IMG/VR virus record: IMGVR_UViG_3300020171_000001 | Span: 32,001 to 96,000 of that record | Length of the DNA: 64,000 nt | Direction: 5' to 3' (one strand) | Source: a virus | Shown: piece after piece, positions 1 through 64,000 of the stretch | How positions within the stretch are numbered: position 1 is the first letter of the stretch | Layout of the letters: each line of letters opens with the position of its first letter | Notes under the pieces: generated by a model | What the model was told of the DNA's origin: nothing | Databases searched by the model: none | What the model saw: only the letters and a program-made list of their open reading frames with translations | Made by a program: the position numbers and the translations under genes

Positions 1-225
1 CGAGCGCGTCGACGCACATCCGCAGCGCACCGCGTTCTCCCTGCAAGTGCCCCTCAAGGTCATAGCGTTCAGGACCGCTTAGCTGAGAACGCAGCTAGCG
101 GGTTGCGCATTCGGAGAGTTCCGAAGCGCTGGGTCTGCAGAGTAGCCATCGGCCATACCACAGCCGAGATACTCCCGACTCCAAGAGTCGCATGCAGGCC
201 TCGGCCCTGTCCAGGTTTTTCGGGG

Positions 226-255
226 TTGACAGGCCCCGGGCTCCTTCTCTATATT
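226..255 (+). promoter_or_regulatory. sigma70-like promoter
   Basis: TTGACA (226-231), 18-bp spacer, TATATT (250-255), followed by CATG-rich operator-like repeat 258-280. Confidence 0.65.
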
Positions 256-328
256 AACATGCCATGTCTGACATGGTATGAGAAGACGCTGCGCCGGGCG
301 CACATCTGCCTACACGGAGGCAGGGCTT

Positions 329-970
329 ATGCTCGAACGAGTATACTGTGACATCGATGGGGTCATCGCTGACATCGTGGGCGCCGCGTGCCTGAAGCTC
401 TACCGCGTCTTCCACTTCGTGCTGCCCCCGGAAGCCATCCGGGTGTGGGACATCGCTGACGCGGCCTCGAGCTATCTGGGGGGGCTCCCGGAGGACCTGC
501 GACCCGAGCTGTGCTCTCGGGACGCCATCGATGCGGTCCTGCAGGAGTTCTGGGCCAACAATGACTTCCTGCGGTCCGAAGTTCGCCCGTACCCTGACAC
601 ACACGCAGTCCTCCTGGCCTACTGGAAGCTGGGCGGGGACCTGCGATTCGTCACGCGGCGGGCCGACCGGCGCCTCACGATGCTCGCGACTCGGGCCTGG
701 CTCGCGGCCCATGGCTTCACTGATAGAGTCCCCTGCGACCATGTGAGCAGCAAGGCTGACTTCCTCGCCAGGGACTCCGGCCCATGGCTGCATGTGGAAG
801 ACCACGCGGCGGAGGCCGAGGAGATCCGCGCCGTGATGCCGCCGGCGTGCCGCGTCGTCGTCCTCCGGAGGCCGTGGAACGCCCAGAGCCCCGTCGCCGA
901 CCGACTGACGCCGTACGAACTGGCCCGTGTTCTGGGCCTGCCCGAGAGCATCCTGCCAGGAGTTGTTTGA
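329..970 (+). CDS. HAD-superfamily 5'(3')-deoxyribonucleotidase-like protein
   Basis: N-terminal DxDGVxAD motif (CDIDGVIAD), FVTRR motif II, VEDH motif IV; GGAGG upstream of ATG 329. Confidence 0.75.
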   Translation: MLERVYCDIDGVIADIVGAACLKLYRVFHFVLPPEAIRVWDIADAASSYLGGLPEDLRPELCSRDAIDAVLQEFWANNDFLRSEVRPYPDTHAVLLAYWKLGGDLRFVTRRADRRLTMLATRAWLAAHGFTDRVPCDHVSSKADFLARDSGPWLHVEDHAAEAEEIRAVMPPACRVVVLRRPWNAQSPVADRLTPYELARVLGLPESILPGVV

Positions 971-1140
971 GGGGCCGCAGGGGGGCCATCGAGCTACAAC
1001 AGGGCGCAGCTATCGGGTTTGGCTTCGGAGACAGGATGCCGTCGAAGCCACTGGGTGCTGGGGCAGCAGACCATTACTCGGGTCGTTTGCCACTGCCGAA
1101 CAGCGTAGCAAAGAGCTTTGACCGGTGCAAGAGTTCTCTG

Positions 1141-1169
1141 TTGACAAGGCCCGTCCAAGGCCCTATTCT
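1141..1169 (+). promoter_or_regulatory. sigma70-like promoter
   Basis: TTGACA-17bp-TATTCT, followed by CATGACATGCCTGACATGC. Confidence 0.7.
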
Positions 1170-1204
1170 CTAACATGACATGCCTGACATGCAGAGGAGC
1201 CGCG

Positions 1205-1546
1205 ATGACGAGAATAGCAGGGACGGCAGGGCTGGTGCTGGCTGGGTGCCTGGGGCTCCTGGGGTGCGGCGATGCCGTGGACCGGGGCGCGCAGATTGAC
1301 CGCATCTGTGCTCGGATGGACACCTGCAAGGCGGACGCACGCGACCAGACCACGTACCGCGAGGTGTACGCTGCTGGGTGCGGCGAGCACCCCATCCCGA
1401 AGTTCTGGGATCCTGTCGACGTCGAGTGCGTCGCCACTATCTACGACCGCGCCCCTTGCGCGGTACTAGCAGATCACATCGCCGACCGGTGGAACATGGG
1501 CCCCGGCGACCCTGCTACCGCAGCGGCCGAACAGGCGTGCGACTGA
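1205..1546 (+). CDS. Cys-rich lipoprotein
   Basis: Signal peptide with lipobox-like LLGC; several Cys; GAGGAG SD. Confidence 0.6.
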   Translation: MTRIAGTAGLVLAGCLGLLGCGDAVDRGAQIDRICARMDTCKADARDQTTYREVYAAGCGEHPIPKFWDPVDVECVATIYDRAPCAVLADHIADRWNMGPGDPATAAAEQACD

Positions 1547-1607
1547 CACGGAAGCCCGGGGGCACGGTACAGGCTCGTACTCAGCCCCAACGGGGCAGAC
1601 AGGAGAC

Positions 1608-2426
1608 ATGCCGATGGCAGACAACAAAGCAGAGAAAGCAGAGACAACCGGGGGTTCCAAGCTGCCTGCCCGGCTGGGCGCCATCGCTGTCCTGAAGGAC
1701 GGTATGATCATCTCATGGACACGCGGAGTGATGACCACGAGGCGCAGCAGCGAAACCCTCGGCAACCGGTACTTCGGGCCTTTCAAGCCCGAAGAGTGCG
1801 AGGTTCTCTACGTGGAGTTCAAAGCGCCCAACATGTGGTCCGACGCAGACGCCTGGTACGCGCAGTTCCCTGTGCATCCGTGGCATCTGGGTGATGCAGC
1901 GCCCCGGGGTCGGACAAACGCAAGTTCTCTCGCCGATGGCCTCGCCGGTCGCGAGGCGGAGCCCGAGTACACCACCCGGGCCCCGGAGAGGCAAATGAGG
2001 CTGGTCAAGCAACAAGCCTACGGCGAGTGCGGATTGGCCGCCGCGGCCACAGTACTGGGCGTGGACCTCGAGACCGTCCGTGAGGGCTTCCCCGACGCGT
2101 GCCGAGACGGGGTATCTGAGGAAGCCCTGGCGGCATACCTCACAGTGCACGGGGTCCCCGCGCTCCCATCGCTCGTGTGGCCGTCCCTGCGCATTCCGGC
2201 CATCCTCACGGTGCCTAGCCTCAACCATCCCGGCGTCTTGCACTTCGTGGTCTGGGACGGCGAACGGATCCTGGATCCGACCCACGAGGCACTGCGCTAC
2301 CCAGACGACAGGCCCGATCACGGTCGGGCCCCGGGTTCCGTTGCACCGTGGGCTTCAGCTATTCTGCTGTGGCTCCCGCGCGCTGAGACTTCCAAAGCTA
2401 CATCCGAAGCTTCAAAGGAGAGATAG
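1608..2426 (+). CDS. protein with C-terminal C39-like (papain-fold) peptidase domain
   Basis: KQQ..GECGLAAAA...LHFVVWDG..ILDP (Q/C/H/D arrangement); AGGAG SD. Confidence 0.55.
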   Translation: MPMADNKAEKAETTGGSKLPARLGAIAVLKDGMIISWTRGVMTTRRSSETLGNRYFGPFKPEECEVLYVEFKAPNMWSDADAWYAQFPVHPWHLGDAAPRGRTNASSLADGLAGREAEPEYTTRAPERQMRLVKQQAYGECGLAAAATVLGVDLETVREGFPDACRDGVSEEALAAYLTVHGVPALPSLVWPSLRIPAILTVPSLNHPGVLHFVVWDGERILDPTHEALRYPDDRPDHGRAPGSVAPWASAILLWLPRAETSKATSEASKER

Positions 2427-2427
2427 G

Positions 2428-2949
2428 ATGCCAGATGATCTGCCCACGCACGTTACCAAGCGCTACGCGGTCTTCCTGTCCCCGGGGACTTTCTTCGACG
2501 AGGAGACCGCGCGGGAAATCCCGGACCTCCCACTGCCCCAATCCGTGGAACTCGCTGTTGCAATGGCCAAGGACGTCACAGAGCGGCACGGGGCCAAGCC
2601 CTATGGCTTCGTCTTCCACGTGAAGGAGTGGGACGAGTTCACGCAAAATGGCCAAGCCTTCAAAACCGACGTCCGGGTAACCCAGCGACCGGGGATCTTC
2701 TTCCTGGGGGGTACCGTCAAGACCCTCGATGACATCCCGGATACACCGGAGAACCACATCCTCCGCAGCAACATGCGCAACAACGGATACCAGAAGGTCA
2801 TCGAGAACAACAACTCTTGGCGCGTGACCAAGCCCTTCGGTGACGACGACGTGTTGCTGGAAACCCCCCGGGGGGCCGATGCCGATGCCGATGCCGATGC
2901 CGATGATGACGATGACGATGCCTGCTGCGCCGGGGATGGCGCGTTGTAA
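2428..2949 (+). CDS. hypothetical phage protein with acidic ADAD/DDDD tail
   Basis: AAGGAG SD, coding-like codon usage, tandem repeat tail. Confidence 0.65.
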   Translation: MPDDLPTHVTKRYAVFLSPGTFFDEETAREIPDLPLPQSVELAVAMAKDVTERHGAKPYGFVFHVKEWDEFTQNGQAFKTDVRVTQRPGIFFLGGTVKTLDDIPDTPENHILRSNMRNNGYQKVIENNNSWRVTKPFGDDDVLLETPRGADADADADADDDDDDACCAGDGAL

Positions 2950-2963
2950 CGAAGGAGCCGTCG

Positions 2964-3287
2964 ATGACCAAACTGCGTACGATAGTTGACCTGGAGGACT
3001 TGCTCCCGCCCGACGGCATGGCGCATACCACGCGCTTTCGCCCCCTGGAGACGAGCTGGGTCAATTTAGATTATGCCCTGGACGCGCTCCGGCGTCGGGG
3101 CTTGCCATGGATCGCGAATGGACTTCTGCGTAACGGAACCTACTACGTCGCCGTCGATGTCGATGGATACACAGGCATCGCCCGGGCGTTCGGGGTCGCA
3201 CTGAAGAAGGCAGAACAAGCATGGAACGAAGCGAACAAGCCCAAGCCCAAGCCCAAGCCCAAGCCCAAGCCCAAGCCCGCCCGATGA
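2964..3287 (+). CDS. hypothetical protein with (KP)n tail
   Basis: AAGGAG SD; (AAGCCC)n repeat. Confidence 0.6.
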   Translation: MTKLRTIVDLEDLLPPDGMAHTTRFRPLETSWVNLDYALDALRRRGLPWIANGLLRNGTYYVAVDVDGYTGIARAFGVALKKAEQAWNEANKPKPKPKPKPKPKPAR

Positions 3288-3874
3288 CCAAGCCCATCGC
3301 GCTGGTGAAGCAAACCAACCCCGACGAGGTCGTGGCCTATGCCTGCGGCTCGTGCGGCACCGTGGTCGGAACCGCCAAGTCCCACGGGAGCAACGCACAG
3401 GGCATGGCCGAGCGATGCTGCGCACCGCCTGCCTGCCAGCAATGCGGAGCGGTGCACGACCGGAAGCACCGGCTGTTCTGTGGCCCCTGCGAGGTGGCTC
3501 GCGAGGCGGCTCGCGAGGCCAGGCGGTTTGCGGCTGCCGAGCACATCCCGGCGTCGGACTACGACGGTCCCGTGTACTGGGACGGGACGGGGAACGATGG
3601 CTACTCCCCGTCTGTCGCGGACCTGCTCGATTGGTTTGCCGACGAGGAGACCGAGCCGCCGGCCTACGTCTGGGCATGCTCGGTGCGCCACCCGAGCCTG
3701 GACGCAGATGATCTCCTGGAACACGCGCTGGACGACCACCACGAGGACTGCGACCTGGACGCTGTTGACGAGTTGCGGGCGTTCGTCGCGCGCTGGAACG
3801 CGCAGCAAACCGACGAGACATGGGACGTCGACGTTACGTGTGCTGTGCTACTGACCAACGAGGTGGAATCATGA
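3284..3874 (+). CDS. hypothetical protein, Zn-finger N-terminus and acidic C-terminus
   Basis: ATGA overlap; three CxxC pairs. Confidence 0.65.
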   Translation: MTKPIALVKQTNPDEVVAYACGSCGTVVGTAKSHGSNAQGMAERCCAPPACQQCGAVHDRKHRLFCGPCEVAREAAREARRFAAAEHIPASDYDGPVYWDGTGNDGYSPSVADLLDWFADEETEPPAYVWACSVRHPSLDADDLLEHALDDHHEDCDLDAVDELRAFVARWNAQQTDETWDVDVTCAVLLTNEVES

Positions 3875-4024
3875 CTCGAGCTACTTGCCCCGGCCCCAGC
3901 CTGGGGCAGCTGGAACGGTTCCCAGAGATGCTCCACGTCGCGGCCCTGGAGGTTAAAGCCGCTTCCAAGAAAGTTGGATAAACTTGGACAAAGGGGGCTT
4001 GACAGGGCTAACAGGAGGACTAAA

Positions 4025-4249
4025 ATGAGGGTGGTTTCAGTGAGCAGGACAGAGTTCAAAACGGAAGATGGCCAAGTTTACCCAATCGATCCGCCACTTA
4101 CGGAGGACATGACGCCGGATGAGTTCCAAGAGCACTATGACCTCGCTGCTGCCCTTGTCGGAAGCCTCCAGGCTTCTGGGGACAACGCCCCGAACACTGA
4201 GGCGCTGGGACGCAGCCGGAAAGATCAAGACGGTAAGGAGCCCCGGTAA
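4025..4249 (+). CDS. small acidic ORF overlapping tnpA 5' end
   Basis: Strong AGGAGG SD before ATG 4025; overlaps tnpA in another frame. Confidence 0.45.
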   Translation: MRVVSVSRTEFKTEDGQVYPIDPPLTEDMTPDEFQEHYDLAAALVGSLQASGDNAPNTEALGRSRKDQDGKEPR

Positions 4250-4763
4250 TCACCGGCTCATCCCCATGTCCGAGATTGAACGACTCCGAGGCGAAGACGC
4301 CATTCGTCGGACAGTTACGCTGACATACTGTCGCTGTTCCACACATAAACAAAAAGAGAACCTGGACAGACAGGTAGGCAGGCTCCTGGAGCACTGCCTC
4401 CAAGAAGGCTGGAAGCCAGAATTGTTCAAGGACATCGGCAGCGGCCTAAATGACAACCGCAAGCAGTTCAAGAAGCTCCTCAAGCGGATACCTGGCGGGG
4501 ACGTGAAACGGGTGTTGGTGGAGTACAAGGACAGATTATGTCACTATGGATTCACGGTGTTCCAGGGTTACTGCGAGGGCTTGGGTGTTGACGTGGTGGT
4601 GCTAGAGGAGCAAGAGCATAAGGAATTTGAGCAAGAGTTTGCCCAGGACGTAGTGGCTCTAATCGCGTCCTTCTCAGCCAGACTGTATGGGAGAAGGGGC
4701 GGTAGGAAAAAAGTGTTAGTTGCTGCCACGGAGAAGCCAACGGGAGATGGAAACGATGGCTGA
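4119..4763 (+). CDS. tnpA: IS607 transposase (MerR-type HTH plus serine recombinase)
   Basis: EASRLLG..PRTLRRWD HTH; YCRCST catalytic motif; DIGSGLN; YKDRL; SFSARLYGRR. Confidence 0.92.
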   Translation: MSSKSTMTSLLPLSEASRLLGTTPRTLRRWDAAGKIKTVRSPGNHRLIPMSEIERLRGEDAIRRTVTLTYCRCSTHKQKENLDRQVGRLLEHCLQEGWKPELFKDIGSGLNDNRKQFKKLLKRIPGGDVKRVLVEYKDRLCHYGFTVFQGYCEGLGVDVVVLEEQEHKEFEQEFAQDVVALIASFSARLYGRRGGRKKVLVAATEKPTGDGNDG

Positions 4764-4980
4764 ATCCTGGGAGCGCGGACATCGCACCTTTTGGGATGGC
4801 AAAGTGTGGCGCTATAAGGACACGGGAGAGGCGGCGACGGGAAAACGCTCGTGTGCTCGTTGCGGGAAACCCCCTACAGGGGATGGGCACGATGCCTGCC
4901 TTGGCTGTGTTCCTGGGGCCACATCAGCCTGTTGTGGGCATGGCGTCCACAATCCTATTTGCTGCGTAATGAGTAGTTGA
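4756..4980 (+). CDS. Cys-rich phage-type hypothetical protein (cargo between tnpA and tnpB)
   Basis: CARC...GHDACLG..PG...ACCGHG motif; overlaps tnpA stop and abuts tnpB start. Confidence 0.6.
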   Translation: MAESWERGHRTFWDGKVWRYKDTGEAATGKRSCARCGKPPTGDGHDACLGCVPGATSACCGHGVHNPICCVMSS

Positions 4981-6180
4981 GTGATCCTCTCCCACAAAAT
5001 ACGGCTGATCCCATCTCCGGCCCAGGAAGACTACTTCCGACGGGCCTGTGGTACAGCCAGGTTCACGTACAACTGGGCACTGGCTGCTTGGAAGAAAGCC
5101 TACGAGGCGGGAGAGAAACCCAATGGGCGAAGCCTAAAGATCAATTTCAACGCTCTTCGGAAAGTTGAACTGCCCTGGACTTACGACGTTCACCGAGACT
5201 GTACTGCGGGTGCCTTTGACAATCTCCAAGGTGCCTTCCAACACTTCTTCAGGCGAGTGAAAGCGGGCGAGAAACCGGGCTATCCAAAGTTCAAGAAAAA
5301 GGGATTGGCGAAGGATAGCTTCAGCATCGCCAATGACAAGTTCAGCCTCGATGGCAAGAATATCCGGGTGCCCAAGTTGGGCTGGGTCAAGATGCGGGAG
5401 ACTCTTCGCTTCACTGGGAAGATCATGTCCGCCGTGGTGAGCCGAACGGCGGGCCAGTGGTTTGCGGCTATCGCTGTAGATACTGAAGTCATCTCCCAGC
5501 CCCCGAAAGCCAAAGGGGCTATTGGAGTTGATCTTGGGATCTCAGCATTGGCCACGATGTCCGATGGAAGGAAGGTTCAACATTCTAGCAAGTGGGGGAA
5601 TCTGGAGAAACAAGTCAGGCGACTTCAGAAATCCGTGAGCCGGAAACAAAAAGGATCTGCAAGTAGACGCAAAGCCGTAGGCAAGCTGGCTCGGAAGCAC
5701 CTGGAGTTAGCCAACCTCCGAAATGATCTGCTGCACAAAACCACAACAGACTTGGTGCAGGGGCACCAAGGGATTGTAATTGAAGATCTCAATGTCCGAG
5801 GAATGGTCAAGAACCATTGTCTGGCACGTTCCATCTCCCGACAGGGGTGGGCTGAGTTTCGTCGCCAGCTTGAGTACAAGTCCTCGATGCACGGCAGGGA
5901 TTTGGTAATTGCGGACAGGTATTACCCTTCGACGAAGACATGCTCGGGTTGCGGGGCGATCAAGCCTGTTGCTCTATCCGAACGTGTTTACAAGTGCCCT
6001 GTCTGTGGGTTGGCCATAGACAGGGATTTCAACGCAGCAATAAATCTTTCAAGACTACGGGCGGGTAGCTCGGATGTTAAGCCGGTGGAGATGGAAGCTC
6101 TGGCCAGTGGTAGTATCGCTGGTGAAACTGCTGTCTATGAAGCCGGAACAGGGAGTGGACCGCTTTGTCCAACTTCTTGA
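4981..6180 (+). CDS. tnpB: RNA-guided endonuclease TnpB
   Basis: N-terminal KIRLIP..Q..F...G.ARF.YN; RuvC D (GVDLG), E (IEDL), D (DRDFNAA); CSGC/CPVC Zn finger. Confidence 0.93.
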   Translation: MILSHKIRLIPSPAQEDYFRRACGTARFTYNWALAAWKKAYEAGEKPNGRSLKINFNALRKVELPWTYDVHRDCTAGAFDNLQGAFQHFFRRVKAGEKPGYPKFKKKGLAKDSFSIANDKFSLDGKNIRVPKLGWVKMRETLRFTGKIMSAVVSRTAGQWFAAIAVDTEVISQPPKAKGAIGVDLGISALATMSDGRKVQHSSKWGNLEKQVRRLQKSVSRKQKGSASRRKAVGKLARKHLELANLRNDLLHKTTTDLVQGHQGIVIEDLNVRGMVKNHCLARSISRQGWAEFRRQLEYKSSMHGRDLVIADRYYPSTKTCSGCGAIKPVALSERVYKCPVCGLAIDRDFNAAINLSRLRAGSSDVKPVEMEALASGSIAGETAVYEAGTGSGPLCPTS

Positions 6181-6444
6181 AACCAGCTGTCAGAGATGCT
6201 GGAAGCTCTTCGACATGGGGATCCGCAGAGCAAAAGCATTCCGGGTTTCACACACGTCGCTGAGGAAGCGGCTGACCTCATGATCCGGCTGCTGGACTTC
6301 TGCGGCGCTCGGGGTATTCCGTTGGGTGCAGCTGTTCTGGCCAAGCATGCCTTCAACCAGACCCGCCCGCGCAAGCACGGCAAAGCATTTTAATCGCGGG
6401 CCTGCGGGCCCGCGGGTCCAGCGCAGCCCTTTGAAAAAAAATAG

Positions 6445-6473
6445 TTGACGTGCCCTGCCCCGTCGGGCACACT
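6445..6473 (+). promoter_or_regulatory. sigma70-like promoter of candidate ncRNA
   Basis: A-tract UP element, TTGACG-17bp-CACACT. Confidence 0.5.
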
Positions 6474-6479
6474 TCTGGG

Positions 6480-6906
6480 GTTCATCAGTGGCGGGTGCGG
6501 GTTGGGGCGGCCGGTAGCCCGGGCGCCTTCCGATGTGGGCAAGCGCGGAGCAGCTTCGGCTGCCCTGAGGCTCCCAGTGAGGTCCGCACCGGTCCCAGTA
6601 AACCCTTCGGGGGCTACTGAGACGCCATGCAGCGATGCTTCAGGACAAAGCTCACCTGATATGGCATCGAGGCTAAGGCGCCAGGGACGCCAAGCGCTTG
6701 CGCTTGACACCGAGCTTTTTGCTGGTGGAACGCGAACGGGGGCGCAGCGGTTTGGAGGGCACGGGTGCCAGGCGAGTTCTGCAAGCCCGGCTCTCCGCCA
6801 AAAGCCCTGGTTAGCCTTCGGGCGCCGGGGACAAAGCCCGCTGTAGCCCAGTAGACTCAAGGGAAGCCATGTTGGTCCGCGAGGCCCTTCAGGGCTTTTT
6901 CTTTTT
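6480..6906 (+). ncRNA. candidate large structured ncRNA (~420 nt), family not recognised
   Basis: Three C(UUCG)G hairpins, multiple nested stems, 5'/3' closing helix, own promoter and terminator, no convincing ORF. Confidence 0.65.
6883..6906 (+). terminator. Rho-independent terminator
   Basis: GGCCC-TTCA-GGGCT hairpin followed by TTTTCTTTTT. Confidence 0.7.
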
Positions 6907-6920
6907 CTGTGCTTGTCCAG

Positions 6921-6970
6921 CGTCTGTCGCTGTTTGCCGCTGTTTGCCGCTGTTTGTCGCTGTTTGTCGC
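6921..6970. repeat. 5 x 10-bp tandem repeat (TGTTTGYCGC)
   Basis: Read directly; first unit degenerate; ends 7 bp before a -35 box. Confidence 0.9.
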
Positions 6971-6977
6971 TTTGCGG

Positions 6978-7006
6978 TTGACAAACCATGCCATCGTCGC
7001 TACTCT
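6978..7006 (+). promoter_or_regulatory. sigma70-like promoter
   Basis: TTGACA-17bp-TACTCT. Confidence 0.75.
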
Positions 7007-7047
7007 CTCCGAAAGCGCCAAACACCGCTGAAGATGGAGCGCATCGA

Positions 7048-7248
7048 ATGGCAACGCAACAAGTCGCATTTCGCATCCCGGAAGATATGCTCACCGAGGT
7101 AGACCAGGTCGCTGCTTGGATGGCCGCGAGCAACCCTGGGGTGCGGGTCACCCGGGCCGACGTGATTCGGTACCTCCTGGCTCGCGGGCTCAAGGCTCTG
7201 GATCGGCAGAAGCGCGGCCGCGTCCAGATACAGGAGGACCGGTCATGA
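7048..7248 (+). CDS. ribbon-helix-helix (CopG/Arc-like) regulator
   Basis: QVAFRIPEDMLTEVD...TRADVIRYLL pattern. Confidence 0.75.
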   Translation: MATQQVAFRIPEDMLTEVDQVAAWMAASNPGVRVTRADVIRYLLARGLKALDRQKRGRVQIQEDRS

Positions 7249-7652
7249 CCCGTTTGCCGCAAGCGCTGCTCTGCGTCGTCGCCGCCTTTGCCGGCGGGGT
7301 AGCGGCGCAGTGCGGTAGTGATCCCCGCAGCTTCGGATCCGATGGTCTGCCTGACGCGGGAACCGACAGTAGTTCAAAGCCCGGGGTGGGCCAGCGATAC
7401 GACTACACGTTCGCGCTTCAGCCAAACATACCCAAAGAAGTCTGCCCCCCAGCAGGCGCGCCACCGGATAAGTTCCCCGTAATACAGCAGTGGGTTTGGC
7501 TGCGCTCCGGAATCGGCCCTGCCTACCTCAATCGTTGGCTCTTGCTGGATTGGGCGTCCGTTCGACAATCCACGAACGCCGGGTGTCTCACCGTGTCGGT
7601 TTCCAACAACTCAACAGATGCTCATGATGTTCACCTGGTCTTGATCTACTGA
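7245..7652 (+). CDS. secreted or lipoprotein-like hypothetical protein
   Basis: ATGA overlap, AGGAGG SD, hydrophobic N-terminus ending AAQC. Confidence 0.55.
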   Translation: MTRLPQALLCVVAAFAGGVAAQCGSDPRSFGSDGLPDAGTDSSSKPGVGQRYDYTFALQPNIPKEVCPPAGAPPDKFPVIQQWVWLRSGIGPAYLNRWLLLDWASVRQSTNAGCLTVSVSNNSTDAHDVHLVLIY

Positions 7653-7727
7653 CGGCAGAGCCATGACGACCGATCAATGCCAGTACGCAGTGTGCATCCA
7701 TGAGACGCAGAAGTCCGGAGGCCGCTA

Positions 7728-8252
7728 ATGCGCGAAAGACGCTACCAGGTTTTGTACCACTCCGGGATCGACCAGTACGTCGGGGACAAGGGCTTCGGCG
7801 TGCACGTGGCAGACGTGGACCGTGCGCAGCCATGGCCCCTGGGGCACTTCCAGGGAGACCGCTACGAGGTCCACCGGATGCCTTCCTGGGCTCTGCAAGT
7901 CTGGCCGACGCTGGGTGGAGGCTTGCCAGGGACGCAGCCCTCATGCATTCGGACGGTCTATGACGTCCGGGAGCACACCTTTGCCTCCTGGACGGACCCG
8001 GCGCTGTGGCGGGTTGCTCGCCATGCCGCTTGGGCCTTCTGTGAACGCTGCCAAAGGCTCCGAGACGGTGGCGCAGATGTGGACTATCCCACGCAGGTCC
8101 TGGACTTGCCAGATGCGGAGCGACCGCAGCTCGCCCGGGCCCTCGTGAGCCTGGAGAGCGCGCTTCGGGGCCCCGGGGAGGTCCACGACGATGTACGGAG
8201 GGCCACCGCGGATATCCTCGGCGAGCTACTGATGCTAATCGAGAGGAGCTGA
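7728..8252 (+). CDS. hypothetical protein
   Basis: GGAGG SD, coding-like composition. Confidence 0.55.
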   Translation: MRERRYQVLYHSGIDQYVGDKGFGVHVADVDRAQPWPLGHFQGDRYEVHRMPSWALQVWPTLGGGLPGTQPSCIRTVYDVREHTFASWTDPALWRVARHAAWAFCERCQRLRDGGADVDYPTQVLDLPDAERPQLARALVSLESALRGPGEVHDDVRRATADILGELLMLIERS

Positions 8253-8255
8253 ACG

Positions 8256-8579
8256 ATGTCAAAGGCACGCGCGCAGGCTGTTGCACGAGACGCCCAACGT
8301 CTTGCAGTCCAACTCGGGATCCGAGATCCGTCGGAGCAGATCCGGTGGGCCAAGAAGCTTCTTGACTGGTGCAAGCTCCAGCCCGGCGCCGACGTGGCTG
8401 GGTTGAAAGCCGCGGAGCACGTCCTCGGGTTACATCTCGAGGGCGGGGAGGGCCGGGCGATGAAGAAGCACATCACAAAGGACGACGGAGATTGCGTGTC
8501 CTGGTGCCCCGCTTGCGGTCCTGCCTGCAAGCACGGAGAGAACTCCAAGGAGTGCACCAAGTGCGAGACGGAACGCTGA
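8256..8579 (+). CDS. hypothetical protein, Cys-rich C-terminus
   Basis: GAGGAG SD. Confidence 0.5.
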   Translation: MSKARAQAVARDAQRLAVQLGIRDPSEQIRWAKKLLDWCKLQPGADVAGLKAAEHVLGLHLEGGEGRAMKKHITKDDGDCVSWCPACGPACKHGENSKECTKCETER

Positions 8580-8796
8580 TGCCCGGGAACAGCAACAGAT
8601 AAGCCGATCACAGCGGCTCAGGCTCCGCGTTGCCATGAATTCCGCAGACTGCGCAAGGCCCTGGCAGGCGCAGGAGGGGGCATCGGGTCTCGCCCCAAGT
8701 CACAGCAAAAGGACGACCGTGGCTCCCGCTGAATAAGGAGAGCATCGGGCAACCTCGGCAATGCCAGATTCGGGGCCTTGTGATACCTTGGGGTGC

Positions 8797-10614
8797 ATGA
8801 GAACGAGCGTAAAGCCCATCATCGGAATCGACCTGGGGACCACGCACACGGTCATGGCCTGCGTGGACGAGCTGGAAGGGCCCGCGCGGGTCGTGGCGAT
8901 TCCGCAGGTGACGGGGCCCGGAGTCGTGGAGTCCCGGGACGTACTGCCCTCCTTCATCTACCTGGCGGCTGGACCCGAGCTGCCGCCCGGGGCCCTGCGC
9001 CTGCCGTGGTCGGAAAGCGGTCGTGACTACGTCGTGGGTGAACTGGCCCGGTCGCAGGGCTCTGCGGTGCCAACCCGTCTGGTAGCGTCAGCCAAGTCGT
9101 GGCTGTGCCACCCAGGTGTGGACCGCACGGCGCCTGTGCTGCCGTGGCGGGCCCCGGCAGACGTGGCAGGCATCTCTCCCTTGGACGCCACCACGCGCAT
9201 CCTGGAGCACCTCCGAAGCGCCTGGGGCCATGCCCACGGGCACGGGCACGTCGCTGCGGGGGCCGCGCTGGGTGCGTCGGGTTCGCTCTTGAGCGATCTG
9301 GACGTGTTCTTGACTGTGCCGGCGTCCTTCGACGCGGTGGCTCGAGAGATGACCATGACCGCGGCCCACCGGGCAGGTCTGGAACGGGTCACCCTGCTGG
9401 AAGAGCCCCAGGCCGCTTTCTATGCTTGGCTCGCCGCAACCGGGGAGACATGGCGGGACCTACTGAAGGTCGGGGACGTGGCGCTGGTGTGCGACGTGGG
9501 TGGGGGAACCACTGACTTCTCCCTCATCGAAGTGGCGAGCCGGGGCGGGGACCTCGCTCTGGAACGCGTGGCGGTAGGCGACCACCTGATGCTGGGCGGC
9601 GACAACATGGACCTAGCCCTGGCGCACGTCCTGGCGGCTCGCCTCGGGGGCGGCTTGGACGCTTGGCAAGCCCGTTCCCTGTGGATCGTGGCTCGGGATG
9701 CCAAGGAGCAGCTCCTGGCAGATCCAGAGCGTCTGTCGGCGCCGGTGACCGTGCTGGGACGCGGATCCCGTGTCGTGGGCAAAGCAGTGACCACTGAGCT
9801 CACGCAGGCCGATGTGCAGCAGGTGATCCTGGACGGTTTCTTCCCACGGTGCACTGCAGATGCCCGGCCGGTCGTGGGCCGGCGCTCCGGTATTCAGGAG
9901 GCGGGGCTGCCCTACGCCTCGGACCCGGCGGTTACGCGGCACCTCGCCCGGTTCGTGGGGGACCATGGCAAGATGCCTACAGCCATCCTGTTCAACGGGG
10001 GCGTGATGAAGGCCGCAGCGCTTCGCCAACGGATCGCTGAGGTGCTGGAAAGCTGGATGCCCGACTCAGGGACTCTCCGAGTCCTCGAGAGCGTGAGCCT
10101 GGACTTGGCCGTGGCGCAGGGCGCTGCAGTCTACGGCCGGGTGCGCCAGAGCGGCAAGGGCGTTCGGATTCGGGGCGGGACGGCTCGGTCGTACTACCTC
10201 GGCATCGAGGGCGCCATGCCAGCGATCCCAGGCCTCCCGCCGCCGCTCAAGGCCCTGTGCGTGGTGCCCTTCGGCATGGAGGAAGGCACCGAGGCCGATG
10301 TGCCGGGGCCCGAGCTGGCCCTGGTGGTGGGCGAACCGGCCGAGTTCCGATTTCTGTCCTCCACGGTGCGCAAAGACGATGGACTGGGCGCTCTGTTGGA
10401 AACCTGGTCTTCGCAGGAAATCAAGGAGCTGGCACCCGTCAGGGCCGCGATGGAGGGCCCGGGCAGCGCCACGGTCCTGGTCACACTGCATGCCCGGGTC
10501 ACCGAGGTAGGCACCCTGGAGCTCGAGCTGCGCTCGCTGCAGGATGACCATGTCTGGAAGCTGGAATACTCAGTGCGGGAGCAGCAGGACACGGCTCCGC
10601 CCATTGGCTCGTAG
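8797..10614 (+). CDS. Hsp70-family protein (non-canonical, no DnaK lid)
   Basis: GIDLGTT, TVPASFD, LLEEPQAAFY, DVGGGTTDF, LGGDNMD, LFNGG ATPase motifs. Confidence 0.9.
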   Translation: MRTSVKPIIGIDLGTTHTVMACVDELEGPARVVAIPQVTGPGVVESRDVLPSFIYLAAGPELPPGALRLPWSESGRDYVVGELARSQGSAVPTRLVASAKSWLCHPGVDRTAPVLPWRAPADVAGISPLDATTRILEHLRSAWGHAHGHGHVAAGAALGASGSLLSDLDVFLTVPASFDAVAREMTMTAAHRAGLERVTLLEEPQAAFYAWLAATGETWRDLLKVGDVALVCDVGGGTTDFSLIEVASRGGDLALERVAVGDHLMLGGDNMDLALAHVLAARLGGGLDAWQARSLWIVARDAKEQLLADPERLSAPVTVLGRGSRVVGKAVTTELTQADVQQVILDGFFPRCTADARPVVGRRSGIQEAGLPYASDPAVTRHLARFVGDHGKMPTAILFNGGVMKAAALRQRIAEVLESWMPDSGTLRVLESVSLDLAVAQGAAVYGRVRQSGKGVRIRGGTARSYYLGIEGAMPAIPGLPPPLKALCVVPFGMEEGTEADVPGPELALVVGEPAEFRFLSSTVRKDDGLGALLETWSSQEIKELAPVRAAMEGPGSATVLVTLHARVTEVGTLELELRSLQDDHVWKLEYSVREQQDTAPPIGS

Positions 10615-10684
10615 CGTAGAAAGCGCTGGGAGCCACTGCCAGCTAGTATCCGGCGATCAGAGCCGGGTGTCCAGAGTAATCTGC

Positions 10685-10740
10685 TTGACGCCGAAGACCG
10701 CCGCCGGGTAGGGTTTCCCTGGCATGTCAGGCATGTCAGG
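10685..10740 (+). promoter_or_regulatory. promoter plus GCATGTCAG tandem operator
   Basis: TTGACG-18bp-TAGGGT, then GGCATGTCAGGCATGTCAGG. Confidence 0.5.
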
Positions 10741-10791
10741 CCACGGGCCACGGGCCAAATGCCTGGCGTTCAATCCAGCGAGAAAAGGGGC

Positions 10792-10844
10792 TTGACAAGG
10801 GCCTGCGGAGGATGTACAAACTCCTGTATGTCATGCATGTCATG
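10792..10844 (+). promoter_or_regulatory. promoter plus CATGTCA operator
   Basis: TTGACA-17bp-TACAAA, then TATGTCATGCATGTCATG. Confidence 0.5.
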
Positions 10845-11384
10845 GAACAGCAAAAAGCAAAGCGGAGGTCGACGATGAGCCGGGGTCAGAAGCGCGCATT
10901 TCAACGCCGCGTTGCAGAGCATGCCAAGCGCTTGCTCAAGAGCACCGTCTCTGGGGAGTTTCGGGGGGCCCTGGACGGCGCCGACCAGAGGTATCTCAGC
11001 CAGTGCATGTTCGCGGATGCCGAGGGCGGCCTGGGCATTCTGCTCACTCGGGACTGCGTGGGGGGCCAGCGGTTCTTGCATCTGTGCATCTCTCCTGTTC
11101 CTGGGGAGACCACGGTGATCGACAGGGACGCCGAGCGCGCGTGGCTGATGGCCGTGTTCGGAGACAACCTGGATCGCGTCTGGGGCGAACATGCTCGAAG
11201 CACCCCGGGGCAGCACCGAGGCATGAGGCACTGGCGTCTCCCCTGCGATGAAACCGCGGACTGGAATGCGACGGAGTTGGACGCTGCAGTGGCTACTGAG
11301 TTCCGGAGGCGCAGGGCTCGCCCGGCCCTGGAAATTCTCGCAGTGGTCGACCAGGCCCGTGATGGCAGAGCAAGTCCATCATAG
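10812..11384 (+). CDS. hypothetical protein (start uncertain)
   Basis: Long ORF with coding-like composition. Confidence 0.55.
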   Translation: MYKLLYVMHVMEQQKAKRRSTMSRGQKRAFQRRVAEHAKRLLKSTVSGEFRGALDGADQRYLSQCMFADAEGGLGILLTRDCVGGQRFLHLCISPVPGETTVIDRDAERAWLMAVFGDNLDRVWGEHARSTPGQHRGMRHWRLPCDETADWNATELDAAVATEFRRRRARPALEILAVVDQARDGRASPS

Positions 11385-11420
11385 TTCTTGTTTCTCGTGG
11401 GCCCGGAGTCCGCGAGGTCC

Positions 11421-11457
11421 CACGGAGTTCCACGGAGTTCCACGGAGTTCCACGGAG
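11421..11457. repeat. 3.7 x 10-bp tandem repeat (CACGGAGTTC)
   Basis: Read directly; last copy forms the GGAGG SD of the next gene. Confidence 0.9.
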
Positions 11458-11464
11458 GCGGGCA

Positions 11465-12139
11465 ATGCGAGTACCTGACGATAGCGTGCGCCGATCCACG
11501 TTTGCGTTCCTCCGGGAGCATGCATTCGCTGGTCTACTGCAGGCAGTACAGCGCATACGAGACGATGTCCCTGGGGCTCTCCAGAACCCCGGGGTGGACC
11601 TGGACCTGATCGATTTCCATCGGTGCTACGTGGAGCGACGGCAGGCCGTGATTGACGCGCTGAACCGAGACCTAGCGGCTGAAGACGCTGTGTTTGCGCT
11701 GCTGCTCCACGAGTGGCTCGTCCCGCAGTCTCGGGGGGACACCGTGGACGCAGTGGGTCTTGACGCGCGTCTAGCTCTGCTAGCCTGCGAAGGCCTACGT
11801 GGGTCGAAGCAGACGAGCTCCGTAGTTGCGCCCGAGGCGGCACCGATGACAGCGAGATCTGCGGCAAAGCCCGCGGGCTCGCCTGGGGCCCGGTCCCAGG
11901 CCACGGCGGACTCGGGTGCATACTCGGAGGGCGACTGGGAAGAGGCTCTGGGCGCCATTGAGGAGGCCCTCGGCCTTCTGGACGATCTGCCTGAGCGCGC
12001 TGCCGGGTTCCGCGTGGGTGTGGAGGAGAAGTTGACTAGCATCGCAGAGTGGATCGTGGACAACGAGCATGTGACCGGGGCCCAATGCGATGCCATCAGC
12101 AACATGCTGAGGGGGGTCAACAAGTGGCTGCACCGATAG
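11465..12139 (+). CDS. hypothetical protein
   Basis: GGAGG SD; coding-like. Confidence 0.55.
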   Translation: MRVPDDSVRRSTFAFLREHAFAGLLQAVQRIRDDVPGALQNPGVDLDLIDFHRCYVERRQAVIDALNRDLAAEDAVFALLLHEWLVPQSRGDTVDAVGLDARLALLACEGLRGSKQTSSVVAPEAAPMTARSAAKPAGSPGARSQATADSGAYSEGDWEEALGAIEEALGLLDDLPERAAGFRVGVEEKLTSIAEWIVDNEHVTGAQCDAISNMLRGVNKWLHR

Positions 12140-12747
12140 CAACAGAAGCGCAAAGACTGCTGCAAGACCTGAAAGAGCGCGCACTTGCAGCCTTCTGCGA
12201 GCACCGAGTCACGCAGGTTGGTCCGGGGCACTGGGTCTTCCGGCGGCTTGGCACAGGCGCATTCTACGTGGAAGTTGTGGCCCTGACAGGATGCGGGCAC
12301 CTGCTTGTCGCCGGCGACATCGACACGTGCGCATTCAGTACCTTCTCGCGGCCCCGGGAGGCAACTGACGAGGATCTGGCGTTGGCCATGCTCCGGTGGA
12401 TCGGCGGGCAGACTTCTCCGTCAGGATACGTGGAGGAGAAGGCCCGGATCGGCCTGACAGACCGTGGCCAGCTCGCCCAGGTCTACGAGTCGGAAGTGGC
12501 CCGCGAGGAGATCCAGGGGCTTCTACGCGAGGAAGACGACGAGGACCGCCGCGGGGTCTTCGCCGAGGCTCTGCACTACACCGATGAGCGCCAGCCGCTC
12601 CTGACGTTTCTGTACGAAGCGACGGGGGACGCTGAGCTGGTTTCTGACCTTGGCATGGTCACCAGCCCGCGCGTGATTTGGGCATGGGCGGCGGTGCGCC
12701 AGCTCATGCTGGCACTGGTAGAGGTTGAGGCTGAGGCTGGGACGTAG
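12124..12747 (+). CDS. hypothetical phage protein
   Basis: GTG overlapping previous gene; coding-like. Confidence 0.55.
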   Translation: MAAPIATEAQRLLQDLKERALAAFCEHRVTQVGPGHWVFRRLGTGAFYVEVVALTGCGHLLVAGDIDTCAFSTFSRPREATDEDLALAMLRWIGGQTSPSGYVEEKARIGLTDRGQLAQVYESEVAREEIQGLLREEDDEDRRGVFAEALHYTDERQPLLTFLYEATGDAELVSDLGMVTSPRVIWAWAAVRQLMLALVEVEAEAGT

Positions 12748-12801
12748 AATCTAGCAGAGGGCTTATTCAGCCCTTGACAAGGCCCTTTTGCAGGAGATAT
12801 C

Positions 12802-13029
12802 ATGGCATCCAGGAGCAAGAAGAAAGGCGGGGAAGAGAAGACCGGTGGGACTGCACCCAAGGCTCGAAGTCATCGGGTGCCCAACGTAGTACGGAACACG
12901 AAGGTGAACCTGCTCGACCGGCACATCCAATGGCTGGAGGGCCAAGCGCAGGAACGCGGCTGCTCGCGGTCGCAGGTCCTGCGGGACCTGATCGACAGGC
13001 TAATGAACTGCGCGTGGGACACGCCATGA
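12802..13029 (+). CDS. ribbon-helix-helix (CopG-like) regulator
   Basis: TKVNL...IQWL...A...GCSRSQVLRDLID pattern; AGGAG SD. Confidence 0.7.
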   Translation: MASRSKKKGGEEKTGGTAPKARSHRVPNVVRNTKVNLLDRHIQWLEGQAQERGCSRSQVLRDLIDRLMNCAWDTP

Positions 13030-13283
13030 CGCTCATCGGCAATTGCATCCTGCGGTACCTGGCTGGCGGCAAGCCGCGGGACCTCAAGGCCATTGCGAAT
13101 ACCTGCCGCTGCCGCGCGGAGGACGCTGCGGTAGAACTGACCGGCTTTCAAGCGCGTGAACTGGTGTCGCGTGTCGGACGCGGGTACGTCTTGACCCCTA
13201 TGGGGCTGGCCGTCGCCAATCGCTTGAAGCCCTGCGTGGCAACTGAAACGCGGGGAGACAATGGGGAGCTCGTGCCATGTTGA
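13026..13283 (+). CDS. winged-helix protein
   Basis: ILRYL...IA...L..LV.R....Y.LT..G wHTH pattern. Confidence 0.5.
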   Translation: MTLIGNCILRYLAGGKPRDLKAIANTCRCRAEDAAVELTGFQARELVSRVGRGYVLTPMGLAVANRLKPCVATETRGDNGELVPC

Positions 13284-13930
13284 CCAAATCTAAATCGGTC
13301 GAATCAGCCAAATCAGTGGGCTCAGTGGGCCCGACGATCCGGGATTGCCACGACCTGATTCACCAACGAGACGTGTTGCGCCAGGGCAAACTGTCCATTG
13401 CTGCGTTCGCTACGGGGTACTCGGATGCTACGGCGCCCACGGATTCAGACACGACGGTCTTCGGGTGCTGGGTCCGGGTAGGCAGCACACGGGCTATCTT
13501 GGCTGCGCCGTGCAAGTCAAATAGCCGTTGGACGGCTGTAACGGACGCAGAGCTCTGCGGGGTCTACGGCGCTGTCTACATGGCCATGTCCTTGCTCGAG
13601 GAGTACCCGGGCTTGCCCAGGGCGCAGAACTTGGTGGTCGAAACCGGCTCGCTGGCGGTCCGCAACTGGTTCCAGGGTCGCGGTCTGAAGGGTACTGACT
13701 CCTACGTGCTCGAGCGCGTGTACTGGAGTTTGCGCTGGCCCCTTGAAGCCCATGGGATCAAGGTCGTGGTCAAGTGGGCCAAAGGTCATCAGTCTCCCGG
13801 TACAGGCACCGAGGCCTATCTCAGCAACCGGGTAGACGTACTGGCCAAGGAAGTCTGGCGCACGGGCCAAGAGCGCCGGTGGGTTGGCCACGGCGCGAGG
13901 CCAGGACCCGCTCGATCCGCGAGTGCATGA
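13277..13930 (+). CDS. RNase H-like protein (degenerate active site)
   Basis: YSDA, DAEL, ETGS (expected TDS), KWAKGH, NRVDVLAK. Confidence 0.65.
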   Translation: MLTKSKSVESAKSVGSVGPTIRDCHDLIHQRDVLRQGKLSIAAFATGYSDATAPTDSDTTVFGCWVRVGSTRAILAAPCKSNSRWTAVTDAELCGVYGAVYMAMSLLEEYPGLPRAQNLVVETGSLAVRNWFQGRGLKGTDSYVLERVYWSLRWPLEAHGIKVVVKWAKGHQSPGTGTEAYLSNRVDVLAKEVWRTGQERRWVGHGARPGPARSASA

Positions 13931-14478
13931 TGGCGCAACGGAGCTTCCAGATCCCCGAGCTTGTTACCCGCGTGAGACGAGCAGGCTTGAGCCCGAACCA
14001 GGTCCTGGCCTTTGGGTCGAACCACGCGGGGTTTCACGGAGCTGGAATAGCCGGACTGGCGTTTCGCGGTACGCCAGAGAACACGTGGCGTTGCGACTCT
14101 GCGTTTCTGCGCGCCATGCGGGCTCAGCCTGGGTCTCCGGACCGCGTTGGTTTGCGAGCCGTATACGGTGTGGGCAGAGGACCGCAGCAGGGCCGCGAAG
14201 GGCTGGGCTATGCCATCGAGACCGTGCGCCGCCCTGGGGCTCGTTGCTCCGTGCCCCTGAGTGAGATTCGCGAGCAAGTCATGGGCCTCGTGCGGTGGGC
14301 TGCTGAGCATGCAGATCTCGAGGTCTTTTGCTGTGTCTCCGGTGCCGGGTACAACGGGTGGAGCACATGCGAAGTACGCAACGGAGTCTACTCCGGTGTT
14401 GATTTTCCGGAGAACATTTGCATCCCGGCAGACATGGCGATGACGCCAACAGGTCTCACAGAGAGCGAATGCTGCTAG
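13927..14478 (+). CDS. macrodomain-like phage protein (FGSN..G.HG.G family)
   Basis: VLAFGSNHAGFHGAGIA, A.YG.G.G.QG...YAI.T, GAGYNG. Confidence 0.65.
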   Translation: MMAQRSFQIPELVTRVRRAGLSPNQVLAFGSNHAGFHGAGIAGLAFRGTPENTWRCDSAFLRAMRAQPGSPDRVGLRAVYGVGRGPQQGREGLGYAIETVRRPGARCSVPLSEIREQVMGLVRWAAEHADLEVFCCVSGAGYNGWSTCEVRNGVYSGVDFPENICIPADMAMTPTGLTESECC

Positions 14479-14552
14479 CGGCTTTGCTGGCTGCCAAGGG
14501 TGATAGGGCCGACGTTCAACTGCCCGGCGTCCACGGGCAAAGGGTGTGAAAA

Positions 14553-15242
14553 ATGTCTCGTGCTCTGACTGGTATGCTCTTGCTGTGCAGTTCCCTGCTG
14601 TGCTCCTGCGACCGCGGGGCATCTGCAGCGGTGCCCGATGTGGTCCGCGCGCACCGTTTTGAACTGGTTGATAACGCAGGGAAGGTGCACGCAAAACTAG
14701 AAATGGGGCCAGGCGGAGAGGGTGCGGTGCTCGCGCTGTTTGATGCAGCGGGGGGGAGGCGCGCGGGGGTGGAAGTGCACGCCAACGGTGCTTCTCAGCT
14801 CACGCTGTACGATGCTGCTGGGAAGGCGCGGGGCGGACTGGGCGTTGACGCTAACGGTACGCCAGGGCTCACACTGCAAGACGCGGCAGGAAAGGCCCAC
14901 GTGGCTATAGGCGTCACTGAACGCGGCACCCCGGGGCTCTCGCTGTACGACACAACGGGGTCAATGCGCGCGTTCGTCCTCCCGACAGGGCTTGTCCTAA
15001 ACGATGCAGCGGGGAAGGCCCTCGCGGGGGTAGTCCTGCGCGAAAACGGCACTCCAGGGTTCATGCTCTACGACGAAGCAGGAACAGCCCGCGCGGGTCT
15101 GGCCGGGGCCGCAGATGGCAGCGGAGGGCTCGTGCTGTTGGACGCGAGGGGAACGACTCGCGCGTTTTTAAGTGTGACGGATGGCGCTTCGGGGCTCACG
15201 TTGTGGGATGCAACGGGCAAGGTAACACGCTCGTTACCTTGA
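14553..15242 (+). CDS. lipoprotein with LxDxAGKxR beta-hairpin repeats
   Basis: Signal peptide with Cys; about 9 repeats of ~22 aa. Confidence 0.65.
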   Translation: MSRALTGMLLLCSSLLCSCDRGASAAVPDVVRAHRFELVDNAGKVHAKLEMGPGGEGAVLALFDAAGGRRAGVEVHANGASQLTLYDAAGKARGGLGVDANGTPGLTLQDAAGKAHVAIGVTERGTPGLSLYDTTGSMRAFVLPTGLVLNDAAGKALAGVVLRENGTPGFMLYDEAGTARAGLAGAADGSGGLVLLDARGTTRAFLSVTDGASGLTLWDATGKVTRSLP

Positions 15243-15279
15243 CGCAGGAATGCACGATGGGCAACTCGGACACAGGCAA

Positions 15280-15804
15280 ATGAGCAGGCCTGCGGGGCAC
15301 TGCCGGTTCATTGCTGCGGTCTGCACTGTCTGCGGCCGCGAGCACTTGGCGAAGTCGAAGTCCAAACTCCGTTGCGATGCGTGCACAGCAGTACGTGAGC
15401 AGGGCCGCATTCGGCCGGGGGCCAGGCGACGGGCAAGTTCCCGACGCGCGGACATTATCAAGGGTATCGAAGCAGGCACCACGCGCGCTGGTGCCCTCGC
15501 GGCACAATTGCGCAGGACGCCGCAGTCAATTGGACTAATGCTGCGCTTCATGGCCCTCGACGGGCTGGTAACGCAGACTGAGTCTGGCGCGTGGGCGCTG
15601 GTGACAACGAAGCCGGTTCCGCGAGCAGGGCCTGTTCTACCCGCTGATAGCGCTCCGATGCGGGGCCGAGCAGGGGCTGTGCAGCGGCGCAACGAGGTCT
15701 GCCCAGCGTTCTCTGCATGCGGTGCATATGCTTGCCGTGTCAGGTGGCCTGCGTGGCACTGCGCTGATTGCCCACGTGCGGGCGAGGGGGCAGGGCAGCG
15801 ATGA
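15280..15804 (+). CDS. Zn-finger plus HTH protein with C-terminal Cys/Trp motif
   Basis: CTVC..CDAC, HTH-like segment, C.....C..YA....W..W.C.DCP. Confidence 0.5.
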   Translation: MSRPAGHCRFIAAVCTVCGREHLAKSKSKLRCDACTAVREQGRIRPGARRRASSRRADIIKGIEAGTTRAGALAAQLRRTPQSIGLMLRFMALDGLVTQTESGAWALVTTKPVPRAGPVLPADSAPMRGRAGAVQRRNEVCPAFSACGAYACRVRWPAWHCADCPRAGEGAGQR

Positions 15805-16409
15805 CCGCCATTTACGCGACGCTGAGGAGGTCGTGATGAGCGCATGTGAGAGATGCTGGGCCGAAGCCGGGGGCAACGCAGGCGAGTACCGGCGGCTGTT
15901 GTCGCTTCGCTCCTGCACACCTGAGCAGCAGGCGGGGCCAGACGCGGGGCTGTGCCTGCATTGTGGCCGGAGAACTCGGCACCAACACACCGGCGAGTGC
16001 ATGGTCCATGGCTGCGACGAGCGCCGGATGATGCTCAACGAGGAGCCAAGACGATGACCACCAAGCGCAAGCCGACCAAAGATTTCCCGCCCATCGGGTG
16101 GCGTGGCCTGAAACGTCACGGCAAGGGCGCGTGGCGAGAGACAAGACGGCATGATGACACCTCCTGGAGCGTGGGGCATGGGTGGCCGTGCGGTGGAATG
16201 CCATCTGAGGTCGCACCTCTCCCGGGCGAGACATGGCCAGGCGAGGATGCGCCCGAGCAAGAGATCGAGCGGCTGCGCAATGCCATGACGGCTGCGCTTG
16301 CCATCTTCGAGGACCGGGAGCGGTTCATGGTGATGGGGCCGCTCGGGACACTGCAAGCGACGCGGATTTTACGGGCGGCGCTGGAGACGGCCCGACACGG
16401 GAGCGACCG

Positions 16410-16592
16410 ATGACGACGAAAAACCTTGAGACGATCTTGGCCCGAACGCTACTGGCGTTGCAAGGATACCGGCGCGGCGATCATGGCGACTGGCATGACC
16501 CGGCGCATGCGGCGGCCGTGCGCGCGAGCCTGGACGCCACGAGGGCGCTAGCCGCGTGGCGGCAGACCCCGAAAGTGGACAAAAGGCGATGA
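16410..16592 (+). CDS. small hypothetical protein (paralog of 18078-18284)
   Basis: ATGA overlaps at both ends; HAAAVRASLD..RALA.WRQT. Confidence 0.55.
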   Translation: MTTKNLETILARTLLALQGYRRGDHGDWHDPAHAAAVRASLDATRALAAWRQTPKVDKRR

Positions 16593-16834
16593 CCGCCGTG
16601 TATGCGATAGACCCCGGCCCGGTGCAGAGCGCCTATGTGCTGATGGTCGAGCGCGAGATCGACGACCACGGCATTGTGGAGAACGTCGAATTGCTGGAGC
16701 GCATCTGGCGCCGCGATGCGCCGCAGACGTTGGCCATCGAGATGATCGCCAGCTACGGGATGCCCGTCGGTCGTGAGGTGTTCGAGACGTGCACGTTTTT
16801 CATTTCAACAGTTGGCTTTGCGGCGCCCATGTGA
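16589..16834 (+). pseudogene. truncated RuvC-like Holliday junction resolvase (5' half)
   Basis: AIDPG..SAYV, AIEMIASYGMPVGREVFETC, then abrupt switch to low-GC sequence. Confidence 0.8.
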
Positions 16835-16947
16835 ATATGATGTTTTTGCGTGTGGCTATACCTGTAACCCGTTATGTCTCCTCTCCGGCGGTGACCCTCC
16901 TGGGCCACACGCAACCGCCGGTTGAGGGGGCATCATCGGCGGATGTC

Positions 16948-17484
16948 ATGGAAACAAAAGTATGTTCAAGATGTAGGACGCCAAAAGCAATATCATTTTT
17001 TAGTAAGCACTCCCGTGGAACATTTGGCGTACAAGCATACTGCAAAGAATGTGTACACAGCCACTATCTTGAACACAAAGAGGATGTTTTTGCGCGTGCG
17101 CGCAGGCGCAGATCAGCCGAGTCCGGGAGAGAGCAAGAACGCAAGTGGCAGCGTGATAGAAGAACAAACTTCCCTATTAAGCGAATGATCCAAGAGGCAT
17201 CTGTACGTGCGCGAAAACGTGGATTTGATTTTAATTTAACTGAAGATGATTTAACAATGCCTGAATTTTGTCCAGTTCTTGGAATAAGGCTTGAGCGCAA
17301 GGGTTTTCCAAGAGCTGATTCCAGTCCATCTATTGATCGGATTGATTCACACAGGGGGTACATAAAGGGGAATGTTATTATTATAAGTTGGCGGGCGAAT
17401 AGAATTAAAAGCGATGCAACGCTTGAAGAATTGGAACTTATCGCGGCGTTCTATAGGAAAATTCATGAGAATTCTTGCAGTTGA
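16948..17484 (+). CDS. HNH-like (His-Me finger) homing endonuclease
   Basis: N-terminal CSRC..CKEC; CPVLG, SPSIDRIDS..GY.KGNV.IIS.RAN..K; low GC. Confidence 0.8.
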   Translation: METKVCSRCRTPKAISFFSKHSRGTFGVQAYCKECVHSHYLEHKEDVFARARRRRSAESGREQERKWQRDRRTNFPIKRMIQEASVRARKRGFDFNLTEDDLTMPEFCPVLGIRLERKGFPRADSSPSIDRIDSHRGYIKGNVIIISWRANRIKSDATLEELELIAAFYRKIHENSCS

Positions 17485-17971
17485 TCCAGGCCCGCAGCGT
17501 TCTGCGTGGGTCGTAATTAACGAAGATGGATCCAGTCATCCTCTGGTTGTAAGTTTTGCACTGGAGCCAAACGATGATTTGCTAGCCCGTATTCGAGAGC
17601 AGCGTTTTTGCTCACCACCGCTTCCTATGCACTGCGCTATGGAGATGGTGGCCAGTTACGGGATGCCCGTTGGGCGCGAGGTGTTTGATACGGTGTGGTG
17701 GGCTGGTCGATTTGCGCAGTGCTTCGGAGCGGACTCAGTTGATCGGATTTACCGATTACAAGTCAAGTTGGCGATATGCAAAGACAGCAGGGCGAAAGAT
17801 AGCAACGTCCGCCAGGCGATCATTGACCGCTACCCGGCGACGGGCGGCGGCCGGGTGCCGCAGATCGGGACCAAGGCGAAGCCCGGACCGCTGTACGGGG
17901 TGCGGGCGGACGAGTGGGCCGCGATAGGCGTGGCCCTCACTTGGCTTGGACGGGCATCCAAGGAGAACTAA
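17465..17971 (+). CDS. RuvC-like Holliday junction resolvase (complete)
   Basis: ILAVDPG, EMVASYGMPVGREVF, VK...C....AKD.N.RQA, D.WAA.GVA. Confidence 0.85.
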   Translation: MRILAVDPGPQRSAWVVINEDGSSHPLVVSFALEPNDDLLARIREQRFCSPPLPMHCAMEMVASYGMPVGREVFDTVWWAGRFAQCFGADSVDRIYRLQVKLAICKDSRAKDSNVRQAIIDRYPATGGGRVPQIGTKAKPGPLYGVRADEWAAIGVALTWLGRASKEN

Positions 17972-18077
17972 AACGATGACCGCACCGTTTGCGCTCACGC
18001 CCCCGCTCTACGGCGGGGCACGGGACAACGATACTCCGCGTCCGAGATGAGCACGGGGCACAGAGCGAGGTGAAGCC

Positions 18078-18284
18078 ATGAGAAAGACGAAGACATCGAA
18101 CAAGGCCCTGTTCAACGAGGCGCGGCGGTTCCTGTCTGCTCTCGCGGACTACGATAACGCGGCAGATGTGAACCACTTCCATTGCCCCGAGCACGCGGCG
18201 GCGATGCGCGCATCGATGGACTTGTACCACGCACTGGCCCAGTGGCGACAGACGTCGCCCTACGACAAGCTGGAGAAAAAGTGA
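18078..18284 (+). CDS. small hypothetical protein (paralog of 16410-16592)
   Basis: GAGGTG SD; HAAAMRASMD..HALA.WRQT. Confidence 0.55.
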   Translation: MRKTKTSNKALFNEARRFLSALADYDNAADVNHFHCPEHAAAMRASMDLYHALAQWRQTSPYDKLEKK

Positions 18285-18562
18285 TGATGAAGCTACTCGA
18301 CTCGGTATTGCGTATTTCCGACCAAAGACCGCCGTTGTGGCTCGTGCAGGATGCCGAGCAGTTGGCACGACGGCATAACCGCCAAATTGACGAGCCGTGG
18401 CGGCACAGCTTCCGCCCGCTCCCCCGAACGCCGGGCGTGTGCGCCATCTGCTACCAGGTGGAACGGCGGCACCGGCTGCCGTTGTGGCGCCGGCTCGTTG
18501 CGTGGCTGGTGGGGGACGGAGCCATGCGCGAGACCCTGAGCAAGCGCGACAAGGATCTGTGA
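18284..18562 (+). CDS. small hypothetical protein (paralog of 19812-20039)
   Basis: RPPL.LV.DAE.LA...PWRH...PG.C..C.....HR.PLWRR.VAWLVG. Confidence 0.55.
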   Translation: MMKLLDSVLRISDQRPPLWLVQDAEQLARRHNRQIDEPWRHSFRPLPRTPGVCAICYQVERRHRLPLWRRLVAWLVGDGAMRETLSKRDKDL

Positions 18563-19811
18563 AGACCATGGCGAAGACCGAAGCGAAAAGACTGGCCGCA
18601 AAAGGGGTCGTTTCGAGACTGCAAGGAATCCTCGACGCAGGGTGGCCCCAGAACATGCGCGACGACAAGGACCCGCCCGAGAAGGGCGCAGATCTCCAGA
18701 GGACGCGGGATGGGATGGAGCAGCTGATCGCGGGCACCGAACGGACGTACCGAATTTAACGTGCAGAGGAGCAGCCAATGAACAAGCGCAGCGCCACGAA
18801 ATTGTGCCGGATCCTGGTAGACAGAGTAGTCGCGCAAGAGCAGGAGATCAACGTGCATCTCGGGCATCCGAGCGACTACCAGATCGGGTCGCTGACCGTG
18901 AGCGTGCGCTGGGATGTGCTCGCCACTGCCATCGGGTATTGCCCAAAGCCGCGGCCGGAAGGAGACGCGCTATGAGGCTAACCCTCGCCCGCATTTTTCT
19001 ACGGGACGCATCGCCCGCGCGCAGCCGCCAGGCTGCGCAGTTCGTCGCGCTATACCCACGCGGCGCTCCACCGTCGATAGAGGTGCTTGCACGACTCGCG
19101 GCCCACGAGTTCGACGTGATATCGCTGTTGCATCTTTTGCCAGTGCCACTGCTCCGCGGGTGGCTGCACGCAGTAGCCGGCGCTGACGCGCCCCGATATA
19201 TCGCAGAGTCTGCAACGCTGCTAGAGGCAGCGGAGACCGCGGCGACAGACGCAGAGGAAAACGCGTGGACGGCAGCGGCAGAGGCCGCGTCCGATGGCCG
19301 CCCGGACGTGCCCGATGGCGTCTGGCAGGCGGCCGGCGACAGCGCGGCAACCGCCGAGGAGGGGCGGCAGCTCGCGCTGCTCACCGGCGCGCTGGAAGAC
19401 GCGCGAGAGCACACCGCGGCGGGCGCCCGAACCAGGGTGCGGTCCGGTAGCAAGAGCAGCTATGGACTGCACCGAGGGCGAGGCACTGGCCGTGGCTCTG
19501 CGGGGGCAGTGCGTGGCGGCGCAGTGCCCGCGCGAGGACGTGCGGACGTGCGGCACTGCGAGCACGACGGCCCGCCGTGCGTGTGCGCCGGCGGCGGATG
19601 CCCTGATGACGAAATCAACGACCCGAGGAGGTAGCGATGCGCGAGATGACGCTGATCTTGATGTTGCCAGTCCGCGTGGACGTGCAGGTCGACGACGACG
19701 GGCGTGTCGCCCACGTCTTGTCGGCTGAAACGGACACCCCAAGTGAACGGGAAGTCGAGGAGGCCCTCGACGCGGAGGACCGGCTCCACGAGCTGGATGA
19801 GGGTGCGACCG

Positions 19812-20039
19812 ATGAGACGGAATAACACCGTGACCCGCATCACCGGCTGGCGCCCGCCGCTGCGCCTGGTGCGCGACGCGGAGCGGCTGGCCATGGACGC
19901 CTCGACGCCGTGGCGGCACGTCTTCCGGCACCACCAGCAGCTCCCCGGGATCTGCGACCTGTGCCTGCAGCCGCTGCACCGCCACCGGGCGCCGCTGTGG
20001 CGGCGGATCGTCGCGTGGCTGGTGGGGGTGGAGCCATGA
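19812..20039 (+). CDS. small hypothetical protein (paralog of 18284-18562)
   Basis: Same motif string as 18284-18562. Confidence 0.55.
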   Translation: MRRNNTVTRITGWRPPLRLVRDAERLAMDASTPWRHVFRHHQQLPGICDLCLQPLHRHRAPLWRRIVAWLVGVEP

Positions 20040-20590
20040 GGCGGCTAATCCGATACCGCCCATACGGCCCTGGCCACGTGCGCTCTAGCGCATGGCTGGA
20101 GTGGCGCGACCCGTCCGAGGCCGACCTGACGGGGGCCGACCTGGTCGGCGCCGACCTGCGCGGCGCCGACCTGCGCTGGACAGACCTGACCGGGGCAGAC
20201 CTGGCCGGGACGTGTCTCGACCCCGGCGCGGCCATCCCGCCACAGGACTTGAGCGGGTGGGAGGTGCTGCCCGACGGCCGACTGCTCGGGTGGCGCACGC
20301 GGCGGAGCATGCACGCAGGCAACACCATCTACGAGCACGGCGTCCACTACGAGGCGCCGTGGTTCTCGGTCGATGAGACGACCGAGTGTCACCCGGGCCT
20401 GTACGCGTTCCCGCGCCGCGGTGACGCCGAGGGTTGGGCGCGGATCTATCCCTATGGGCTACCCCGTGGGCCGCACCCGTCGGTCGTACAGGTGGCCATC
20501 GAGCCGGCAGACATCCTGCGCGCCGGCGACAAGTGGCGCTGCCGGCGGTTCGAGGTGCTGCTGGACCACGCGCGGGAGTTGACGCGATGA
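20036..20590 (+). CDS. pentapeptide-repeat protein with phage C-terminal domain
   Basis: ADLTG-ADLVG-ADLRG-ADLRW-TDLTG-ADLAG repeats; ECHPGLY. Confidence 0.75.
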   Translation: MRRLIRYRPYGPGHVRSSAWLEWRDPSEADLTGADLVGADLRGADLRWTDLTGADLAGTCLDPGAAIPPQDLSGWEVLPDGRLLGWRTRRSMHAGNTIYEHGVHYEAPWFSVDETTECHPGLYAFPRRGDAEGWARIYPYGLPRGPHPSVVQVAIEPADILRAGDKWRCRRFEVLLDHARELTR

Positions 20591-21129
20591 CCCGAGACCT
20601 TACCATCGGCGCCCTCGTGACGGTTCGACGCGACGGCCGCGTTTACGTGGGTGAGGTGTTGCGCCGCACCGCAACGCTGGCCATCGTGTTGGTCGACGGC
20701 GAGCCGGCGCGCTATCGTCTTGCGACGGGCCAGAGGGTTGGCAGCAGTATGTCTGCGTGGAGCGAGGACAGCCTTGGCGCGCCGGACCCGATGGCGAGCG
20801 TCAACCGCGTCGCGCTGCGCAAGGCCCCCGTGCCCGGGTGGGCGCCCACCCGCTGGACGGCCTGCGGAGACGGTGGGTTTCTGGTTTTTGGCGGCGCGGG
20901 CGCGTGGGTTCGCGTCACCCGCGCAGAGATAGAGGAGGAGGAACGATGAGCGCCGGCGACTGGTGGACCGCGGTCTCGTGCCCGTGGACGGGGTGCGAGC
21001 GGCTAGCACTGGCGCCGGCCGACCGGCCGATTGGGTGCCGGCAGGGTGGCCGGCGTGATAGCACACCGCGGCGGGCACCCGCACCAGGAGGTGGCCCGGC
21101 ACGGAATCAAATGTCTGGCCCGCCGCGGG

Positions 21130-21165
21130 GCCTCGCCGGTGTCTCCCGAGCCGGCGGGGCTTTTT
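21130..21165 (+). terminator. Rho-independent terminator-like hairpin before dnaN
   Basis: GCCTCGCCGG / CCGGCGGGGC stem plus TTTTT. Confidence 0.55.
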
Positions 21166-21188
21166 GCACACAGCAATAAGGAGATCCA

Positions 21189-22277
21189 ATGCTCGACCTC
21201 ACGACGAAGAAGGACCAGTTTCTGAAGGGCCTGCACCTGGCGCAGAGTATCGCGGACCGCAAGAGCACAATGCCCGTCCTTGGTCACACGCTCATCCGGA
21301 GCGTGGGCAAGGATGCGATCTGCTGCGCGGCCACGGACCTGCAGGTCAGCGTGACGGCGGAGGCGCGGGCGGATGTGCTGTCGGACGGCAGCGTTGCCGT
21401 CCCGGCCGACCTGCTCTATAGCGTTGTGCGCAGTCTGCCCGGCTGCGACGTAACGCTGACCGAGGCGCCGGCCGGGCGCGTGACGGTCGCGTCGGACGGC
21501 GCGTCTGTCGAACTGGCGTGTTTGCCGGGCGCCGACTTCCCCGCGCTGCCGGAGCACCGGGAAACCGAGTTCCGCGAGGTGGACGGCAATGCCATCTCGG
21601 ACATGATCGCGAAGACGATCTTCTCGGTCTCGACGGACGAGACGCGGCGGCACCTCAGCGGCATCCTGATGGAGTGGGAAGGCACCACGGCGCGCATGGT
21701 GTCCACCGACGGGCACCGGCTAAGCAAGGCGGAGATGGAGCTCGAGGGGGGCCTGGACCTGCCCAAGGGCGTCATCATCCCGCGCAAGGGCGCGCTGGAG
21801 ACGCGGCAACTGTTGGACGGCCAGGATTGGACGTGCGGTTTGGCGGTCAAGGAGGAGAACCTGGTGGTGTGGGCGGGCGACGTCATCCTCACCGTCAAGC
21901 TGGTGGAAGCCAAGTTCCCGCCGTACCGGCAGGTGGTGCCGCCGGCCGCGGCCGAGCAAGCGGCCGTAGACCGTGCGGCGGTCATGTCGGCGGTCAAGCG
22001 CGCTGCGATACTCGCTGAGGCCGTCACGCTGGCGGCGGCGCCCGGCCGGCTGGTGGTGTCGGGCGAGAACCTCGACACGGGGGCGGCGCGTGCGGAGATC
22101 GAGGCAGACTACAGCGGGCCGGCCGCACAGGCACAGGTCGCTGCGCGCTATCTGCTTGACGCGCTGGGGGCGTGTGAGGGCGACGTCGTGCGGCTGGATA
22201 TCACGGGCCAGCTTTCGCCGGTGGTCGTCCGCGATGCCAGCGGATATGTGGGCGTGATCATGCCCATGAAGGTGTGA
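21189..22277 (+). CDS. dnaN: DNA polymerase III beta sliding clamp
   Basis: 362 aa; KSTMPVL, ATDL, DFP.LP, STDETR..L.G, STDGHRL, IIPRK, FP.Y..V.P, YLLDAL, VIMPMK. Confidence 0.92.
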   Translation: MLDLTTKKDQFLKGLHLAQSIADRKSTMPVLGHTLIRSVGKDAICCAATDLQVSVTAEARADVLSDGSVAVPADLLYSVVRSLPGCDVTLTEAPAGRVTVASDGASVELACLPGADFPALPEHRETEFREVDGNAISDMIAKTIFSVSTDETRRHLSGILMEWEGTTARMVSTDGHRLSKAEMELEGGLDLPKGVIIPRKGALETRQLLDGQDWTCGLAVKEENLVVWAGDVILTVKLVEAKFPPYRQVVPPAAAEQAAVDRAAVMSAVKRAAILAEAVTLAAAPGRLVVSGENLDTGAARAEIEADYSGPAAQAQVAARYLLDALGACEGDVVRLDITGQLSPVVVRDASGYVGVIMPMKV

Positions 22278-22907
22278 CCATGCGGCCCCTCACGAAAATC
22301 CAGACGGACGCGCTATTGTCGTTGGCCGGCCACGATGTGTTCAGCGCGGCGATCCCACTGGCCGCGCATCGGGCGCTGGCAAAGCGTGGCCTGGTCGAGT
22401 TGCGCGAGCGCAAGTGGTCACCACTCGTCCCGCCCTCGCGGCGGCGACCGACACACGACGCGCGCATCACAGCCGTCGGCCGGGCGCTAGCGCAGTCCAT
22501 CATTGCCGCGCGGCCCGTCGAGTGGCGGCTGTCGGCCTACTGGCACTGCCCGCTATGCGGCCGGCTGCGAGATGCCCGGCTTGTGCCTCTCGCCGGCCCG
22601 GAACGGGAGATAACCTGCCAGTGGTGCGATACCACCTACATGCTGGCCGACGAGCCGGCCGTGACGCCATGGAAATGACGCCGCACGACGTGTTCCCGGA
22701 ACTCACGGCCCACGCCCGGGCCACGATCTCCGGGCTGCCCGCCGACTGGCGGGTGTTCCGCGCCGAGGTGCTGGACGACGGGTCCACGCTCGCAGAGGGC
22801 GCGGTGGCCTACGTCGTCACACGCGGCCCGCGCAAGGGCCAGACGACCTGGCGCACGCCGCTGCAGCACCACCGCCGGCTGATGGCGCCTGCGCCCGGGG
22901 GCGGACG

Positions 22908-23351
22908 ATGACCGACACCCTCACCCTGCCCGCCCGAGTGCCGCTCCCGGACCACCGGCCCGGGGTCACCCACCACCTCACGATCCAGCACGCCGACGGC
23001 GAGCTGGACCTCTACCTGATTTGCAACACGTACCCGGACGGCCGGCTGGGCGAGGTCTTCGTCAAGGCGGCCAAAGCGGGCTCAAGGGTGCACGCGTACC
23101 TCGACCTGCTAATGCTTACGTTGTCGGTGGCGATCCAAAGCGGCGTGCCGCTCGCGACCCTCACGAGCAAGTACCGCGGCACGCGGTTCCCGCCCGAGGG
23201 CCGCGTGAACAACTACCCGGAGGAGATGGTGCGTGCCGAGCAAGCAACGCTCAACACGGCGCGGCCATACATCCTGGTGTCAAGCCCGGTGGACGCGATA
23301 GCGCGCTATCTGGATTGGATGTTTCCGGACGGCAAGGAGAGAGGACGATGA
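22908..23351 (+). CDS. stand-alone class II ribonucleotide reductase C-terminal (TSCPD-like) domain
   Basis: LYL..N.Y.DGRLGEVF, S.A.Q.GVP, GTRF.P.G, SS.VD.IARYL. Confidence 0.75.
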   Translation: MTDTLTLPARVPLPDHRPGVTHHLTIQHADGELDLYLICNTYPDGRLGEVFVKAAKAGSRVHAYLDLLMLTLSVAIQSGVPLATLTSKYRGTRFPPEGRVNNYPEEMVRAEQATLNTARPYILVSSPVDAIARYLDWMFPDGKERGR

Positions 23352-23779
23352 GCGATACCATATATTATTCCACGCGCCCCGACGAGGAGCGCCTCCTGCA
23401 CGAGACCGCAGAAGATGCCGTTGAGGCACTACTGGACGACATGAGCGAGGATGCACTCGCAGCCCTCCCGGACACGGTCCCTGTCTACGGGTGGGTACGG
23501 ACGAGCATCAAGGGACACCTGACACCGGAGGAGACGGTAGACGACATGCTGGAGTATCTCGACGAGGAATATGGAGACCCAGACGGCAACATGACCAATG
23601 AGCGAACACCTGCAATGGTCGAGGCTGCTAAGGCGTTTATCGCGGCCATCGAGGCCGACTATATCCCGTGGACGTGCGAGAGAGGGCCAGTGGAGACATT
23701 CGACATCCGGGAGATGCGGGCGCGGATGCTGAGATCGAACCCACCGGGAAAACCGGATGGTTCGGACGGCAAGGAGTAG
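23348..23779 (+). CDS. acidic hypothetical protein
   Basis: ATGA overlap, GAGG SD. Confidence 0.6.
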   Translation: MSDTIYYSTRPDEERLLHETAEDAVEALLDDMSEDALAALPDTVPVYGWVRTSIKGHLTPEETVDDMLEYLDEEYGDPDGNMTNERTPAMVEAAKAFIAAIEADYIPWTCERGPVETFDIREMRARMLRSNPPGKPDGSDGKE

Positions 23780-24039
23780 ACCATGATCAACGAATCCCCC
23801 AAGCAATTCTGGCAACGTTACGGCACCGTAGACTATCTGCGGATCGAGACCCGGCCCCCGCGCAAGCGCCCGAAGAACGACGGACGGTGCCAGGTGATCA
23901 TTGAGTCCACCCCGGACGGCACCCTCGGAGGGCATGACGCACTCGAGGCCATCATCCGGTGCAAGCTGCGGCTGGCGACCGGGGAGCAGGCCCGGCGGTT
24001 CTATGCGGCGCTGAAGGTGTTTGCAGAGGAGTGGGTGCC

Positions 24040-24549
24040 ATGAACATCAACCAGGCGCTGGACGTGTTGAGCGGGTTGTGCCTCGGAGACGCGGGGGCGA
24101 GCAACGCGCTGGCCGTGGTGCGGGCGCGCCTTGATGTGCTTCTTGCCGCGCTCGATGAGCAGCGTGAGATGTCGGCAGATCTGGCCCGTGGGCTGACACT
24201 GGAGATGGAGCGGTCAACGGCACTGAACGGAATCATCCGCAACAACGCATGGAGTTCAAAGACGACAATTGGTCGACTGGAGCATGAGTGCGATAGCCTG
24301 GGTGCTAAGGTCGCCCAGTGGCAACTCGCGTCCGGCCTGGAGCGCGGCGGCGACCCGGACGGCGTGACGCCCGACGCCATGCGAGCATACTGGGAGGAGC
24401 AGGAGCGCGAGCTGGCGCTGTGCAAGGAGGCGCTGCGCGGGCTGTTGCGCATCCTGGACTCGTGCGTGTACTGGCCCGGGGATGGACGCGATATGACCGT
24501 CGAGGACGGGGCCGCGGTGGGGCTGGCGCGGGGGCTGGTGGAGAAATGA
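24040..24549 (+). CDS. coiled-coil hypothetical protein
   Basis: ATGA overlaps; ends LARGLVEK. Confidence 0.55.
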   Translation: MNINQALDVLSGLCLGDAGASNALAVVRARLDVLLAALDEQREMSADLARGLTLEMERSTALNGIIRNNAWSSKTTIGRLEHECDSLGAKVAQWQLASGLERGGDPDGVTPDAMRAYWEEQERELALCKEALRGLLRILDSCVYWPGDGRDMTVEDGAAVGLARGLVEK

Positions 24550-24889
24550 CGAGCGACGACAAGTGCAGGCACGGCAAGCCTCTAAACGCCGACTGTGGAC
24601 TCTGCGATCTTGGCCCGGACCCACGCGAGATGCGCCAGCTAAACACCCTCAGCAAGAGCGACTTCAAGAACCTCGGGTGCGAGGACGTGTCCGGCGCCCA
24701 GCTCCGCGCACGGGTGTTCGACCTGGAGGGGCTGGCATCCGAGCTGGCGCTGACCCTGGAGGAGTGCAAGCGGCTGGCGCGCTGGGTCGGTGAGCCTGGG
24801 GTTGGGTCTACGATTCACAGGAGAGAGTTCGCCAAGATGTCGATGACACGCATAGACGAGGTGCTGGAGAGCGCAAGGGAGAAGCTGAA

Positions 24890-25162
24890 ATGACCGACGA
24901 CAACTGGACCGGATCCTGGTGCCCGCAGTGCGGCCCCGACGTAAAGGTTGATGAGGACGGGTGCTGCGTCCACTGCGGCTGCGATTGCACGGGGGAGGGC
25001 GCAGAGCTGGCGCTGAGACATGCCCGGCACATCCATCTACTTCACGAGGCGATCCGCGGGCTGCTCGGGATGGTACCCGAGGCCGTTGACACAACTGATT
25101 GCGAGGACCGCGTCAACAAGGCGTGCATCATCGAGCTGGCGCGGGAACTGGTGGAGAAATGA
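24890..25162 (+). CDS. Zn-ribbon hypothetical protein
   Basis: CPQC..CC..CG; ends LARELVEK. Confidence 0.55.
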   Translation: MTDDNWTGSWCPQCGPDVKVDEDGCCVHCGCDCTGEGAELALRHARHIHLLHEAIRGLLGMVPEAVDTTDCEDRVNKACIIELARELVEK

Positions 25163-26040
25163 TGAAACATGGATGCCGCTGTCAAAGGTGCGGAAATCTA
25201 TACACCGTGGATGTACTGATAGCAGATGCACTGTGGGAGAGAATCAGATTGCGAGGACCTTCTGCGGGGTCTGGGCTTTTATGCGGCCCTTGCATCATGT
25301 CCAGGATTGAGGATCTGGCTGAGTTCGCGGCGTATAGACTGGACCCAATTGTAGATAAGCATGCAATCGACATCGACCTCGGCTCGGTCGCCATTGGACC
25401 TGGCCCTCGGCCTTCAACTATCTGGCTCATGAAGCCGGATGGCGAGGGCGGGGAATATCCCATGGATGATTTCGCCGCGCATGTCCTGGCGTTTGTCAAG
25501 GAGAGGTTCTGATGGGCAAACAGGACGAAGCTATTTTCCTGCTCGCGTTCTCGCTGGCCGAGTGCGTGTCCCTGCTGAAAAGGCAAGGGCGCCACAGGTA
25601 TCAAGGTGGCTGGCAACGGACGCCGCAGGACGACCCCAACGCCTGCCCTGCCGCATGGGATAGCCGGTACGATGCAGAGAAGGATGACTATGTCCCCGGC
25701 CACTGCGACTGCGGACTTAATGCCGCCATTGACAAGGCCGAGGCGTTGCTGGCCACGGCAGACCGAGAGCAGTCATGACCTGCCCCGTCTGCCGTGGCAC
25801 CGGCGACGACCCCGCCGGCTGGCCTGACACCGTACAGCGACCCACGCCGGAGGCGGTGTGGCGGTGCTGGTGCTGCGCCGGATCTGGCGAGCTGCCCGAG
25901 GGTGCGCAGTGGGACCCCGATTGCGGTAAGTTGTCGAGGCTCCGTCGCATTGCAGCCCGCATTACGCTTCGAGCCCAGGCGCGGAACCTGGGTATCACGA
26001 TGGCCCGGCTCTCCGAGCAGGAGCGCGGGCTTTGGAGGAG

Positions 26041-26574
26041 ATGATGAGAACTGCGGGTCTTCCTGGAATGCTCCCGGAGCCGCGTAAGTATTGGTGGTCA
26101 CGCGCTTCGCTGAGCGATTGCGGGAACTATCGCTACGGGCTTGTTCGCATCTGGCGCAATGGCGATCCGCTCGTAACGTGGTGCATGCTCAATCCGAGCA
26201 AGGCAGATGCAGAGATGGACGACGCTACGATTCGCAAGTGTGTTGGGTTCTCACGGCGTTGGAACTTCGGCGGCATTCAGGCGATCAACCTGTTTGGCTT
26301 GCGAGCCACGGACCCCACGGAGTTGCTGGTCCCGGGGCGTGACATCCAGGGGTTGAACCTAGCCGCGCTCGCGGGGTTTTCGGGGCGCCGGCTCGTCGTT
26401 GCATGGGGATCGCATGCAACGAAAGTGCCCGGATACGACAAGGCTCTAGCAGCGCTGCTCGATGGAGTGGACCTCGGCAACGTGTGGTGTCTCGGCACCA
26501 CTAAGTCAGGCCAGCCTCGGCACCCGTGCCGTCTTGGATACGACACCGAGCTTGCTCGATGGAGGAGAGGATGA
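26041..26574 (+). CDS. DUF1643-family protein
   Basis: S.CG.YRY.L.R.W, MLNPS.AD...DD.T.RKC, NLF..RAT.P, AWG, G.PRHP. Confidence 0.85.
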   Translation: MMRTAGLPGMLPEPRKYWWSRASLSDCGNYRYGLVRIWRNGDPLVTWCMLNPSKADAEMDDATIRKCVGFSRRWNFGGIQAINLFGLRATDPTELLVPGRDIQGLNLAALAGFSGRRLVVAWGSHATKVPGYDKALAALLDGVDLGNVWCLGTTKSGQPRHPCRLGYDTELARWRRG

Positions 26575-28318
26575 ACTACCCCGACGACGACCACGAGACC
26601 TACGAGGAGTACCTGGATCGCCAGGAGGAGCACGAGCAGGCGCAAGAACTGCGCTGGACTTGCCAGTTCCCGGGAAGGTGCGTCGTGCCCGACGAGCACA
26701 TGGCGTGCGAGTGCGCGACGGCTGAGATGATGGATGAGCACAGCCGGGATGCAGCCCACAACACCTGCCTCTGGCTGGACAACACCGAGTTGCTTTCGGC
26801 GGCTGACTGCCTCGACGACCTGGCGGTTGCCTGCGACGACGAGGGCGTGCCTGACGCGGCAGATGCCGCCAGGGGCACCGCGGATGCCATGAGGCGCATC
26901 GCAGACGCCGCCGAGAGGGGCGCGCCGCAGAACATCGGCGTGCTGACGCTGCCGTGCATCACGGTGACGGTGCGGGCCACGACGTCGCTGGAGGGGTCGC
27001 GGGCGCGGCTCTGCTTCGCCCGCATCGAGGACTGGAACTGCAACCTGCCCGCTGGGCACGACGGGCCGCACCAGCAGCCGGGAGGATGTGCGCCATGAGC
27101 ACCGATGTAGGGATCAAAACCATCTCCGAGATCGTCGGCGCTTGCCAAGAGCTTGAGCCGGTGAGCGAACATGACCTGCGCCTAGCCGTACTGGCAATCT
27201 ACTACCGGCTTCAGAACGTCTGCTACGCCGAGCCGAAGAGCTTGGCCACGGGGCTGTGTGAGATGCCGCAGGAACGATACGACGCCTGGCGGAAGTTCAT
27301 GAATGCCACTCCGGCCAAGTGGCTCGGAGACGGATGGACTCCGGGGACCGAGGAGAACATGACGCGCCGCCGCGTTGCGAAGGCCATCTTCGAGAAGGCC
27401 ACAGTGGAGAAGCCATGAGCAAGTCACGAGAGATAGCCACCTGCGAGAGGGACGCCATCGTGGCGTTCCTGCGGCAGAAGGCGAAGGGGATAGAGCAGCA
27501 GATCGAAGATGACCCCGGCGGCCCTGTCAAGAATTCGTCTCGGCGGATTACCGCCGAAGCGCTGAAGGCGGCGGCGGCTGCCATCGAGAAAGAGGTGCAC
27601 TGGCGATGAGCACCCCACCCGGGCGGCCAACCGCCTACCAGGTCAGGCTCATGCGGCACGCTTGCGGCATGGACTCCCGCGACCCCTACTATCAAGACTA
27701 CTTCGCAGCCGAGCCGGGCTTCGAGGACGATGAGCACTGGGGCGACCTAGTACGTAAGGGCCTGGCCGATGTGCGCCGGGAGCCGTGCGACTACAGCCCA
27801 TATCGTATCTACGGTGTGACGCCGGCGGGCAAGGAACTGATCGGCCACCACAACCAGGAGGAGTGCTTCAAATGAAACAAGGCGACGCCAACGCTCTAAG
27901 GATGTGCTTGTGCTGCGGAGCATGGGGGGCGGGGCTGTATCGGCTGTCCGGCGGTCGCGCAGTTCGTATCTGCCAAGAGTGCGCGAGAAACTGCCATGGG
28001 TGCAGGAACTGGCTGAATATGTCGACGGAGCGCAAGCCCATCGGGCGCGAGGTTGAGTGGGGTATCTGCGATGAGTAAGTGCATCTGCCCAACCCCCGAT
28101 TCAATCGAGTGCTTCAATCTGAGATATGGCCGGAGTGACTTCTGCGAGGAGTGCCACTGCGCCTGTCACGATGGTTGCCCCGTGTGCGGCGGGACGGGCG
28201 AATACGACCCAGGGCGTTCGTCTGTGGACGATACAGGGTGGATGATGGACTGCGAGGAGTGCATAGGAACGGGGGTCCTTTGGGGGATTGAGCACAAGCA
28301 AAACACGGAGGAGAAATC

Positions 28319-29014
28319 ATGAGCACCACACCCACGTACCACACCGGTGGCTCAACCTACAGCGTGCCCACCGCCGCGCAGGGCGATGACCGCGTCTACG
28401 GCACCTTCCGCAACTGCGCCGTCCTCGGCCACTGGTGTACTATCCACGTCGATCGGCTGCCCGACGGCGACCCGCAGGTCGCGGACATGCTCGGCTTCGG
28501 GGGCGTGTTCACGCGGGGCGGCGTGGCCATCCATATCAGCGGAAAAGACGACTACGGAGCCAAGACCGGCCCGGGGTTCATCCGCGCCATCGGGCTCTAC
28601 CGCGTGGAGTGGATCGGGGCTGGAGACCACGCGGCCGGCCTCGGCTGCTACAAGCCGGAGCCGGCGGTCATCGCGTCGTGGGACTCCGGGCCGGCGGGGA
28701 ACGGGCACCGCAGCAATATCTGGCAGCATCACGCGTTCTTCGGCGGGGCCAGCCACTTCGTCGCGCTGAAGGGCGTCTATCGGTGGTGGCAGGTGCACCG
28801 CCGGGGGTTCGGCGCACAGGACGTGTGCGAGGCCATCGACAATGTGCGCGGGCACAAGCGGGGCGACACCGGTTCTGTCCAGGATCGGCAGCACATCTCG
28901 GCGGTCCGCCGGCTCCTGGATGGGTGCGTCAACGTCCAATCTGTGGCCACGCCGCTGGGCGCGATGCTGGTCCGCGTCGGGCGGTGGACGTATGCGTTCG
29001 AGGAGCAGCCCTAG
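28319..29014 (+). CDS. hypothetical protein (last gene of + strand block)
   Basis: GGAG SD, high GC3 codon usage. Confidence 0.6.
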   Translation: MSTTPTYHTGGSTYSVPTAAQGDDRVYGTFRNCAVLGHWCTIHVDRLPDGDPQVADMLGFGGVFTRGGVAIHISGKDDYGAKTGPGFIRAIGLYRVEWIGAGDHAAGLGCYKPEPAVIASWDSGPAGNGHRSNIWQHHAFFGGASHFVALKGVYRWWQVHRRGFGAQDVCEAIDNVRGHKRGDTGSVQDRQHISAVRRLLDGCVNVQSVATPLGAMLVRVGRWTYAFEEQP

Positions 29015-29706
29015 CCCGCCTCGCAGACACCCCACCCTGCCCCCGCCGCCGCCCACAGAAACCGCCGCCACGCGGGCAGGTGTGCGAGCCCTAGCCCGGA
29101 GTCGTCCACCTGCTCCAGGATGTGCGTCGCCGCCGCCGCGGTGAGCGGGCCGAACACGCCATCAAGCACCAGGCGCTCGCCCCACAGCTCCACAAGCGCG
29201 GCCTGCACGAACAGCACGCGCGACCGGGACCGCACGTCGAACCCGACGTCCGAGCCGAGGTCGCAGTGCCAGTGGTCGCGGTGCGCCCGGTTGTACTCCC
29301 AGCCGAGGACCGTCCCGAACTCCATCCTCAGGCACGCCTCGACACCGAGGTATCGCCGCATGTCGCCGCGACTGTGCAGCGTCACCACAGCCGGGATGGC
29401 CGACCGATCCCACCACAGCGAATCGATATCCACTGCCACGCCTTGCCGGTGCCGGTCGTCAGGCGCCCGGGGCGAGCCGTCCGGCCGGCGGTCTGCCTGA
29501 CACCCGGCAGTCACGAGGTGCGTCGGGCGGCCGGCGGGGCAGACCTCCCCGATGGCCGTCAACGCACGGTCCAGCGCAGTGCACATCTCAGGCGTGGATC
29601 GAACCCGGCGCGACCTGTGGCCCATCGAACCGTAGACTCCCACGGGCTCGCGGGCGTAGCGCAGGTCCGTGGCGCCGACGGCGGTATAGCTGACAAGGTC
29701 TGACAT
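29011..29706 (-). CDS. endolysin: M15/extensin-like Zn peptidase plus peptidoglycan-binding domain
   Basis: H..G.A.DI, H.DH.H.D, then VQ.AL...L..DG.FGP.T. Confidence 0.75.
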   Translation of the reverse strand: MSDLVSYTAVGATDLRYAREPVGVYGSMGHRSRRVRSTPEMCTALDRALTAIGEVCPAGRPTHLVTAGCQADRRPDGSPRAPDDRHRQGVAVDIDSLWWDRSAIPAVVTLHSRGDMRRYLGVEACLRMEFGTVLGWEYNRAHRDHWHCDLGSDVGFDVRSRSRVLFVQAALVELWGERLVLDGVFGPLTAAAATHILEQVDDSGLGLAHLPAWRRFLWAAAGAGWGVCEAG

Positions 29707-29924
29707 GGGTGGCCTCCTAGTCGTGGATGCGGCCGAGCAGCTCGCCGGCCCGCAGCCGCGCCTGCGCCGCCAGCTCGAGCCAGAGTGGGGCGTGGTCTTC
29801 GCGGTCGCGCTCGGCTACGATCTCCGCGTCGATGGCGTCGAGCAACTTGGCGGCGAGGGCACGCAGCGCCATGGCGCGGTCTTCAGGCGCGTTGAATTCG
29901 GATAGGATGGCGGCGATATTGTCG

Positions 29925-30455
29925 TCATGCACCGGGCACCTCCTGTGGCGCGAGCAGCGCGCGGCGGATGGCCTGGACCCGCCCGCACCATGTGGCCGAG
30001 CCTGAGTTGTACAGCGCCGCGGGACACCGGCGGCAGGCAGCCGGCGGGGCCGGCGCGGCGCATCGCTCCCGGCTGCGCATGAGCAGGTAGGCGCCCGCCC
30101 GGAGGTTCTCGCCGAGCGGCCGGATCAACCGAACCAGGTGGGGTAGGCAGTCAGGGACGTGGATCTGAGCCACGCCAACGTCGCAGCCACGGCGGCCCCG
30201 GCCGCGGCGCCAACCCATGACGGACGGCCGCCAGCCCGACTCTGCCCCCGCCACGGCCACGAGGAGCCCGCCTGGGAGCCCGTGTGCGCGCTCGGCTGCC
30301 AGGGCCAGGCGTACTACCCGGGCGCAGGTCTGGCGGGCGCAGCGGCGCGCTGGGTGCGCCAGGACCGCACTCACGAGCGCGGCCTCCGTCGGCGCTATTA
30401 AGTGCGGCCGCGCGCTGGCCACGGCAGCCAAACTGCAGACCACGGACACTGCCAT
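29925..30455 (-). CDS. lytic transglycosylase (SLT domain) with signal peptide
   Basis: AVA.AES, D.G.AQI, N...GA.LL, YNSG. Confidence 0.75.
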   Translation of the reverse strand: MAVSVVCSLAAVASARPHLIAPTEAALVSAVLAHPARRCARQTCARVVRLALAAERAHGLPGGLLVAVAGAESGWRPSVMGWRRGRGRRGCDVGVAQIHVPDCLPHLVRLIRPLGENLRAGAYLLMRSRERCAAPAPPAACRRCPAALYNSGSATWCGRVQAIRRALLAPQEVPGA

Positions 30456-30507
30456 AATCACCGCCCACGGCGCCGCATCTGCGCACAGGCAGCGCTGCAA
30501 CCCGCGT

Positions 30508-30861
30508 CTAGTGCTCTTTGTTAGCACCCAGGACTCCGGCCGCCTGGCGGGCTGCCACGCGGTCCGCCAGCGCCCTCCGCGCAGTGCGGATGGCATCAAG
30601 CGCCCGCTCATTCTCCTCACAAGCGAAAGGGCCCGTCTGGAACGCCGCCATGCGGTGTTCCTCGATGGCGAGCAGGGCGTCATCGAACACGCCAGGCGTG
30701 GCGCCGGGGGCGCCGCGCGCCCCGTGCTGGAACTGCACCTTGCAGACATCATCGGGGCCACCGTACTGGATCGCGTACAGGTGGCAGGCATTGCCCGCCT
30801 TGTGGTCTGGCTCGTCGATCGTTGATACGTTACATGGGGCGTAAACGGCGATGGATTCCAT
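30508..30861 (-). CDS. Tad1/Acb2-family cyclic-nucleotide sponge (anti-Thoeris/anti-CBASS)
   Basis: G.A.H.Y.I, FQ.GAR, GV.D..LL.I..HR...FQ.GPF...EN..AL, RV..R...VLG.N; AAGGAG SD. Confidence 0.8.
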   Translation of the reverse strand: MESIAVYAPCNVSTIDEPDHKAGNACHLYAIQYGGPDDVCKVQFQHGARGAPGATPGVFDDALLAIEEHRMAAFQTGPFACEENERALDAIRTARRALADRVAARQAAGVLGANKEH

Positions 30862-31083
30862 GGGTTTCTCCTTTGCAGACTTTGTCTCTATAACAAACAA
30901 CACTCTCCGCTGGCACGGCATATTGGGAGGCGCCCCGCCGTGCGGCATCACGCACCGGCTGGCAGTGCCCGGAGCCGGCGAGGGCCAGGAGCACGAGCGC
31001 CACCGCGCAGCCGGTGATCATCAGCATCACGCCGGCACGGGTGAGGCGGTACGACCACGGGGCGGGCGGGATATCGAGCGGGG

Positions 31084-32229
31084 TCACGGCAGCCGCCCTA
31101 TCTGTAGGCAATCCATCACCGCCCGGACGAACGTCGCCGCGAGCTCCGGGACGATCGCGTTGCCGTAGGCGCGCAGTTTGCCCACGCGGCCGGGAACCCC
31201 TGCAGCCAGCGGGAATGTTCTGCGTTGAGCTGGCCTGATTTTCCCGTCCCGGCAGAGCCACCAATCGGCGTCTGCCCATGTTCCGCCAGTAGCGCCTGGA
31301 GGGATAAACTCGTCAGGGACACGCCAAGCCTGGACCCGCGTTCCACTGCCGAGGTCTTGCGCGCAAGAAACTGCTCGGGCGTCCACCCCGCCTCCTGCGC
31401 CGCTGGGGTCGCCCGCCCCGTCAGTGGGGCTTGCTGGCTCAGCGGCACTCCCGTGTCCTGCGGTCTCGCGTCCGCCCCGCCCCGGCTGTGGTCCTGCGCC
31501 ATCGGACTGCACCAGCCCGCCAACTGAACCTGGACTGACAGGTCCTTCGCTGACGACTTGCCGCCCGTGTTCGGATTGCTCTCCTGCCGGGCTCTCCACG
31601 TCTCCGGTGTGTTCGCATTGTGCGAATCGAATACCGTCGGGGTGACCCACCCCGCCAGTCGCGAAACCTCGTTCAGCGGTCGGCTGTTTTTTCCGTGCTT
31701 GTTGCTCGCGGAGGACTTCCAGTCCCGCGCCGTGGCGCACGGCCACCCAGTAAAGCCGTTGCCGGATGTGCGGCGCACCGACGCCCGCAGCGCACAGATC
31801 GGCTCCCCCGACGGCATATCCCAGCGCTTCCAGGTCATCGCGTACAGCCGCGAGCCACGCCCGTCCAGCCGGGCTCGCAACCTGCTCTCCAACGACGACC
31901 AGAGGTCGGCACTCGCGGATGAGCCGGAGCCATTCGGGCCAAAGGTGCCGCTTGTCGGCGGCTCCCTTCCCGCGACCGGCGATGGAGAACGGTTGGCAGG
32001 GGCAGCTGCCGGTCCAAACGGGAAGGTCATCTGGCCATCCCGCAAGACGGAGAGCGAGCGGCCAGCCGCCGATGCCTGCGAAGAAGTGGGCGTGCCCGTC
32101 GGGGAGGTCGCTCGGCTGCACTTCGCGGATGTCTCGTTCATCGATTACCCCGACGGGCAGGTGGCCGGCGGCACACAGATTGCGGAGCCACTGCCCCGCG
32201 TAGCCGTCGAACTCGTTGTAGTAAGTCAC
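31084..32229 (-). CDS. C5 cytosine DNA methyltransferase, alpha chain
   Basis: HFFAGIGG (motif I), GSCPCQPFS (IV), EQV (VI), PH.RQR (VIII), YGNAIV (X). Confidence 0.88.
   Translation of the reverse strand: MTYYNEFDGYAGQWLRNLCAAGHLPVGVIDERDIREVQPSDLPDGHAHFFAGIGGWPLALRLAGWPDDLPVWTGSCPCQPFSIAGRGKGAADKRHLWPEWLRLIRECRPLVVVGEQVASPAGRAWLAAVRDDLEALGYAVGGADLCAAGVGAPHIRQRLYWVAVRHGAGLEVLREQQARKKQPTAERGFATGGVGHPDGIRFAQCEHTGDVESPAGEQSEHGRQVVSEGPVSPGSVGGLVQSDGAGPQPGRGGRETAGHGSAAEPASPTDGAGDPSGAGGGVDARAVSCAQDLGSGTRVQAWRVPDEFIPPGATGGTWADADWWLCRDGKIRPAQRRTFPLAAGVPGRVGKLRAYGNAIVPELAATFVRAVMDCLQIGRLP
31116..32030 (-). CDS. overlapping alternative-frame MTase beta chain (motif IX plus WxTPxxxD-type repeats)
   Basis: Long open frame inside the MTase ending GQLNAEHSRWLQGFPAAW; repeated W(P/V/C)xPxAxD-type units; start codon uncertain. 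Confidence 0.7.
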   Translation of the reverse strand: MTFPFGPAAAPANRSPSPVAGREPPTSGTFGPNGSGSSASADLWSSLESRLRARLDGRGSRLYAMTWKRWDMPSGEPICALRASVRRTSGNGFTGWPCATARDWKSSASNKHGKNSRPLNEVSRLAGWVTPTVFDSHNANTPETWRARQESNPNTGGKSSAKDLSVQVQLAGWCSPMAQDHSRGGADARPQDTGVPLSQQAPLTGRATPAAQEAGWTPEQFLARKTSAVERGSRLGVSLTSLSLQALLAEHGQTPIGGSAGTGKSGQLNAEHSRWLQGFPAAWANCAPTATRSSRSSRRRSSGR

Positions 32230-32350
32230 GGCAGCCGCCCGCGCAGATACGCGCCGGCGAGGAGCGCCGCGCCGGCCGAGACCACGATGGCGACGAACAG
32301 CATCGCGCCACCCGCCGTGCCGGCCGCCCGCGCGGCCCACCGGGCAGGGC

Positions 32351-32629
32351 TCATTCCGCAGCCTCGCCCGCCAGCTCGCGCAGCACGTCGAGCACCCGGC
32401 CGTGCGTCTCAACGTCGAGCACCAGTACCAGCGCGCTCGAGTCGTCCAGGCCCGGCACCGACACCGCAGCGCCCGCGCCCACAAGCCGCGTGGGGCAGTG
32501 CTCCAGTTGGTCTAGCGCCCACTGGGCGCGGACGCACACGGGCCGCGCCTCGAGGGTCTGCCGCAGATAGCGAGCCAGGTCCAGCGCGTCCTGGTAGGCG
32601 TCCTCAAGCGCGCCGCGTGGGTCGCTCAC
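32351..32629 (-). CDS. small protein with all-alpha NTP-PPase-like motif
   Basis: DAYQDALDLARYL. Confidence 0.4.
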   Translation of the reverse strand: MSDPRGALEDAYQDALDLARYLRQTLEARPVCVRAQWALDQLEHCPTRLVGAGAAVSVPGLDDSSALVLVLDVETHGRVLDVLRELAGEAAE

Positions 32630-32850
32630 CGCCGGCTCGCCGGGGGCGGCGAGTCGTCCAGGATATCGGCCACCGCCGCGTGGGTCGCGGCGACCTGGCC
32701 CGCCCGCGCGGCGACCTGCGCCGTGAGGTCAGCGGTCAACGCGGTCACGTCCACCGGGTGTCCGGCGGCGCGAGCCATCTCGATGATGTCGGAGACCAGC
32801 CCGGCGGCTACCTGCACCGCCGTTACGAGGATGCTTGCCCAGTGCATGCG

Positions 32851-33438
32851 TCACCTCCCCAGAGGCGGGGGCAGGGTGAGCCCCCACTGTTTCGCCAGCG
32901 CCAGCCCGTGCTCGTATGCCGCCAGCGCGACCGAAAGATACCCCGCCGCTGCCGGCGAGTCAACAGCCGCAAGAGGGATGCCTACCAATAACGCCCGGTC
33001 CACGGTGTCCAGCGCGTTGCGGTAGCCGTCGAGCGCCCGCAAGCACTTCGCGGCGCCGGGGCACTGCGCGAGCGGCACGCTCTGGCCGGGGACGGCGCAC
33101 TTGCTCGCCTCGGCCTTGCATGCGAGGTCGAGCACCGGGTAGCCGCGCGTCCACGCGATAGAGCTGCCCTGCGCCGTGATGCTCATGCGCTGGAGCGTGC
33201 TCGTACCGCAGCCCGTTGCTCCGACGGAGAGCAGGCCGACGAGGGCCACGGTCCACAATAGGCCCTGCGTCGTGATGGCCCGCAAGAACACGAACACAGC
33301 CGTGGACGTGATGCCGACGATGGTGGTCTTCGACGCGCCGTTGACCCATGCCTCCATGACGGTCAACAGCAACGTGGCGACGGCGGCCCAGAGGGTGCGT
33401 GAGCGATACCAGGGTTTCGAGGTTGCAGCCGGTTCCAT
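32851..33438 (-). CDS. holin-like membrane protein with internal lipobox-like motif
   Basis: KPWYRSRTLW N-terminus, 3 TM-like segments, GATGC; GGAGG SD. Confidence 0.6.
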   Translation of the reverse strand: MEPAATSKPWYRSRTLWAAVATLLLTVMEAWVNGASKTTIVGITSTAVFVFLRAITTQGLLWTVALVGLLSVGATGCGTSTLQRMSITAQGSSIAWTRGYPVLDLACKAEASKCAVPGQSVPLAQCPGAAKCLRALDGYRNALDTVDRALLVGIPLAAVDSPAAAGYLSVALAAYEHGLALAKQWGLTLPPPLGR

Positions 33439-33451
33439 GAGAGTGCCTCCC

Positions 33452-33748
33452 TTACAGCTTGTTGCGCAGGTCGATTGCCTGCAGCGTTACCACGCCGATA
33501 ATGCGCCTGGCGATGGCCGCCCACGCTATCGCGGCCTGGGCTTTGTTCTTCGCCAGTGCGCACTCGCCGCTCACGATGGGCAGCGCGTCCCGCGCTCGCA
33601 GTGCCCCCGTGTCCACGAGCGCCACGCACAGCGGCGACCCGCTATTGCGGGCCATGCCGCGCGCGGCCATGAGCAAGTCTTTGGGGAGCGTGCCGCCGAG
33701 CGCGTCCACCAGCACACAGGAGTCGTCACCGCAGAACCGCTTGCTCAT
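33452..33748 (-). CDS. small protein, degenerate MshEN-like fold
   Basis: LVDALGG.L..DLL.AA...A...G.PL..ALVD.GAL. Confidence 0.4.
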   Translation of the reverse strand: MSKRFCGDDSCVLVDALGGTLPKDLLMAARGMARNSGSPLCVALVDTGALRARDALPIVSGECALAKNKAQAAIAWAAIARRIIGVVTLQAIDLRNKL

Positions 33749-34029
33749 TTTCGCCTCGTCCCCCCGGGCAGAATTTGGCTTGTGCTCATGCGGGCGGCGT
33801 CGCGGGCCATCCCCGCCGCGCGGCCCGGCGAGGCGCCCGCCGTTCGGATGCGTTCGATCCCTTCAACGATGGCGGCGCCCGTCGTGTATCCCAGGGCGAT
33901 AAGCGCCTGCACATCGGTGATTTTCTCGGCCACGGCATAGGCCATGGCGCGCACGACCTGCGACTCGGAGACCACGCCGACGTCTATCAGCGCGGCGAGA
34001 AGCCCCGCTGGGATCGCGCTACCGCTCAT
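33745..34029 (-). CDS. small protein, degenerate MshEN-like fold
   Basis: LIDVGVVSESQV..A...A......ALIALGY.T...I. Confidence 0.45.
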   Translation of the reverse strand: MSGSAIPAGLLAALIDVGVVSESQVVRAMAYAVAEKITDVQALIALGYTTGAAIVEGIERIRTAGASPGRAAGMARDAARMSTSQILPGGTRRK

Positions 34030-34225
34030 CGTCCACCCGCCGCTCGACGCGCCGAAGCGTTTCCGCCACTTCGATCTGGGATTTGATGCTGGCGGTGGAC
34101 AGTTCCATGAGGGCCTTCGTCAAGTCCTTGATGGTCGCGAGCGCTTGCAGATACAGGTAGAGGAGCACGGCACCCAGAACGTAGCCGCCGCCGAGCTTGA
34201 GCAGTGAGAGCGTGAGCGTTTCCAA
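34019..34225 (-). CDS. single-TM coiled-coil protein (holin-like)
   Basis: TM segment followed by amphipathic helix; lysis context. Confidence 0.5.
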   Translation of the reverse strand: METLTLSLLKLGGGYVLGAVLLYLYLQALATIKDLTKALMELSTASIKSQIEVAETLRRVERRVDDER

Positions 34226-34250
34226 TGGGCGTGCCTATCCTGTCTCCGCG

Positions 34251-34997
34251 CTACAGTGCGATCACGCGCGCCTTGTTGAACGTGCCGACGCACCCGAGAT
34301 TCGCGCCATAAGTGTAGCTCACGAGCGCGACGAGCCGGCCGCCTGGCGTGAACGTCACATCGCTTTCGACCAGCGTCCACGTCCAATCGGTCATGGCGGG
34401 CTCGGACCCCAGCGCGTTGGCGCTGCGTCCCCAATAGATCGCTGGCCACTTGCACATCAACGCGAGCCAGTAGTTGTCCTGCGCTACCGCGGTGAGTCCC
34501 ACCTCCGCGCCGGTGTTGTGCCCGCTGAGAACCTGGAGCGCGGCGGCGCCATTGCGCCTCAACTGCGCGTGGTAATACTCGCTGCGATCTGCCGCGTCGT
34601 AGACCGTGAGGCCGACGACTTTCTCGTTGCCGGCGGGGAGAGCGCAGTGAGCATATGCGATGAAATCGCCGTCGCTCGGAACAGGCAGAAAAGCGAACGG
34701 CGCGTTGTAGTTCGCGCTGGGCTTGTGCCAGTCGTAGGTCGCGCCAGGGATGGCCGTGACCACATACCCGCCCGCCGAGTCGGCGAACGTCCCCGGGCCG
34801 GGGCCGGGCGTCTCCGTCCAGTCGGAGATGTGCGCAGACACCAACTCGTCTGTGTAGCCCGTCAGCAACCGCGTCCCGTCGTAGACGAGCTTGCCGCGCT
34901 TGGGGCGGTACTTGGCGGAGATTTCAGCGCCCGTGGGTTGGACCGCCGCCCCGATCAGCGTTTGGTTTGCCGCGGTCAGTGTGTATTCGATAGGCAT
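34251..34997 (-). CDS. beta-sandwich (lectin/ConA-like) virion protein
   Basis: Beta-rich, Trp/Tyr/Gly rich; downstream of fibre-like gene. Confidence 0.45.
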   Translation of the reverse strand: MPIEYTLTAANQTLIGAAVQPTGAEISAKYRPKRGKLVYDGTRLLTGYTDELVSAHISDWTETPGPGPGTFADSAGGYVVTAIPGATYDWHKPSANYNAPFAFLPVPSDGDFIAYAHCALPAGNEKVVGLTVYDAADRSEYYHAQLRRNGAAALQVLSGHNTGAEVGLTAVAQDNYWLALMCKWPAIYWGRSANALGSEPAMTDWTWTLVESDVTFTPGGRLVALVSYTYGANLGCVGTFNKARVIAL

Positions 34998-35495
34998 GGG
35001 CTAGCCCTCCAGGTCCAGGTGAGAGATCGTGCCGTCGGCGCCGCGCTGGCCCCACTTCCCCGCGTCGGCGTCGTATGCCACGCCAGCGCCAACGCCTGTC
35101 ACGAGGCGCAGCTTGGCGATTTCGAGTTGCGCCTCTTGCAGTGCGATGGCGGCTTGGTTCTCGAGGTCGCGTGCGTGCGTGAGCTTGTCCATCACGCCGG
35201 CGGCCTCCTTCTCGGTGGGGTGTCGCGGCTTCACGGCTTCACCGCCTTGTCTACCCGCGGCAGGCCGGCGGTCAGATCGCCAACGGCCGAGAGCACAGAG
35301 GCGTGGAGCACGGCGTTGCGCACCCGCGTGAACGCCGTGCCATCGAGCTGTACGAGGATCTCCTCGGGCACGGGGCCGTCGGTGTCCAGTGCGAGGCGCA
35401 TCTCGCCGCTGCGCAGGTCCACCGTTACCGCGACGATATCAGCCGTAGTAATGTTCCCATCTATGGCTTTGCGAATTTTGCCCATGGCTCAATCC

Positions 35496-36743
35496 TTAGG
35501 TTGCGCTGATAGCCGCGCCGAGCGGGATGCGGAGCAGTGCCACTCCAGTGTCCACGTACAGGCACGGCAGCCCACCGTTGCCGTTCGAGCAATAGCCAAT
35601 GCGCCCGGCAAGGGCCGGCGTCGGCGCCGCTGCCACCGAAACGGATGGGATCATCATGCCCTTGGTGAACACCGCCCAGAGCATCGTGCGGGCGTCGGCG
35701 TTGTTGACCCAACTTGCCTCGGCAACGATGAAGTTGTCGTCGATGCTGGCGAGGTTCGCGTCGTAGGTCAGCGCGACGGCGCGCTGGTAGGCGACGTTCG
35801 ACCGGCCCGCGTTGACGATCTCAATGACCTCGTTGGTGGAGGTCTTCATCGTGGTGGCGGTGGACAGCCCGGTAGCGTTGTTCACCCGCGCCAGGGTCAT
35901 CTGCCCACTGACGTAGACCGCTGGGACGTACAGTCCGCCGGCCAGGAGCGACATCACCGTGGCGAACGCGCCAGCGCCGGTCTGGTACTCCCAGACGAGG
36001 TCCACCGCCCCCGTCGCATTCTGCCGGGCCAGGCCGTAGCAGCGCCACGCGCAGCCGACCGACGAGCCCGAGCCGGTGGCCCACGCCCGCCCACGCCAGG
36101 CCAAGCCGGGGGTATACTGGTCCACGCCGACTGTGGCAGGCTCGGTGTTGTCGAGCGAGATGTGCGTGGCCGGCGTCTCGCCGGTGGCCCATGCGCGCTG
36201 GGAATTGACCCAGGCGCCACCTGTGTAGATAGGAACGTCGCCGGCAGCTGGAGACGCCGTTGGCGGGCGCACGGCCCCGGCTGCATCTGCCCCGATGTCC
36301 CCGGGGGACAGGGCCTGCCCGCCGCCCGTGGAATAGACAGCCTTGGCAGGGGCATTGCTCGCGGGAAGCTGCTTCGAGGCGTCCAGGGGGGCGTAGCCGT
36401 TGGCGCTGTCCTTGTTGGCCGTCTGCTCGAAGTCGGCTGCGGCGCGTGTCACGATGTCGCCCGCCCCCGTGTGCTCCGCGCCGTTGATCGCGTGCGACTT
36501 CGGGTCGCGCTTGTCGGTGGGCGCATCGGCGCCGATGGCCGAACGCCCGTCGGCTGCGCTGGCAGCCGTGACGAGCGCGCGGCCCACCACGGTCTGCCCG
36601 TGAGCCGCGATGGACCCGTTGTGGCTACTGATACTTGCAGAGGCCTCTGCCTCGGACGACAGGAGTTCGCCGATCTGGGCCTCGAGTTCGACTTGGCTCG
36701 CGGCCGCGGGCGCCGAACCAGATCCGTAGTAGGTGTAGGACAT
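35496..36743 (-). CDS. tail-fibre-like virion protein
   Basis: Ala/Gly/Thr rich; GRALV.AA.AA..R.AIGA and NGYA.LD fibre-type repeats; AGGAG SD. Confidence 0.6.
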   Translation of the reverse strand: MSYTYYGSGSAPAAASQVELEAQIGELLSSEAEASASISSHNGSIAAHGQTVVGRALVTAASAADGRSAIGADAPTDKRDPKSHAINGAEHTGAGDIVTRAAADFEQTANKDSANGYAPLDASKQLPASNAPAKAVYSTGGGQALSPGDIGADAAGAVRPPTASPAAGDVPIYTGGAWVNSQRAWATGETPATHISLDNTEPATVGVDQYTPGLAWRGRAWATGSGSSVGCAWRCYGLARQNATGAVDLVWEYQTGAGAFATVMSLLAGGLYVPAVYVSGQMTLARVNNATGLSTATTMKTSTNEVIEIVNAGRSNVAYQRAVALTYDANLASIDDNFIVAEASWVNNADARTMLWAVFTKGMMIPSVSVAAAPTPALAGRIGYCSNGNGGLPCLYVDTGVALLRIPLGAAISAT

Positions 36744-36752
36744 GCTGTTCTC

Positions 36753-37138
36753 CTAGACCCGGATGGCGATTAGCACGGTGAGCGAACCGATCCCTGCAGC
36801 CGGGGTGTAGACCACGCGGAGATACGAAGCCGCAGTGGCCACATCATCAGCGATGTGGCCGAAAATGCTGCCAGCCGCGACGGCCTGGCTTCCCTTGGTC
36901 TCCCAGTGCGAACCGTCCAGGGAGAACCGTCCAGGGAGACCTCCCAGGTGACATCCCCCTGGTGCGTCGGGACGGCGGGCGGGTCAGGGGCGACGGCCAC
37001 GGAGAAAAACTGGAAGCAGAGGCGGCGAACTGGCTGACCGGCTTCATCTGGGTTTCCCAGGATAACCGTCGGGGACGTGATGATACCGGACATGTCGCCG
37101 GAGTCGACGAGTGTTCTTTGGCCAGGCGTGGGGGGCAT
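36753..37138 (-). pseudogene. small virion-type protein frameshifted by a 14-bp tandem duplication
   Basis: GAACCGTCCAGGGA x2 at 36910-36937; removing one copy gives a 123-aa ORF (EVSLDGSHW...YLRVVYT) ending at TAG 36753. Confidence 0.7.
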
Positions 37139-37187
37139 CTTGGGGCTCCTTCCCTGATATCAGTTCCCAAGATACCACAGAGGAGAA

Positions 37188-37580
37188 TTACAAACGGACC
37201 TCGCGTGCGCGCCGGAGCAAGGACAGGACCGGAGGACTCGAGTCGACGGGGAGCAGGGGATGAACTGCCGCGTTCAGGGCACTGTCATCTGCCAGACGGG
37301 CCAGAGCATCACCGTGGCAGGCCCGCGGAGCACACCAGCATCCAAGGACCTTTCCGCGAAGACCTGATAGCGTTGCCATGATGCGCGGCTGCGTCACAAC
37401 CCATTGAGCATAGCGTTGGATGGCCTCAGCCCGTGTTCGCACGCGGTACTGCGCCAGGGTTCCAGGGCAATGGGAAAACGGATTGCCGTACAGCGAAGGC
37501 CGGCCTATGTACACATCGTAGGCTTCGTGCCGGCAATTGACCACGCGGGTCGACGGCTGCGTGCCCTGCGAGTACTCCAT
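37188..37580 (-). CDS. DUF4326-family protein
   Basis: DVYIGRPS.YGNPF, L.GK.LGCWCAP..CHGD.L. Confidence 0.85.
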   Translation of the reverse strand: MEYSQGTQPSTRVVNCRHEAYDVYIGRPSLYGNPFSHCPGTLAQYRVRTRAEAIQRYAQWVVTQPRIMATLSGLRGKVLGCWCAPRACHGDALARLADDSALNAAVHPLLPVDSSPPVLSLLRRAREVRL

Positions 37581-37667
37581 GCAGTCAACGGGCATGACTG
37601 CGGAATCGCGCGACGGGCCAGGGCCCTGAGCAGAGCACAAGGGATGCGGACAGAACCCGCATGGACT

Positions 37668-38099
37668 TCATGACTCAGGCCCGCCCGCCAGTGGGCAATC
37701 GTGGCAGCCCCAGCGGCGCCAGTGCGCCTGCACGGCGTAATCAAGGCACGCTTTGCGATGTACGCAGGTTTCCTCTCGGGTAACAGGCCTGCTCATACAA
37801 AGATCCGGCGTTTCGGCCGGCGCTGGTCGGGCTCTCGCAGGGAGGTCAAATGCTACGACGTCCCGGGCCGGGCCATGCGTCCAACACCCGTGGCTTACTC
37901 GGTGAGCTTGCCTCCGTCGCTGGAGGCGCTCCATGGCACTGGTGAATTGTCCTTGTGTCAGGCCGGCAAGACCACGAAGGCGGAGTCCACGGACGGGCTT
38001 CGAACTCTGCTTGAGAGCAGCAAGGATGCACCGGTCAGCTTCGCTACGTCTCAGGGCCCCTGCAGGTGCTCTGGAGGCGCCTTGGAGAGTTCTATCCAC
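37668..38099 (-). CDS. HTH protein with C-terminal Cys/Trp motif (paralog of 15280-15804)
   Basis: C.....CLDYA....W..W.C.DCP. Confidence 0.5.
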   Translation of the reverse strand: MDRTLQGASRAPAGALRRSEADRCILAALKQSSKPVRGLRLRGLAGLTQGQFTSAMERLQRRRQAHRVSHGCWTHGPARDVVAFDLPARARPAPAETPDLCMSRPVTREETCVHRKACLDYAVQAHWRRWGCHDCPLAGGPES

Positions 38100-38161
38100 G
38101 GCCCGTGAAGTTAACGTGGCAGGCCTGCCGGGTCAAGCAGAATCCAAGCAGAATCCGGGTT

Positions 38162-38479
38162 TCAGCCCAGAGTCACCGTGAGCAGTGTAGCTAGTCCAAC
38201 AGCGATGGGCAACGCGGCGAGCGTGGTCCACTCGTCGGTCCGTAGGGTATTCGAGCCATCGATGAATACCGTGGTCGTGGCCAGCTCCCAACGTACCCGA
38301 GTGAAGGTGAGCTTCTGGTCCTGGAAGTTGACCGGGGTCGGGCCGACGACCAGGGTCCCGTTGGCCTGCCGGGTGACGATCTGGAAGGAGAAGGTCCCGT
38401 GGGCCGCTGCGACCTGCTTGGACGCGCTGGTCTGATCCGCTGCCATGGACACGCTGTTCAGGAAGCAAAAGGCTGGCAT
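38162..38479 (-). CDS. Thr-rich small protein (possibly virion)
   Basis: GGAGG SD; extended -10 TGCTACACT upstream. Confidence 0.55.
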   Translation of the reverse strand: MPAFCFLNSVSMAADQTSASKQVAAAHGTFSFQIVTRQANGTLVVGPTPVNFQDQKLTFTRVRWELATTTVFIDGSNTLRTDEWTTLAALPIAVGLATLLTVTLG

Positions 38480-38540
38480 GCTGATTGGTCCTCCGGCTAA
38501 ACGCTAGTCGAGGAGTGTAGCATAAACCAATGAGAGATTC

Positions 38541-39533
38541 TCAAGCAGCTTGAGCCATGATTTCCTGGAACCACCGGGTGGACCAGAGAGGCTCGCCATC
38601 CGGGCGCCATGCCTGCGGGATGAAGAGGCCCTTCTTGGTCTGCTCCTCCACGATCATGTCCGGGACACCAAGTTCCCGGGCCACGACGCGCAGGGGCGCT
38701 TTGCAGTACTCAGATGTGACTCGCTCGTCGGGGAACAGACGACCGGCTGCCTCGCGCACCATCGGGTGCCCGAAGGGGAAACGTACCTCGGCGCCGAAGG
38801 CCTGGAGGCACGCGGTCTCGTTGACCAGGAGCGGGGGCAGGCCATGATGGAGGTCCACTAGCCGGGCCATCTCCACGGCAGACGTTACGTTGGCTGCGTG
38901 TTTGTCGATCAGCTCGTAGGCCTCTGCGGTGGGGACCGTGCGAGCGATCATTCGGGCCGCTGCGTCCCGCGGGCCGTCAATGCCCAGCACGTGCCGGATG
39001 ATCCCTTTGTAGGCCACGAGGCGGTAGTCCGCGAAGATCTTGTCGAGGTAGTGCAGCACGCGGTAGCGTGTGTAGCCACCGAACAGCTCGTCGGCGCACT
39101 CACCGGTGAGCAGGACTTCGATGCCGTCAGCCTGCGCTCGCCGAGCCGCGAACCACTGGCACACCTGGGACCACGAACCGGTCCCATGGGTGAGCCGGTA
39201 GACTTCTGGAAGCGCGTCAAGCATCTCCTCGCGGGAGAAGGTCACTTCGGTGACCGGAAAGCCACGGGCGGCCAGCCGAGCCGCTGTGATGTTGTCCTGC
39301 TCGGGCCAGGTCACGCAGTAGAGGTGGTCAAGTCGGGCGATAGCCTGGATGATGGCCGAGTCGAGGCCACCCGAGAGCAGTAGGCCAGTGCCACTCGGGC
39401 CCTGCGGCGCGATAGACTCTTGCACTGCGGTGGCCAACGCCTTCGAGATGCTTTGGTGCATTCTGCCTGCCTCCTCTACGCACCGATCTGTGCGCCTACG
39501 GATTTGCGTTTTCGTGAGGGTAGCTATGGCCAT
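38541..39533 (-). CDS. asparagine-synthetase-like ATP-dependent amidase/ligase (synthetase domain only)
   Basis: LLSGGLDS, LTGECADELFGGY, EVRFPF, K..LR; no N-terminal glutaminase domain. Confidence 0.85.
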   Translation of the reverse strand: MAIATLTKTQIRRRTDRCVEEAGRMHQSISKALATAVQESIAPQGPSGTGLLLSGGLDSAIIQAIARLDHLYCVTWPEQDNITAARLAARGFPVTEVTFSREEMLDALPEVYRLTHGTGSWSQVCQWFAARRAQADGIEVLLTGECADELFGGYTRYRVLHYLDKIFADYRLVAYKGIIRHVLGIDGPRDAAARMIARTVPTAEAYELIDKHAANVTSAVEMARLVDLHHGLPPLLVNETACLQAFGAEVRFPFGHPMVREAAGRLFPDERVTSEYCKAPLRVVARELGVPDMIVEEQTKKGLFIPQAWRPDGEPLWSTRWFQEIMAQAA

Positions 39534-40041
39534 GGCGCGGGTCTCGACCGAGAAACCCTGTGAGGTCCCCAAGCTTGTCCTTGGCGTCAAGCGGTAGGAC
39601 AAGAAGTTTGTCCTTGCCTGCTCTTCTGAAGCAGCGGCGGACGCAGTCCTCGTGCTGGTCGAAGATGTCCCCGAACTGCCCACGGTGGAACCGCCGGGTG
39701 CCGAAAGTGCTCATGTTGCTGAGGTGCGTGTCAGGGTCATCGCTGGCCACCCGGTGCGCCTCCCACCACCGCTCGCAGGAGTCCAGCCAAGTCTCGCGCT
39801 GGCGGGTCGTGAGAATGAATTGGCTCTTGGGGTAGACGCGATCGAGATGCCGGTAGTAGCGAGTGCCGAAGTGGACCAGAGCATCCCAGGTATCAGGTTG
39901 CCAAGTGAAGTTCGCCTCTTCCAAGACCTGCTTGTAGAAGCCGAAGGGGTTGTGGATCACCCGGAGGTCGAAGCTCTCCAGTGCTTTGGCCAAGCTCACT
40001 GTTCCCGTCTTGGGCAGGCCGATGCCGAAGATCTTGCTCAT
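39496..40041 (-). CDS. sulfotransferase-family protein
   Basis: KIFGIGLPKTGT.SL..AL PAPS loop; FILT.R....W..S. Confidence 0.8.
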   Translation of the reverse strand: MSKIFGIGLPKTGTVSLAKALESFDLRVIHNPFGFYKQVLEEANFTWQPDTWDALVHFGTRYYRHLDRVYPKSQFILTTRQRETWLDSCERWWEAHRVASDDPDTHLSNMSTFGTRRFHRGQFGDIFDQHEDCVRRCFRRAGKDKLLVLPLDAKDKLGDLTGFLGRDPRHGHSYPHENANP

Positions 40042-40580
40042 GCTTGTGGCCGCCACGCCTCAAGGTTGAGGCTCATCAACCTCCCGTCGGCCTTTCGCAG
40101 GTGGGGAAGATACGCCTGGGAGAAGTCATCCACGTGCGCATGCTCAGTCCTGCGCCAGTCGTAGCGCTGGATGCGCACGAAGCCCGCGGCTGAGAGGGCC
40201 ATGGTGAGCCACGCTTCATCGAAGGCGCAGTGGTGGAAGTTCAGTGGGTGGTCCTGCCCCCCGTAGAGTAGGCCGTGGAGTCCTTCAAGGCTCTTAGTCT
40301 CCTGGTACCAAGCGCAGATCGCAGAGAAGTCCGGGACGGCGAGTCGGAGGACCCCACCAGGTGAGAGAACACTGCGCCAGTCCCCGAGCACGCGGGGAAT
40401 AGCCTCGCGGTGAAAATGCTCCAGGATATGCGACGCGTAGACTGCTTCTGCGACTCCTGCACCAAACGCTTCGACGAGGTGGGCCGCAGAGACGATGTGG
40501 TCGATGTGCGCGTGCGGCATCAGGTCGACGTGGACCCAGCCCGCGATGTACCGTGGTCCGCAGCCGATGTGGAGTTTCAC
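40038..40580 (-). CDS. class I SAM methyltransferase
   Basis: KLHIGCG, GW..VD, YASHILEH, R.L.PGG.LR..VPD. Confidence 0.85.
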   Translation of the reverse strand: MKLHIGCGPRYIAGWVHVDLMPHAHIDHIVSAAHLVEAFGAGVAEAVYASHILEHFHREAIPRVLGDWRSVLSPGGVLRLAVPDFSAICAWYQETKSLEGLHGLLYGGQDHPLNFHHCAFDEAWLTMALSAAGFVRIQRYDWRRTEHAHVDDFSQAYLPHLRKADGRLMSLNLEAWRPQA

Positions 40581-41365
40581 GTCGGTACCTCGCAGACCAC
40601 GTTGACGCTCCGTTTGGACAAGTCGTCCTCTGCAATGATGGCCTCGAGGTCCACAGGAGAAAAGGTCTCCTCACGTACGAATCTGTAGCCCATGTCCTGC
40701 AGCAAGAGCAGCATCTCCCGCGTCTTCGTTCCGTAGGTGTAGTTGCTATCGCGAGCAAGCCCTGCAGACTCACGGAGGGTATAGTCGCAGACCTCGAGGA
40801 GCAGGACCGGGCGGAGCCGGGCCAGGGTCCTTCGTGCTCCGAAGATGAAGTCCAACTCGCTGCCATCGAGGTCCACTTTGGCGAAGTCCAGGCGGTCCAT
40901 CTGCAGATCGTCCAGTGCCACCGTTGCTATCTGCGCAGAGGGTTGCTCGCAGCGCGTGGGCGGCCAGGAGTAGTTGAAGAAGGTTTCCTGTGGCCCCTGT
41001 GCCCTCCGCCCAAGAGCTTTGCAGTGGACCACGGTGTTTTCGATGTCGTTTAGTCTGCAGTGCTCCCCGATCAGGGCAGCCGGCTCGGGCATGGCTTCGA
41101 AAGAGGCCACGTGGCCCCCCGGCCCCACCAAATACGCCAGAAGCACTGTGTAGTAGCCCATGTTGGCGCCGGCGTCCAGTACGTGCATGCCTGGGCGGAC
41201 AAGGCTCTCGACGGCCCACGTGGAATAGGGCTCCCAGATGTGGCTTCGGAGGACAGAGCCATCGATGAGCTGTTCGGGGTCGAGTAGCCAATGGAAAGCC
41301 GGAGTGTCTCCCCGCTTCAAGGCTATGGGCGCGTCATACGGCTCTTTCAAACTACGGTAGGTCAT
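40577..41365 (-). CDS. FkbM-family methyltransferase
   Basis: WEP, DAGANMGYY, V.SFE, KVDLDGSE. Confidence 0.85.
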   Translation of the reverse strand: MTYRSLKEPYDAPIALKRGDTPAFHWLLDPEQLIDGSVLRSHIWEPYSTWAVESLVRPGMHVLDAGANMGYYTVLLAYLVGPGGHVASFEAMPEPAALIGEHCRLNDIENTVVHCKALGRRAQGPQETFFNYSWPPTRCEQPSAQIATVALDDLQMDRLDFAKVDLDGSELDFIFGARRTLARLRPVLLLEVCDYTLRESAGLARDSNYTYGTKTREMLLLLQDMGYRFVREETFSPVDLEAIIAEDDLSKRSVNVVCEVPT

Positions 41366-42228
41366 GGCCAAGTTCTCCCAACCAAGGACATTGCTTCGTG
41401 CACACATGGATCTCCGTAGCAAATCTCCACGTAGCGCTGGATAGGGTTTGCCACATTGGGGTCGACGCGGACCCCGCGGATTCCTGGTAGCCCATCAACG
41501 TCATTGCCAGACCACGGGTTCCTGTCAACGGTGCCTGCCAAGATCGCATTGCGCAGTGTATGCACATTCCCGCCGATGTGGTGCTGCCGTTTTTCTCCGT
41601 AGTCCTCTGCTGGAACCGTCAGGATCTTCGTGGTCTCTGAGCTCTTCAAGCCCATAATACGCGGCATGGCATGGCTTGCGTCGGTAGCCAAATCCTCATA
41701 GGCCAGCACATGGTCAGGCGCTGATGCGGAGAGAGCTATGACGTTGGCGGCCCAGTTTGCAGCCCACAGTGCTACGTCGCTGTCTGCTGCGTTCTCACCG
41801 ACGAGAGACCGTGCGTAGGCCCAGGGGGGCTTGTGGACCAGAACCCGGATGTGCTGCTCATCCGGGTTGCAAGTCTGCATGATGCTTGTGTACCCCGGGT
41901 TCTTGCTGGTATCAATGAGCCAGCCCGTGACCCCGAAAAGTTTGCGTACCTGTTGGTAGTGGTCGCGCAAAGTCAGACTGGAGTGCTCCTTGATGAACGG
42001 GCACATGCCGCCGCAAGACCTGCAATATGCCCGGTAGATGCCCGAGGCATAGCGCTGGCGACGAAGGGCGATGAACAAATCGTGGTCGTTTGCACTCATG
42101 TTGAGGACACAGTAGTGGATCCACTCCCCCAGCATGGTCCATCCGGGCTGCGCACCAGCGATTAAGCCGAGGAGCGTGGAGCCGGATCGGCCCATACCCA
42201 CGACGTGGAGGACGCCAGTGCCCGTCAT
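41362..42228 (-). CDS. sulfotransferase-family protein
   Basis: GMGRSGSTLL, GE, IDTSK, YEDLA.D, H.IGGN. Confidence 0.75.
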   Translation of the reverse strand: MTGTGVLHVVGMGRSGSTLLGLIAGAQPGWTMLGEWIHYCVLNMSANDHDLFIALRRQRYASGIYRAYCRSCGGMCPFIKEHSSLTLRDHYQQVRKLFGVTGWLIDTSKNPGYTSIMQTCNPDEQHIRVLVHKPPWAYARSLVGENAADSDVALWAANWAANVIALSASAPDHVLAYEDLATDASHAMPRIMGLKSSETTKILTVPAEDYGEKRQHHIGGNVHTLRNAILAGTVDRNPWSGNDVDGLPGIRGVRVDPNVANPIQRYVEICYGDPCVHEAMSLVGRTWP

Positions 42229-43418
42229 TGCTGAAACTCATTCGGTGCCAAACGCTGGAGGTACCGGCCATAGCAGTGCCGAATGGCCTCTCGGTAGCTG
42301 TTCTTGGCTACGACAGTATCGGTATGCTCTTTGGCTGCCAGGGCCATCCGAGACAGGAACTCTCCGTCCTCCCGTGGGGCCTTCAGCACCTGGAAGAAGT
42401 TCGCAATGGAGCCATCGAACCCAATGTAGTGCGTTCCATTACGGTAGCCGAATTCAGTGAGTTCTCCGTGCCTATCATGGAGAACCTGGACCACGCCTGT
42501 TTCGAACAAGTCGAACAATCTACCGTTGAAGAACGACGAGATCGGGAAGTTTACGCCGAATCGCGATCTGGCGTAATAAGGCGCCACGACGTACCCGTTC
42601 CGGTTGACGTCGTTTCGCGGTAGAAGTTCTCCATCGCGCATGCCAGAGCCACAGAGAAGACTGCGGTGCCCGGTTTCTCCCGCGCGGTGGTTCAACTCGG
42701 TCAGGAACGCACGGCGTTCCGGGTTCATGTCCCCGCGGCAGCCGACGAAGATTAAATCGATGTCGACTGCGCCCCGGCGCAGATCCTCTGCTTTTTGCTG
42801 TACGGTGAATCCTGTGTCCTTGCACCATGCCTGGAGTTGATCGGATGTCCCCCCAATGTGCATACGACAGTAGGGTAGACCGAGAGCCTGGTACTTCTCT
42901 GCAGTTCGCACGCCGGTAGCATAGTCCCAGGTAAGCATTCGATAAACCAGCGCATCGAAATACTTTGCCACAGGGAATGTCTTGATCTCCGATGACCCCG
43001 GGCAGTCATCTCCGAACTCCAGGATGCAGACCTTGAACCTGCCCGAGATCCGCTCCATGACCTCTGGGAAGCACTGATAGGCGTGCTGCCAACGCAGGAT
43101 CTCGTGGTCCCCCGAGAGTCGAAGGAGATCAGAGACCAGTTGGTTTACAACGGCAGGGGCCGGCCTGCGCGTGTTGTCAACCATCCCCGGAGCCATCCCC
43201 TGGGGGAGTTCTAGTACTCCTGCGCGGACATAGGGCAGATACTGAGGGTACGTGGTGGTGTCCACGACGAGGTCTACCCCTTCGTCGGCGAAGCGGTACG
43301 GGTTTCCCCCCCGCCGCTCCTGGATGATCTTGGAGAAATCCGTGTCGTCGGTGTCCGGCCACTTCTGCCAGCTCCGTTGATCGGTGATCAGGACTTCCTT
43401 GACCCCAACAGTTGTCAT
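42225..43418 (-). CDS. glycosyltransferase (GT-B, CgeB/Glyco_trans_1_2-like)
   Basis: IDL.FVG, R..FL, Y..SRFGVN, RLFD...G. Confidence 0.7.
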   Translation of the reverse strand: MTTVGVKEVLITDQRSWQKWPDTDDTDFSKIIQERRGGNPYRFADEGVDLVVDTTTYPQYLPYVRAGVLELPQGMAPGMVDNTRRPAPAVVNQLVSDLLRLSGDHEILRWQHAYQCFPEVMERISGRFKVCILEFGDDCPGSSEIKTFPVAKYFDALVYRMLTWDYATGVRTAEKYQALGLPYCRMHIGGTSDQLQAWCKDTGFTVQQKAEDLRRGAVDIDLIFVGCRGDMNPERRAFLTELNHRAGETGHRSLLCGSGMRDGELLPRNDVNRNGYVVAPYYARSRFGVNFPISSFFNGRLFDLFETGVVQVLHDRHGELTEFGYRNGTHYIGFDGSIANFFQVLKAPREDGEFLSRMALAAKEHTDTVVAKNSYREAIRHCYGRYLQRLAPNEFQQ

Positions 43419-45127
43419 CTCCGGAAGCCCCAGATCGTGGCCACGGAGAGTTCTGGGACGGGGACCTGCGACGCTTCGTAACCCAATAAGCGTATGCCGT
43501 CCACCAGCGCGGCTTGCTCTTCGGCCCCAGGCCGATGAATCCACCAGCGCTCTACGTCGATAACTGCGTCCCGTCCGTTGAGGGCCAAACGGAGCTTGTC
43601 TGCCTCTGGGACTTCCCACGTTCGCCAGTGCTCATTTATGACGTTTGTGGCGACAAGCATGTCGTAATCCGGTCCGGAGTACCCATCGGGGAACGTCGAA
43701 CAAAGCACCTCGAGATTGCACGCGACCCTCGGGTGCATTCGGGCCATCCAGGCCTGAATATACCGAGCTCCACGGGCCCGCTCGGGGTCAATGTCCACGG
43801 CAACCGCGGGGAACCCGAGGGCAGCCAAGGCCAGAGCTAACTGCGCGTGCCCAGCGCCAACTTCGAGAACTCGCTGAGGCCGTGGGCCTTGGCGGGCCAA
43901 CCATCGGACGATTCCACGGTCATTTGCATCGAGGATTGAGCCCGAGTCCATCTTGTACTTGTAGTACCCGTCGATGGCCAGCCGGCCCGGATTCTCTGCG
44001 AACCAGCTCCGGTGTGCTTCCAAGAGACCAGCGTCGAAGGCATCGAGGTCAGGATCACTGGAGTCAGGGCCACCAGGGCCAACGTCATTGCCCCTAACGC
44101 AGGCTCTGCGTGGGCCACCGGCTGAACTGGATTTGGAGTCGGTTTGCATAGGTTTGCTCTCAAGGATACTTGTAACGTCTGCGAAGCAGACAGGGATCTC
44201 CTCACGCGCGCAAGCCGCGGTCAAACCATCCATGGCCCGGGCTACACGGGGATTGGCAACTGGGGTCCACGTGTCAGCGATGCTTCTCCAGTACACGTCC
44301 CAGAGTGAGTGCGCGTGAGTCTTGATATAGAGTGTGCCGCCGATGACAGGGGACTCCTCAAGCCAGGACACTACGGCGTCAGCCGGCGCCGTGTCTCCGT
44401 GGGCAACAGCGTCCAGGGATACTCGGGAAAACGGCGTGGGGCTGTTCCAGATCAGGAATCGCCCTTCGGCTGCCAGCTGAGATGCGCTCGGGATACGCAA
44501 CAACGCGGTTCGGGGCTTGGCCCCGTCTGCGGCATACCCTTTGGGCGCGGAGAAGGGGACCACGGTATGCGGCGCAGGAATCGTTGGGGCGCAATGCCTG
44601 CGGCCGGGCGGAAAGGAAAAGTCTGCTATCACTCCGTGGCGATGGAGAACAGCGATTTCGTCCACGATGTCGCAGATCGCCGGGTCAGAGGCATTGAGGG
44701 ACCAGCAGCCATGGACGAAGGCTGCGTATTGCGGCAGGTGTAGATCTGCGCGCTGGGCCACGAGGTACCCAAGGAGACTGGACAGTCGGTTGGAGTTGGC
44801 CTCTGGATCGTGGGGCCAGCACTCATGATGAATATGGATTTGCTGGTCTACGCCCGCGCCGACGAGGGCCTTCTGGATCTCCAGGTCAGACGCCATCCTC
44901 GCAGGATTCTCACGGACTCCCAGGTCCCTCTCGTCCCCGAGGATAAAGGACTGCGAGCTGAAGAACACGGAGATGGCTCGAGACCAGGAGCATTGCTTCA
45001 GCAATTCGAGCCACCGCCGGACGTGCCCCACAGACATGAAGGAGCCAGAACCATCTGTCTGGTAAGGCTCAAAGTGGTCGCAATGCGCTAGCACGACGCG
45101 CTGGACGCCACGTTGGGCCAGAGTCAT
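43415..45127 (-). CDS. fusion: putative metal-dependent carbohydrate-modifying domain plus SAM methyltransferase
   Basis: DHFEP, HIHH, FVHG.W.L, DFSFP, KTHAH in N-part; VLEVGAG..D in C-part. Confidence 0.55.
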   Translation of the reverse strand: MTLAQRGVQRVVLAHCDHFEPYQTDGSGSFMSVGHVRRWLELLKQCSWSRAISVFFSSQSFILGDERDLGVRENPARMASDLEIQKALVGAGVDQQIHIHHECWPHDPEANSNRLSSLLGYLVAQRADLHLPQYAAFVHGCWSLNASDPAICDIVDEIAVLHRHGVIADFSFPPGRRHCAPTIPAPHTVVPFSAPKGYAADGAKPRTALLRIPSASQLAAEGRFLIWNSPTPFSRVSLDAVAHGDTAPADAVVSWLEESPVIGGTLYIKTHAHSLWDVYWRSIADTWTPVANPRVARAMDGLTAACAREEIPVCFADVTSILESKPMQTDSKSSSAGGPRRACVRGNDVGPGGPDSSDPDLDAFDAGLLEAHRSWFAENPGRLAIDGYYKYKMDSGSILDANDRGIVRWLARQGPRPQRVLEVGAGHAQLALALAALGFPAVAVDIDPERARGARYIQAWMARMHPRVACNLEVLCSTFPDGYSGPDYDMLVATNVINEHWRTWEVPEADKLRLALNGRDAVIDVERWWIHRPGAEEQAALVDGIRLLGYEASQVPVPELSVATIWGFRR

Positions 45128-45735
45128 GGCTTCGTCCCCCAGGGCCACACGCGCACCTCGGGCGTTGCAAGCCCGTGGAAGGTTGCCTTGCTCTCCCCAT
45201 GGGTGTAAAAGCCGTCTTTCCCGACGCCGTTTGTCCCTCGCCACCAGTGGCCGTCTCGGACTATGACGGCTGGGTCGAGAAGAATATCGTCATAGCCCAA
45301 AAGGCGACCGTCGGCTCCCCGGTAGACCGACTGGTGCTCCTTTTCGACATCTAGTAGGAATGGCCGGGCCACGAGGTCCTGGGGCCCTACTACCTCGACG
45401 ACGCTGTGTCCGCTAGTGCCGTCAGAGTGGAGCAGCTCGATCCCCCGGCATTCCACGCGGAAGATATGATATGCAAGAAAGGCAAAGAGAAGGCACTGCT
45501 GCTCGCACCAGCCTGCGCGCTGTTCCAGGATCTCTCGAGGGCAAAGGCTTCCGGGGTGACTCAGGGGGTGAGCGATCTCGGTGCCGACCCAGACCATGAG
45601 ACGAAGTAGCCGCTCTTCTAGGCTCCCGTTCCCCGCCGAGGTCCGAGCCATGGCAATCTGCAGTCGGATTCGTCGATCCGGCTGCACCTCGGCATGGTTG
45701 GCCCAGCGATTCCAGTCGCCGATCGACGCAGGCAT
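45124..45735 (-). CDS. transglutaminase-like protein
   Basis: GWCEQQ, GHSVVEV, LLD (Cys-His-Asp triad order). Confidence 0.65.
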   Translation of the reverse strand: MPASIGDWNRWANHAEVQPDRRIRLQIAMARTSAGNGSLEERLLRLMVWVGTEIAHPLSHPGSLCPREILEQRAGWCEQQCLLFAFLAYHIFRVECRGIELLHSDGTSGHSVVEVVGPQDLVARPFLLDVEKEHQSVYRGADGRLLGYDDILLDPAVIVRDGHWWRGTNGVGKDGFYTHGESKATFHGLATPEVRVWPWGTKP

Positions 45736-45742
45736 TTGGGTG

Positions 45743-46528
45743 TTATCCCCTCTTGAACCCGGAGACGGAAACTGGGAATCCGCCTACCCACGTAGCAACG
45801 AATCCGCTGGCAGTGAACCAACCGGTGACCTCTTCGACGGTATGCCAGAACCGATATCTCGGTGTCAGCCAGTCAAAGAAGTCGCTGATGCACTGCTCAT
45901 CATTCGGATTGTAGGACGGCCGCAGGACCTCTTCCAGGGGCCCCCACGCGGGATGGCACAGGTCGCGGATCTGCACGGCGTATTCACGGCAGATGCCATA
46001 GAGGACCTCGGGGGGAACGGCCCTGGTCACCTCATGCATGAAGTCCACGAGGATCTGATGCTTTGGATCTGCCGTGGGCCGGGTGTAGACCCAGATAGCC
46101 ATTTGGCCCCCCGGCTTGACGGTCCGGGCCACATTGGCGAAGGACTGCGCCGGGTCTGCCGTGTGGTGGAGGACCCCGATGGACATGGCCATGTCGACGG
46201 ACGCATCGGGGAGGAATCCGGGTATCGTCAGGTCCGCCTGGATCAGCTCCGCCTGCGGCGCGTTTTCACGAGCCGCTGCGAGCCCGTCGGGGGACACGTC
46301 CACACCGATGGCCTTGCCTCCGTGGTCAGTGATGAACCGGCAGTATCGGCCGATCCCGCAGCCTGCGTCCAGGACGACCTTGCCCGCCAAGTCTTCAAGC
46401 CGCCAACCGGTCTTCTCCATGAACTGCTTCGCGGTGGTCGGCTGGGGCTCCGGGTGCCGTCTCCAGCGCTGGTCGAAGCCCTTGTCTGATTCGGGGGGTG
46501 ACGACGACGACGACGATGACCGGGTCAT
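45743..46528 (-). CDS. class I SAM methyltransferase
   Basis: VLDAGCG.GRY, GVD.S, S.GVLHHT, KPGG...IWVY, FD.L.P.Y. Confidence 0.88.
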   Translation of the reverse strand: MTRSSSSSSSPPESDKGFDQRWRRHPEPQPTTAKQFMEKTGWRLEDLAGKVVLDAGCGIGRYCRFITDHGGKAIGVDVSPDGLAAARENAPQAELIQADLTIPGFLPDASVDMAMSIGVLHHTADPAQSFANVARTVKPGGQMAIWVYTRPTADPKHQILVDFMHEVTRAVPPEVLYGICREYAVQIRDLCHPAWGPLEEVLRPSYNPNDEQCISDFFDWLTPRYRFWHTVEEVTGWFTASGFVATWVGGFPVSVSGFKRG

Positions 46529-47481
46529 GCTGGCTCCTTGGGCTTGGGCTGGCTCAGATACGGGCCGGCGGGGGCAAGGGCGAAGGTGTTGAGTAGCCAT
46601 GTCAGGAGGACTGCTTGTTGATGCGGGCCGGCGCGGCCGAACCGCAGGGTCTTGACGGCATCGTTGGGCACGGCTGGCACTTCATCAGGAGCCAAGAGCA
46701 GCGTCTCGGAGACATCCTGTACAAGGGCCGCAGCAGCTGGGAGCGGGGCAAGCCCCTCTACCAGTCTCTGGAAGTACGTGGTCCACTCCTCCGCAGTGCG
46801 ACTGAGCCTCGCGAGGTCGCGTGGGAGTCGTGGTGATACCCGGGGAAAGTCTTGAATAGCTGCCCACTGGTCGTCGGTGCACTCGGCACCGCGAAGCAGC
46901 ACGCCGTAGGTGGCCAAAGCATCCCCGAGGTTCGGTATGCGGAACGGCGGTTCCTCCTCCCTGTTCTTCCCGCAAGTCCAGAGGACCGCTTCGTAGGGCT
47001 CGATGAGGGCTGCCAACTCCTCCGGAGTGTACTCGCGGACGTGGAAGGGATTCTGGCACTTCCAGGTATTCCAGTTCGGCGTGGAAAGAAATACAAACCG
47101 TCGTGCCACGCGATGGAGTTGGGACAGGAACTCGGTATCCTCTTCGACGTGCTCGAGGACATCCATGGCCGTGACCGCGTCAAACGACCGATCCCGGAAG
47201 TCCTCGATCGGGAGGTCCAGGACGTGCATACGATCCACGGGCGCCGGGTCAGTCCCCACCACGCGCGTGGTTTCACCGGAACGGAGGAGCGCCAGGCCTC
47301 TCCCGTCCCCAGCGCCAACGTCCAGCACGGACAGATCCTTTGCGAGGTACGATGCCAGGAGGTACCAGTGGTCTTGCCCGCCGGTGGCGTTGCTGGCACG
47401 CTGGGCCGGCGGGAGCTTCTCCAATCGCTGGGGTTCAGTTACATTGCGCGGCACAAGAATTCCTCGTAGCGCTGGGACCAA
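46525..47481 (-). CDS. class I SAM methyltransferase (start uncertain)
   Basis: VLDVGAG.G, FD......DVLEHV, STPN, NPFHVREYT. Confidence 0.85.
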   Translation of the reverse strand: MVPALRGILVPRNVTEPQRLEKLPPAQRASNATGGQDHWYLLASYLAKDLSVLDVGAGDGRGLALLRSGETTRVVGTDPAPVDRMHVLDLPIEDFRDRSFDAVTAMDVLEHVEEDTEFLSQLHRVARRFVFLSTPNWNTWKCQNPFHVREYTPEELAALIEPYEAVLWTCGKNREEEPPFRIPNLGDALATYGVLLRGAECTDDQWAAIQDFPRVSPRLPRDLARLSRTAEEWTTYFQRLVEGLAPLPAAAALVQDVSETLLLAPDEVPAVPNDAVKTLRFGRAGPHQQAVLLTWLLNTFALAPAGPYLSQPKPKEPA

Positions 47482-49589
47482 ACTGACCAGCTCCAGCGCG
47501 CTTCGATCTCTGCCCGGTTGATGCGGCCCATCTCGGCTACACGGAGCGGATCAGCACGGAGCATGCAGATGGCTTGCGCCAGGGCATCCCTGGTGCGTTC
47601 CACGATCACGATCCCTGTGTCTCCAAACTCCTGGATCTGCGAGCGCTGCATCTCCCGGTGGTTTCCGCAGTCCGTGGTGATTAGCGCATGACCCGAGGCC
47701 ATCCCCTCCATCACGGAATTACTCGCCCCTTCGTATTTGGACATGCAAAGGCACAGGTTGGCCTTCAAGTAGAACACGGGCATCTCGGCCGGGGATAGCC
47801 TGGCTGTGTGGTACTCGGCAAAGACCAGGGGCTGCTTCAGACCCTCGCAGACCGGCTTGATGATGGTGTCGAACCCCTTGACGTCTCCGCAGGCCCCAGA
47901 TGCGTGCTGGGCGTTGCCGTTCCAGGAACAGATGACCTCGCCGGACACAGGGGTCGGCTCGGGGAATCGGTTCATGTTTACAGGATTCGTGAGGTACACC
48001 GCATTGGGGCAGTGGTCGCGCAGCTCGTCGTAGTTTTGCTTCGTGACGACATGAAATGCCCGAAAGCGATTCACGAGCGCGATGTCTTCGGCCGTTGGCG
48101 GCCCCGGCTTTTCAGGCTTGAACCAGAGCGCACGGAGGCTGCCGACGGTGCGGTCCCACGGGAGCATCGCGTCGATGCCCCAGCGGTGGTAGACGCAGAA
48201 CACCGTGTTGAACCGCAACATGGCTGCGCGAATGCGCTCGTCCACTTCATGCGCAGGCAGCGCCTGGCGACCCTGCGCCTCAATCCGTGCGTTGCACCAG
48301 TCGATCACGAACCAGTGTGCAAACCCGCGCTTGCTTCCGAGGTAGAGTTCGAGGTCCTTCATGTTCTGGTGGAAGGCCCAATCTCTCACATCGGAGAGGA
48401 GCAATACGTCGCCGTCCTCGGCCATCTGCTCTACCCCGAGTGCCCGGGCCTGCGCCTCTGCGGGCCCACAGTGCCCCCGTGGGGAAACTAGCCGCGGTTC
48501 GCCCGCGGGCTCGGACCCAGGCCCGGGCGCGGGCGCGAGTGCGGGCGCCGCGACAGGCTGAGCCATGGGCTGCAGGACTTCTGGTGAAACCGGCCGCGTC
48601 GTAGCTAACCCCTGGGGGACACTCTGGCCTTGGATCGCGAGAGCCGCCAGGAGGCACCGGCGCCAGTTCTCCAGGGTGACGTCCCATGCCCAGCGTTGCT
48701 CGACCTCGGCGCGGGCGCCACGGGCCATGTTCGTTCGCGCGTCCGGGGCCATGCGCTTAACGGCTTCAATGGCCTCAACCAGGGCCCCGGTCGTGCGCTC
48801 GCGGAGGAGGAATCCGTTGACCTGGTCACGGATCATTCGCTGAGCGATGCCAACGCGCGTGGAGATGGGGATGCGTTGCGACGCCATGCCCTCGAGGATA
48901 GGGTTCGGCGTTCCTTCACGGACGGACATGCAGGTGATGCACGTGATCGCGTGGTAGAACGGTGGCATCTCGTGGAGCGAGCGTGAATTGCCCTTGGCGG
49001 CGTCAAGGACGTGGAGTTCGACATGCGCCTGCTGGCAAGCTTCGCGTACGAGCCCCAGCCCCTTGTAGTCTGTAATGCCCTTGTCTTGCCCCATACGAGC
49101 GCTGTTCCCGCACCAGCCAATGACCGGAGGCCCAGGAGGCAGCCGGGATGGCATGAAGAGCCGCGTGTTGACGCCGTCTGGGACGAGGAAGATGGGCGGG
49201 AGTTTGGCCCCCGCGGACCGCTGCTGGATGTCTTGCCGGATCTCCTCATTGCACACGGCAAGGATGTCCGTTTGCCGCAGTGCCAGGAGGAATTCAGGGG
49301 ACAGGTTGGCCGGCCCGGAGCAAAAACTCTCGTGGTCGTAGACACAAGTAATGAGCGTACCCGGGCGCAGGTTGGCCCGGAGCCGACAAGTATCCCCCCA
49401 CCAGAAGCAGACCAGTACCGAGGAGCCTGAAACCGGGGATAGGAGTTTGCTGCTTTGCTCGATGACAACCGTGGAAAACAGATTGCCAAGGCCTCGGGCG
49501 ATTTCACGGGAGATGTTGTGGAAGGCCCATCCGGGCTGGTCGATGCTGAGTACAAGGGTCTGCGAGGCCATGCGCCCTTCCTTGTCCAT
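47439..49589 (-). CDS. tandem two-domain GT4-like glycosyltransferase
   Basis: Two repeats of D...WAF, W.GN, KG, S..EG..N...EGMAS. Confidence 0.88.
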   Translation of the reverse strand: MDKEGRMASQTLVLSIDQPGWAFHNISREIARGLGNLFSTVVIEQSSKLLSPVSGSSVLVCFWWGDTCRLRANLRPGTLITCVYDHESFCSGPANLSPEFLLALRQTDILAVCNEEIRQDIQQRSAGAKLPPIFLVPDGVNTRLFMPSRLPPGPPVIGWCGNSARMGQDKGITDYKGLGLVREACQQAHVELHVLDAAKGNSRSLHEMPPFYHAITCITCMSVREGTPNPILEGMASQRIPISTRVGIAQRMIRDQVNGFLLRERTTGALVEAIEAVKRMAPDARTNMARGARAEVEQRWAWDVTLENWRRCLLAALAIQGQSVPQGLATTRPVSPEVLQPMAQPVAAPALAPAPGPGSEPAGEPRLVSPRGHCGPAEAQARALGVEQMAEDGDVLLLSDVRDWAFHQNMKDLELYLGSKRGFAHWFVIDWCNARIEAQGRQALPAHEVDERIRAAMLRFNTVFCVYHRWGIDAMLPWDRTVGSLRALWFKPEKPGPPTAEDIALVNRFRAFHVVTKQNYDELRDHCPNAVYLTNPVNMNRFPEPTPVSGEVICSWNGNAQHASGACGDVKGFDTIIKPVCEGLKQPLVFAEYHTARLSPAEMPVFYLKANLCLCMSKYEGASNSVMEGMASGHALITTDCGNHREMQRSQIQEFGDTGIVIVERTRDALAQAICMLRADPLRVAEMGRINRAEIEARWSWSVWSQRYEEFLCRAM

Positions 49590-49696
49590 CGCTAGTGGGC
49601 CTCTTGCCTGCCTATAGGCGGCAGCCGGTCGCGTGGCTTTTGAACTTGCTGCAGTGGCCAGCCAAGAGGCTGCGTGGGGGCCGGGGCAGAGCGGGC

Positions 49697-50050
49697 CTAC
49701 ACCACGCTGAAGTTGCCCACGGCGTGGGCGCCACCGCCGCTGTTGTAGGTGACCACGTGGTAGGATCCGTCGTGCTGATCCTGAATCCGGTACTGGTCCA
49801 GCGTGGGCGGGTTGGTACCGTCTGCCGAGATGCCGGCTCCGGTGCCACCCGCGTAGAGGGTTCCGGAGCCGCCCGCGACGACGAGTGCATCGAGGGTTCC
49901 CGCGTTCCAGCGCGTGATGACCGTGTTGATCCCGGTGATCACAGTGTTCAACGCGCTGACCAGCGAGCCGGTCAGACGCCCGTCGAAGACTTTTGCGCCG
50001 CTCTTGAACGCGGTTACGGCTACGGAGCTGATCGGGGTGATAGCAGCCAT
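49697..50050 (-). CDS. small Thr/Gly/Ala-rich protein (structural-like)
   Basis: AAGGAG SD; codon bias resembling the capsid gene. Confidence 0.6.
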   Translation of the reverse strand: MAAITPISSVAVTAFKSGAKVFDGRLTGSLVSALNTVITGINTVITRWNAGTLDALVVAGGSGTLYAGGTGAGISADGTNPPTLDQYRIQDQHDGSYHVVTYNSGGGAHAVGNFSVV

Positions 50051-50164
50051 GGGGTTACTCCTTGGGATTGGAGACTACGCGGAGTATCGCTGTGCTCTCG
50101 CGTGCTGTCTAGGTTACGAGTTCGCGGGCAGGGCCCATTCCATACCCATGCGCCCAGACTACAG

Positions 50165-50530
50165 CTACTCCAAGTTCATGTCAAAAGTCATATCGGAGTC
50201 GCCCCCAGGCAAGCGCAAATGCAGGAATCCCTGGGAGTCCATGAAGGTCTGCAACCGGTAGAATTTCTGGATCACGGCTGACAACACGCGTGTAGCGGGC
50301 ACACCGGAGACCTGACCTGTTGCAATTTGTATGATTTCGTGGAGTTTGGCCTTGCTAACGGCACTCAGGTCTACGGACGTGGAGCCCTTGGGGCGTTTGC
50401 GTGGGCCCCGCCTTTGCTTTTTCTTCTTCAGCCCTAATGACTCCGAAGCTTTCGAAGCTTTCGAAGCTTTCGAAGCTTTCGAAGCCTTTGGGGCCCTTGC
50501 AACCTTGGTGGTCTTCGGTGGTTTTTCCAT
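50165..50530 (-). CDS. basic hypothetical protein with (KAS)n repeat
   Basis: 9-bp tandem repeat in frame. Confidence 0.5.
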   Translation of the reverse strand: MEKPPKTTKVARAPKASKASKASKASKASESLGLKKKKQRRGPRKRPKGSTSVDLSAVSKAKLHEIIQIATGQVSGVPATRVLSAVIQKFYRLQTFMDSQGFLHLRLPGGDSDMTFDMNLE

Positions 50531-50693
50531 TAGCTGATAGACTACCTACCGTATAGCATGTGGCATGTCAACGTGTATTTGGGGGCGGCAGGGATCCCCC
50601 AGAAAATCAACGGGAGGCATCATAGGTGCTTGCCATGGTGCAAACCGCCGGGTATCCTGGGGGCCAACATCTGGAGTAGTACCGGAGCGGCCT

Positions 50694-52586
50694 ATGGACG
50701 ACATGCATACCACGACGCAGGGCGATCAATCGCAAGCTGCGGCCACTGGCGGAACTGACGTAGAAGCCGGTGGAGCTTTCGTCAAGATACAGAGCTTGGG
50801 CACGGAGTCTTCGGAGAGCGCCCGGGTAGGCGAGCTGTTTGTCACATCAGGTGGAGGCCCCCCGGCGCTTGCTCCGCGGGAGTCCGATAACGATGCTGAC
50901 ACGCTGGTTCGGAACTCTTGGTCCGTGCTCAGCATCGTGACAGCGCTCCTCGACAACGTGTATGGGGCGCCGGTGGATGTGGAGCCTGTGGTGGACCCGG
51001 CCAGCGAAGAGGGTAAGCGAACCATCCGGCGTTGGATCCGGCTCCAACGGGCCATGCGGGGAACCTCGGATCGGACTCATCTGGAGATTTCTCAGGCCTC
51101 GTTGGACCAGGCCTGCGGGTGGCTCGATGCCCGGATCGAATACGAGCTGGCTCGCGCCGAGGGCTTCTACGATACGTGCGGGGTAGACCACGATCTGCAG
51201 ACCACACGTATTCTTCTCGGATTCGACCTCGAGACCCGCGGGCGCGCGCACCTGGAGGTTCTGCGGGGCATGGACGGCACTCCGCGGGCCATTCAGTGGG
51301 TCTCCTCCCGGTTCATCCGGATTGAGCCCAAGAAAGACATCGTGGGGTTCCACGACGTGGATGTCCACAACCCCCTCGTTCAGATCGAAGAAGTACGGTA
51401 CCGCCGGTTTCACGGGTTCTATCAGGTGACGGCCGCGCCAGGGTCCGGCGTGTGGTCATACTTCCGTGAGTTTGGCGACCCGCGTATCCGGAGCCGGCGC
51501 TCGGGCCAGCGGGGCTTCGCGACCCTGGAAGACCTCCAAAGGGCCGAAACCGGACCGGGGGGCGCGGGGTCCGGGGCCCACTACGCGCAGGCAGGTTGGC
51601 CCCCGGGGACCCCCGCCACGGAGATTTTGCACTTTGCCCTCTCCGCGCCCTGGGCAGAATCTACTGGACTGGCCCCCTGGTACGCGGCCAAGCCCGAAGC
51701 TCTGGGTATCCGCGAGCTCGCGCAGGAGAACCGTGGGCTGTTGTCCGGCCAGTTGATTCCGCTGCTGCTCATGATGGTCTCCGGCGGCGCTCGTATCGGG
51801 CCCGATCAGCAGGAGTACTGGCAGCGGCAGTTCCAGTCGATTCGGCCTGGGGAACGCGGGCTATTGATCATGCAAGTTCTCGGTGACCGGCTGGTCGGCT
51901 CAGGGGCTCGCAGCGGTGGCGAGCCCAAGATCCAAATCGAGAACACCCGTCCGGCGCAGCAGGACGATGCCTTGGGCCTGAAGTACACCAAGGAGGCCGA
52001 TCGGGCTGTTCGCCGGCTCTACCGGTTCCCTGCGCCGGCACTGGGAGACTTGGAGGGTGTGAACGAGAACACAGCGGACTTGGCCTTGCGGTTCGCCGAG
52101 AGCCAGATCTACGAGCCCCGAAGGGACGCATTCAACCGGCCCTTCGACCAGATTCTGCGGGAGATGGGGCTGGTCGCCGTTCGCACGCGCACACGACCGC
52201 GTATACCCATGCACCTGGGAGAGATCGCTGAAGCCTTCCAGCGTCTGAGCGAGGCCTCCTTGGTCACACCGGAAGACGTTCGACCGTTCCTCCGCCGCCT
52301 GGTCCCCGGTTTGGACCACCTGGGAGACCGGTATTGGGCCAAGCTCCCCCGACGGGTGACCGAGGCCTACATGATGGCACGAGCGCCGCAAGCCGTGGCC
52401 AATTTCCTCGAGCTCGACGACGCACATGCACCGGCGCCGGAAGCATCTGAGCAGATGCGCTCGGCGGACCTCCAAGACGCGGCTGATGTGCTCGCCGGGT
52501 ACGCCCCGGCAACGGCCCCGACCATGGATTCTGAGAATTCTGAGAATTCTGAGAGTTCTGGGACTACGGAGAAGCTCAATGACTGA
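50694..52586 (+). CDS. portal protein (PBSX/XkdE-like)
   Basis: D.E..G.A.LEV.R...G, YFREFGDPR, ATEILHF, G.APW, F..PA..LG; first gene of head module. Confidence 0.75.
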   Translation: MDDMHTTTQGDQSQAAATGGTDVEAGGAFVKIQSLGTESSESARVGELFVTSGGGPPALAPRESDNDADTLVRNSWSVLSIVTALLDNVYGAPVDVEPVVDPASEEGKRTIRRWIRLQRAMRGTSDRTHLEISQASLDQACGWLDARIEYELARAEGFYDTCGVDHDLQTTRILLGFDLETRGRAHLEVLRGMDGTPRAIQWVSSRFIRIEPKKDIVGFHDVDVHNPLVQIEEVRYRRFHGFYQVTAAPGSGVWSYFREFGDPRIRSRRSGQRGFATLEDLQRAETGPGGAGSGAHYAQAGWPPGTPATEILHFALSAPWAESTGLAPWYAAKPEALGIRELAQENRGLLSGQLIPLLLMMVSGGARIGPDQQEYWQRQFQSIRPGERGLLIMQVLGDRLVGSGARSGGEPKIQIENTRPAQQDDALGLKYTKEADRAVRRLYRFPAPALGDLEGVNENTADLALRFAESQIYEPRRDAFNRPFDQILREMGLVAVRTRTRPRIPMHLGEIAEAFQRLSEASLVTPEDVRPFLRRLVPGLDHLGDRYWAKLPRRVTEAYMMARAPQAVANFLELDDAHAPAPEASEQMRSADLQDAADVLAGYAPATAPTMDSENSENSESSGTTEKLND

Positions 52587-53121
52587 TGATTGGATGGCTC
52601 GTAGAGACCGGCAGGGCCTTGCTATCTTGGGGTCGGTGGCAGGCCAACGCAAAGCTCTACAGGGCCGTGAAGAACACCTGATGCTCGCCCGCGTCGTCAC
52701 GAACGTGTCTATCCCACCTGCCGTGGGAGAGACCCTTGCGTGCAACCCGCGATTCGCTCAGCCGTTCTTCGTGGGCATCGGGCGTACACTGCACCGGGCG
52801 ATGACAGACCCTCGTACGCGTCCGCTGGTGTGGTCCGACGCGGCGGTAAAAGAGCGCCTGGACGTGATCTATGACCTGGTGACCCGGCTCCATGGCGATG
52901 GAAACATCTCCATCCTGGCGACCATGGATCGCCTTTGGGGCGCTGTACTTGCTCGACTGCAGCGTGCGCAGCACCCGGATGACGCTGCTGAGGAGCAGAT
53001 CGCGGGTTCTGCCATGGAGCCCAGTACAGACGGACTCACGGGCAATAGCTGGGCTTGCGCCGAGTCAAAGCCCGGCACCGTGCGAATGAACCCGGGGACT
53101 GAAGACTTCCGGGAGGAGTAA
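52579..53121 (+). CDS. hypothetical head-module protein
   Basis: Overlaps portal stop. Confidence 0.55.
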   Translation: MTDDWMARRDRQGLAILGSVAGQRKALQGREEHLMLARVVTNVSIPPAVGETLACNPRFAQPFFVGIGRTLHRAMTDPRTRPLVWSDAAVKERLDVIYDLVTRLHGDGNISILATMDRLWGAVLARLQRAQHPDDAAEEQIAGSAMEPSTDGLTGNSWACAESKPGTVRMNPGTEDFREE

Positions 53122-53127
53122 GCGCCG

Positions 53128-54609
53128 ATGCCTGTATCCCCAATGAGACAAGAGCGGCAGTTTCTGGCTGAGGCTGTGCGCAAGTCCGTGCAGGGTCTTG
53201 TCGAAACCATCCGAGGATCTGACACGCGGGGCGCCCAATCGGGCCTTGCCGATGGCTCACAGCGTTTGCTGGACGTACTGGGCCCTGGTGGGCTCCGGCG
53301 AGTCATTCAGGGGTACCGAGATCTCCACATGCTTTTCGGTGCTGGCCCTGACTCACCTGAGTGGGCCGTGCATGCTGAACATGCTCTGTGTGAGGCTCTC
53401 GGTGCCCTGGGCGTCCGTCTCCGGTACGCGGATAGGCTGGCTACGGTAGCCGGTGTGCACGGTGCGTCGAAGTACTCCTGCGGTACAACGCAGGAGGGCG
53501 CTGCGCTTCTCACTGAGGTATACCACTTGGCCCCGGACTGCATCATGATGTCGCCTGAAGGCGTCGGAGTGCGCTGCCGCGTCGGCGGCGAGGATCTGTC
53601 TCTGGAACTCTCAGGGGCCCTTGAGGCTTGTGCCCATGCGAGTGTCCTGAGTTCGTATCTCCCCGCAAGTCTGAAGTTGGCCCCTATGCCGTCTGGGGAT
53701 GGGGCACTGCGCCATGTAGGGCTTCCGGAGCCAGTTGCTGGGTCCGCGATGGCCACTGCAGTTTCAGTTTACGACGTGGTCCTCTTGAAGCGCGGCGCCG
53801 GGGCTTCTGGGCCCCTCGACGTTTGGAGCCCTGGGCGATCGGTGGATGCCCTGCCGGCAGCCCGTGTCGAGTTCCTCCGCGTGAACGCCGTTCCGGGCGT
53901 CATGCCGATGACCGCGGGGGCCAAGACCCGAGACGCGGGGGCATCCATGCCGCCAGTTCGCGGGCTGATCTCCGTGCCCTTTGAAGTCATGCCCCTCGAT
54001 GGCTCCGGGAGCACAGGACCGCGCTCGCCAGGAGCCAGTGTGGTACCGGGCCAGGCCCAGCAACGGTGCTACTCCGGGCCCATCATCGGACAAACCACGG
54101 GGGCAAAACGCGCCAGTGGTACTCCGGGCCCGGGGCCGAGCTCGCTGGACCCCATGGGCTATCCCATGGACGGAGAGTTCCCAGTAGACCGCATTGTAAC
54201 CGGTATCGTACTGGAGCCTGAGAAGCCCGACTTTGCTCGTGAGCCGATAGGCAAAGCGGACGGGGAGCTTCTGGTAGCCTCTGGCGACATTCTCTCGGCT
54301 GAGCAGGTAAAGCTGGCCATGTACTGGTGGATGGCCAACACGCGTGGGAGGATGACCTTCATCCATACCGTTCATGGCGGAAAGGAGATCCAGGAGGAGT
54401 GCCCGGTCCTGTCGTGCTGGACCGTGGGAGCTCGTGGGGAGATGTGGAACGGCCGCGAAGTTGTTCCTGGCACATGGCTCCTCAGCGTGTGGTGCCGACC
54501 TGATTGGATCTGGGAGGACATCCAGGCAAAGAAAATCCGTGCGTTCTCCATCGGGTACTTCGGGTACTACCACACGGAGTCAAGGTCTGGCGCACTCGGC
54601 GGCGACTGA
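53128..54609 (+). CDS. protein with C-terminal XkdF-like prohead protease domain
   Basis: RIV.G.VLEP, GD..SAE.V..A...WM, H, PGTWL, W..I....I..FSIG. Confidence 0.75.
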   Translation: MPVSPMRQERQFLAEAVRKSVQGLVETIRGSDTRGAQSGLADGSQRLLDVLGPGGLRRVIQGYRDLHMLFGAGPDSPEWAVHAEHALCEALGALGVRLRYADRLATVAGVHGASKYSCGTTQEGAALLTEVYHLAPDCIMMSPEGVGVRCRVGGEDLSLELSGALEACAHASVLSSYLPASLKLAPMPSGDGALRHVGLPEPVAGSAMATAVSVYDVVLLKRGAGASGPLDVWSPGRSVDALPAARVEFLRVNAVPGVMPMTAGAKTRDAGASMPPVRGLISVPFEVMPLDGSGSTGPRSPGASVVPGQAQQRCYSGPIIGQTTGAKRASGTPGPGPSSLDPMGYPMDGEFPVDRIVTGIVLEPEKPDFAREPIGKADGELLVASGDILSAEQVKLAMYWWMANTRGRMTFIHTVHGGKEIQEECPVLSCWTVGARGEMWNGREVVPGTWLLSVWCRPDWIWEDIQAKKIRAFSIGYFGYYHTESRSGALGGD

Positions 54610-54659
54610 AGCATCGAGCGTTTGATCTCCAGACGCTTTCTGGTGCATTCTGCGGGTTG

Positions 54660-56294
54660 ATGACCCAAGTACCACATGACGGCTTGGTAGAGCACCAGGG
54701 GATGCGCCAGCGAGTCCTGGACGTACTCCGGCGCTTGCTCTGGGTCCGTTCCTACGAGGTCGCCCTCGTACCTGCAGGGGCCAACGGCGCCGAAGATTTC
54801 CTGGACGGCGTGAAGGCCCTGCCTGAGAGCGACACCGCACTGGACGGCCTACGGTGGGAGCGCCTTGGAGAGGCCATCACGGCTCTCGGTGTGGGTCTCC
54901 GTTCGGCGCTGGGCAATGAGATCCAGGGTACGGATGAGGCACTGAGCGACGCCTTGGACGCCGTAGTAGACGGTCTCAAAGAGCTCGGCGGGCCGCGCCT
55001 CGAATCCGCAAAAGATCCTCTGTGCCAAGTAACCCGGGCCGTTCGGGATATCGAAGTCGAGACACTGCTCTTGCAATCTCGCGATCCAGAAGCAGCCAAG
55101 GCCATTCGTGGGTTCTGCCAGGAGATAGCGGAGGTACTACCTGCTAGCACCGTCAGCAGCGGGTCTCCTGGCTTCTCCGGAACACGGGAGAAGCCATCCG
55201 GGCAAAAGCCTGGAGGGAGCAAGACACCGCCAGAGGGCTACCCCAAAGACCGTGATGCGTACTTGGACCCGGACAACTACAAGTACCCCATCGACACTGA
55301 GAAGCGCGTACGCGCGGCGATTACATACCTCTCCCGTGAAAGGCCCAATGGCCCCGGGAAGTACACGCGGAACGATCTGGTCTGGATGTGGGAGCGACTC
55401 CGCCGCGCGGCCGAAGGGTACAACATCGAAGTTGCTGAGAGTACTGGAGTCAAGACTCAGGCGCACGCGGGTACCCTGTCGAACGCAGCGGGGGGCGCCA
55501 CGGACGCAGGTTGCGCCGGGCCAGTGGGGACCTCGAGTTCCGGGGAACTCTGTGTAGAAAGCAAGACCACGAGCTCCTTCGGGGGCACGATCGTACATCT
55601 CGTGGAAAACTCGCCGGAGGACCACACCCGCGTGGGAACCATGCAGGGTGCAAAGGTCCTCGGCGAATCCCAAGTGACCGCCGAAGCCGGGAAGGAAACA
55701 AACATGACTACCACTGAGAGTTCTGAGGCGGCCATTGAGCCGATTGCCGAGCCGATTGCCGAGCCGATTGCCGAGCCGATTGCCGAGCCGGCTGTCAAGG
55801 CTGAGACGGATGCCGACCCGGATGCCAAGCCCGCGGTGCCTGCTGAGCCCGATCCGGCGCCGGTAGCCGAGGTCAAGAGCGATCTGTCTGCGGCAGACCC
55901 TGCGCCGGAGTCCGCGGAGTCCGCGGAGCCCGCGGAGCTGTTGGGCCCCTCGCCGGCCGAAAAGGCGATCGAGGGTCTCCAGACCGAGATGCTGGCGGCC
56001 ATGGAGGGCCTGAAGGGACTACTGGAAGCGTCTCTGGGGACCTTCGAGGATCGGCTGGGCAAGCTCGAGACCAAGGCCAGCGAAGCCGTGGCCTCTGCCC
56101 AGCGGGCTTGCGACGAGGTTTCCGGGGTCAAAGCGCGGCAGCACCAGGGGATCCCGGGCACGGCGCCCATGGTGGACCTGGAACCCGCGAGCACTGTCCC
56201 GGATCGTTCCGATATCGATACCGAGGACTACAGCCGGTCGAGTCGGCTGAAGGACCTGAGAGCCAAGAAGGGTGGATTCTCCCCCTGTTTCTAG
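54660..56294 (+). CDS. scaffold-like protein with EVALV..GAN motif and DUF6582-like domain
   Basis: YEVALVPAGANG; YLDP.NYKYPIDT...RAA..Y; acidic Pro/Ala-rich linker and coiled coil immediately before capsid gene. Confidence 0.6.
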   Translation: MTQVPHDGLVEHQGMRQRVLDVLRRLLWVRSYEVALVPAGANGAEDFLDGVKALPESDTALDGLRWERLGEAITALGVGLRSALGNEIQGTDEALSDALDAVVDGLKELGGPRLESAKDPLCQVTRAVRDIEVETLLLQSRDPEAAKAIRGFCQEIAEVLPASTVSSGSPGFSGTREKPSGQKPGGSKTPPEGYPKDRDAYLDPDNYKYPIDTEKRVRAAITYLSRERPNGPGKYTRNDLVWMWERLRRAAEGYNIEVAESTGVKTQAHAGTLSNAAGGATDAGCAGPVGTSSSGELCVESKTTSSFGGTIVHLVENSPEDHTRVGTMQGAKVLGESQVTAEAGKETNMTTTESSEAAIEPIAEPIAEPIAEPIAEPAVKAETDADPDAKPAVPAEPDPAPVAEVKSDLSAADPAPESAESAEPAELLGPSPAEKAIEGLQTEMLAAMEGLKGLLEASLGTFEDRLGKLETKASEAVASAQRACDEVSGVKARQHQGIPGTAPMVDLEPASTVPDRSDIDTEDYSRSSRLKDLRAKKGGFSPCF

Positions 56295-56366
56295 GGGCCC
56301 GTGAGGGGCCTGGACGTGGTTTCATGAAGCTACCGGTGGATGCCGGTGCAGGAAAAGGAGCTGAAG

Positions 56367-57323
56367 ATGCCCATCACCGAAGGTAGCCACCTGAAGCCCA
56401 CCTGGGCCCAGAAGGCTGATCTGCAGATCTCCCAGATCGCGTCGGGTGGCGAGCTGGTTCGAGAGCAGGTGGAGGAGTACTTCCTCGTGGCCATCGCCGA
56501 GGCGGTAATGCTGGACAAGGTCCGCACTGTGATCATGGGTCGGGACCAGATCGAGTTCCCGATCATGAGCACTTTCGGGGATTCTGTCTGGCAGCCTGCG
56601 TCGGAGTACACCGCGCTGGTCGACGCCGAGCGCGTGCGCCCGGGGTTCACCCAGACCATCCTGACCGTGCGCGAGATCATGAGCGAGGTCCGCTGGCCCA
56701 AGCACATCATGAAGCAGCAGGTCGAGAAGGAGCAGCTCAAGAACACGCTGCTGGGCTACCTGGCCAAGCACCACCGGGGCGGGTGGGACAACCTGATCAT
56801 CGCCGGTGACACGGCGAGCGGGGCCACGCCCTTCCTGCGGCTGTTCAACGGGATGATCGCGGGGGCCACCACCTATGTGTACCCGGCGGGTACCGTGGCG
56901 CTGTCCTCCACGGTCCTCAACACCATCAAGTTCACCATGCTCCAGCCCTACCGGAGCGGCCGGAACCTGGCGTTCTACACCTCGGAGGAGGCGCTCAACG
57001 CGTACCTCACCGAGCTGGAGAGCCGGAACACCAGCCTGGGTGACACCGTCATCGTCGAGGGCACGGAGATGCCGGCGTATCGCCGAGCCCCGATCTACGA
57101 CATCCCGCGCTTCCCCACGTCGCTGGGCATCGGCACCAACGAGACCGTCGTGATGTACTGCGATGCCAAGGACTTCCTGTTCGGGATCCGGGAGAACATG
57201 GAAGTGGAGACCGAGTACAACCCGCGCCTGCGTGCCACGGCGGTCATCACCACCGCCTGGATCGCTCAGGGCTGGATGTACGAGGAGATGGAGGTCAAGT
57301 CGACGGGCGTCCTGTCCACGTAG
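56367..57323 (+). CDS. major capsid protein (HK97 fold, XkdG-like)
   Basis: GG.L..EQ...Y, I.GDT.S, F.G.I, L..R.T.LGD; strong codon bias; AAGGAG SD. Confidence 0.85.
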   Translation: MPITEGSHLKPTWAQKADLQISQIASGGELVREQVEEYFLVAIAEAVMLDKVRTVIMGRDQIEFPIMSTFGDSVWQPASEYTALVDAERVRPGFTQTILTVREIMSEVRWPKHIMKQQVEKEQLKNTLLGYLAKHHRGGWDNLIIAGDTASGATPFLRLFNGMIAGATTYVYPAGTVALSSTVLNTIKFTMLQPYRSGRNLAFYTSEEALNAYLTELESRNTSLGDTVIVEGTEMPAYRRAPIYDIPRFPTSLGIGTNETVVMYCDAKDFLFGIRENMEVETEYNPRLRATAVITTAWIAQGWMYEEMEVKSTGVLST

Positions 57324-57428
57324 AACTAGACCGGGTCGGGGGGGCCAGTGGTGGCCCTCCCGACTATGGCAATGGCAATGACTTGATCGCGCGCCGGGTG
57401 AGTCCCGAAGCGCAGAATGGAGGATTCC

Positions 57429-57779
57429 ATGGCTATCACTGCAGCCGCCAAGGTCGGCAACCAGATCGCCTTCGGCAAGGAATACACCGGGGAGGCCCGC
57501 GTCCGGTTCACGCTGGACAGCTCCTACCCGGCGGTGACCGGGGGCTACGCGAGTTTCATCACCACCACGGTGAAGGGGATCAGCGGCCTGGCGAACGTGA
57601 CGTTCCTCGATATCCCGACCCAGCTCGTGACCAACGGCGCGGGCGGCTGGCTCCTGACCTACTACGCTCGGGCCACGGACCAGCTGCGGTTCGTCGACCT
57701 GAGCACCGGCGTGGAGTGCACCAACGGGCAGGACCTGTCCACCTACGCGCTGATCGAGCTGATGGTCCGGTTCTACTAG
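57429..57779 (+). CDS. capsid decoration-like protein
   Basis: Directly after MCP; SYP..GGY, E..NG.DLS; strong codon bias. Confidence 0.6.
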   Translation: MAITAAAKVGNQIAFGKEYTGEARVRFTLDSSYPAVTGGYASFITTTVKGISGLANVTFLDIPTQLVTNGAGGWLLTYYARATDQLRFVDLSTGVECTNGQDLSTYALIELMVRFY

Positions 57780-57989
57780 GGCGTGCGGCTTCGCCTGTAG
57801 CATAGCAGGTCTACCTACCTGACTTCTGCCCGCGGCCTCCGTGCACGGCCTCTGTGGGCCTTCCAGCTGTCCGTAGCCGGTGCTGTTCTCTGCATTGCGG
57901 GTGGCATTCGTCGTGTTTTTCCCTTGCTAAACATACTGGGAGTCCTATAGTCTCTAACCTGTCATACATGGGACACACAGGAGAAACCC

Positions 57990-58958
57990 GTGGCGATTAA
58001 GAAGAAGATGACGCCCCCGTCATTCGAAGAGGCTATTGGGTCCTTTGGCCGCGAGGATCTCCCCCGGGGGACTGACGCAGCTGACACGGGAGACCGCGAT
58101 GACCAGGACCATGACCAGGACCATGACCAGGACCAGGACCAGGATGGCGCAGACGCGGCAGAGATGCCGATCGTGACCGCGCGTGCTCCTGGCCCTTCGG
58201 CGACTGGCATGGCGGCTGTCCTTCAGGCCATGCAGGATCTTCAAGAGCAGAACGCGCAATTGCTCCAGCGCATGGAGCAGATGGAGAATCGACGACTGGC
58301 GCCCGCCGCGCCGGCCGGCGGTCTCCCCAACCTGGAGCAGATGGACCTGCGGCCCCTCGATGAGGGGTCCATCCATGCAAGTTTCGAGAGCTACTTCTGG
58401 ATTCGCATGAAGCCCTACAATCCCGACTTGGGCCATCTGCGCAAGGGCTGCCCGCTCAACGAGCTGACCGACCGTAGCGGTCGCCCGCGTTTCCTCCGTG
58501 GGGGGACCGGTCGTCCCGGCGACGTGCCGCAGTGGGAGCGTGTGTCAAAGACGCAGGCCCTGCGCATGTCCCGGTATCGCCAACGCGATGAAGTCGCGCA
58601 TTCCCCGATGCTGCTGGACATCGTGACCGAGAAGCAGAAGGAGGCTATCGACCTTCGAGAAGCCGCGATGCGGGCAGGGATGCTGGGCATCTCCGGGATG
58701 GACGCCAACGGCAACATGATCCATGCCAGCAGCCAGGTCCAGGTCAACCGCGGCGGCGGCGTGAGCGCCACGGCCAATGCCCCGGCCCCCCGCGTCGTGG
58801 ATGGAGCTCAAGTCCCGAGCGAGCAGGTCGGCGCAGAGCCCCCGCGGTACTGGGAAGTGCAACGCAACCGGATGGACGCGGCCGTTCGACGTGTCGAGGA
58901 GGGCCTTGGCGGGGACATGAGCATGGGCGACGTATCCATGGGCGGCCGCTTGCCATAG
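57990..58958 (+). CDS. hypothetical protein
   Basis: AGGAG SD; upstream TTGCTA..TATAGT promoter; (DQDH)n repeat. Confidence 0.6.
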   Translation: MAIKKKMTPPSFEEAIGSFGREDLPRGTDAADTGDRDDQDHDQDHDQDQDQDGADAAEMPIVTARAPGPSATGMAAVLQAMQDLQEQNAQLLQRMEQMENRRLAPAAPAGGLPNLEQMDLRPLDEGSIHASFESYFWIRMKPYNPDLGHLRKGCPLNELTDRSGRPRFLRGGTGRPGDVPQWERVSKTQALRMSRYRQRDEVAHSPMLLDIVTEKQKEAIDLREAAMRAGMLGISGMDANGNMIHASSQVQVNRGGGVSATANAPAPRVVDGAQVPSEQVGAEPPRYWEVQRNRMDAAVRRVEEGLGGDMSMGDVSMGGRLP

Positions 58959-58985
58959 GCTCTCGGCCTTCGCCCGGCCCTCGTG

Positions 58986-59612
58986 TCAGAGCCGGCCAGC
59001 AGCGCGGAGTGCGTTGCGGGTCCGGGGAAACTGCAGTCGAATGGCGTCAGCTTCTTCATCTGTGAGCCGCCAAGTGCACCCGCGAGCCGGTCGCAGGTCT
59101 GGGTAGACTCGAGCGAGATAGCGGGACATCCCACCAGGGGAATACCCGGTTTCACGCGCGAGGTCGGCCGCCGTGGTGTACCCGGCGAGCCAAAGTAGGC
59201 CCAGCCGATGGCATTTGGTTTTGACCGCCAAGAGTGTCTTTCCCAGGTCCTTCGCAGCGCGCTCTTGCGTCGTCCTTTCAGCTAGAACGTAAAGCCGACT
59301 GACCTCGGCCCGAGTCCATGCGTCTGCACGGGGGTAGGCGAGCTTGAGCTTGGCCGCCCGACGCTTGATCGCCACGTAGGTCCGTCCCAGGGCTCCTGCT
59401 GCATCTTTCAGCGGTTGCGCATGTAGAATCTGGGCGAGGGCACAGTCTTCCTCGACAGACCATGGCTTCAATACGCACACACTGGGTCGCGAGTGCAGGG
59501 CTCTTCGACGACTGGCGCATGCGTGAACGCTTCGGTCCAGCTGCTGCGCGATCTCCCTCAGGGGCATAGGGGTCTGCAGAAGCGCGATCTCGTCTTGCGT
59601 CCAGTACCGCAT
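58986..59612 (-). CDS. multi-repeat HTH/Myb-like DNA-binding protein
   Basis: Three W[TS]..E...L......A..L.R[ST]..A repeats plus a C-terminal HTH. Confidence 0.75.
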   Translation of the reverse strand: MRYWTQDEIALLQTPMPLREIAQQLDRSVHACASRRRALHSRPSVCVLKPWSVEEDCALAQILHAQPLKDAAGALGRTYVAIKRRAAKLKLAYPRADAWTRAEVSRLYVLAERTTQERAAKDLGKTLLAVKTKCHRLGLLWLAGYTTAADLARETGYSPGGMSRYLARVYPDLRPARGCTWRLTDEEADAIRLQFPRTRNALRAAGRL

Positions 59613-59619
59613 TGGCCCC

Positions 59620-59667
59620 AAGGTACCGAGTGACACCCTGCGTGTCAAGTGACTCCCCGCGTGTCAA
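59620..59667 (-). promoter_or_regulatory. promoter with two 19-bp operator-like repeats
   Basis: GTGACACCCTGCGTGTCAA / GTGACTCCCCGCGTGTCAA; TTGACA-17-TACCTT on - strand, 7 nt before ATG 59612. Confidence 0.65.
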
Positions 59668-59728
59668 CATGCTGTGTCTGGTAGAGATGTCTTGACCCAT
59701 TTCGGTATCAGGATGCACACTGTAGGCG

Positions 59729-60871
59729 ATGCGCGGAGTCCGACGGGGAGAGCAGAGCACGACAGCGTGGCCCCTGCTCCAGTTCTTCTGCCGTAGCGGA
59801 GGCTTCTTGGCCGACCCGTCCTCGGCATCGTTTGTCATTCAGAACATCAGTAATCCCGCAGCAGCGGCTACCACAGTCGTGGCTGCCACACCGCTTACGT
59901 CTGGCAACCGATTGGGCACTGGTCGGTACGCAGTTCCTACTGGGTTGACGGGTACTTGGGCGTTGGGCACCCACCGTGTTGTGGTGACTTACCGGCTCTC
60001 GGCCAGTGGCCCAGATCTCCGGCAAGTTCTGGAGTTTGAGGTCCTTAGCGATGTGGACTGGCCGGGGACCGGCGCAGAGTACCGCGGGTATGTCTCGACC
60101 CGGGCGCTCTACGAGGACGGGTATGCTGTTGCTGGGACCGACGTCGTAGAAACGCTGCACCGGGTAGTCAACAAGTTCTCCCAGCGCGTCGAGCACTGGA
60201 CAGCGCGGGAGTTCCACCCGACGTTCAAATCGTTGTACGTGGCTGGTATGGACACGGAGTATCTTTTGCTCCGGGAGCCCATCGTAGCTCTGCACGATGT
60301 GTACTACACGTGGATGGGATCGGACAACGTAGAACAGGCGCAGTTGATCACGCGGTCCTCATACCATGTGCGTGTGCGGCATCTCGACGGGGAGATCGGG
60401 AGGGACTCCCGGATTCTCTCCATGCTCGAGCTGTCCTCCGCATGGCTCGGCGACGGCTGGTCTCCGCGTGTCGGTGAGGGCGGACATACTTGGTCAGACC
60501 GGAGTCGCAACTACCGCCTCGACGGTGTGTTCGGGTACACGGAGGGCGCCCTGGACCCAGCGGGCCTGCGCGCTGACATTGGACGCACGCCAGCGCCGCT
60601 CGCCGAGGTCGTGGCTGTTTTGGTATCGCGGCAGCTCGAAGACATGACGTTGAGCAGTCCGATGGGCATGGTCCCGGGGCTCATCGGGACCATCCGAACG
60701 CGGGACCAGATGATCAAGATCGACAGCGGTTCCAGTTTAGCCTCGATGAGCACCGGAGGCGTGTTTACGGGGGACCCGTACCTGGACATGATCCTGAGCC
60801 AGTACGTCGCGCCGACGGACGTGACGCCCGTGGGCCGGTCTCGAGCTTCCGGTGCAGACGCCGGGTGGTAG
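59729..60871 (+). CDS. head-tail adaptor-like protein with N-terminal Ig-like domain
   Basis: Position; R.GTGRY; VE.WT.R.F; NY...G.FGYT; P.....V..L; D..L..Y. Confidence 0.55.
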   Translation: MRGVRRGEQSTTAWPLLQFFCRSGGFLADPSSASFVIQNISNPAAAATTVVAATPLTSGNRLGTGRYAVPTGLTGTWALGTHRVVVTYRLSASGPDLRQVLEFEVLSDVDWPGTGAEYRGYVSTRALYEDGYAVAGTDVVETLHRVVNKFSQRVEHWTAREFHPTFKSLYVAGMDTEYLLLREPIVALHDVYYTWMGSDNVEQAQLITRSSYHVRVRHLDGEIGRDSRILSMLELSSAWLGDGWSPRVGEGGHTWSDRSRNYRLDGVFGYTEGALDPAGLRADIGRTPAPLAEVVAVLVSRQLEDMTLSSPMGMVPGLIGTIRTRDQMIKIDSGSSLASMSTGGVFTGDPYLDMILSQYVAPTDVTPVGRSRASGADAGW

Positions 60872-60877
60872 CGAACT

Positions 60878-61402
60878 GTGCAATTCAACCTCCACATTCC
60901 GCTCCTCGACACCTGCGACGTGGAAATCTTCCGGTTGGACCGCCCGGCAACTTGGGCCGTGAACCCGCCTGGATCCGAGTACGCGGCGGGGTACGACCCG
61001 GTAAGCGAACAGCCCATCGTGAGCTGGACCAACGGGTCCCCGGTGGCTCCACGGCAGGAGATGGCCGCCGTGCGCATCGCAGCGCAGCTCGAGGTGGCGT
61101 CTCACGAACGCCTCCGTGCGGCCTTCGGTGGCGATGCACCTGTAAGCCGCTGGGTGTTTGTGGTGCATCGCCGACAGCTCCGGCGACTGGGCCTGGTTGA
61201 CGCGACCACCGGGGATTGCCTGCTCAAGGCCCGGGACCGCATCGCCCGGGTCATCCGCCGACGCGGTACGTCGGCGGGGCAAACCGTGGGCTTTCGCATG
61301 CCCCTGTACATCTATGAGACGAAGCCTGCTTCTGCTGGCGTAGGCCCCGACGGCTACTCGTTGGAGCTTCTCTATACCATGGAAGAGGACCGGGTGGTCT
61401 GA
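60878..61402 (+). CDS. head closure/neck-like protein
   Basis: Position; GYDPV..EP motif. Confidence 0.45.
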   Translation: MQFNLHIPLLDTCDVEIFRLDRPATWAVNPPGSEYAAGYDPVSEQPIVSWTNGSPVAPRQEMAAVRIAAQLEVASHERLRAAFGGDAPVSRWVFVVHRRQLRRLGLVDATTGDCLLKARDRIARVIRRRGTSAGQTVGFRMPLYIYETKPASAGVGPDGYSLELLYTMEEDRVV

Positions 61403-62184
61403 TGGGTTCACAAGCCCGTGTATCCCGGTACCGGCCGCGGCAGCGGCGGCTGCCAGTTCCGCAGCAGCACGCCCGCGCATCCTGGTACTCCCAGGGCATT
61501 GCATCAATGCGAAACATCCTACGAGCCGTGGATAGCCCAGTGGCTTGGTCGGCTATTGCTCGGCCTCGGGCGATGGCCCTCGGGCAGTACGCCGTGTTTG
61601 TGACGGCAGCCATGTACTCGGGCATGGCTGATGCCGCGGCGCAAACGGGCCTTGGGACCATCTTCGCCACGCAGGGGAAGGACCAAGGAGCCGTACGGCC
61701 TCCGCGGCCACCGTACCAGCCTGGAGAAACGTACCGGAGACTCGCGGGGGCTATCAGCCACGTTGGCGCTCTTGCAACGCCTCCTTCGATAGCTGGGCGA
61801 TGCCACGTGGGGATCCTCAGTGGGAACGTGGCACCGGATCCCAATCCCAAGTTTCCGCTGGGTACGCCTCTGGAGGTGATTGACGCTGGCGTGAATGGGC
61901 CCACGAGGGTCCTGTCATACGACGAAACAGTACGTTCTCGGGCCTACGCCATTATGATGCGGGAGGGCCGCGGCGGATTCGGCACCCGAAAGCCCGACAC
62001 AGGGCACTTACCGGATGCCCTGGCTGTGCCATCGAGCACAATCACCGTTGTGCGGACCGGAAAGCCCATCTGGGAAACTGCCGCGCGGTCAATTCAGTCC
62101 CTGCTGAAGCAGAGCGAAGGGCTCGGCGGGCCGACGAGTGTTGTTGCTACCCTGGTTCGGCAAGCCGCGATGAAGAGACCATAG
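61402..62184 (+). CDS. neck/tail completion-like protein
   Basis: Position; coupled to neighbours. Confidence 0.4.
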   Translation: MGSQARVSRYRPRQRRLPVPQQHARASWYSQGIASMRNILRAVDSPVAWSAIARPRAMALGQYAVFVTAAMYSGMADAAAQTGLGTIFATQGKDQGAVRPPRPPYQPGETYRRLAGAISHVGALATPPSIAGRCHVGILSGNVAPDPNPKFPLGTPLEVIDAGVNGPTRVLSYDETVRSRAYAIMMREGRGGFGTRKPDTGHLPDALAVPSSTITVVRTGKPIWETAARSIQSLLKQSEGLGGPTSVVATLVRQAAMKRP

Positions 62185-62185
62185 G

Positions 62186-63193
62186 ATGGCCATCCCTACC
62201 ATTACAGCGGTGTCCCCGAATACCGGCGTGTCACAAGGCGGCGACCTGATCCTCATCACGGGGACCGGATTCCCAACACCGGCCATACCGGTGGCTCTAC
62301 CCACGCCGGATGTCTACCCGTCTGTTTCTGTGATGCTTGGGAGCGCATCGGCAGAGGTCGTCCGGGTCCTGAGCGCCACTGAGTTGATTGTTCGTACTCC
62401 GGATTACGAGGACAGTGTTCGTGCCTCGGCAGGCGCTGTTGGGGGACCGGTCCCCTACAACGCGTTCCCAGCCGTCGCTGTGGTTCTGCAGAACTTGGAT
62501 GCAAACGGCACCCCGGTGCCTGGTGAGAGCGCCACGCTTGCCAGCGGGTTCCAGTTCATTCGGCGGGCCCTGGGCCCCCCGCGATCCCGCGGTGTCTACA
62601 AGCGCATCCAGGACCAGGTCATGGAATGGCTGCGTCGGAATGTCTGCAAGACCGTGTCCACGGGTCGGAATAGCGAATATGCAGACGGTGCCGAGATCGA
62701 CGTGCGATTGGCCGCGCTACCGGGCATCGGCGTGGTCTGTGTGTTTGAAGAGGATCCTGGGTGGTCGCAGTTTACCGGGGGGCTTGAGGAGGTCGTCGAT
62801 CCGACCGACGCGACCCGGGTACTGGTCTACGACGGCATGAGGGCTCGCCAGGCCCGCGTGAGGCTCTTGTACGCCGGGCAGACCTACGACCAGTGCTTGG
62901 AACTCAGCGAGGCCCTGGAGGACGCTGTGGAGCGCCAGGGGTACATGGTCATGGATGCAGATCCGGATCTGTACCCCGGAGAGTCTGATCGCTACCCGAT
63001 GTTCTGGGCAGAAACTCCACGAGTGGCCAGTCGCGGCGCAGACACAGACGTGACGCATGGCCACGCTGCGTTGCTGATTCGGGGATTCCTGCTCATGTCT
63101 GATGCGCCACGAGAGCGCGCCTGGACAGTTAGCACCTTCGAAGTCGAGGAAGTTGGCATGGACGGTGGCCCACTTCGTACCACTACGACGTAG
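62186..63193 (+). CDS. IPT/TIG-domain protein (tail terminator-like)
   Basis: PTITAVSPNTG...GG..I.ITGTGF IPT signature. Confidence 0.65.
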   Translation: MAIPTITAVSPNTGVSQGGDLILITGTGFPTPAIPVALPTPDVYPSVSVMLGSASAEVVRVLSATELIVRTPDYEDSVRASAGAVGGPVPYNAFPAVAVVLQNLDANGTPVPGESATLASGFQFIRRALGPPRSRGVYKRIQDQVMEWLRRNVCKTVSTGRNSEYADGAEIDVRLAALPGIGVVCVFEEDPGWSQFTGGLEEVVDPTDATRVLVYDGMRARQARVRLLYAGQTYDQCLELSEALEDAVERQGYMVMDADPDLYPGESDRYPMFWAETPRVASRGADTDVTHGHAALLIRGFLLMSDAPRERAWTVSTFEVEEVGMDGGPLRTTTT

Positions 63194-63345
63194 GCGCCAC
63201 AGTGGGTCATACCTGGTAGCGGACCGAGGAGCCACGCATTATCCGGCTTGCGGTCGGGCTCGCAAGACCACGGGCAGGCCATGCAGGTGCACTGCGTCCC
63301 CAGTGCTATTTGCACACGGTGACGCCGGAGTTTACCATCAGGGCA

Positions 63346-63657
63346 ATGATTCGATTGAAGAACCGTGACCGGCGGCCCTTTGCCTTCAACCTCTACCACT
63401 CGGAGGTCTGCGCGGAGACCGGTGCATGCTCGTGCACTTCGGTTGTCGTTGACCTCCCCGGGGGTCTTCGCAGTGCACGTCTGGAGCCCTTGGGCGTGCG
63501 CATCGGAGGATGCCGAGATCCTCATGGGAGCATCAGCGCTCCACTCCCTGACGCCGTGGAACATCTGGGGGCTGTTCGCTCTCGCGTGCGAGACGGAAGC
63601 CTGGAAGTTCTCTCTGGTGGGGGCTACGCTCGGGTAGAAATCATCAAGCCGGAGTAG
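63346..63657 (+). CDS. hypothetical protein
   Basis: TTGCAC-17-TACCAT promoter 7 nt upstream of ATG. Confidence 0.5.
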   Translation: MIRLKNRDRRPFAFNLYHSEVCAETGACSCTSVVVDLPGGLRSARLEPLGVRIGGCRDPHGSISAPLPDAVEHLGAVRSRVRDGSLEVLSGGGYARVEIIKPE

Positions 63658-63696
63658 CCGGTCGGCACTGGCAAACACCGGAAAGGAATTTCAATC

Positions 63697-64000
63697 ATGG
63701 GTCAGGGTAGAAGCCGCATCGACAACAAGTGGGAGAGCAGTACGCTGCGAGGCATGCCCTCGAAAGACTTCGGCGTTCTCCTGGCCTTGGGCGTCACCGA
63801 GTGGGGGCCGGAGGACGTCACTGCGGTGACCTCGTTCGATGACTTCCGTACGAAGTTCGGTCGGTTCCTGACCAGCTACGACCTCGCGTTGCAGGTCTGG
63901 CTCTTCTTCAAGCTGGGCGGGACACGAGCCTACGTCAAGCGGATCTTCCACTACATCGGGCACGGCGTTGGCGACAGCGCTACCCCGGTGACAGCCGCGC
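63697..64000 (+). CDS. tail sheath protein (5' part, runs off window)
   Basis: G.TEWGP....VTSFDDF...FG, FF..GG..AYV.R; AAAGGA SD. Confidence 0.8.
   Translation, partial: MGQGRSRIDNKWESSTLRGMPSKDFGVLLALGVTEWGPEDVTAVTSFDDFRTKFGRFLTSYDLALQVWLFFKLGGTRAYVKRIFHYIGHGVGDSATPVTAA

Follow-up and report, generated by a model that had tools for sequence, protein, structure and literature searches.

A candidate structured non-coding RNA gene of about 425 nt in a phage genome

The window (the whole stretch of DNA analysed here, 64,000 nt) corresponds to bases 32,001-96,000 of an IMG/VR record of an uncultured phage, which is 157,287 bp long and has direct terminal repeats. The RNA stretch is situated within a block of rightward cassettes, each of which is headed by a promoter; the features of the locus are collected in Table 1. 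Upstream lies an IS607 element, the insertion of which splits a MazG-like pyrophosphatase gene. The closest relatives of its TnpB protein are at most 38% identical. The GC content of the RNA stretch is 66% as against 53-56% in the IS607 element, and it falls to about 0.50 immediately past the terminator. On the downstream side the RNA cassette is bounded by an array of the 10-nt repeat CGCTGTTTGC. This cluster of four tandem copies is unique in the genome, with one isolated extra copy at window position 50834. The array is probably the operator of the gene that follows it, which encodes a ribbon-helix-helix (RHH) repressor. The true start of the RHH gene must be the one given in Table 1, because the other start (6988) is located upstream of the promoter -10. 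The region around the RNA stretch is crowded with ORFans, and for a 135-aa ORF overlapping the RHH gene no homologue was found anywhere in the synteny check. An Hsp70-like gene located 1.9 kb downstream shares no more than 64% identity with anything else; its nearest contig is bacterial, and the gene is an acquisition of cellular origin. The best explanation of this arrangement is that the promoter-headed cassettes are early or accessory ones, the RNA stretch being a cassette of its own.

Only one other copy of the RNA stretch was found, on a contig of the same sample that is 100% identical. This 16.7-kb Logan contig (run SRR6976411), which was reached via the second cluster member of the phage Hsp70, matches positions 3249-19974 of the window and, being 100% identical, gives no sequence variation. 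The run is listed as groundwater of Olkiluoto Island (preprint 10.1101/701565).

Table 1. Features of the locus in window coordinates. The z-scores of sub-domains refer to boundaries that were picked after the fold was seen.
Feature	Position	Strand	Remarks
tnpA of IS607 element	4119-4763		
tnpB of IS607 element	4981-6180		
MazG 3' fragment	6196-6393		picks up in the frame of tnpB
A8 tract	6434-6441	+	UP-element-like; abuts the -35 hexamer; read directly
Promoter-like site	TTGACG 6445-6450, CACACT 6468-6473	+	17-nt spacer
Inverted repeat GTGCCC-N9-GGGCAC	6450-6470		fills the promoter spacer
Predicted non-coding transcript	6480-6906	+	about 425 nt; 5' end inferred from the -10, 3' end placed at the terminator U-tail
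5' hairpin domain	6491-6544	+	helices 6495-6505/6530-6540 and 6506-6514/6519-6527; pair probabilities 0.86-0.91; z -1.9 folded alone
Long closing helix	6545-6569/6856-6880	+	among the high-probability elements
cUUCGg loops	6554-6559, 6605-6610, 6816-6821	+	each closes a complementary stem; read directly
Central multi-branch domain	6570-6690	+	domain z -2.3, hairpin z -3.5
cUUCGg-capped hairpin	6596-6619 (within complementary 6592-6623)	+	pair probability 0.98-0.99
Long hairpin	6633-6669	+	10-nt loop ACAAAGCUCA; pair probability 0.98-0.99
Short hairpin	6691-6706	+	pair probability 0.70
Short hairpin	6708-6727	+	pair probability 0.95
3' three-way-junction domain	6740-6849	+	closing helix 6740-6750/6838-6849; pair probabilities 0.79-0.99; z -2.8 alone
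Hairpins of the 3' domain	6754-6796, 6805-6830	+	the second is cUUCGg-capped
Intrinsic terminator	6881-6906 (stem-loop 6881-6898)	+	GC stem, UUCA loop, U-rich tail; terminator scan
Tandem repeat CGCTGTTTGC	6928-6971	+	10 nt, 4.4 copies; Tandem Repeats Finder
Next promoter, TTGACA-17-TACTCT	6978-7006		directly 3' of the CGCTGTTTGC array
RHH repressor gene	start 7048		after the TTGACA-17-TACTCT promoter

An open frame of 133 codons (6445-6846) runs along the plus strand, and a small protein might be encoded by it or by its 61-aa ATG-initiated part beginning at 6661. Such a protein is barely credible. The GC content by codon position is flat in this ORF (0.67/0.69/0.63 vs about 0.72/0.48/0.75 in real genes), and a 290-aa ORF of the reverse strand gives 0.61/0.66/0.62. 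No Pfam or PHROG match was found for either of them, nor did 5.8 billion protein clusters contain a homologue of the 133-aa ORF. This ORF starts within the promoter-like site, no Shine-Dalgarno sequence precedes any of its starts, and its translation is rich in Gly, Ala, Arg, Ser and Pro, like that of random high-GC sequence. The gene caller of the independent Logan assembly also left positions 6394-6868 without a gene. From the flat codon-position GC, the ORF devoid of homologue or domain and the empty independent gene call it follows with good confidence that the stretch is non-coding, in agreement with the preliminary description.

The same description ascribed to the RNA a promoter of its own, and its elements, the A-tract and TTGACG-17-CACACT, are indeed present. 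The -35 hexamer and the 17-nt spacing match the clear promoters of the phage itself, all of which have the form TTGAC(A/G)-17-TAnnnT. Among the TTGAC(A/G) sites of the first 13 kb, the one at 6445 is the only one with an upstream A8 tract and the only one with the GTGCCC-N9-GGGCAC palindrome in its spacer; this palindrome may be an operator. The -10 hexamer is weak, as it does not have the T1 found in all clear promoters of the phage. The site was not called in the scan with the sigma-70 consensus, because CACACT matches this consensus in only 3 of the 6 positions of the -10.

At the opposite end an intrinsic terminator was found by the terminator scan where it had been described, and it was called on the plus strand only. 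It is the sole call near the 3' end; a second one (6702-6715) lies inside the predicted RNA. A hairpin situated behind the MazG stop codon (6396-6423) is devoid of a U-run and was not called as a terminator, so read-through from MazG to 6906 is possible. The stretch would then form the 3' untranslated end of the MazG operon, a long structured tail working between cassettes as a terminator, as an insulator or as a block to 3'-exonucleases. This explanation is unlikely but has to be taken seriously: it agrees with the weak candidate -10, with the position of the single terminator call near the 3' end and with the lack of homologues and of an assignable function. However, a 3' UTR of about 490 nt would be very long for a phage whose genome is so tightly packed, and the -35, the 17-nt spacing, the A8 tract and the palindrome sit precisely where a cassette promoter is expected. 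A simple terminator role would also leave the well-defined fold of the stretch unexplained.

The predicted fold is built of a 5' hairpin domain, a central multi-branch domain, two short hairpins and a 3' three-way-junction domain, together with a long closing helix (Table 1). All the hairpins of the central and 3' domains that had been listed beforehand, as well as the two short ones, are present at their positions. The three further elements of the preliminary description, namely the hairpin 6550-6563, the long-range helix 6522-6529/6675-6682 and the closing pairing of the 5' and 3' ends, were absent from the minimum free energy (MFE) structure and from the high-probability ensemble, and forcing them costs +6.6 to +12 kcal/mol. 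For the hairpin 6550-6563 the complementary stem and the cUUCGg loop do exist in the sequence. Likewise, the strings GGCGCCUU (6522-6529) and AAGGCGCC (6675-6682) are complementary, and their helix competes with the 5' hairpin domain, so that the sequence part of both claims holds and their place in the preferred fold does not. The 5'/3' closing pairing, too, is an alternative to the preferred fold. When it is forced, or when the P4/P5-like nesting discussed below is forced, the helix 6740-6750/6838-6849 is lost; the two hairpins of the 3' domain are kept in all constrained folds. The modelling suggests that the local hairpins are robust and that several global architectures compete.

The statistics of the fold are moderate (top 2-4%), i.e. 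supportive and not extreme, and other windows of the phage score better. The MFE of the plus strand at 6480-6880 is -194.6 kcal/mol with z -1.92 (4 of 150 dinucleotide shuffles were as good), and the z-score for the whole RNA ranges from -1.6 to -1.9. After regression of the MFE on GC content the stretch takes rank 28 of 785 windows (-1.66 SD), 27 other plus-strand windows having a larger residual. The ensemble diversity is 40 vs 101±31 in the shuffles, only 1 of 150 being lower, and a comparison with 245 native windows of 401 nt from the phage places it in the lowest 1.6%. The minus strand yields -176.4 kcal/mol and a diversity of 87; the plus strand is therefore 18 kcal/mol better and twice as well defined. 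Since the reverse complement folds worse, the fold signal is strand-specific, and this agrees with the orientation of the terminator. The statement that the RNA is highly structured holds for the definition of the fold, which exceeds that of the shuffles, of the opposite strand and of about 98% of native windows. The most outstanding structured region of this phage is located at 24-26 kb of the genome, outside the window. Being non-coding and having a strand-specific fold better defined than that of the controls, the stretch is placed in the working class of structured non-coding RNAs.

The three cUUCGg tetraloops had been taken as an indication of a selected fold. The hexamer CTTCGG occurs 80 times on the plus strand of the 157-kb genome, which corresponds to about 0.14 expected per 270 nt against the 3 seen, an enrichment. 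Three in 270 nt would, however, taken alone, arise in about one window per genome by chance. The stem context of these loops makes chance less likely.

No homologue of the stretch was detected by blastn against phage and plasmid collections. Scans of viral contigs with six exact or gapped patterns gave chance matches only. Two matches were obtained in genome contigs, both of them due to chance as judged by Rfam and by alignment, and scans of metagenome contigs with two patterns revealed no extended similarity. The pattern loci of viral and metagenome contigs were re-screened by sensitive blastn, and one metagenome set also by a covariance model. In 37 related IMG/VR records only the phage itself was matched, both by blastn and by single-sequence covariance models of 6740-6849 and 6570-6690; a 17-nt match in two of these records proved to be in coding DNA. 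Only chance matches of 27-52 nt were obtained by blastn against 807 bacterial genomes, comprising 401 and 401 from the phyla of the Myxococcota and Acidobacteriota centre genomes and five named genomes, by which Planctomycetota, a 'delta proteobacterium' MAG and Roseithermus are also covered. Inside the phage neither paralogues nor antisense targets were found. The phage is a database singleton: the best relative of its capsid protein has 48% identity (among 1.84 billion representatives), and the ORFs neighbouring the RNA stretch have no relatives at all. The case for the RNA is a one-sequence case, because no homologue emerged from the Rfam, blastn, pattern, covariance-model and genome searches.

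A single sequence without a conserved relative in a region filled with ORFans could also be a functionless spacer, i.e. the remnant of a decayed gene or the scar of a mobile element, in which hairpins are nothing more than usual for 66% GC. The MFE z-score of only -1.6 to -1.9, the larger GC-corrected residuals of 27 other plus-strand windows and the ambiguity of the global fold, with alternatives within 7-12 kcal/mol, are all consistent with this. Still, a mere spacer is distinctly unlikely. It would have to combine an ensemble diversity in the lowest 1-2% relative to both shuffles and native windows with a strong strand asymmetry, three cUUCGg caps and a precise bracketing by a promoter-like site and a terminator, and no vestige of a decayed reading frame is visible in it.

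The CGCTGTTTGC array bears on one more explanation. The stretch might be part of a replication-origin module, its promoter-driven structured transcript ending beside an iteron array and a stretch of lower GC and priming or activating replication via an R-loop. Such a module would resemble RNA II of ColE1 or the origins of phage T4, which are composed of a promoter and an unwinding element. The array is the only cluster of this repeat unit in the genome, the GC content drops past the terminator, and the minimum of the cumulative GC skew (33-36 kb of the genome) is only about 3-5 kb away. However, the repeats immediately precede the -35 of the RHH promoter and are better explained as an RHH operator, no gene of an initiator, primase or helicase is adjacent, and the skew minimum coincides with a switch in the direction of transcription. 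An origin is therefore improbable.

The search against Rfam that had been suggested as a check matched no known family: none of 4227 families reached its gathering score in the 64-kb window. In cmscan of 6300-7050 at E<=10 only the terminator parts of sRNA models were matched within the RNA. Of the two remaining matches at this threshold, one was to a lncRNA model of eukaryotes (9.6 bits, 6378-6673), and the other, a weak one, fell in the downstream repeat array. The covariance models of ROOL, GOLLD, OLE, HEARO and raiA gave no match. ARAGORN found neither a tRNA nor a tmRNA gene in the window, by which tmRNA is rejected. As stated in the preliminary description, the hallmarks of tRNA, tmRNA and RNase P RNA are lacking.

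Several other kinds of RNA were considered and rejected. A retron-type RNA is discarded, as no RVT_1 match, i.e. no reverse transcriptase, was found anywhere in the phage. The omegaRNA of the IS607 TnpB is discarded as well: the predicted RNA start is about 290 nt past the end of the element, and an RNA located outside the element is not the guide RNA of its TnpB. 6S RNA is rejected for want of an Rfam match and of a long central bubble, and a Csr sponge for the number of GGA motifs (7 as counted by eye vs about 8 expected from base composition).

The relation to RNase P RNA of type A (RF00010) can be described in more precise terms. Like the latter, the candidate is a GC-rich multi-helix RNA of about 400 nt, and it contains two strings, GGUAGCCCGGGC (6514-6525) and ACAAAGCCCGCUGUA (6831-6845), resembling CR-I and CR-V. 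These strings can pair in the form of 3-4 bp, a bulge and 5 bp continued directly by a P5-like helix, and the RNA might be taken for a divergent or degenerate relative of RNase P RNA having a P4-like helix with a 5' bulge, which might act on putative anticodon-less tRNA-like elements of the phage. In a MAFFT alignment with five type-A RNase P RNAs from candidate host phyla, the 3' hairpin of the phage RNA along with GACAAAGCCCGCUGUA is aligned to the hairpin, J2/4 and the 3' strand of P4; a hairpin directly before the CR-V-like string is also found in the aligned RNAs of Myxococcota, Planctomycetota and related bacteria. Nevertheless, such kinship is very improbable. At E<=10 the model RF00010 matched nothing in the entire 157-kb phage, while it scored 228-300 bits in the five bacterial control genomes from which the aligned RNAs were taken, and no RNase P family appeared in the above cmscan of 6300-7050. 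CR-V ACAGAAnnCGGCUUA agrees with the aligned GACAAAGCCCGCUGUA (6830-6845) in 11 of 16 positions, and matches of 11-12/16 are at the level of chance for a 400-nt GC-rich sequence. In the CR-I-like string, UA stands for AA, one base is missing and the bulge would be CC and not U; in the MAFFT alignment CR-I is not placed against this string. The universal GGAAAGUCC and the bulged U are absent, as are CR-II, CR-III and CR-IV, and no GGGUGAAA- or GUAAACCCCACC-type strings align in the candidate RNA. Upstream of the CR-I-like string the RNA has only about 35 nt, which contain neither a P3-type hairpin nor sequence that could make up a P2/P3 stem. A helix of P4 type can be sketched from the two strings, and the P4/P5-like nesting, if forced, is 27.6 kcal/mol worse than the MFE structure. 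It would be a great surprise, too, if the RNA turned out to be the founding member of a large phage RNA class with a catalytic or RNase P-derived core, working together with the putative anticodon-less tRNA-like elements, for instance by processing them or as a mimic of the RNA subunit of the host enzyme. In that event the phage would possess its own ribonucleoprotein for processing of the tRNA type.

We tentatively favor the explanation that the stretch is a stand-alone gene of a structured non-coding RNA, about 425 nt long, GC-rich and the sole member known so far of a new family; a probability of roughly 45% is assigned to it. According to the proposed mechanism, transcription would start at about 6480 from TTGACG-17-CACACT, boosted by the A8 tract and perhaps controlled by the spacer palindrome, and would end at the intrinsic terminator. 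The RNA would fold into the 5' hairpin domain, the central multi-branch domain and the 3' three-way junction, with three stems capped by nuclease-resistant cUUCGg tetraloops. It could accumulate as a stable species and, in the course of infection, act in trans by binding protein, either as a decoy for a factor of host or phage origin or as its scaffold; base-pairing or catalysis is not the proposed mode. A decoy or scaffold is suggested because complementarity to the phage and a signature of a catalytic family were not found and the RNA is built like an abundant RNA that resists nucleases. The protein-binding mechanism, considered on its own, is doubtful: GGA motifs show no enrichment, and the duplication of GGACAAAGC is within chance. 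A scaffold, a ribozyme or a sponge had been named earlier as possible roles of an unrecognised large phage RNA; such an RNA is plausible, and nothing supports any of these three roles specifically.

Large structured RNAs whose function is unknown are rare, and phages carry several of the known ones, such as ROOL and GOLLD. If real, the RNA would plausibly be a new family of a kind already known, that of orphan large non-coding RNAs of phages. A new family from a phage of deep groundwater would be an added target for structural and functional work; its present value is that of a flagged candidate resting on one sequence and not of an established discovery.

With 6S RNA and CsrB/RsmZ the candidate shares the proposed mode only, namely the titration of a protein by an abundant, stable and structured RNA with a promoter and a terminator of its own; unlike them, it has no Rfam match, no 6S bubble and no GGA enrichment. 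It is similar to structured tails derived from 3' UTRs or from read-through in that it lies 3' of a gene whose hairpin has no U-tract and ends at a terminator, and is distinguished from them by a -35, 17-nt spacer, A-tract and palindrome of its own as well as by its unusual length and fold quality. The comparison with the large phage-associated RNAs made in the preliminary description applies to size class only, their models being unmatched. ROOL is about 580 nt and GOLLD about 800 nt long; the candidate is smaller, is a single member from a different host lineage and has no neighboring tRNA genes, none being present in the window. What it has in common with these two RNAs, which are often borne by phages or prophages, is that it is a stand-alone structured RNA of several hundred nucleotides, of unknown function and without linkage to an adjacent ORF.

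The palindrome GTGCCC-N9-GGGCAC, which lies within the putative promoter of the candidate RNA (a predicted structured non-coding transcript), has just one further copy in the genome, at window position 93194, and it may serve as a repressor binding site. Downstream of the candidate RNA cassette, the 10-nt unit CGCTGTTTGC is repeated in tandem 4.4 times, and this array borders the -35 element of the TTGACA-17-TACTCT promoter of the ribbon-helix-helix (RHH) repressor gene. The position of this promoter places the start of the RHH gene at 7048 and not at 6988. The tandem array is found nowhere else in the genome, where a single isolated copy of the unit is present at window position 50834; the array is probably the operator array of the RHH repressor.

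Features of the phage window (window coordinates)
Feature	Position	Remarks
IS607-type element	3952-6186	flanks 3872-3951 and 6187-6393
TnpA, MerR-HTH serine recombinase	4119-4763	part of the IS607-type element
TnpB with OrfB_IS605 and Cas12f1-like TNB domains	4981-6180	part of the IS607-type element
Inverted repeat GTGCCC-N9-GGGCAC	6450-6470	occupies the spacer of the RNA's putative promoter
10-nt tandem repeat, CGCTGTTTGC x4.4	within 6928-7006	adjoins the RHH gene promoter
135-aa ORF	7245-7652	4-nt overlap with the RHH gene stop codon
Hsp70-like gene	8761-10614	

A MazG-like pyrophosphatase gene is split by the IS607-type element. The GC content of the element is 53–56%, compared with ~64% in the phage, and the 10-mer CAGAGATGCT is present on both sides of it (window 3924-3933 and 6191-6200). 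The best relative of its TnpB in a search of 185,579 species genomes is just 38% identical. The Hsp70-like gene derives from a cellular source: the closest relatives are 59–64% identical to it, the named ones belonging to Myxococcales, Isosphaeraceae and Planctomycetia MAGs, and the nearest contig is bacterial and bears cytochrome c assembly genes together with a second Hsp70. The ORF at window 278-970 has weak PHROG matches to a family of unknown function and to polynucleotide kinase (E 2e-6), and it may be an RNA-repair gene of the same cassette array.

An independent assembly, Logan contig SRR6976411_88467, corresponds to window 3249-19974 with 100% identity. The run SRR6976411 is listed as Olkiluoto Island groundwater (10.1101/701565), which identifies the habitat of the phage.

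The phage region whose GC-corrected folding energy departs furthest from the rest, by a wide margin, is located ~6–8 kb ahead of the window start, at genome positions 24,000-26,000, where the deviation reaches -4.9 SD and local GC rises to as much as 0.83. On the minus strand there are several long stems with cUUCGg caps, at genome positions 24310, 24686, 26956 and 28749, the last two of which fall outside this outlier region.

The 135-aa ORF beside the RHH gene gave no match in Pfam, and among 5.8 billion clusters it retrieved only itself and no other homologue. The overlap of the two genes resembles the arrangement of a toxin-antitoxin pair.

Follow-up and report, generated by a model that had tools for sequence, protein, structure and literature searches.

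How did a phage come to carry the front end of a RuvC-like resolvase gene twice, with a nuclease gene lodged between the two copies, and did that nuclease have a part in producing the arrangement? The locus belongs to the 157-kb genome of an uncultured phage, whose contig is closed by direct terminal repeats and rated 100% complete. The window, meaning the whole stretch of this record that was analysed, is 64,000 nt long. Coordinates of the individual features are collected in Table 1.

A broken resolvase gene and its low-GC insert

The stop codon of the small gene X1 overlaps the start of the first resolvase gene (ATGA), and for this reason the latter is probably translated. Its codons 1-67/68 (16589-16793) are native and retain a fully native composition up to the junction, with a GC3 of 0.87-1.0. 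The native sequence ends in ...SYGMPVGREVFET(C), after which an unrelated tail of 13 codons reaches a stop at 16832-16834. This places the break at 16790-16793, directly after the most conserved motif of the family. The remaining protein lacks the post-motif helix and the acidic residues that are invariant towards the C-terminus of family members, and only D7 and the E of AIEM are left among the invariant acidic residues in 16589-16793. The old front end of the resolvase is a dead stub. The native sequence immediately 3' of the break has been lost and the intact target cannot be reconstructed; no nuclease-free allele or close relative of the stub was found, the best matches standing at ~60% in the protein database, 57% among viral contigs and 61% among metagenome contigs.

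Table 1. Features of the resolvase locus, with positions in the window
Feature	Position	Strand	Details
Gene X1, small, native	16410..16592	+	Directly 5' of the resolvase stub; GC 0.65-0.70
RuvC-like resolvase stub, the phage's own	16589..16834	+	81 aa; phrog_1770, E 4e-5, residues ~1-69
Left repeat copy, native	16733..16789	+	Encodes the conserved AIEM..SYGMPVGREVFET motif; 82% identity to 17636-17692
Orphan spacer, 157 bp	16791..16947	+	GC ~0.55; separates the junction from the nuclease gene
PacI-type HNH (beta-beta-alpha-metal) nuclease, free-standing	16948..17484	+	178 aa; phrog_3322 'endonuclease', 2.8e-37
Complete RuvC-like resolvase, chimeric	17465..17971	+	168 aa; phrog_1770 at 1.3e-13
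Foreign 5' part of the resolvase	17465..17743	+	Codons 1-93; low GC3, P0002-like
Right repeat copy, foreign lineage	17636..17692	+	P0002-like protein (CA.EMV, TVWW), not stub-like
Right-hand crossover interval, foreign to native-type	17744..17804	+	Change points of residue pattern and GC3
3' part of the resolvase, native composition	17805..17971	+	GC3 0.87-1.0, like the stub and neighbouring genes

Beyond the junction, GC drops to 0.39-0.55 from ~16850 to 17700 (averaged over 150 nt at a time), and the value of 0.47 over 16801-17800 is the lowest of the 64 kb, compared with a window mean of 0.639. This low-GC insert of ~1 kb is compositionally foreign. GC3 takes a similar course along the locus, passing from the high values of the stub to 0.07-0.6 in the nuclease gene, to 0.35 over codons 1-54 and ~0.4 over codons 81-100 of the complete resolvase, and then to ~0.9 after codon 105. 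The change points of GC3 lie at 17762-17804, and in a permutation analysis none of 5000 shuffles reached the observed value. The nuclease and complete resolvase genes overlap by 20 nt within the low-GC block and therefore arrived together. A sequence-only reading had described a high-GC resolvase that ends right after its conserved motif, about 1 kb of low-GC DNA with an HNH-like nuclease and a second resolvase N-terminus, and a return to high GC for the C-terminus. This description holds in all three respects, with GC3 at ~0.9 both before the break and after codon 105.

The spacer between the junction and the nuclease gene (16791-16947) displayed no similarity, by blastn or tblastx, to any of the fetched loci or to the rest of the phage. 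It contains a weak promoter-like site identified in a promoter scan (TTGGCT-18-TATGAT, 16812-16841, 9/12 match) and, just 5' of the nuclease ATG, a GC-rich hairpin whose fold did not differ significantly from that of shuffled sequences (z -1.26).

That a nuclease gene should sit at a conserved motif within a conserved gene is suggestive of a group I intron or an intein interrupting a single resolvase gene, but the frame of the stub stops 13 codons past the junction, and within the insert the same N-terminal 76 residues are encoded a second time, in divergent form and from their own start. The group I intron was rejected on the finding of a second gene start rather than a ribozyme, with no Rfam match at E<=1 over 16000-18500, and the intein on the stop in the stub frame and the lack of a Pfam Hint/intein match. 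We accordingly assign this explanation next to no probability. The insert had already been proposed to be intron-less and intein-less, and these results, together with the Shine-Dalgarno sequence (AGGAAA) and ATG that the second resolvase gene has of its own, agree with that proposal.

A PacI-type nuclease and the distribution of its relatives

The nuclease gene is present in a single copy in the 157-kb genome. Its product has a 4-Cys zinc knuckle at the N-terminus and the nuclease core (SIDRID..GY..N..ISWRANRIKSD) at the C-terminus, joined by a basic helical linker, and carries all invariants of the family (C6, C9, C32, C35, G137, Y138, N142, N151 and K154), of which Y138 is invariant across 32 relatives; D130 and R131 are also present in the PacI-type core. 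Judging from these residues, the active site is intact. While no Pfam or NCBIfam model matches the protein, the profile of its family matches PacI (3ldy) with an E value of 6e-4, in an alignment spanning ..DR.D...GY...N......NRIKS.., and PacI 3ldy is the top Foldseek match of the structural model (probability 0.99; model pLDDT 94.5). The features characteristic of PacI-like His-Me finger nucleases are present as well: the catalytic His is absent, with D-R in place of D-H and a conserved G-Y in which the omega-loop Tyr replaces His, followed by N..N..K, and there is a Cys4 zinc site. In contrast, the two proteins are just 18% identical, with a low whole-chain TM-score of 0.36-0.44; the phage nuclease differs from PacI in the form of its N-terminal zinc knuckle and in having a long linker that is basic and helical; and PacI is a restriction enzyme of cells rather than a homing enzyme of phages. 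PacI (PDB 3ldy/3m7k) is a sequence-specific restriction endonuclease assigned to His-Me finger group 20 (PMC5714182), and by analogy with it the phage nuclease may be site-specific.

Members of the nuclease family were detected in 106 of 50,697 phage records, covering many hosts, where they adjoin genes for RNR, DNA polymerase and primase/helicase. Their presence beside such conserved genes is sporadic, and they are absent from most related loci. This distribution and context fit a free-standing homing endonuclease. To our knowledge, no homing member has been characterised among the PacI-type nucleases. The closest relatives of the nuclease share 46-55% identity with it, close relatives being poorly sampled (best, 55%), and are encoded directly 3' of a Holliday-junction resolvase gene at 6 of 7 distinct loci, a position likewise in keeping with homing. 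With one context counted per locus, these resolvases belong to two unrelated families, RusA or RuvC-like; the same nuclease relative has a further gene at L044, which lacks the upstream side. The neighbouring resolvase genes are intact, the orientation of these nuclease relatives is opposite to that at the locus described here, and neither a stub nor a second resolvase was found beside these closest relatives. Five of the nuclease relatives, representing four distinct proteins, have a GC content slightly below that of their loci. The resolvase address of the relatives could be positional, corresponding to a lambdoid nin-region slot, rather than target-based.

The association with resolvases also bears on an explanation by ordinary phage mosaicism, in which a lower-GC segment comprising spacer, nuclease and resolvase was recombined into the resident resolvase gene without being triggered by the nuclease, through a homologous crossover in the conserved 3' half on the right and an illegitimate join on the left. 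The HNH protein would then be a passenger, perhaps a homing enzyme directed at a different target, perhaps a recombination nuclease of the Rap/NinG kind that accompanies resolvases. We take its architecture of zinc knuckle, basic linker and HNH-type core to recall that of lambda NinG/Rap, a point for mosaicism, while its matches among the PHROG families are to 'endonuclease', 'endonuclease VII' and 'HNH endonuclease', with no NinG family among them, which is a point against. Similarly, that the nuclease subclade is tied to two non-homologous resolvase families is better accommodated by a functional or positional link than by one target, yet an obligate partnership of nuclease and resolvase is unlikely, because the nuclease is absent within 4-6 kb of the other RuvC-like genes (0/191 loci) and none of the 41 more distant family loci has a resolvase neighbour. 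The sequence specificity of PacI, the nearest solved relative, is a further point against (PMC5714182).

The motif repeat and the chimeric resolvase

The insert is flanked by a pair of 57-nt direct repeats that are spaced 903 bp apart and identical at 47 of 57 nt (82%). These correspond to the motif-coding DNA, which is the most similar DNA between the two resolvase copies. The longest identical run between the motif copies is 14 nt, and the copies disagree at approximately half of their third codon positions, which is no more than would be expected of distantly related homologues. The motif in the second copy had been read as recoded, and hence as resistant to cleavage; recoding overstates the case, since 10 differences in 57 nt represent ordinary synonymous divergence and may or may not alter cleavage. 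The similarity breaks off sharply after the ACG at 16789, and the left junction follows. Mosaicism would lead to the same product whatever agent made the break, but an illegitimate left join could have occurred anywhere in ~335 bp without costing the phage a working gene, and yet no more than 4 nt separate it from the end of the 57-nt stretch that is most conserved. Given these considerations, we regard mosaicism as a serious explanation that is nonetheless rather unlikely.

The complete resolvase gene starts 20 nt before the nuclease stop. Its product shares the motif with the stub and, over 75 residues, 44% identity. No other resolvase of this family in the phage is full-length, the one further match being the partial one to the stub. 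No Pfam or NCBIfam model matches it. The structural model has a pLDDT of 95.8, and RuvC structures occupy the top 10 fold matches (probability 1.00), the best being RuvC of Deinococcus, Thermus and E. coli (TM 0.60-0.69). The family invariants D7, E60, D112 and D121 are all present, and the model predicts that resolvase function is preserved by the hybrid gene.

An intact product of this kind argues against an artefact in which reads from a lower-GC phage were joined into the contig via the shared motif. The locus is known from a single metagenome-assembled contig, and its protein was found on one contig only, as such a chimera would predict. Against this, the longest exact match in the motif, at 14 nt, would not suffice for a k-mer misjoin, two separate joins are called for, the right one in a repeat-free region, the product is an in-frame, complete and well-folding RuvC gene, and the contig is closed and rated complete. 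An assembly chimera is, in our estimation, highly improbable.

Several lines of evidence show that the complete resolvase combines a foreign 5' part, with ~95 low-GC codons, and a 3' part of native type that takes up the final ~60 codons. The nearest relative of the resolvase, P0002 (on L038), shares 67% identity with it and is an uninterrupted gene on a 65%-GC fragment without a nuclease. Over residues 1-100, P0002 is an outlier as the best match, with 65/81/75% identity in three segments compared with 43/81/55% for the next best, while over residues 101-160 it ranks 86th of 231. Of the 23 residues shared with P0002 only, 21 fall in residues 2-93 and 2 lie later (Fisher 5e-4, cut at 100); the last P0002-specific cluster ends at residue 93, and the first family-common, non-P0002 residue is residue 102. 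In phylogenetic analysis, the N-terminal part formed a clade with P0002 (SH-aLRT 99.5). As for whether the second resolvase is homogeneous along its length, a finding on which the sequence-only reading had made itself depend, this placement and the shift in GC3 speak against homogeneity, whereas a tree of the C-terminal 62 columns does not reject a clade with P0002 (AU p 0.59). For this reason, support for a chimera comes mainly from composition and the distribution of shared rare residues. With this qualification, the earlier proposal that the insert delivers a replacement 5' part is upheld: the insert carries the nuclease together with the front two-thirds of a resolvase gene, the resolvase is chimeric, and its 3' end is native in composition. 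The phage's own gene presumably had 17805-17971 as its original 3' end.

A correlation, across homologues, of their identity to the stub with their identity to the 3' part was discarded, as the set of homologues had been selected by those identities. A candidate second stub at 17974-17993, just past the resolvase stop and similar to the start of the stub, was also set aside, since the match covers just 14 nt at the start codon (shuffle p ~0.03) and was treated as shared translation-start context. No donor of the insert was found, the nearest resolvase and nuclease relatives being those at 67% and 46-55% identity.

Origin of the locus and comparison with known systems

Based on the data presented above, we favour the explanation, with a probability of roughly 55%, that a free-standing PacI-type HNH homing-endonuclease gene came from a donor phage of lower GC and inserted itself into the RuvC-like resolvase gene of this phage. 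In the donor, the nuclease gene would have been located directly upstream of, and overlapping, the donor's own resolvase gene. A double-strand break would have been made in the recipient gene, at or beside the stretch coding for the motif; we infer both that the nuclease made this break and where it did so. The sequence-only reading, whose mechanism is supported in part, would have the nuclease cut the GMPVGREVF-coding sequence and the replacement copy resist it. The downstream end would then have found homology in the donor's resolvase gene, within its conserved 3' half, with a crossover at ~17744-17804. Donor-type sequence continues for ~50-110 bp past the motif before native composition sets in, and this stretch would represent the co-conversion tract. 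The upstream end, with ~60% identity to the donor outside the motif, would have been joined without homology at 16790-16793. The expected product is a native 5' stub up to the motif, followed by the spacer, the nuclease and the donor 5' part, and finally the native 3' part.

It is also conceivable, and this is the sequence-only reading in its strong form, that the event was not a single one and that the locus is a recurrent, self-propagating cassette, in which the nuclease always travels with a replacement resolvase 5' part, the motif serving as the left arm and the 3' half as the right arm. Each homing event would overwrite the gene start and recreate the arrangement of stub, nuclease and replacement 5' part. 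The 57-nt repeat exactly flanks a 903-bp unit, in keeping with this idea, and a mirror-image design is known from the mobile ORF (mORF) elements of fungal mitochondria (PMC3630166). However, a second RuvC fragment or a nuclease was found at none of the 191 RuvC-like loci, and a resolvase on both sides at none of the 48 nuclease loci, so that neither set holds a second copy of the cassette; the same absence is a point for mosaicism. The native state of the stub up to the junction is predicted equally by a one-off event. We therefore consider a recurrent cassette quite improbable. If it were true, the locus would be a phage, protein-gene, 5'-end counterpart of the fungal mitochondrial mORFs, and homing enzymes would offer one means by which core phage genes become chimeric.

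Clean gene conversion and the splitting of genes are commonly seen as the main ways in which homing endonucleases shape phage genomes. Under the favoured explanation of invasion by a homing-endonuclease gene, the locus would be a fresh, un-ameliorated product of a different outcome, in which the nuclease arrived with the front of a foreign neighbour allele. This would imply that a break with one-sided homology can yield chimeric core genes and partial duplications in phages. Moreover, the PacI-type nuclease subclade is consistently tied to resolvase genes, which supplies a defined candidate target.

Among phages, the closest precedent is the intron-less homing of the free-standing Seg and Mob endonucleases of T4-type phages (PMC2988022, PMC2790892). 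There, as at this locus, the nuclease gene adjoins a conserved DNA-metabolism gene and is sporadic in its occurrence; the nuclease-free allele is broken and repaired from the donor, and flanking markers are co-converted. Classical homing, unlike the event proposed here, relies on homology at either side of the break, and no fragment of the target ends up duplicated. Gene splitting is described in a T4 review for mobE in nrdA and mobA in gene 60, without a layout of stub plus replacement, and in the literature on this layout we found no phage case of a stub, a nuclease and a replacement 5' end in a protein-coding gene.

The layout itself is most similar to that of the mORF elements, which are known from atp6, atp9, cox2 and nad3 of Glomus in fungal mitochondria (PMC3630166) and, according to 1994 work as cited there, from atp6 of Allomyces macrogynus. 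There are also clear differences between the two. The mORF nucleases are LAGLIDADG or GIY-YIG enzymes, often in frame with the host gene, whereas the nuclease here is of PacI-type HNH and has its own start; the host is a mitochondrion in one case and a dsDNA phage in the other; and recurrence and mobility are documented for mORFs alone, the composite element described here having been seen at no other genome or gene in the 191 and 48 loci. In both systems, a free-standing endonuclease gene is accompanied by foreign sequence that replaces one end of the host gene, the displaced native end is kept alongside as a non-functional duplicate, and the foreign and native copies are strongly diverged in DNA; the hybrid host gene is expressed in mORFs. 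The phage locus displays this combination of hybrid gene, foreign replacement end and native duplicate in mirror image: in mORFs the 3' (C-terminal) end is replaced and the native 3' end lies downstream, while here the 5' part has been replaced and the native 5' end lies upstream. The locus would thus take the mORF design beyond mitochondria to a phage, and from the 3' to the 5' end of the host gene.

Stub, repeat and chimeric resolvase

The locus lies on the plus strand, in a run of tightly packed small genes of a complete virus record (157,287 bp, with direct terminal repeats), of which the window covers bases 32001-96000. Its first resolvase frame, a stub with a GC3 of 0.87-1.0, aligns with phrog_1770, a family of phage Holliday-junction resolvases (E 4e-5), over its first 67-69 residues only. 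The stub includes the most conserved stretch of the family, AIEM..SYGMPVGREVFET, and the following cysteine, which is also the family consensus; past this cysteine the family likeness ends, and the frame closes at 16832-16834 after 13 codons of unrelated sequence.

The second, complete resolvase retains all family-invariant acidic residues (D7, E60, D112, and D121) and is the sole complete member of the RuvC-like family in this phage. The ten best structural matches to its model (pLDDT 95.8) were all bacterial RuvC (probability 1.00, TM 0.60-0.69). Projected onto this model, the stub would end just before the long post-motif helix (residues 71-87), and it is without D112 and D121. The stub should be inactive and, by analogy with RuvC structures, should be unable to enter a dimer.

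Features of the locus (window positions) and resolvase-adjacent relatives of the nuclease (positions within the retrieved context)
Feature	Position	Strand	Remarks
Small native gene	16410-16592	+	stop overlaps start of stub (16589) as ATGA
Resolvase stub	16589-16834	+	
57-nt direct repeat	16733-16789 and 17636-17692		47 of 57 nt match; spacing 903 bp
Spacer, 157 bp	16791-16947		between junction and nuclease start
Nuclease gene, 178 codons	16948-17484	+	GC3 0.07-0.6
Complete RuvC-like gene, 168 codons	17465-17971	+	own AGGAAA ribosome-binding site
Context L040	854-1950		RusA-like resolvase, then nuclease
Context L041	685-1778		RusA-like resolvase, then nuclease
Context L042	166-1088		RusA-like resolvase, then nuclease
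Context L043	1466-2760		RuvC-like resolvase, then nuclease
Context L045	3064-4019		RuvC-like resolvase, then nuclease
Context L046	980-1967		RuvC-like resolvase, then nuclease

The stub and the second resolvase share 44% protein identity across 75 residues and, outside the motif, approximately 60% DNA identity. The DNA likeness breaks off sharply 3' of the 57-nt repeat, within which the longest exact match is 14 nt. The sequence-only reading had described the second motif as recoded. The two copies do differ, at 10 of 57 nt and at 9 of 19 third codon positions, but this divergence is as expected of distant homologues, and nothing marks it as an adaptation; it could nonetheless keep a sequence-specific enzyme from cutting the new copy. 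An assembly artefact, in which reads from a lower-GC phage would have been misjoined at the shared motif, is unlikely, given that the exact words shared are at most 14 nt, that two joins would be required, and that the gene is in frame, is predicted to fold well, and sits on a contig closing with terminal repeats.

The interval 16801-17800 has the lowest GC of the whole window (0.47, against a window mean of 0.639), the second-lowest values being 0.52-0.55 at about 4000-6200. This composition extends into the second resolvase, where GC3 is 0.35 over codons 1-54, approximately 0.8 in the motif, approximately 0.4 over codons 81-100, and, beyond about codon 105, 0.87-1.0. The likelihood gain for a change point was matched by 0 of 5000 permutations. 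The distant homologue P0002, encoded by an uninterrupted gene on a 65%-GC phage fragment, is 67% identical overall to this protein. Among 231 homologues compared, P0002 reached 65, 81, and 75% identity in three segments of residues 1-100, versus 43, 81, and 55% for the runner-up, and ranked 86th over residues 101-160. Residues shared with P0002 only are found 21 times at positions 2-93 and twice thereafter (Fisher p about 5e-4), and from position 102 the second resolvase repeatedly carries the family-common residue at sites where P0002 diverges. An N-terminal tree (90 columns) grouped the two proteins with an SH-aLRT of 99.5; in the C-terminal tree, which has only 62 columns, other homologues were nearest to the second resolvase, but a clade with P0002 was not rejected (AU p 0.59). 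The GC3 shift and the concentration of P0002 kinship at residues 2-93 point the same way. Mainly on the composition and the distribution of shared rare residues, we conclude that the second resolvase is a foreign-native chimera whose 5' part belongs to a foreign block, and we place the right-hand crossover at 17744-17804. In GC3, its 3' part is equal to the stub and to neighboring genes. Because the native gene has no close relative in the collections searched (best approximately 61%), it is from composition that we infer this part to be the phage's own original sequence.

The small gene just 5' of the stub has a paralogue at 18078-18284, approximately 100 bp 3' of the chimeric resolvase (44-46% identical; shared core ..H...HAAA.RAS.D...ALA.WRQT..), and the two are old duplicates outside the insert. 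A second paralogous pair of small ORFs, 18281-18562 and 19704-20039, lies downstream and shares the core ..PPL.LV.DAE.LA.....PWRH.F.....PG.C..C.....RHR.PLWRR.VAWLVG...

A predicted PacI-type nuclease and its relatives

The spacer showed no similarity elsewhere in the phage or among approximately 250 retrieved loci; it contains a weak promoter-like site and a GC-rich hairpin that is statistically not unusual. The nuclease frame is open for 53 codons 5' of its ATG (16789-16947), back to a GTG right at the junction, and the resulting 231-aa form is the public gene call. The short, 178-aa form appears more likely, since 31 of 31 aligned relatives begin at the M..K.C..C position.

No Pfam or NCBIfam model matched the 178-aa protein, which belongs with phage 'endonuclease' families (phrog_3322, 2.8e-37; phrog_1035, 1e-27). 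Conserved across its 31 relatives are four cysteines near the N terminus and, toward the C terminus, the core SIDRID..GY..N..ISWRANRIKSD, which has G137, Y138, N142, N151, and K154 as invariant residues and lacks a histidine. The family profile matches the restriction endonuclease PacI (E 6e-4) precisely over this core, and a fold search with the confident model (pLDDT 94.5) likewise ranks PacI first (Foldseek probability 0.99). PacI is the reference beta-beta-alpha-metal nuclease with a loop tyrosine in place of the catalytic histidine (PMC5714182). Given these matches and this precedent, the protein is best read as a PacI-type HNH nuclease, predicted to be active. One relative, P0234 (274 aa; positions 659-1483 of context L047), has no zinc knuckle at its N terminus, and its single polypeptide contains the PacI-type core twice, in tandem. 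We know of no characterized PacI-type homing enzyme.

The family occurs in 106 of 50,697 phage records, scattered over phages of Ralstonia, Streptomyces, Synechococcus, Caulobacter, Escherichia, and other hosts. Inspected members adjoin ribonucleotide reductase, DNA polymerase, primase/helicase, or structural genes, and some genomes have several copies. None of 191 loci had a family member within 4-6 kb of other RuvC-like genes, and the nuclease is therefore no regular partner of that resolvase family. Contexts could be retrieved for seven of the closest relatives (46-55% identical), giving 7 distinct loci plus a second copy of one of them, truncated upstream. At six of these loci, the nuclease gene lies directly 3' of a Holliday-junction resolvase gene, with an overlap or a 3-nt gap. 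Nucleases approximately 60% identical to one another adjoin non-homologous resolvases, RusA-like or RuvC-like, and the genes 3' of them vary between loci; among more distant relatives, a resolvase neighbor was found at 0 of 41 loci. An address of this sort, specific to a subclade and next to a single type of conserved gene, is characteristic of homing lineages. However, the address may be positional, since the two non-homologous resolvase families share one lambdoid-phage slot. A second caution is that each of these six resolvase genes is intact and precedes the nuclease gene, and that neither a stub nor a further resolvase copy accompanies it.

Several further contexts are recorded here as observations. 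The T7-like Ralstonia phage RsoP1EGY (NC_047946.1, 19.2-22.6 kb) has a family member, gp26, with two matching places in the record; nearby gp21 and gp23 are annotated 'endonuclease', beside an annotated endonuclease VII and a gp2.5-like SSB. A Chloroflexia prophage remnant (L010, 5625-6282) differs from a 94% identical context (L004, 646-2014) by a 713-bp deletion with one end just 3' of a canonical HNH gene and the other inside a RuvC-like gene, at codon ~55, where the conserved resolvase motif begins. Elsewhere, a RuvC-like gene is cut after residue 86 (L012) or carries a frameshift (L011).

Possible routes to the arrangement

The final 20 nt of the nuclease gene overlap the second resolvase gene, and this overlap lies in the low-GC block; the donor nuclease gene therefore must have stood directly upstream of the donor resolvase. 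The arrangement would be reached most simply from a double-strand break in the recipient resolvase gene, at or beside the motif. The downstream end would then invade the donor via the conserved 3' half, which would explain why the donor tract extends 50-110 bp beyond the motif. The upstream end, finding no usable homology because DNA identity outside the motif is so low, would undergo end-to-end ligation with donor DNA, at a point 157 bp 5' of the nuclease gene. A break at this place would also explain why the native stub ends at most 4 nt from the end of the conserved stretch, whereas the position of an illegitimate join made without such an agent could have been any within approximately 335 bp. 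We infer that the nuclease itself made the break; a substantial alternative is that the segment came in through ordinary mosaic recombination and brought the nuclease along as a passenger. It is also conceivable that the donor spacer was already preceded on its left by the motif, giving two homology arms and a stub remade at each invasion, but we rate this variant lower than one-sided invasion because no other instance of stub plus cassette was found among 191 RuvC-like and 48 nuclease loci.

Comparison with known mobile elements

The element had been described as intron-less and intein-less, and this holds: a group I intron is ruled out by the lack of any Rfam match at E<=1, and an intein by the in-frame stop codon and the lack of a Hint domain. 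Free-standing homing endonucleases of T4-type phages provide a precedent for intron-less homing with co-conversion and occasional gene splitting; a review of these systems describes no stub-plus-replacement layout such as that found here (PMC2988022). The literature searched for this layout yielded no case from a phage within a protein-coding gene. Mobile endonuclease ORFs of fungal mitochondria supply atp6, atp9, cox2, or nad3 with a foreign C-terminus, making an expressed hybrid gene and leaving the native C-terminus downstream (PMC3630166). What appears new here, at a single locus and with cleavage of the target putative, is a comparable layout in a phage protein-coding gene, in mirror image: the 3' end is replaced in the fungal genes, and the 5' end in the phage resolvase.

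Follow-up and report, generated by a model that had tools for sequence, protein, structure and literature searches.

The window analysed in this study is a stretch of 64,000 nucleotides from an uncultured phage, whose 157-kb genome is rated 100% complete in its record (IMGVR_UViG_3300020171_000001) and has direct terminal repeats. It contains a cassette of 11 tightly coupled genes on the minus strand, running from 49571 to 38541. These genes, g1 to g11, are listed here together with the neighbouring genes that are discussed below.

49697-50050, minus strand: small protein of 117 aa, assigned to no family, with conserved DGTNPP and R-x-Q-D motifs; directly upstream of g1
47439-49571, minus strand: g1, tandem GT4-GT4 glycosyltransferase (GT) of 710 aa with a Pro/Ala-rich linker (Pfam and NCBIfam, two stretches)
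46525-47454, minus strand: g2, class I SAM methyltransferase, C-terminal half uncharacterised (Methyltransf_23, 44.5 bits)
45743-46528, minus strand: g3, class I SAM methyltransferase, conserved core (Methyltransf_11, 75.6 bits)
45124-45735, minus strand: g4, transglutaminase-core-like Cys-His-Asp protein of 203 aa (Atlas and structure)
43415-45127, minus strand: g5, carbohydrate-deacetylase-like (beta/alpha)7 barrel (residues 1-325) and SAM methyltransferase (residues ~400-570) (AF2, Foldseek, VIA)
42225-43418, minus strand: g6, third GT, GT-B type, 397 aa (Pfam matches of homologues)
41362-42228, minus strand: g7, Sulfotransfer_3-like sulfotransferase (GRSGST PAPS loop, Atlas features, structure)
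40577-41365, minus strand: g8, FkbM-family methyltransferase (PF05050, 55 bits; TIGR01444, 63.7 bits)
40038-40580, minus strand: g9, small class I methyltransferase (weak Pfam match)
39496-40041, minus strand: g10, Sulfotransfer_4 sulfotransferase (PF17784, 64.1 bits against a cut-off of 22.8; PKTGT PAPS loop)
38541-39461, minus strand: g11, AsnB-type synthetase (PP-loop) domain, conserved core (PF00733 Asn_synthase, 129.8 bits; SGGLDS)
35496-36743, minus strand: fibre-like protein of 415 aa, Ala/Gly/Ser/Thr-rich, downstream of the cassette (GC3)
31084-32484, minus strand: C5 cytosine DNA methyltransferase, in the same leftward block
50565-52586, plus strand: portal protein (tblastn to annotated portals, E 9e-17; weak Phage_portal match)
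56340-57323, plus strand: major-capsid-like protein, candidate acceptor (phrog_1623 'virion structural protein', E 1.2e-37)

An earlier note on this DNA had described a mostly ATGA-coupled run of 11 genes containing three GT domains, five SAM methyltransferase domains and two sulfotransferases. All of the genes and named domains were confirmed on the minus strand, the domain counts by Pfam, homologue, motif and structure evidence, and the gene coordinates give 4-nt start/stop overlaps (ATGA or GTGA) at seven of the ten junctions. The transcription unit probably extends beyond g1 on its upstream side and would take in the gene for the 117-aa protein, which has a GC3 of 0.83. The cassette had also been placed between fibre genes and the portal gene; it is indeed divergent from the portal gene and the head module, but the plus-strand 'fibre' ORFs that were named (34197-36773 and 31558-32991) are antisense shadows of minus-strand genes. 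GC3 is 0.85 for the minus-strand gene of the 415-aa fibre-like protein as against 0.65 for the overlapping plus-strand ORF of 858 aa, and a 68-residue motif of the fibre-like protein recurs, with 47% identity, in the protein encoded after the cassette in the related locus L007.

The two GT4 modules of g1 were detected in two stretches (Glyco_trans_1_4, 81.6 bits; Glycos_transf_1, 65.8 bits) and both keep the E-x7-E motif, with E227 and E622 invariant among 24 homologues. Full-length homologues, about 39 in number and with 35-66% identity, all come from metagenome or viral contigs. Among 50,697 GenBank phages the tandem GT family has no match, and in the genomes of 185,579 prokaryote species only single-domain GT4s match g1, with at most 33% identity; these two results argue against a recent capture from a host LPS locus, and by these searches the family is phage-specific. 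The third GT, g6, is itself without a Pfam match; PF13524 (Glyco_trans_1_2) is found in 14 of its 22 homologues, and homologues are present in L005/7 and L020.

The core of the cassette, consisting of the small protein, the GT4-GT4 protein, g3, g6, g8, g9 and AsnB, keeps its gene order and its divergent orientation to the portal gene in L005/L007, and L002 and L011 have the same cassette start up to the end of the contig. Identity to these relatives is 42-43% for the GT, 40-44% for the capsid protein and 28-30% for the portal protein, so that the GT is as conserved as the capsid protein and more so than the portal protein. Two further lineages, L020 and L006, have the cassette immediately behind the capsid gene, with both on one strand, and in L013, L017 and L029 capsid or portal genes are found close to related GTs; altogether, the cassette accompanies head genes in at least ten loci. 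One relative's contig has been binned with a Deltaproteobacteria MAG, and the host is probably not an actinobacterium.

The GC content of the cassette (0.60-0.63), which is slightly below that of some neighbouring regions, might raise the suspicion of a host LPS locus without phage function, either mis-assembled, which the earlier note had given as a refuter, or captured recently. However, its codon-position GC is the same as that of other phage genes, close bacterial homologues were not found in the genomes searched, and both the complete contig with its terminal repeats and the retention of synteny in phages with portals only about 30% identical contradict such an artefact, which we regard as extremely improbable.

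The class I SAM methyltransferases recognised by Pfam and NCBIfam are g2, g3, g8, g9 and the C-terminal part of g5. Homologues of g2 are present in L005/L007 and L008; g3 is 47-54% identical in L005/7, L006, L008/9 and L020, and g9 is 50-51% identical in L005/7 and L020. For the sulfotransferase g7, the Pfam match on the PAPS loop is weak (19.6 against a cut-off of 27), but comparison with Sulfotransfer_3 clusters gave an Atlas feature score of 0.97 and TM values of 0.68-0.70; a homologue is found in L020. The second sulfotransferase, g10, was seen only in the window phage among the relatives sampled.

The metal-hydrolase-like half of g5 can now be described more precisely. An AF2 model of this domain (pLDDT 92.8) has, according to Foldseek and VIA, the fold of CE4/GH57-type carbohydrate deacetylases, with a VIA Z of 15.4 to 3qbu, and its His/Asp cluster is invariant among homologues, which include fusions to methyltransferases and to one sulfotransferase; no match was found in the 50,697 GenBank phages. 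The domain also resembles the deacetylase domain of NDST1, a heparan sulfate enzyme (Foldseek E 4.5e-4, VIA Z 11.7), and the two sulfotransferases in the operon and a deacetylase-sulfotransferase fusion in a relative (P0081, with a Sulfotransfer_3 domain) extend this likeness. It is, however, one of fold and architecture only (~7-10% identity); bacterial CE4 deacetylases match better, and the partner fused to the domain in g5 is a methyltransferase rather than the sulfotransferase of NDST1.

In g4, which is without a Pfam match, Cys, His and Asp occur in the expected order, and comparison with Transglut_core (PF01841) clusters gave a feature score of 0.96 and TM values of 0.65-0.71. The protein occurs in only two lineages and in one of them (L008) is fused to a g2-type methyltransferase, which leaves the proposal of the earlier note that a transglutaminase attaches or cross-links the glycan unsupported. 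The AsnB-type protein g11, again without a match in the 50,697 GenBank phages, consists of the synthetase half only, although the gene may begin as much as ~110 nt further upstream. As it lacks a nitrogen-donor domain, it may do something other than amidation. The AsnB enzymes of relatives are full-length, and their Met-Cys-Gly start and strong GATase_7 matches indicate that they are true glutamine amidotransferases and not lasso cyclases.

In at least eight loci (L002, L005/L007, L011, L012, L010, weakly L020, and the P0231/P0002 contig), the gene immediately preceding that of the GT encodes a homologue of the 117-aa protein. Its family ranges from 95 to 165 residues and has a conserved, beta-rich C-terminal part. 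Searches of Pfam, PHROG and PDB gave no match and the AF2 model is poor (pLDDT 53); we regard the protein as a candidate for an acceptor, an adaptor or a virion protein. Its strict pairing with modifying enzymes could also be read as that of a precursor with its maturation enzymes, the product being a secreted or intracellular RiPP-style glycopeptide-like compound rather than a virion component. AsnB homologues and transglutaminase-like proteases together form the lasso-peptide toolkit; the GTs, g11 and g4 would then act in maturation along with the radical SAM enzymes of relatives (radical SAM-SPASM in L006, radical SAM in L020 and L008). We consider this very unlikely: besides the nature of the relatives' AsnB enzymes and the restriction of g4 to two lineages, a recognition element (PqqD-like) or export protein was not seen, and the length and conserved C-terminus of the small protein are unlike those of a leader-core peptide.

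That the cassette genes belong to one pathway is suggested by domain fusions, namely GT4-methyltransferase fusions among the g1 homologues (P0043, P0045, P0049 and P0050) and the deacetylase-methyltransferase, deacetylase-sulfotransferase and methyltransferase-transglutaminase-like fusions already mentioned. Tailoring genes, among them Sulfotransfer_3, radical SAM and NDP-sugar epimerase/dehydratase genes, are swapped among relatives, as predicted for a variable surface glycan.

A scan with 19-residue windows found no membrane segment in the 11 cassette proteins, the only window above 1.6 being the Rossmann motif of the g5 methyltransferase. Pfam, NCBIfam and the membrane scan also revealed no flippase, polymerase, priming (phosphoglycosyl) transferase or ABC transporter in the cassette, and the whole 157-kb genome has neither an NDP-sugar synthesis gene nor an APS-kinase gene. 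These observations agree with the earlier description of soluble enzymes unaccompanied by flippase, polymerase or sugar-nucleotide genes, and imply that the pathway must be soluble and host-fed. Such a pathway might remodel a host glycoconjugate from the cytoplasmic side, be it LPS or capsule precursors, a cytoplasmic polymethylated polysaccharide or cell-wall precursors, and thereby serve superinfection exclusion, receptor masking or the redirection of host metabolism. GT4, FkbM, sulfotransferase and AsnB-type amidotransferase genes are typical of bacterial surface-polysaccharide loci, the nearest NCBIfam models for the cassette are exopolysaccharide GT4s and an XrtA/PEP-CTERM amidotransferase, and some single-domain GT4s of bacteria have g2/g3-like methyltransferases as neighbours; the complete dependence on host precursors would fit as well. 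The same families and chemistry are found in bacteria, for example in the tandem GT4 mannosyltransferase WbdA with its terminating methyltransferase WbdD, and in WbpS, an AsnB-type enzyme that forms uronamides. These bacterial systems, however, work at the membrane, where their acceptors are linked to undecaprenyl, and depend on export machinery, whereas the cassette is nowhere membrane-associated, and the bacterial GT4s closest to g1 are the distant single-domain proteins described above. The absence of a priming transferase, flippase, ABC transporter or membrane protein and the phage-specific tandem GT family also speak against a host target, and a conserved tie to head genes and to a phage-specific small protein is not expected for a host-directed moron; this role seems unlikely to us.

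The glycan might instead be placed on phage DNA as a post-replicative hypermodification, the tailoring enzymes decorating a DNA-linked sugar. DNA glycan clusters, in which a C5 methyltransferase with 5mYOX/TET, or ThyS, is combined with a GT, have been described (Pyle et al., bioRxiv 10.1101/2023.12.21.572611; NAR 2026, PMC13326640); those of the C5-methyltransferase/5mYOX/GT kind attach mono- to trisaccharides to 5hmC. The GT-A and GT-B enzymes in such clusters are repurposed, the GT-B enzymes coming from cell-envelope pathways, and the clusters can adjoin structural genes (bioRxiv 10.1101/2023.12.21.572611), so that position alone does not discriminate, and the window phage does have a C5 cytosine methyltransferase. 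However, this gene does not adjoin the cassette but lies ~6 kb downstream, with the fibre-like and unknown genes between, and the whole genome lacks a ThyA-like hydroxymethylase (positive control detected), a 2OG-Fe(II) oxygenase and TGT/DpdA; it also gave no Tet_JBP match, a weak result as the control was silent. No base-activating enzyme was seen in the relatives' cassettes among the ORFs scanned, and the two DNA-glycan papers searched do not mention that DNA sugars are sulfated, amidated or deacetylated. Phage DNA, which had been offered as a second target, is thus weakened and in our view distinctly unlikely.

Since the cassette accompanies head genes in so many loci, cytoplasmic glycosylation of virion proteins is the best reading, and we give it somewhat better than even chances. 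The earlier interpretation is partly supported: a phage operon of soluble enzymes that build and tailor a glycan is upheld, and virion proteins are the target that we infer. Fed by the host with nucleotide-sugars, SAM, PAPS and ATP, the cassette would assemble an oligo- or polysaccharide and tailor it afterwards; the acceptor would be made by the phage and is most likely a virion protein. At least three glycosidic linkages could be formed by the two GT4 modules of g1 and by g6. The CE4-like domain of g5 may remove the N-acetyl (or O-acyl) group of one sugar, and the freed position would be used by the fused methyltransferase or by a sulfotransferase, following an N-deacetylase/N-sulfotransferase logic. 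O-methylation at different positions would be carried out by g2, g3, g8 and g9, and sulfate would be added by g7 and g10. A carboxylate, for example of a uronic acid, could be adenylated and then amidated by g11, with free ammonia here and glutamine in relatives, and g4 may have an accessory role tied to the g2 methyltransferase. The putative acceptor or adaptor is the 117-aa protein. The second candidate acceptor is the Thr-containing C-terminal tail of the capsid protein; a comparison of tails in the window and in relatives showed that the tail with Ser/Thr is short, and a final Ser or Thr is in any case shared by 24 of 201 ORFs.

Mycobacteriophages Che8, Corndog and Myrna reportedly glycosylate their virions. 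Glycosylation of mycobacteriophage virions by GT and methyltransferase genes is cited in passages of PMC13313380 and PMC10568470. As in the cassette, soluble GTs and one or more methyltransferases are encoded near virion genes and draw on host sugar donors, and the outcome proposed here is likewise a glycan coat on capsid or tail. However, a sequence relationship is undetectable, given that g1, g11 and the g5 N-domain match nothing among the GenBank phages searched. The cassette is also much larger, adding two sulfotransferases, a CE4-like deacetylase, an AsnB-type enzyme, a transglutaminase-like protein and a conserved small partner, and its host is probably not one of the actinobacteria. In chlorovirus PBCV-1, the protein A064R, with two rhamnosyltransferase domains and a methyltransferase domain, takes part in capsid glycosylation. 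This process is likewise virus-encoded, cytoplasmic and ER/Golgi-independent, it uses multi-domain GT-GT(-MT) proteins, which the GT-methyltransferase fusions among g1 relatives parallel, and its product contains methylated sugars. PBCV-1 is, however, a giant virus of eukaryotes, its GT domains are of the GT-A type and its glycans are N-linked, and homology is lacking; we know of no description of sulfation, amidation or deacetylation in it. The view that this combination is absent from described phage systems holds for the published literature searched, and amidation, de-acetylation and the conserved small partner protein stand out as setting the cassette apart. If our reading is true, the phage would make a glycan coat for its own particle, by an elaborate process analogous, but not homologous, to the capsid glycosylation of mycobacteriophages and chloroviruses.

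The eleven ORFs g1 to g11 of the cassette follow one another in the same orientation on the minus strand from 49571 to 38541, with 4-nt ATGA or GTGA overlaps at seven of the junctions; gene starts were picked so as to come after the stop of the preceding gene. An earlier note, made from the sequence alone, had counted three glycosyltransferase (GT) domains, five methyltransferase domains and two sulfotransferases in this block, and Pfam, NCBIfam and PHROGs matches together with homologues, motifs and structure support that count. The transglutaminase-like, metal-hydrolase-like and AsnB-like parts that it named were also upheld by family or structure comparisons, and its claim that the proteins have no TM segment agrees with our finding that the sole hydrophobic 19-mer across the cassette proteins is a Rossmann motif. 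The window corresponds to bases 32001-96000 of a 157,287-bp record, which bears direct terminal repeats and has a completeness rating of 100%. GC content is about 63% along the record and 0.60-0.63 in the cassette block, and a promoter and terminator scan gave signals at chance level.

The placement of the operon between fibre genes and the portal was borne out for the portal, which was identified by tblastn. A fibre-like gene is also real, but it lies on the minus strand, and the plus-strand ORFs that had been taken for fibre genes are antisense shadows with a GC3 of 0.65-0.73, as opposed to 0.84-0.86 for the minus-strand ORFs beneath them. Annotation by ORF length would mis-call the two long plus-strand shadow ORFs in this high-GC DNA. 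The features surrounding the cassette are as follows.

31084-32484, minus strand: C5 cytosine DNA methyltransferase (PF00145, 61 bits; aligned over model positions 64-181 only)
31558-32991, plus strand: shadow ORF by GC3, 477 aa, Arg/Gly/Val/Ala-rich
34197-36773, plus strand: shadow ORF by GC3, 858 aa, Arg/Gly/Val/Ala-rich
35496-36743, minus strand: fibre-like protein, 415 aa, with a 68-residue motif of 47% identity to the protein after the cassette in a relative
37188-37640, minus strand: DUF4326 protein (80 bits; phrog_464), flanked by the cassette and the fibre-like gene
49595-50281, plus strand: shadow ORF over the small protein gene, antisense to this conserved 117-aa gene
49697-50050, minus strand: small protein, 117 aa, conserved, shadowed by the plus-strand ORF 49595-50281
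50565-52586, plus strand: portal (tblastn to annotated portals)
56340-57323, plus strand: capsid-like protein (phrog_1623, E 1e-37), preceded by a protease-like protein, with the portal before both

A search of the PDB with the 415-aa fibre-like protein gave no useful match. The C5 methyltransferase gene is hidden beneath a shadow ORF, and its neighbours at 32851-33438 and 29925-30791 match no family. At 50165-50530 on the minus strand, 35 bp from the portal start, a Lys-rich 121-aa protein heads the leftward block and has, close to its N terminus, five K-A-S repeats in tandem; its GC3 of 0.65 is below that of the neighbouring genes, and a DNA-binding or histone-like role is possible. Further along, the protein encoded at 29011-29706 (minus strand) has an Extensin-like_C domain (PF06904, 31 bits) and may act as a peptidase on the cell wall or in lysis.

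The first cassette protein, g1, is a tandem GT4-GT4 enzyme. PF13692 (81.6 bits) and PF00534 (65.8 bits) each match it in two stretches with scores exceeding the gathering threshold, and both halves keep the E-x7-E motif, with E219/E227 and E614/E622 conserved among 24 homologues, so that family score and motif together place both halves in CAZy GT4 and the Pfam Glycos_transf_1 clan. About 39 full-length tandem homologues with 35-66% identity were found, exclusively on metagenome or viral contigs, and the relatives of this family in GTDB genomes are single-domain GT4s only, with at most 33% identity. One of the tandem homologues, P0014 (1082 aa), carries intein and LAGLIDADG domains (PF14890 and PF14528), and the presence of an intein within this glycosyltransferase suggests that the gene matters to its phage. 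Five methyltransferase domains were assigned by direct family match in Pfam, NCBIfam and PHROGs, namely g2, g3, g8 (FkbM), g9 and the C-terminal domain of g5. Since family matches were absent or weak for g4, the g5 N-domain, g6 and g7, these were examined by other means. The probable GT-B glycosyltransferase g6 itself gave no Pfam, NCBIfam or PDB match; PF13524 was found in 14 of its 22 homologues (32-60% identity), one of which is named 'glycosyltransferase family 1' by NCBI.

Both g7 and g10 combine family resemblance to PAPS-dependent sulfotransferases with a 5'-phosphosulfate-binding loop. The assignment is straightforward for g10, a Sulfotransfer_4 protein (PF17784, 64.1 bits against a cut-off of 22.8) with a PKTGT PAPS loop. 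The case for g7 is weaker, because its Pfam score of 19.6 is below the cut-off of 27; it has a GRSGST PAPS loop and resembles PF13469 (Sulfotransfer_3) clusters with a value of 0.97 for features and a TM score of about 0.7. Here and for g4, features are language-model features compared with family clusters. By the same comparison g4 resembles Transglut_core (PF01841) clusters (features 0.96, TM 0.65-0.71, on a model of mean pLDDT 0.64), and Cys, His and Asp occur in its sequence in the order expected of the transglutaminase triad, an agreement in sequence order only. No Pfam match was found for g4, and a PDB search gave nothing useful.

The g5 N-domain (residues 1-325) has no Pfam, NCBIfam or PDB profile match and belongs to a family (proteins P0080-P0228) that, clustered at 50%, numbers over 300 members and for which there is no Pfam model. 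Its AF2 model (pLDDT 92.8) is a (beta/alpha)7 barrel of the glycoside hydrolase/deacetylase superfamily, and deacetylases or GH57/GH38 enzymes make up most of the top 50 fold matches (Foldseek E 4e-5), the list including Agd3, ArnD, PelA and human NDST1; the comparison with 3qbu gave a VIA Z of 15.4 and an rmsd of 3.7 over 237 residues, and that with 3rxz a Z of 14.6. There is an invariant His/Asp/Glu cluster, H98, H100, H101, H139, D169 and H273. Judged by the modelled fold, this family is probably a CE4-like carbohydrate deacetylase. Many of its members carry a fused methyltransferase, and one carries a fused sulfotransferase. The CE4-like domain of the Haloferax tailed virus 1 turret protein (8qpg_TC) also matches the g5 N-domain model (Z 11.4), which provides a precedent for a fold of this type within a virion.

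The last protein, g11, contains the PP-loop synthetase domain of the AsnB-like enzymes, as seen from the PF00733 match (129.8 bits) and the SGGLDS motif. It has no N-terminal Ntn glutaminase; the alignment spans only positions 220-514 of TIGR01536 and the gene codes for 306-380 aa. The gene upstream of g11 (38541-39683, minus strand) encodes a Sulfotransfer_4 protein. The AsnB proteins of three related IMG/VR loci (L006, L007 and L008) are full-length, begin with Met-Cys-Gly and give strong GATase_7 matches. The glutaminase half of AsnB has been lost in the window phage and in a further related locus, L020. Because the relatives keep both Met-Cys-Gly and the GATase domain, we infer that the family amidates a carboxylate using glutamine nitrogen. 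The true glutaminase domains of these relatives contradict the idea that the small protein encoded upstream of g1 is the precursor of a RiPP-like product. Lasso-peptide B/C maturation in particular is rejected on account of the glutaminase Cys and the strong GATase_7 matches in the relatives' AsnB, and is also disfavoured by the lack of g4 in most relatives and of any PqqD-like protein among those seen.

A profile scan of IMG/VR with the g1 family gave 27 loci, onto which all window proteins were mapped. The earlier note had called for a search for co-occurrence of the cluster in other phages, and this showed that the cassette core recurs near head genes in several other phage loci. In L005/L007, a portal (30% identical) and head genes are followed by a divergent cassette, which begins with the small protein and continues with GT4-GT4 (43%), g2, g3, g6, g8, a Sulfotransfer_3 protein, g9, full-length AsnB and the fibre-motif protein; L002 and L011 have the same cassette start up to the contig end. 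The order in L020 is capsid gene (Phage_capsid_4), small protein, GT, g6, g3, g9, g7-like, radical SAM and AsnB. In L006, the capsid gene and intervening unannotated ORFs are followed by GT, g3, two radical SAM-SPASM enzymes, a methyltransferase, an NDP-sugar epimerase/dehydratase, AsnB and then homologues of the post-capsid structural genes of the window. L008/L009 contain a single GT, a g2-g4 fusion, a radical SAM enzyme, g3 and AsnB, and related GTs lie near capsid or portal genes in L013, L017 and L029. The content shared across these loci defines a core of GT, AsnB and the g3 methyltransferase, to which the small protein usually belongs as well, and the putative enzymes beyond this core are a shuffled toolbox. 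Domain fusions indicate that the activities belong to one pathway; these join GT4 to methyltransferase (P0043, P0045, P0049 and P0050), the g5-type deacetylase to methyltransferases or to a Sulfotransfer_3 domain (P0081), and a methyltransferase to a transglutaminase-like domain (L008).

The conservation of the GT across relatives equals that of the capsid protein and exceeds that of the portal. A tblastn search of 50,697 GenBank phage records with g1, g11 and the g5 N-domain gave no match at E 1e-5, and megablast of the cassette block against GenBank phages gave nothing useful. Taken together, the synteny, the absence from GenBank phages and the distance of the GTDB GT4s argue that the block is a long-standing phage-specific module. 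The possibility, raised in the earlier note, that it is a mis-assembled host LPS locus was therefore not borne out, and a fresh capture from a host is likewise rejected, given a complete record with terminal repeats and the conserved synteny in relatives.

The small 117-aa protein has no Pfam, PHROG or PDB relative, and neither the PDB nor Pfam yielded a useful match when the search was widened to its family. A word-based search gave a single homologue, and the others come from a profile of five homologues run on the IMG/VR loci, which detected a member of the family immediately 5' of the GT in L002, L005, L007, L010, L011 and L012, and weakly in L020. The longest contig is 3,884 bp for both the closest GT homologue (P0002, 66%) and the closest small-protein homologue (P0231, 67%), and the two are probably on the same contig. 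Common to the family are an N-terminal helix, a stretch rich in Gly and the invariant residues D-G-x-N-P and R-x-x-D. The AF2 model (pLDDT 53) was too poor for a fold search, and a complex prediction of g1 with the small protein, run without controls, gave a score of 0.05, which is evidence neither of binding nor of its absence. In L020 the small-protein gene directly follows the capsid gene, a position at which phages often encode decoration proteins. It is conceivable, though we consider it improbable, that the small protein is a virion glycan carrier, the core of a phage 'proteoglycan', whose polysaccharide would be de-N-acetylated, N-/O-sulfated, O-methylated and amidated following a partly NDST-like logic; NDST-like deacetylase/sulfotransferase chemistry is otherwise known from animal heparan sulfate. 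If this were true, a variable, charged sugar coat would govern how the particle adsorbs, how it evades immunity or defences, or how it behaves in groundwater sediment. As the GT is strictly paired with a small orphan protein, these two genes could offer a concrete route to the acceptor.

Virion proteins are favoured as the target of the modification, because genomes of differing organisation repeatedly carry the cassette within or next to a head module, because the small partner protein is phage-specific and because the tailoring set varies, as selection on a surface structure would lead one to expect. The capsid proteins of the window and of GT-bearing relatives have a short conserved C-terminal tail containing Thr; the capsid-like protein at 56340-57323 (plus strand) ends in G-V-L-S-T, and a 335-aa protein of the structural block (62186-63193, plus strand) ends in TTTT. 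These tails are suggestive only, since Ser or Thr ends 24 of the 201 ORFs. Remodelling of a host glycan by the cassette would require a membrane or export component, which is lacking, as the scanned proteins include no priming phosphoglycosyl transferase, flippase/transporter or polymerase family of the kind found in a surface-polysaccharide locus. Neither NDP-sugar synthesis genes nor an APS kinase were found in the whole genome, and the donors must therefore be supplied by the host.

The glycan could also be placed on the phage DNA, since phage GT clusters that act on 5hmC have been described, some of them close to structural genes (bioRxiv 10.1101/2023.12.21.572611), and the C5 cytosine methyltransferase gene (31084-32484) lies on the same strand as the cassette, at a distance from g11 of about 6 kb that holds at least eight genes. 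However, the whole genome has no ThyA-like enzyme (PF00303, whose control matched in 10 of 14 genomes) and no 2OG oxygenase by the family models PF13640 and PF13532. PF12851 (Tet/JBP) was also not found in the genome, which is a weak point as its control matched nowhere, and TGT was not found in the complete genome. Modification of DNA is thus weakened as an explanation.

To our knowledge, experiments have demonstrated phage-encoded virion glycosylation in no more than a handful of actinobacteriophages, and a different form of virion glycosylation in chloroviruses. Our proposal that virion proteins are modified resembles the mycobacteriophage-type process in that soluble phage GTs and methyltransferases are linked to virion genes. 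However, the characterised actinobacteriophage enzymes show no homology to the cassette (g1, g11 and g5 N-domain, tblastn), and in the absence of any tblastn match in GenBank phages the likeness is functional and not by descent. Virion glycosylation with GT and methyltransferase genes is documented in actinobacteriophages (PMC13313380, PMC10568470). In the literature searched, phage sulfotransferases appear only as genes of unclear function, as do the sulfotransferase AMGs of viromes (PMC10580990). What is distinctive here, on the predicted activities, is an amidating AsnB enzyme in the core, a CE4-like deacetylase-methyltransferase fusion, a transglutaminase-like protein and a strictly linked small orphan protein.

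If the cassette does as the evidence suggests, tailed phages of hosts beyond actinobacteria coat their particles, and the chemistry of this coat would be far richer than known, as it would include sulfate, amide, several O-methyl groups and an amine, either free or methylated. A coat of this charged and variable kind would bear on host recognition, on the evasion of antibody and glycan-sensing defences, on the stability and transport of particles in aquifers, and on the unexplained 'sulfotransferase AMGs' of viromes.
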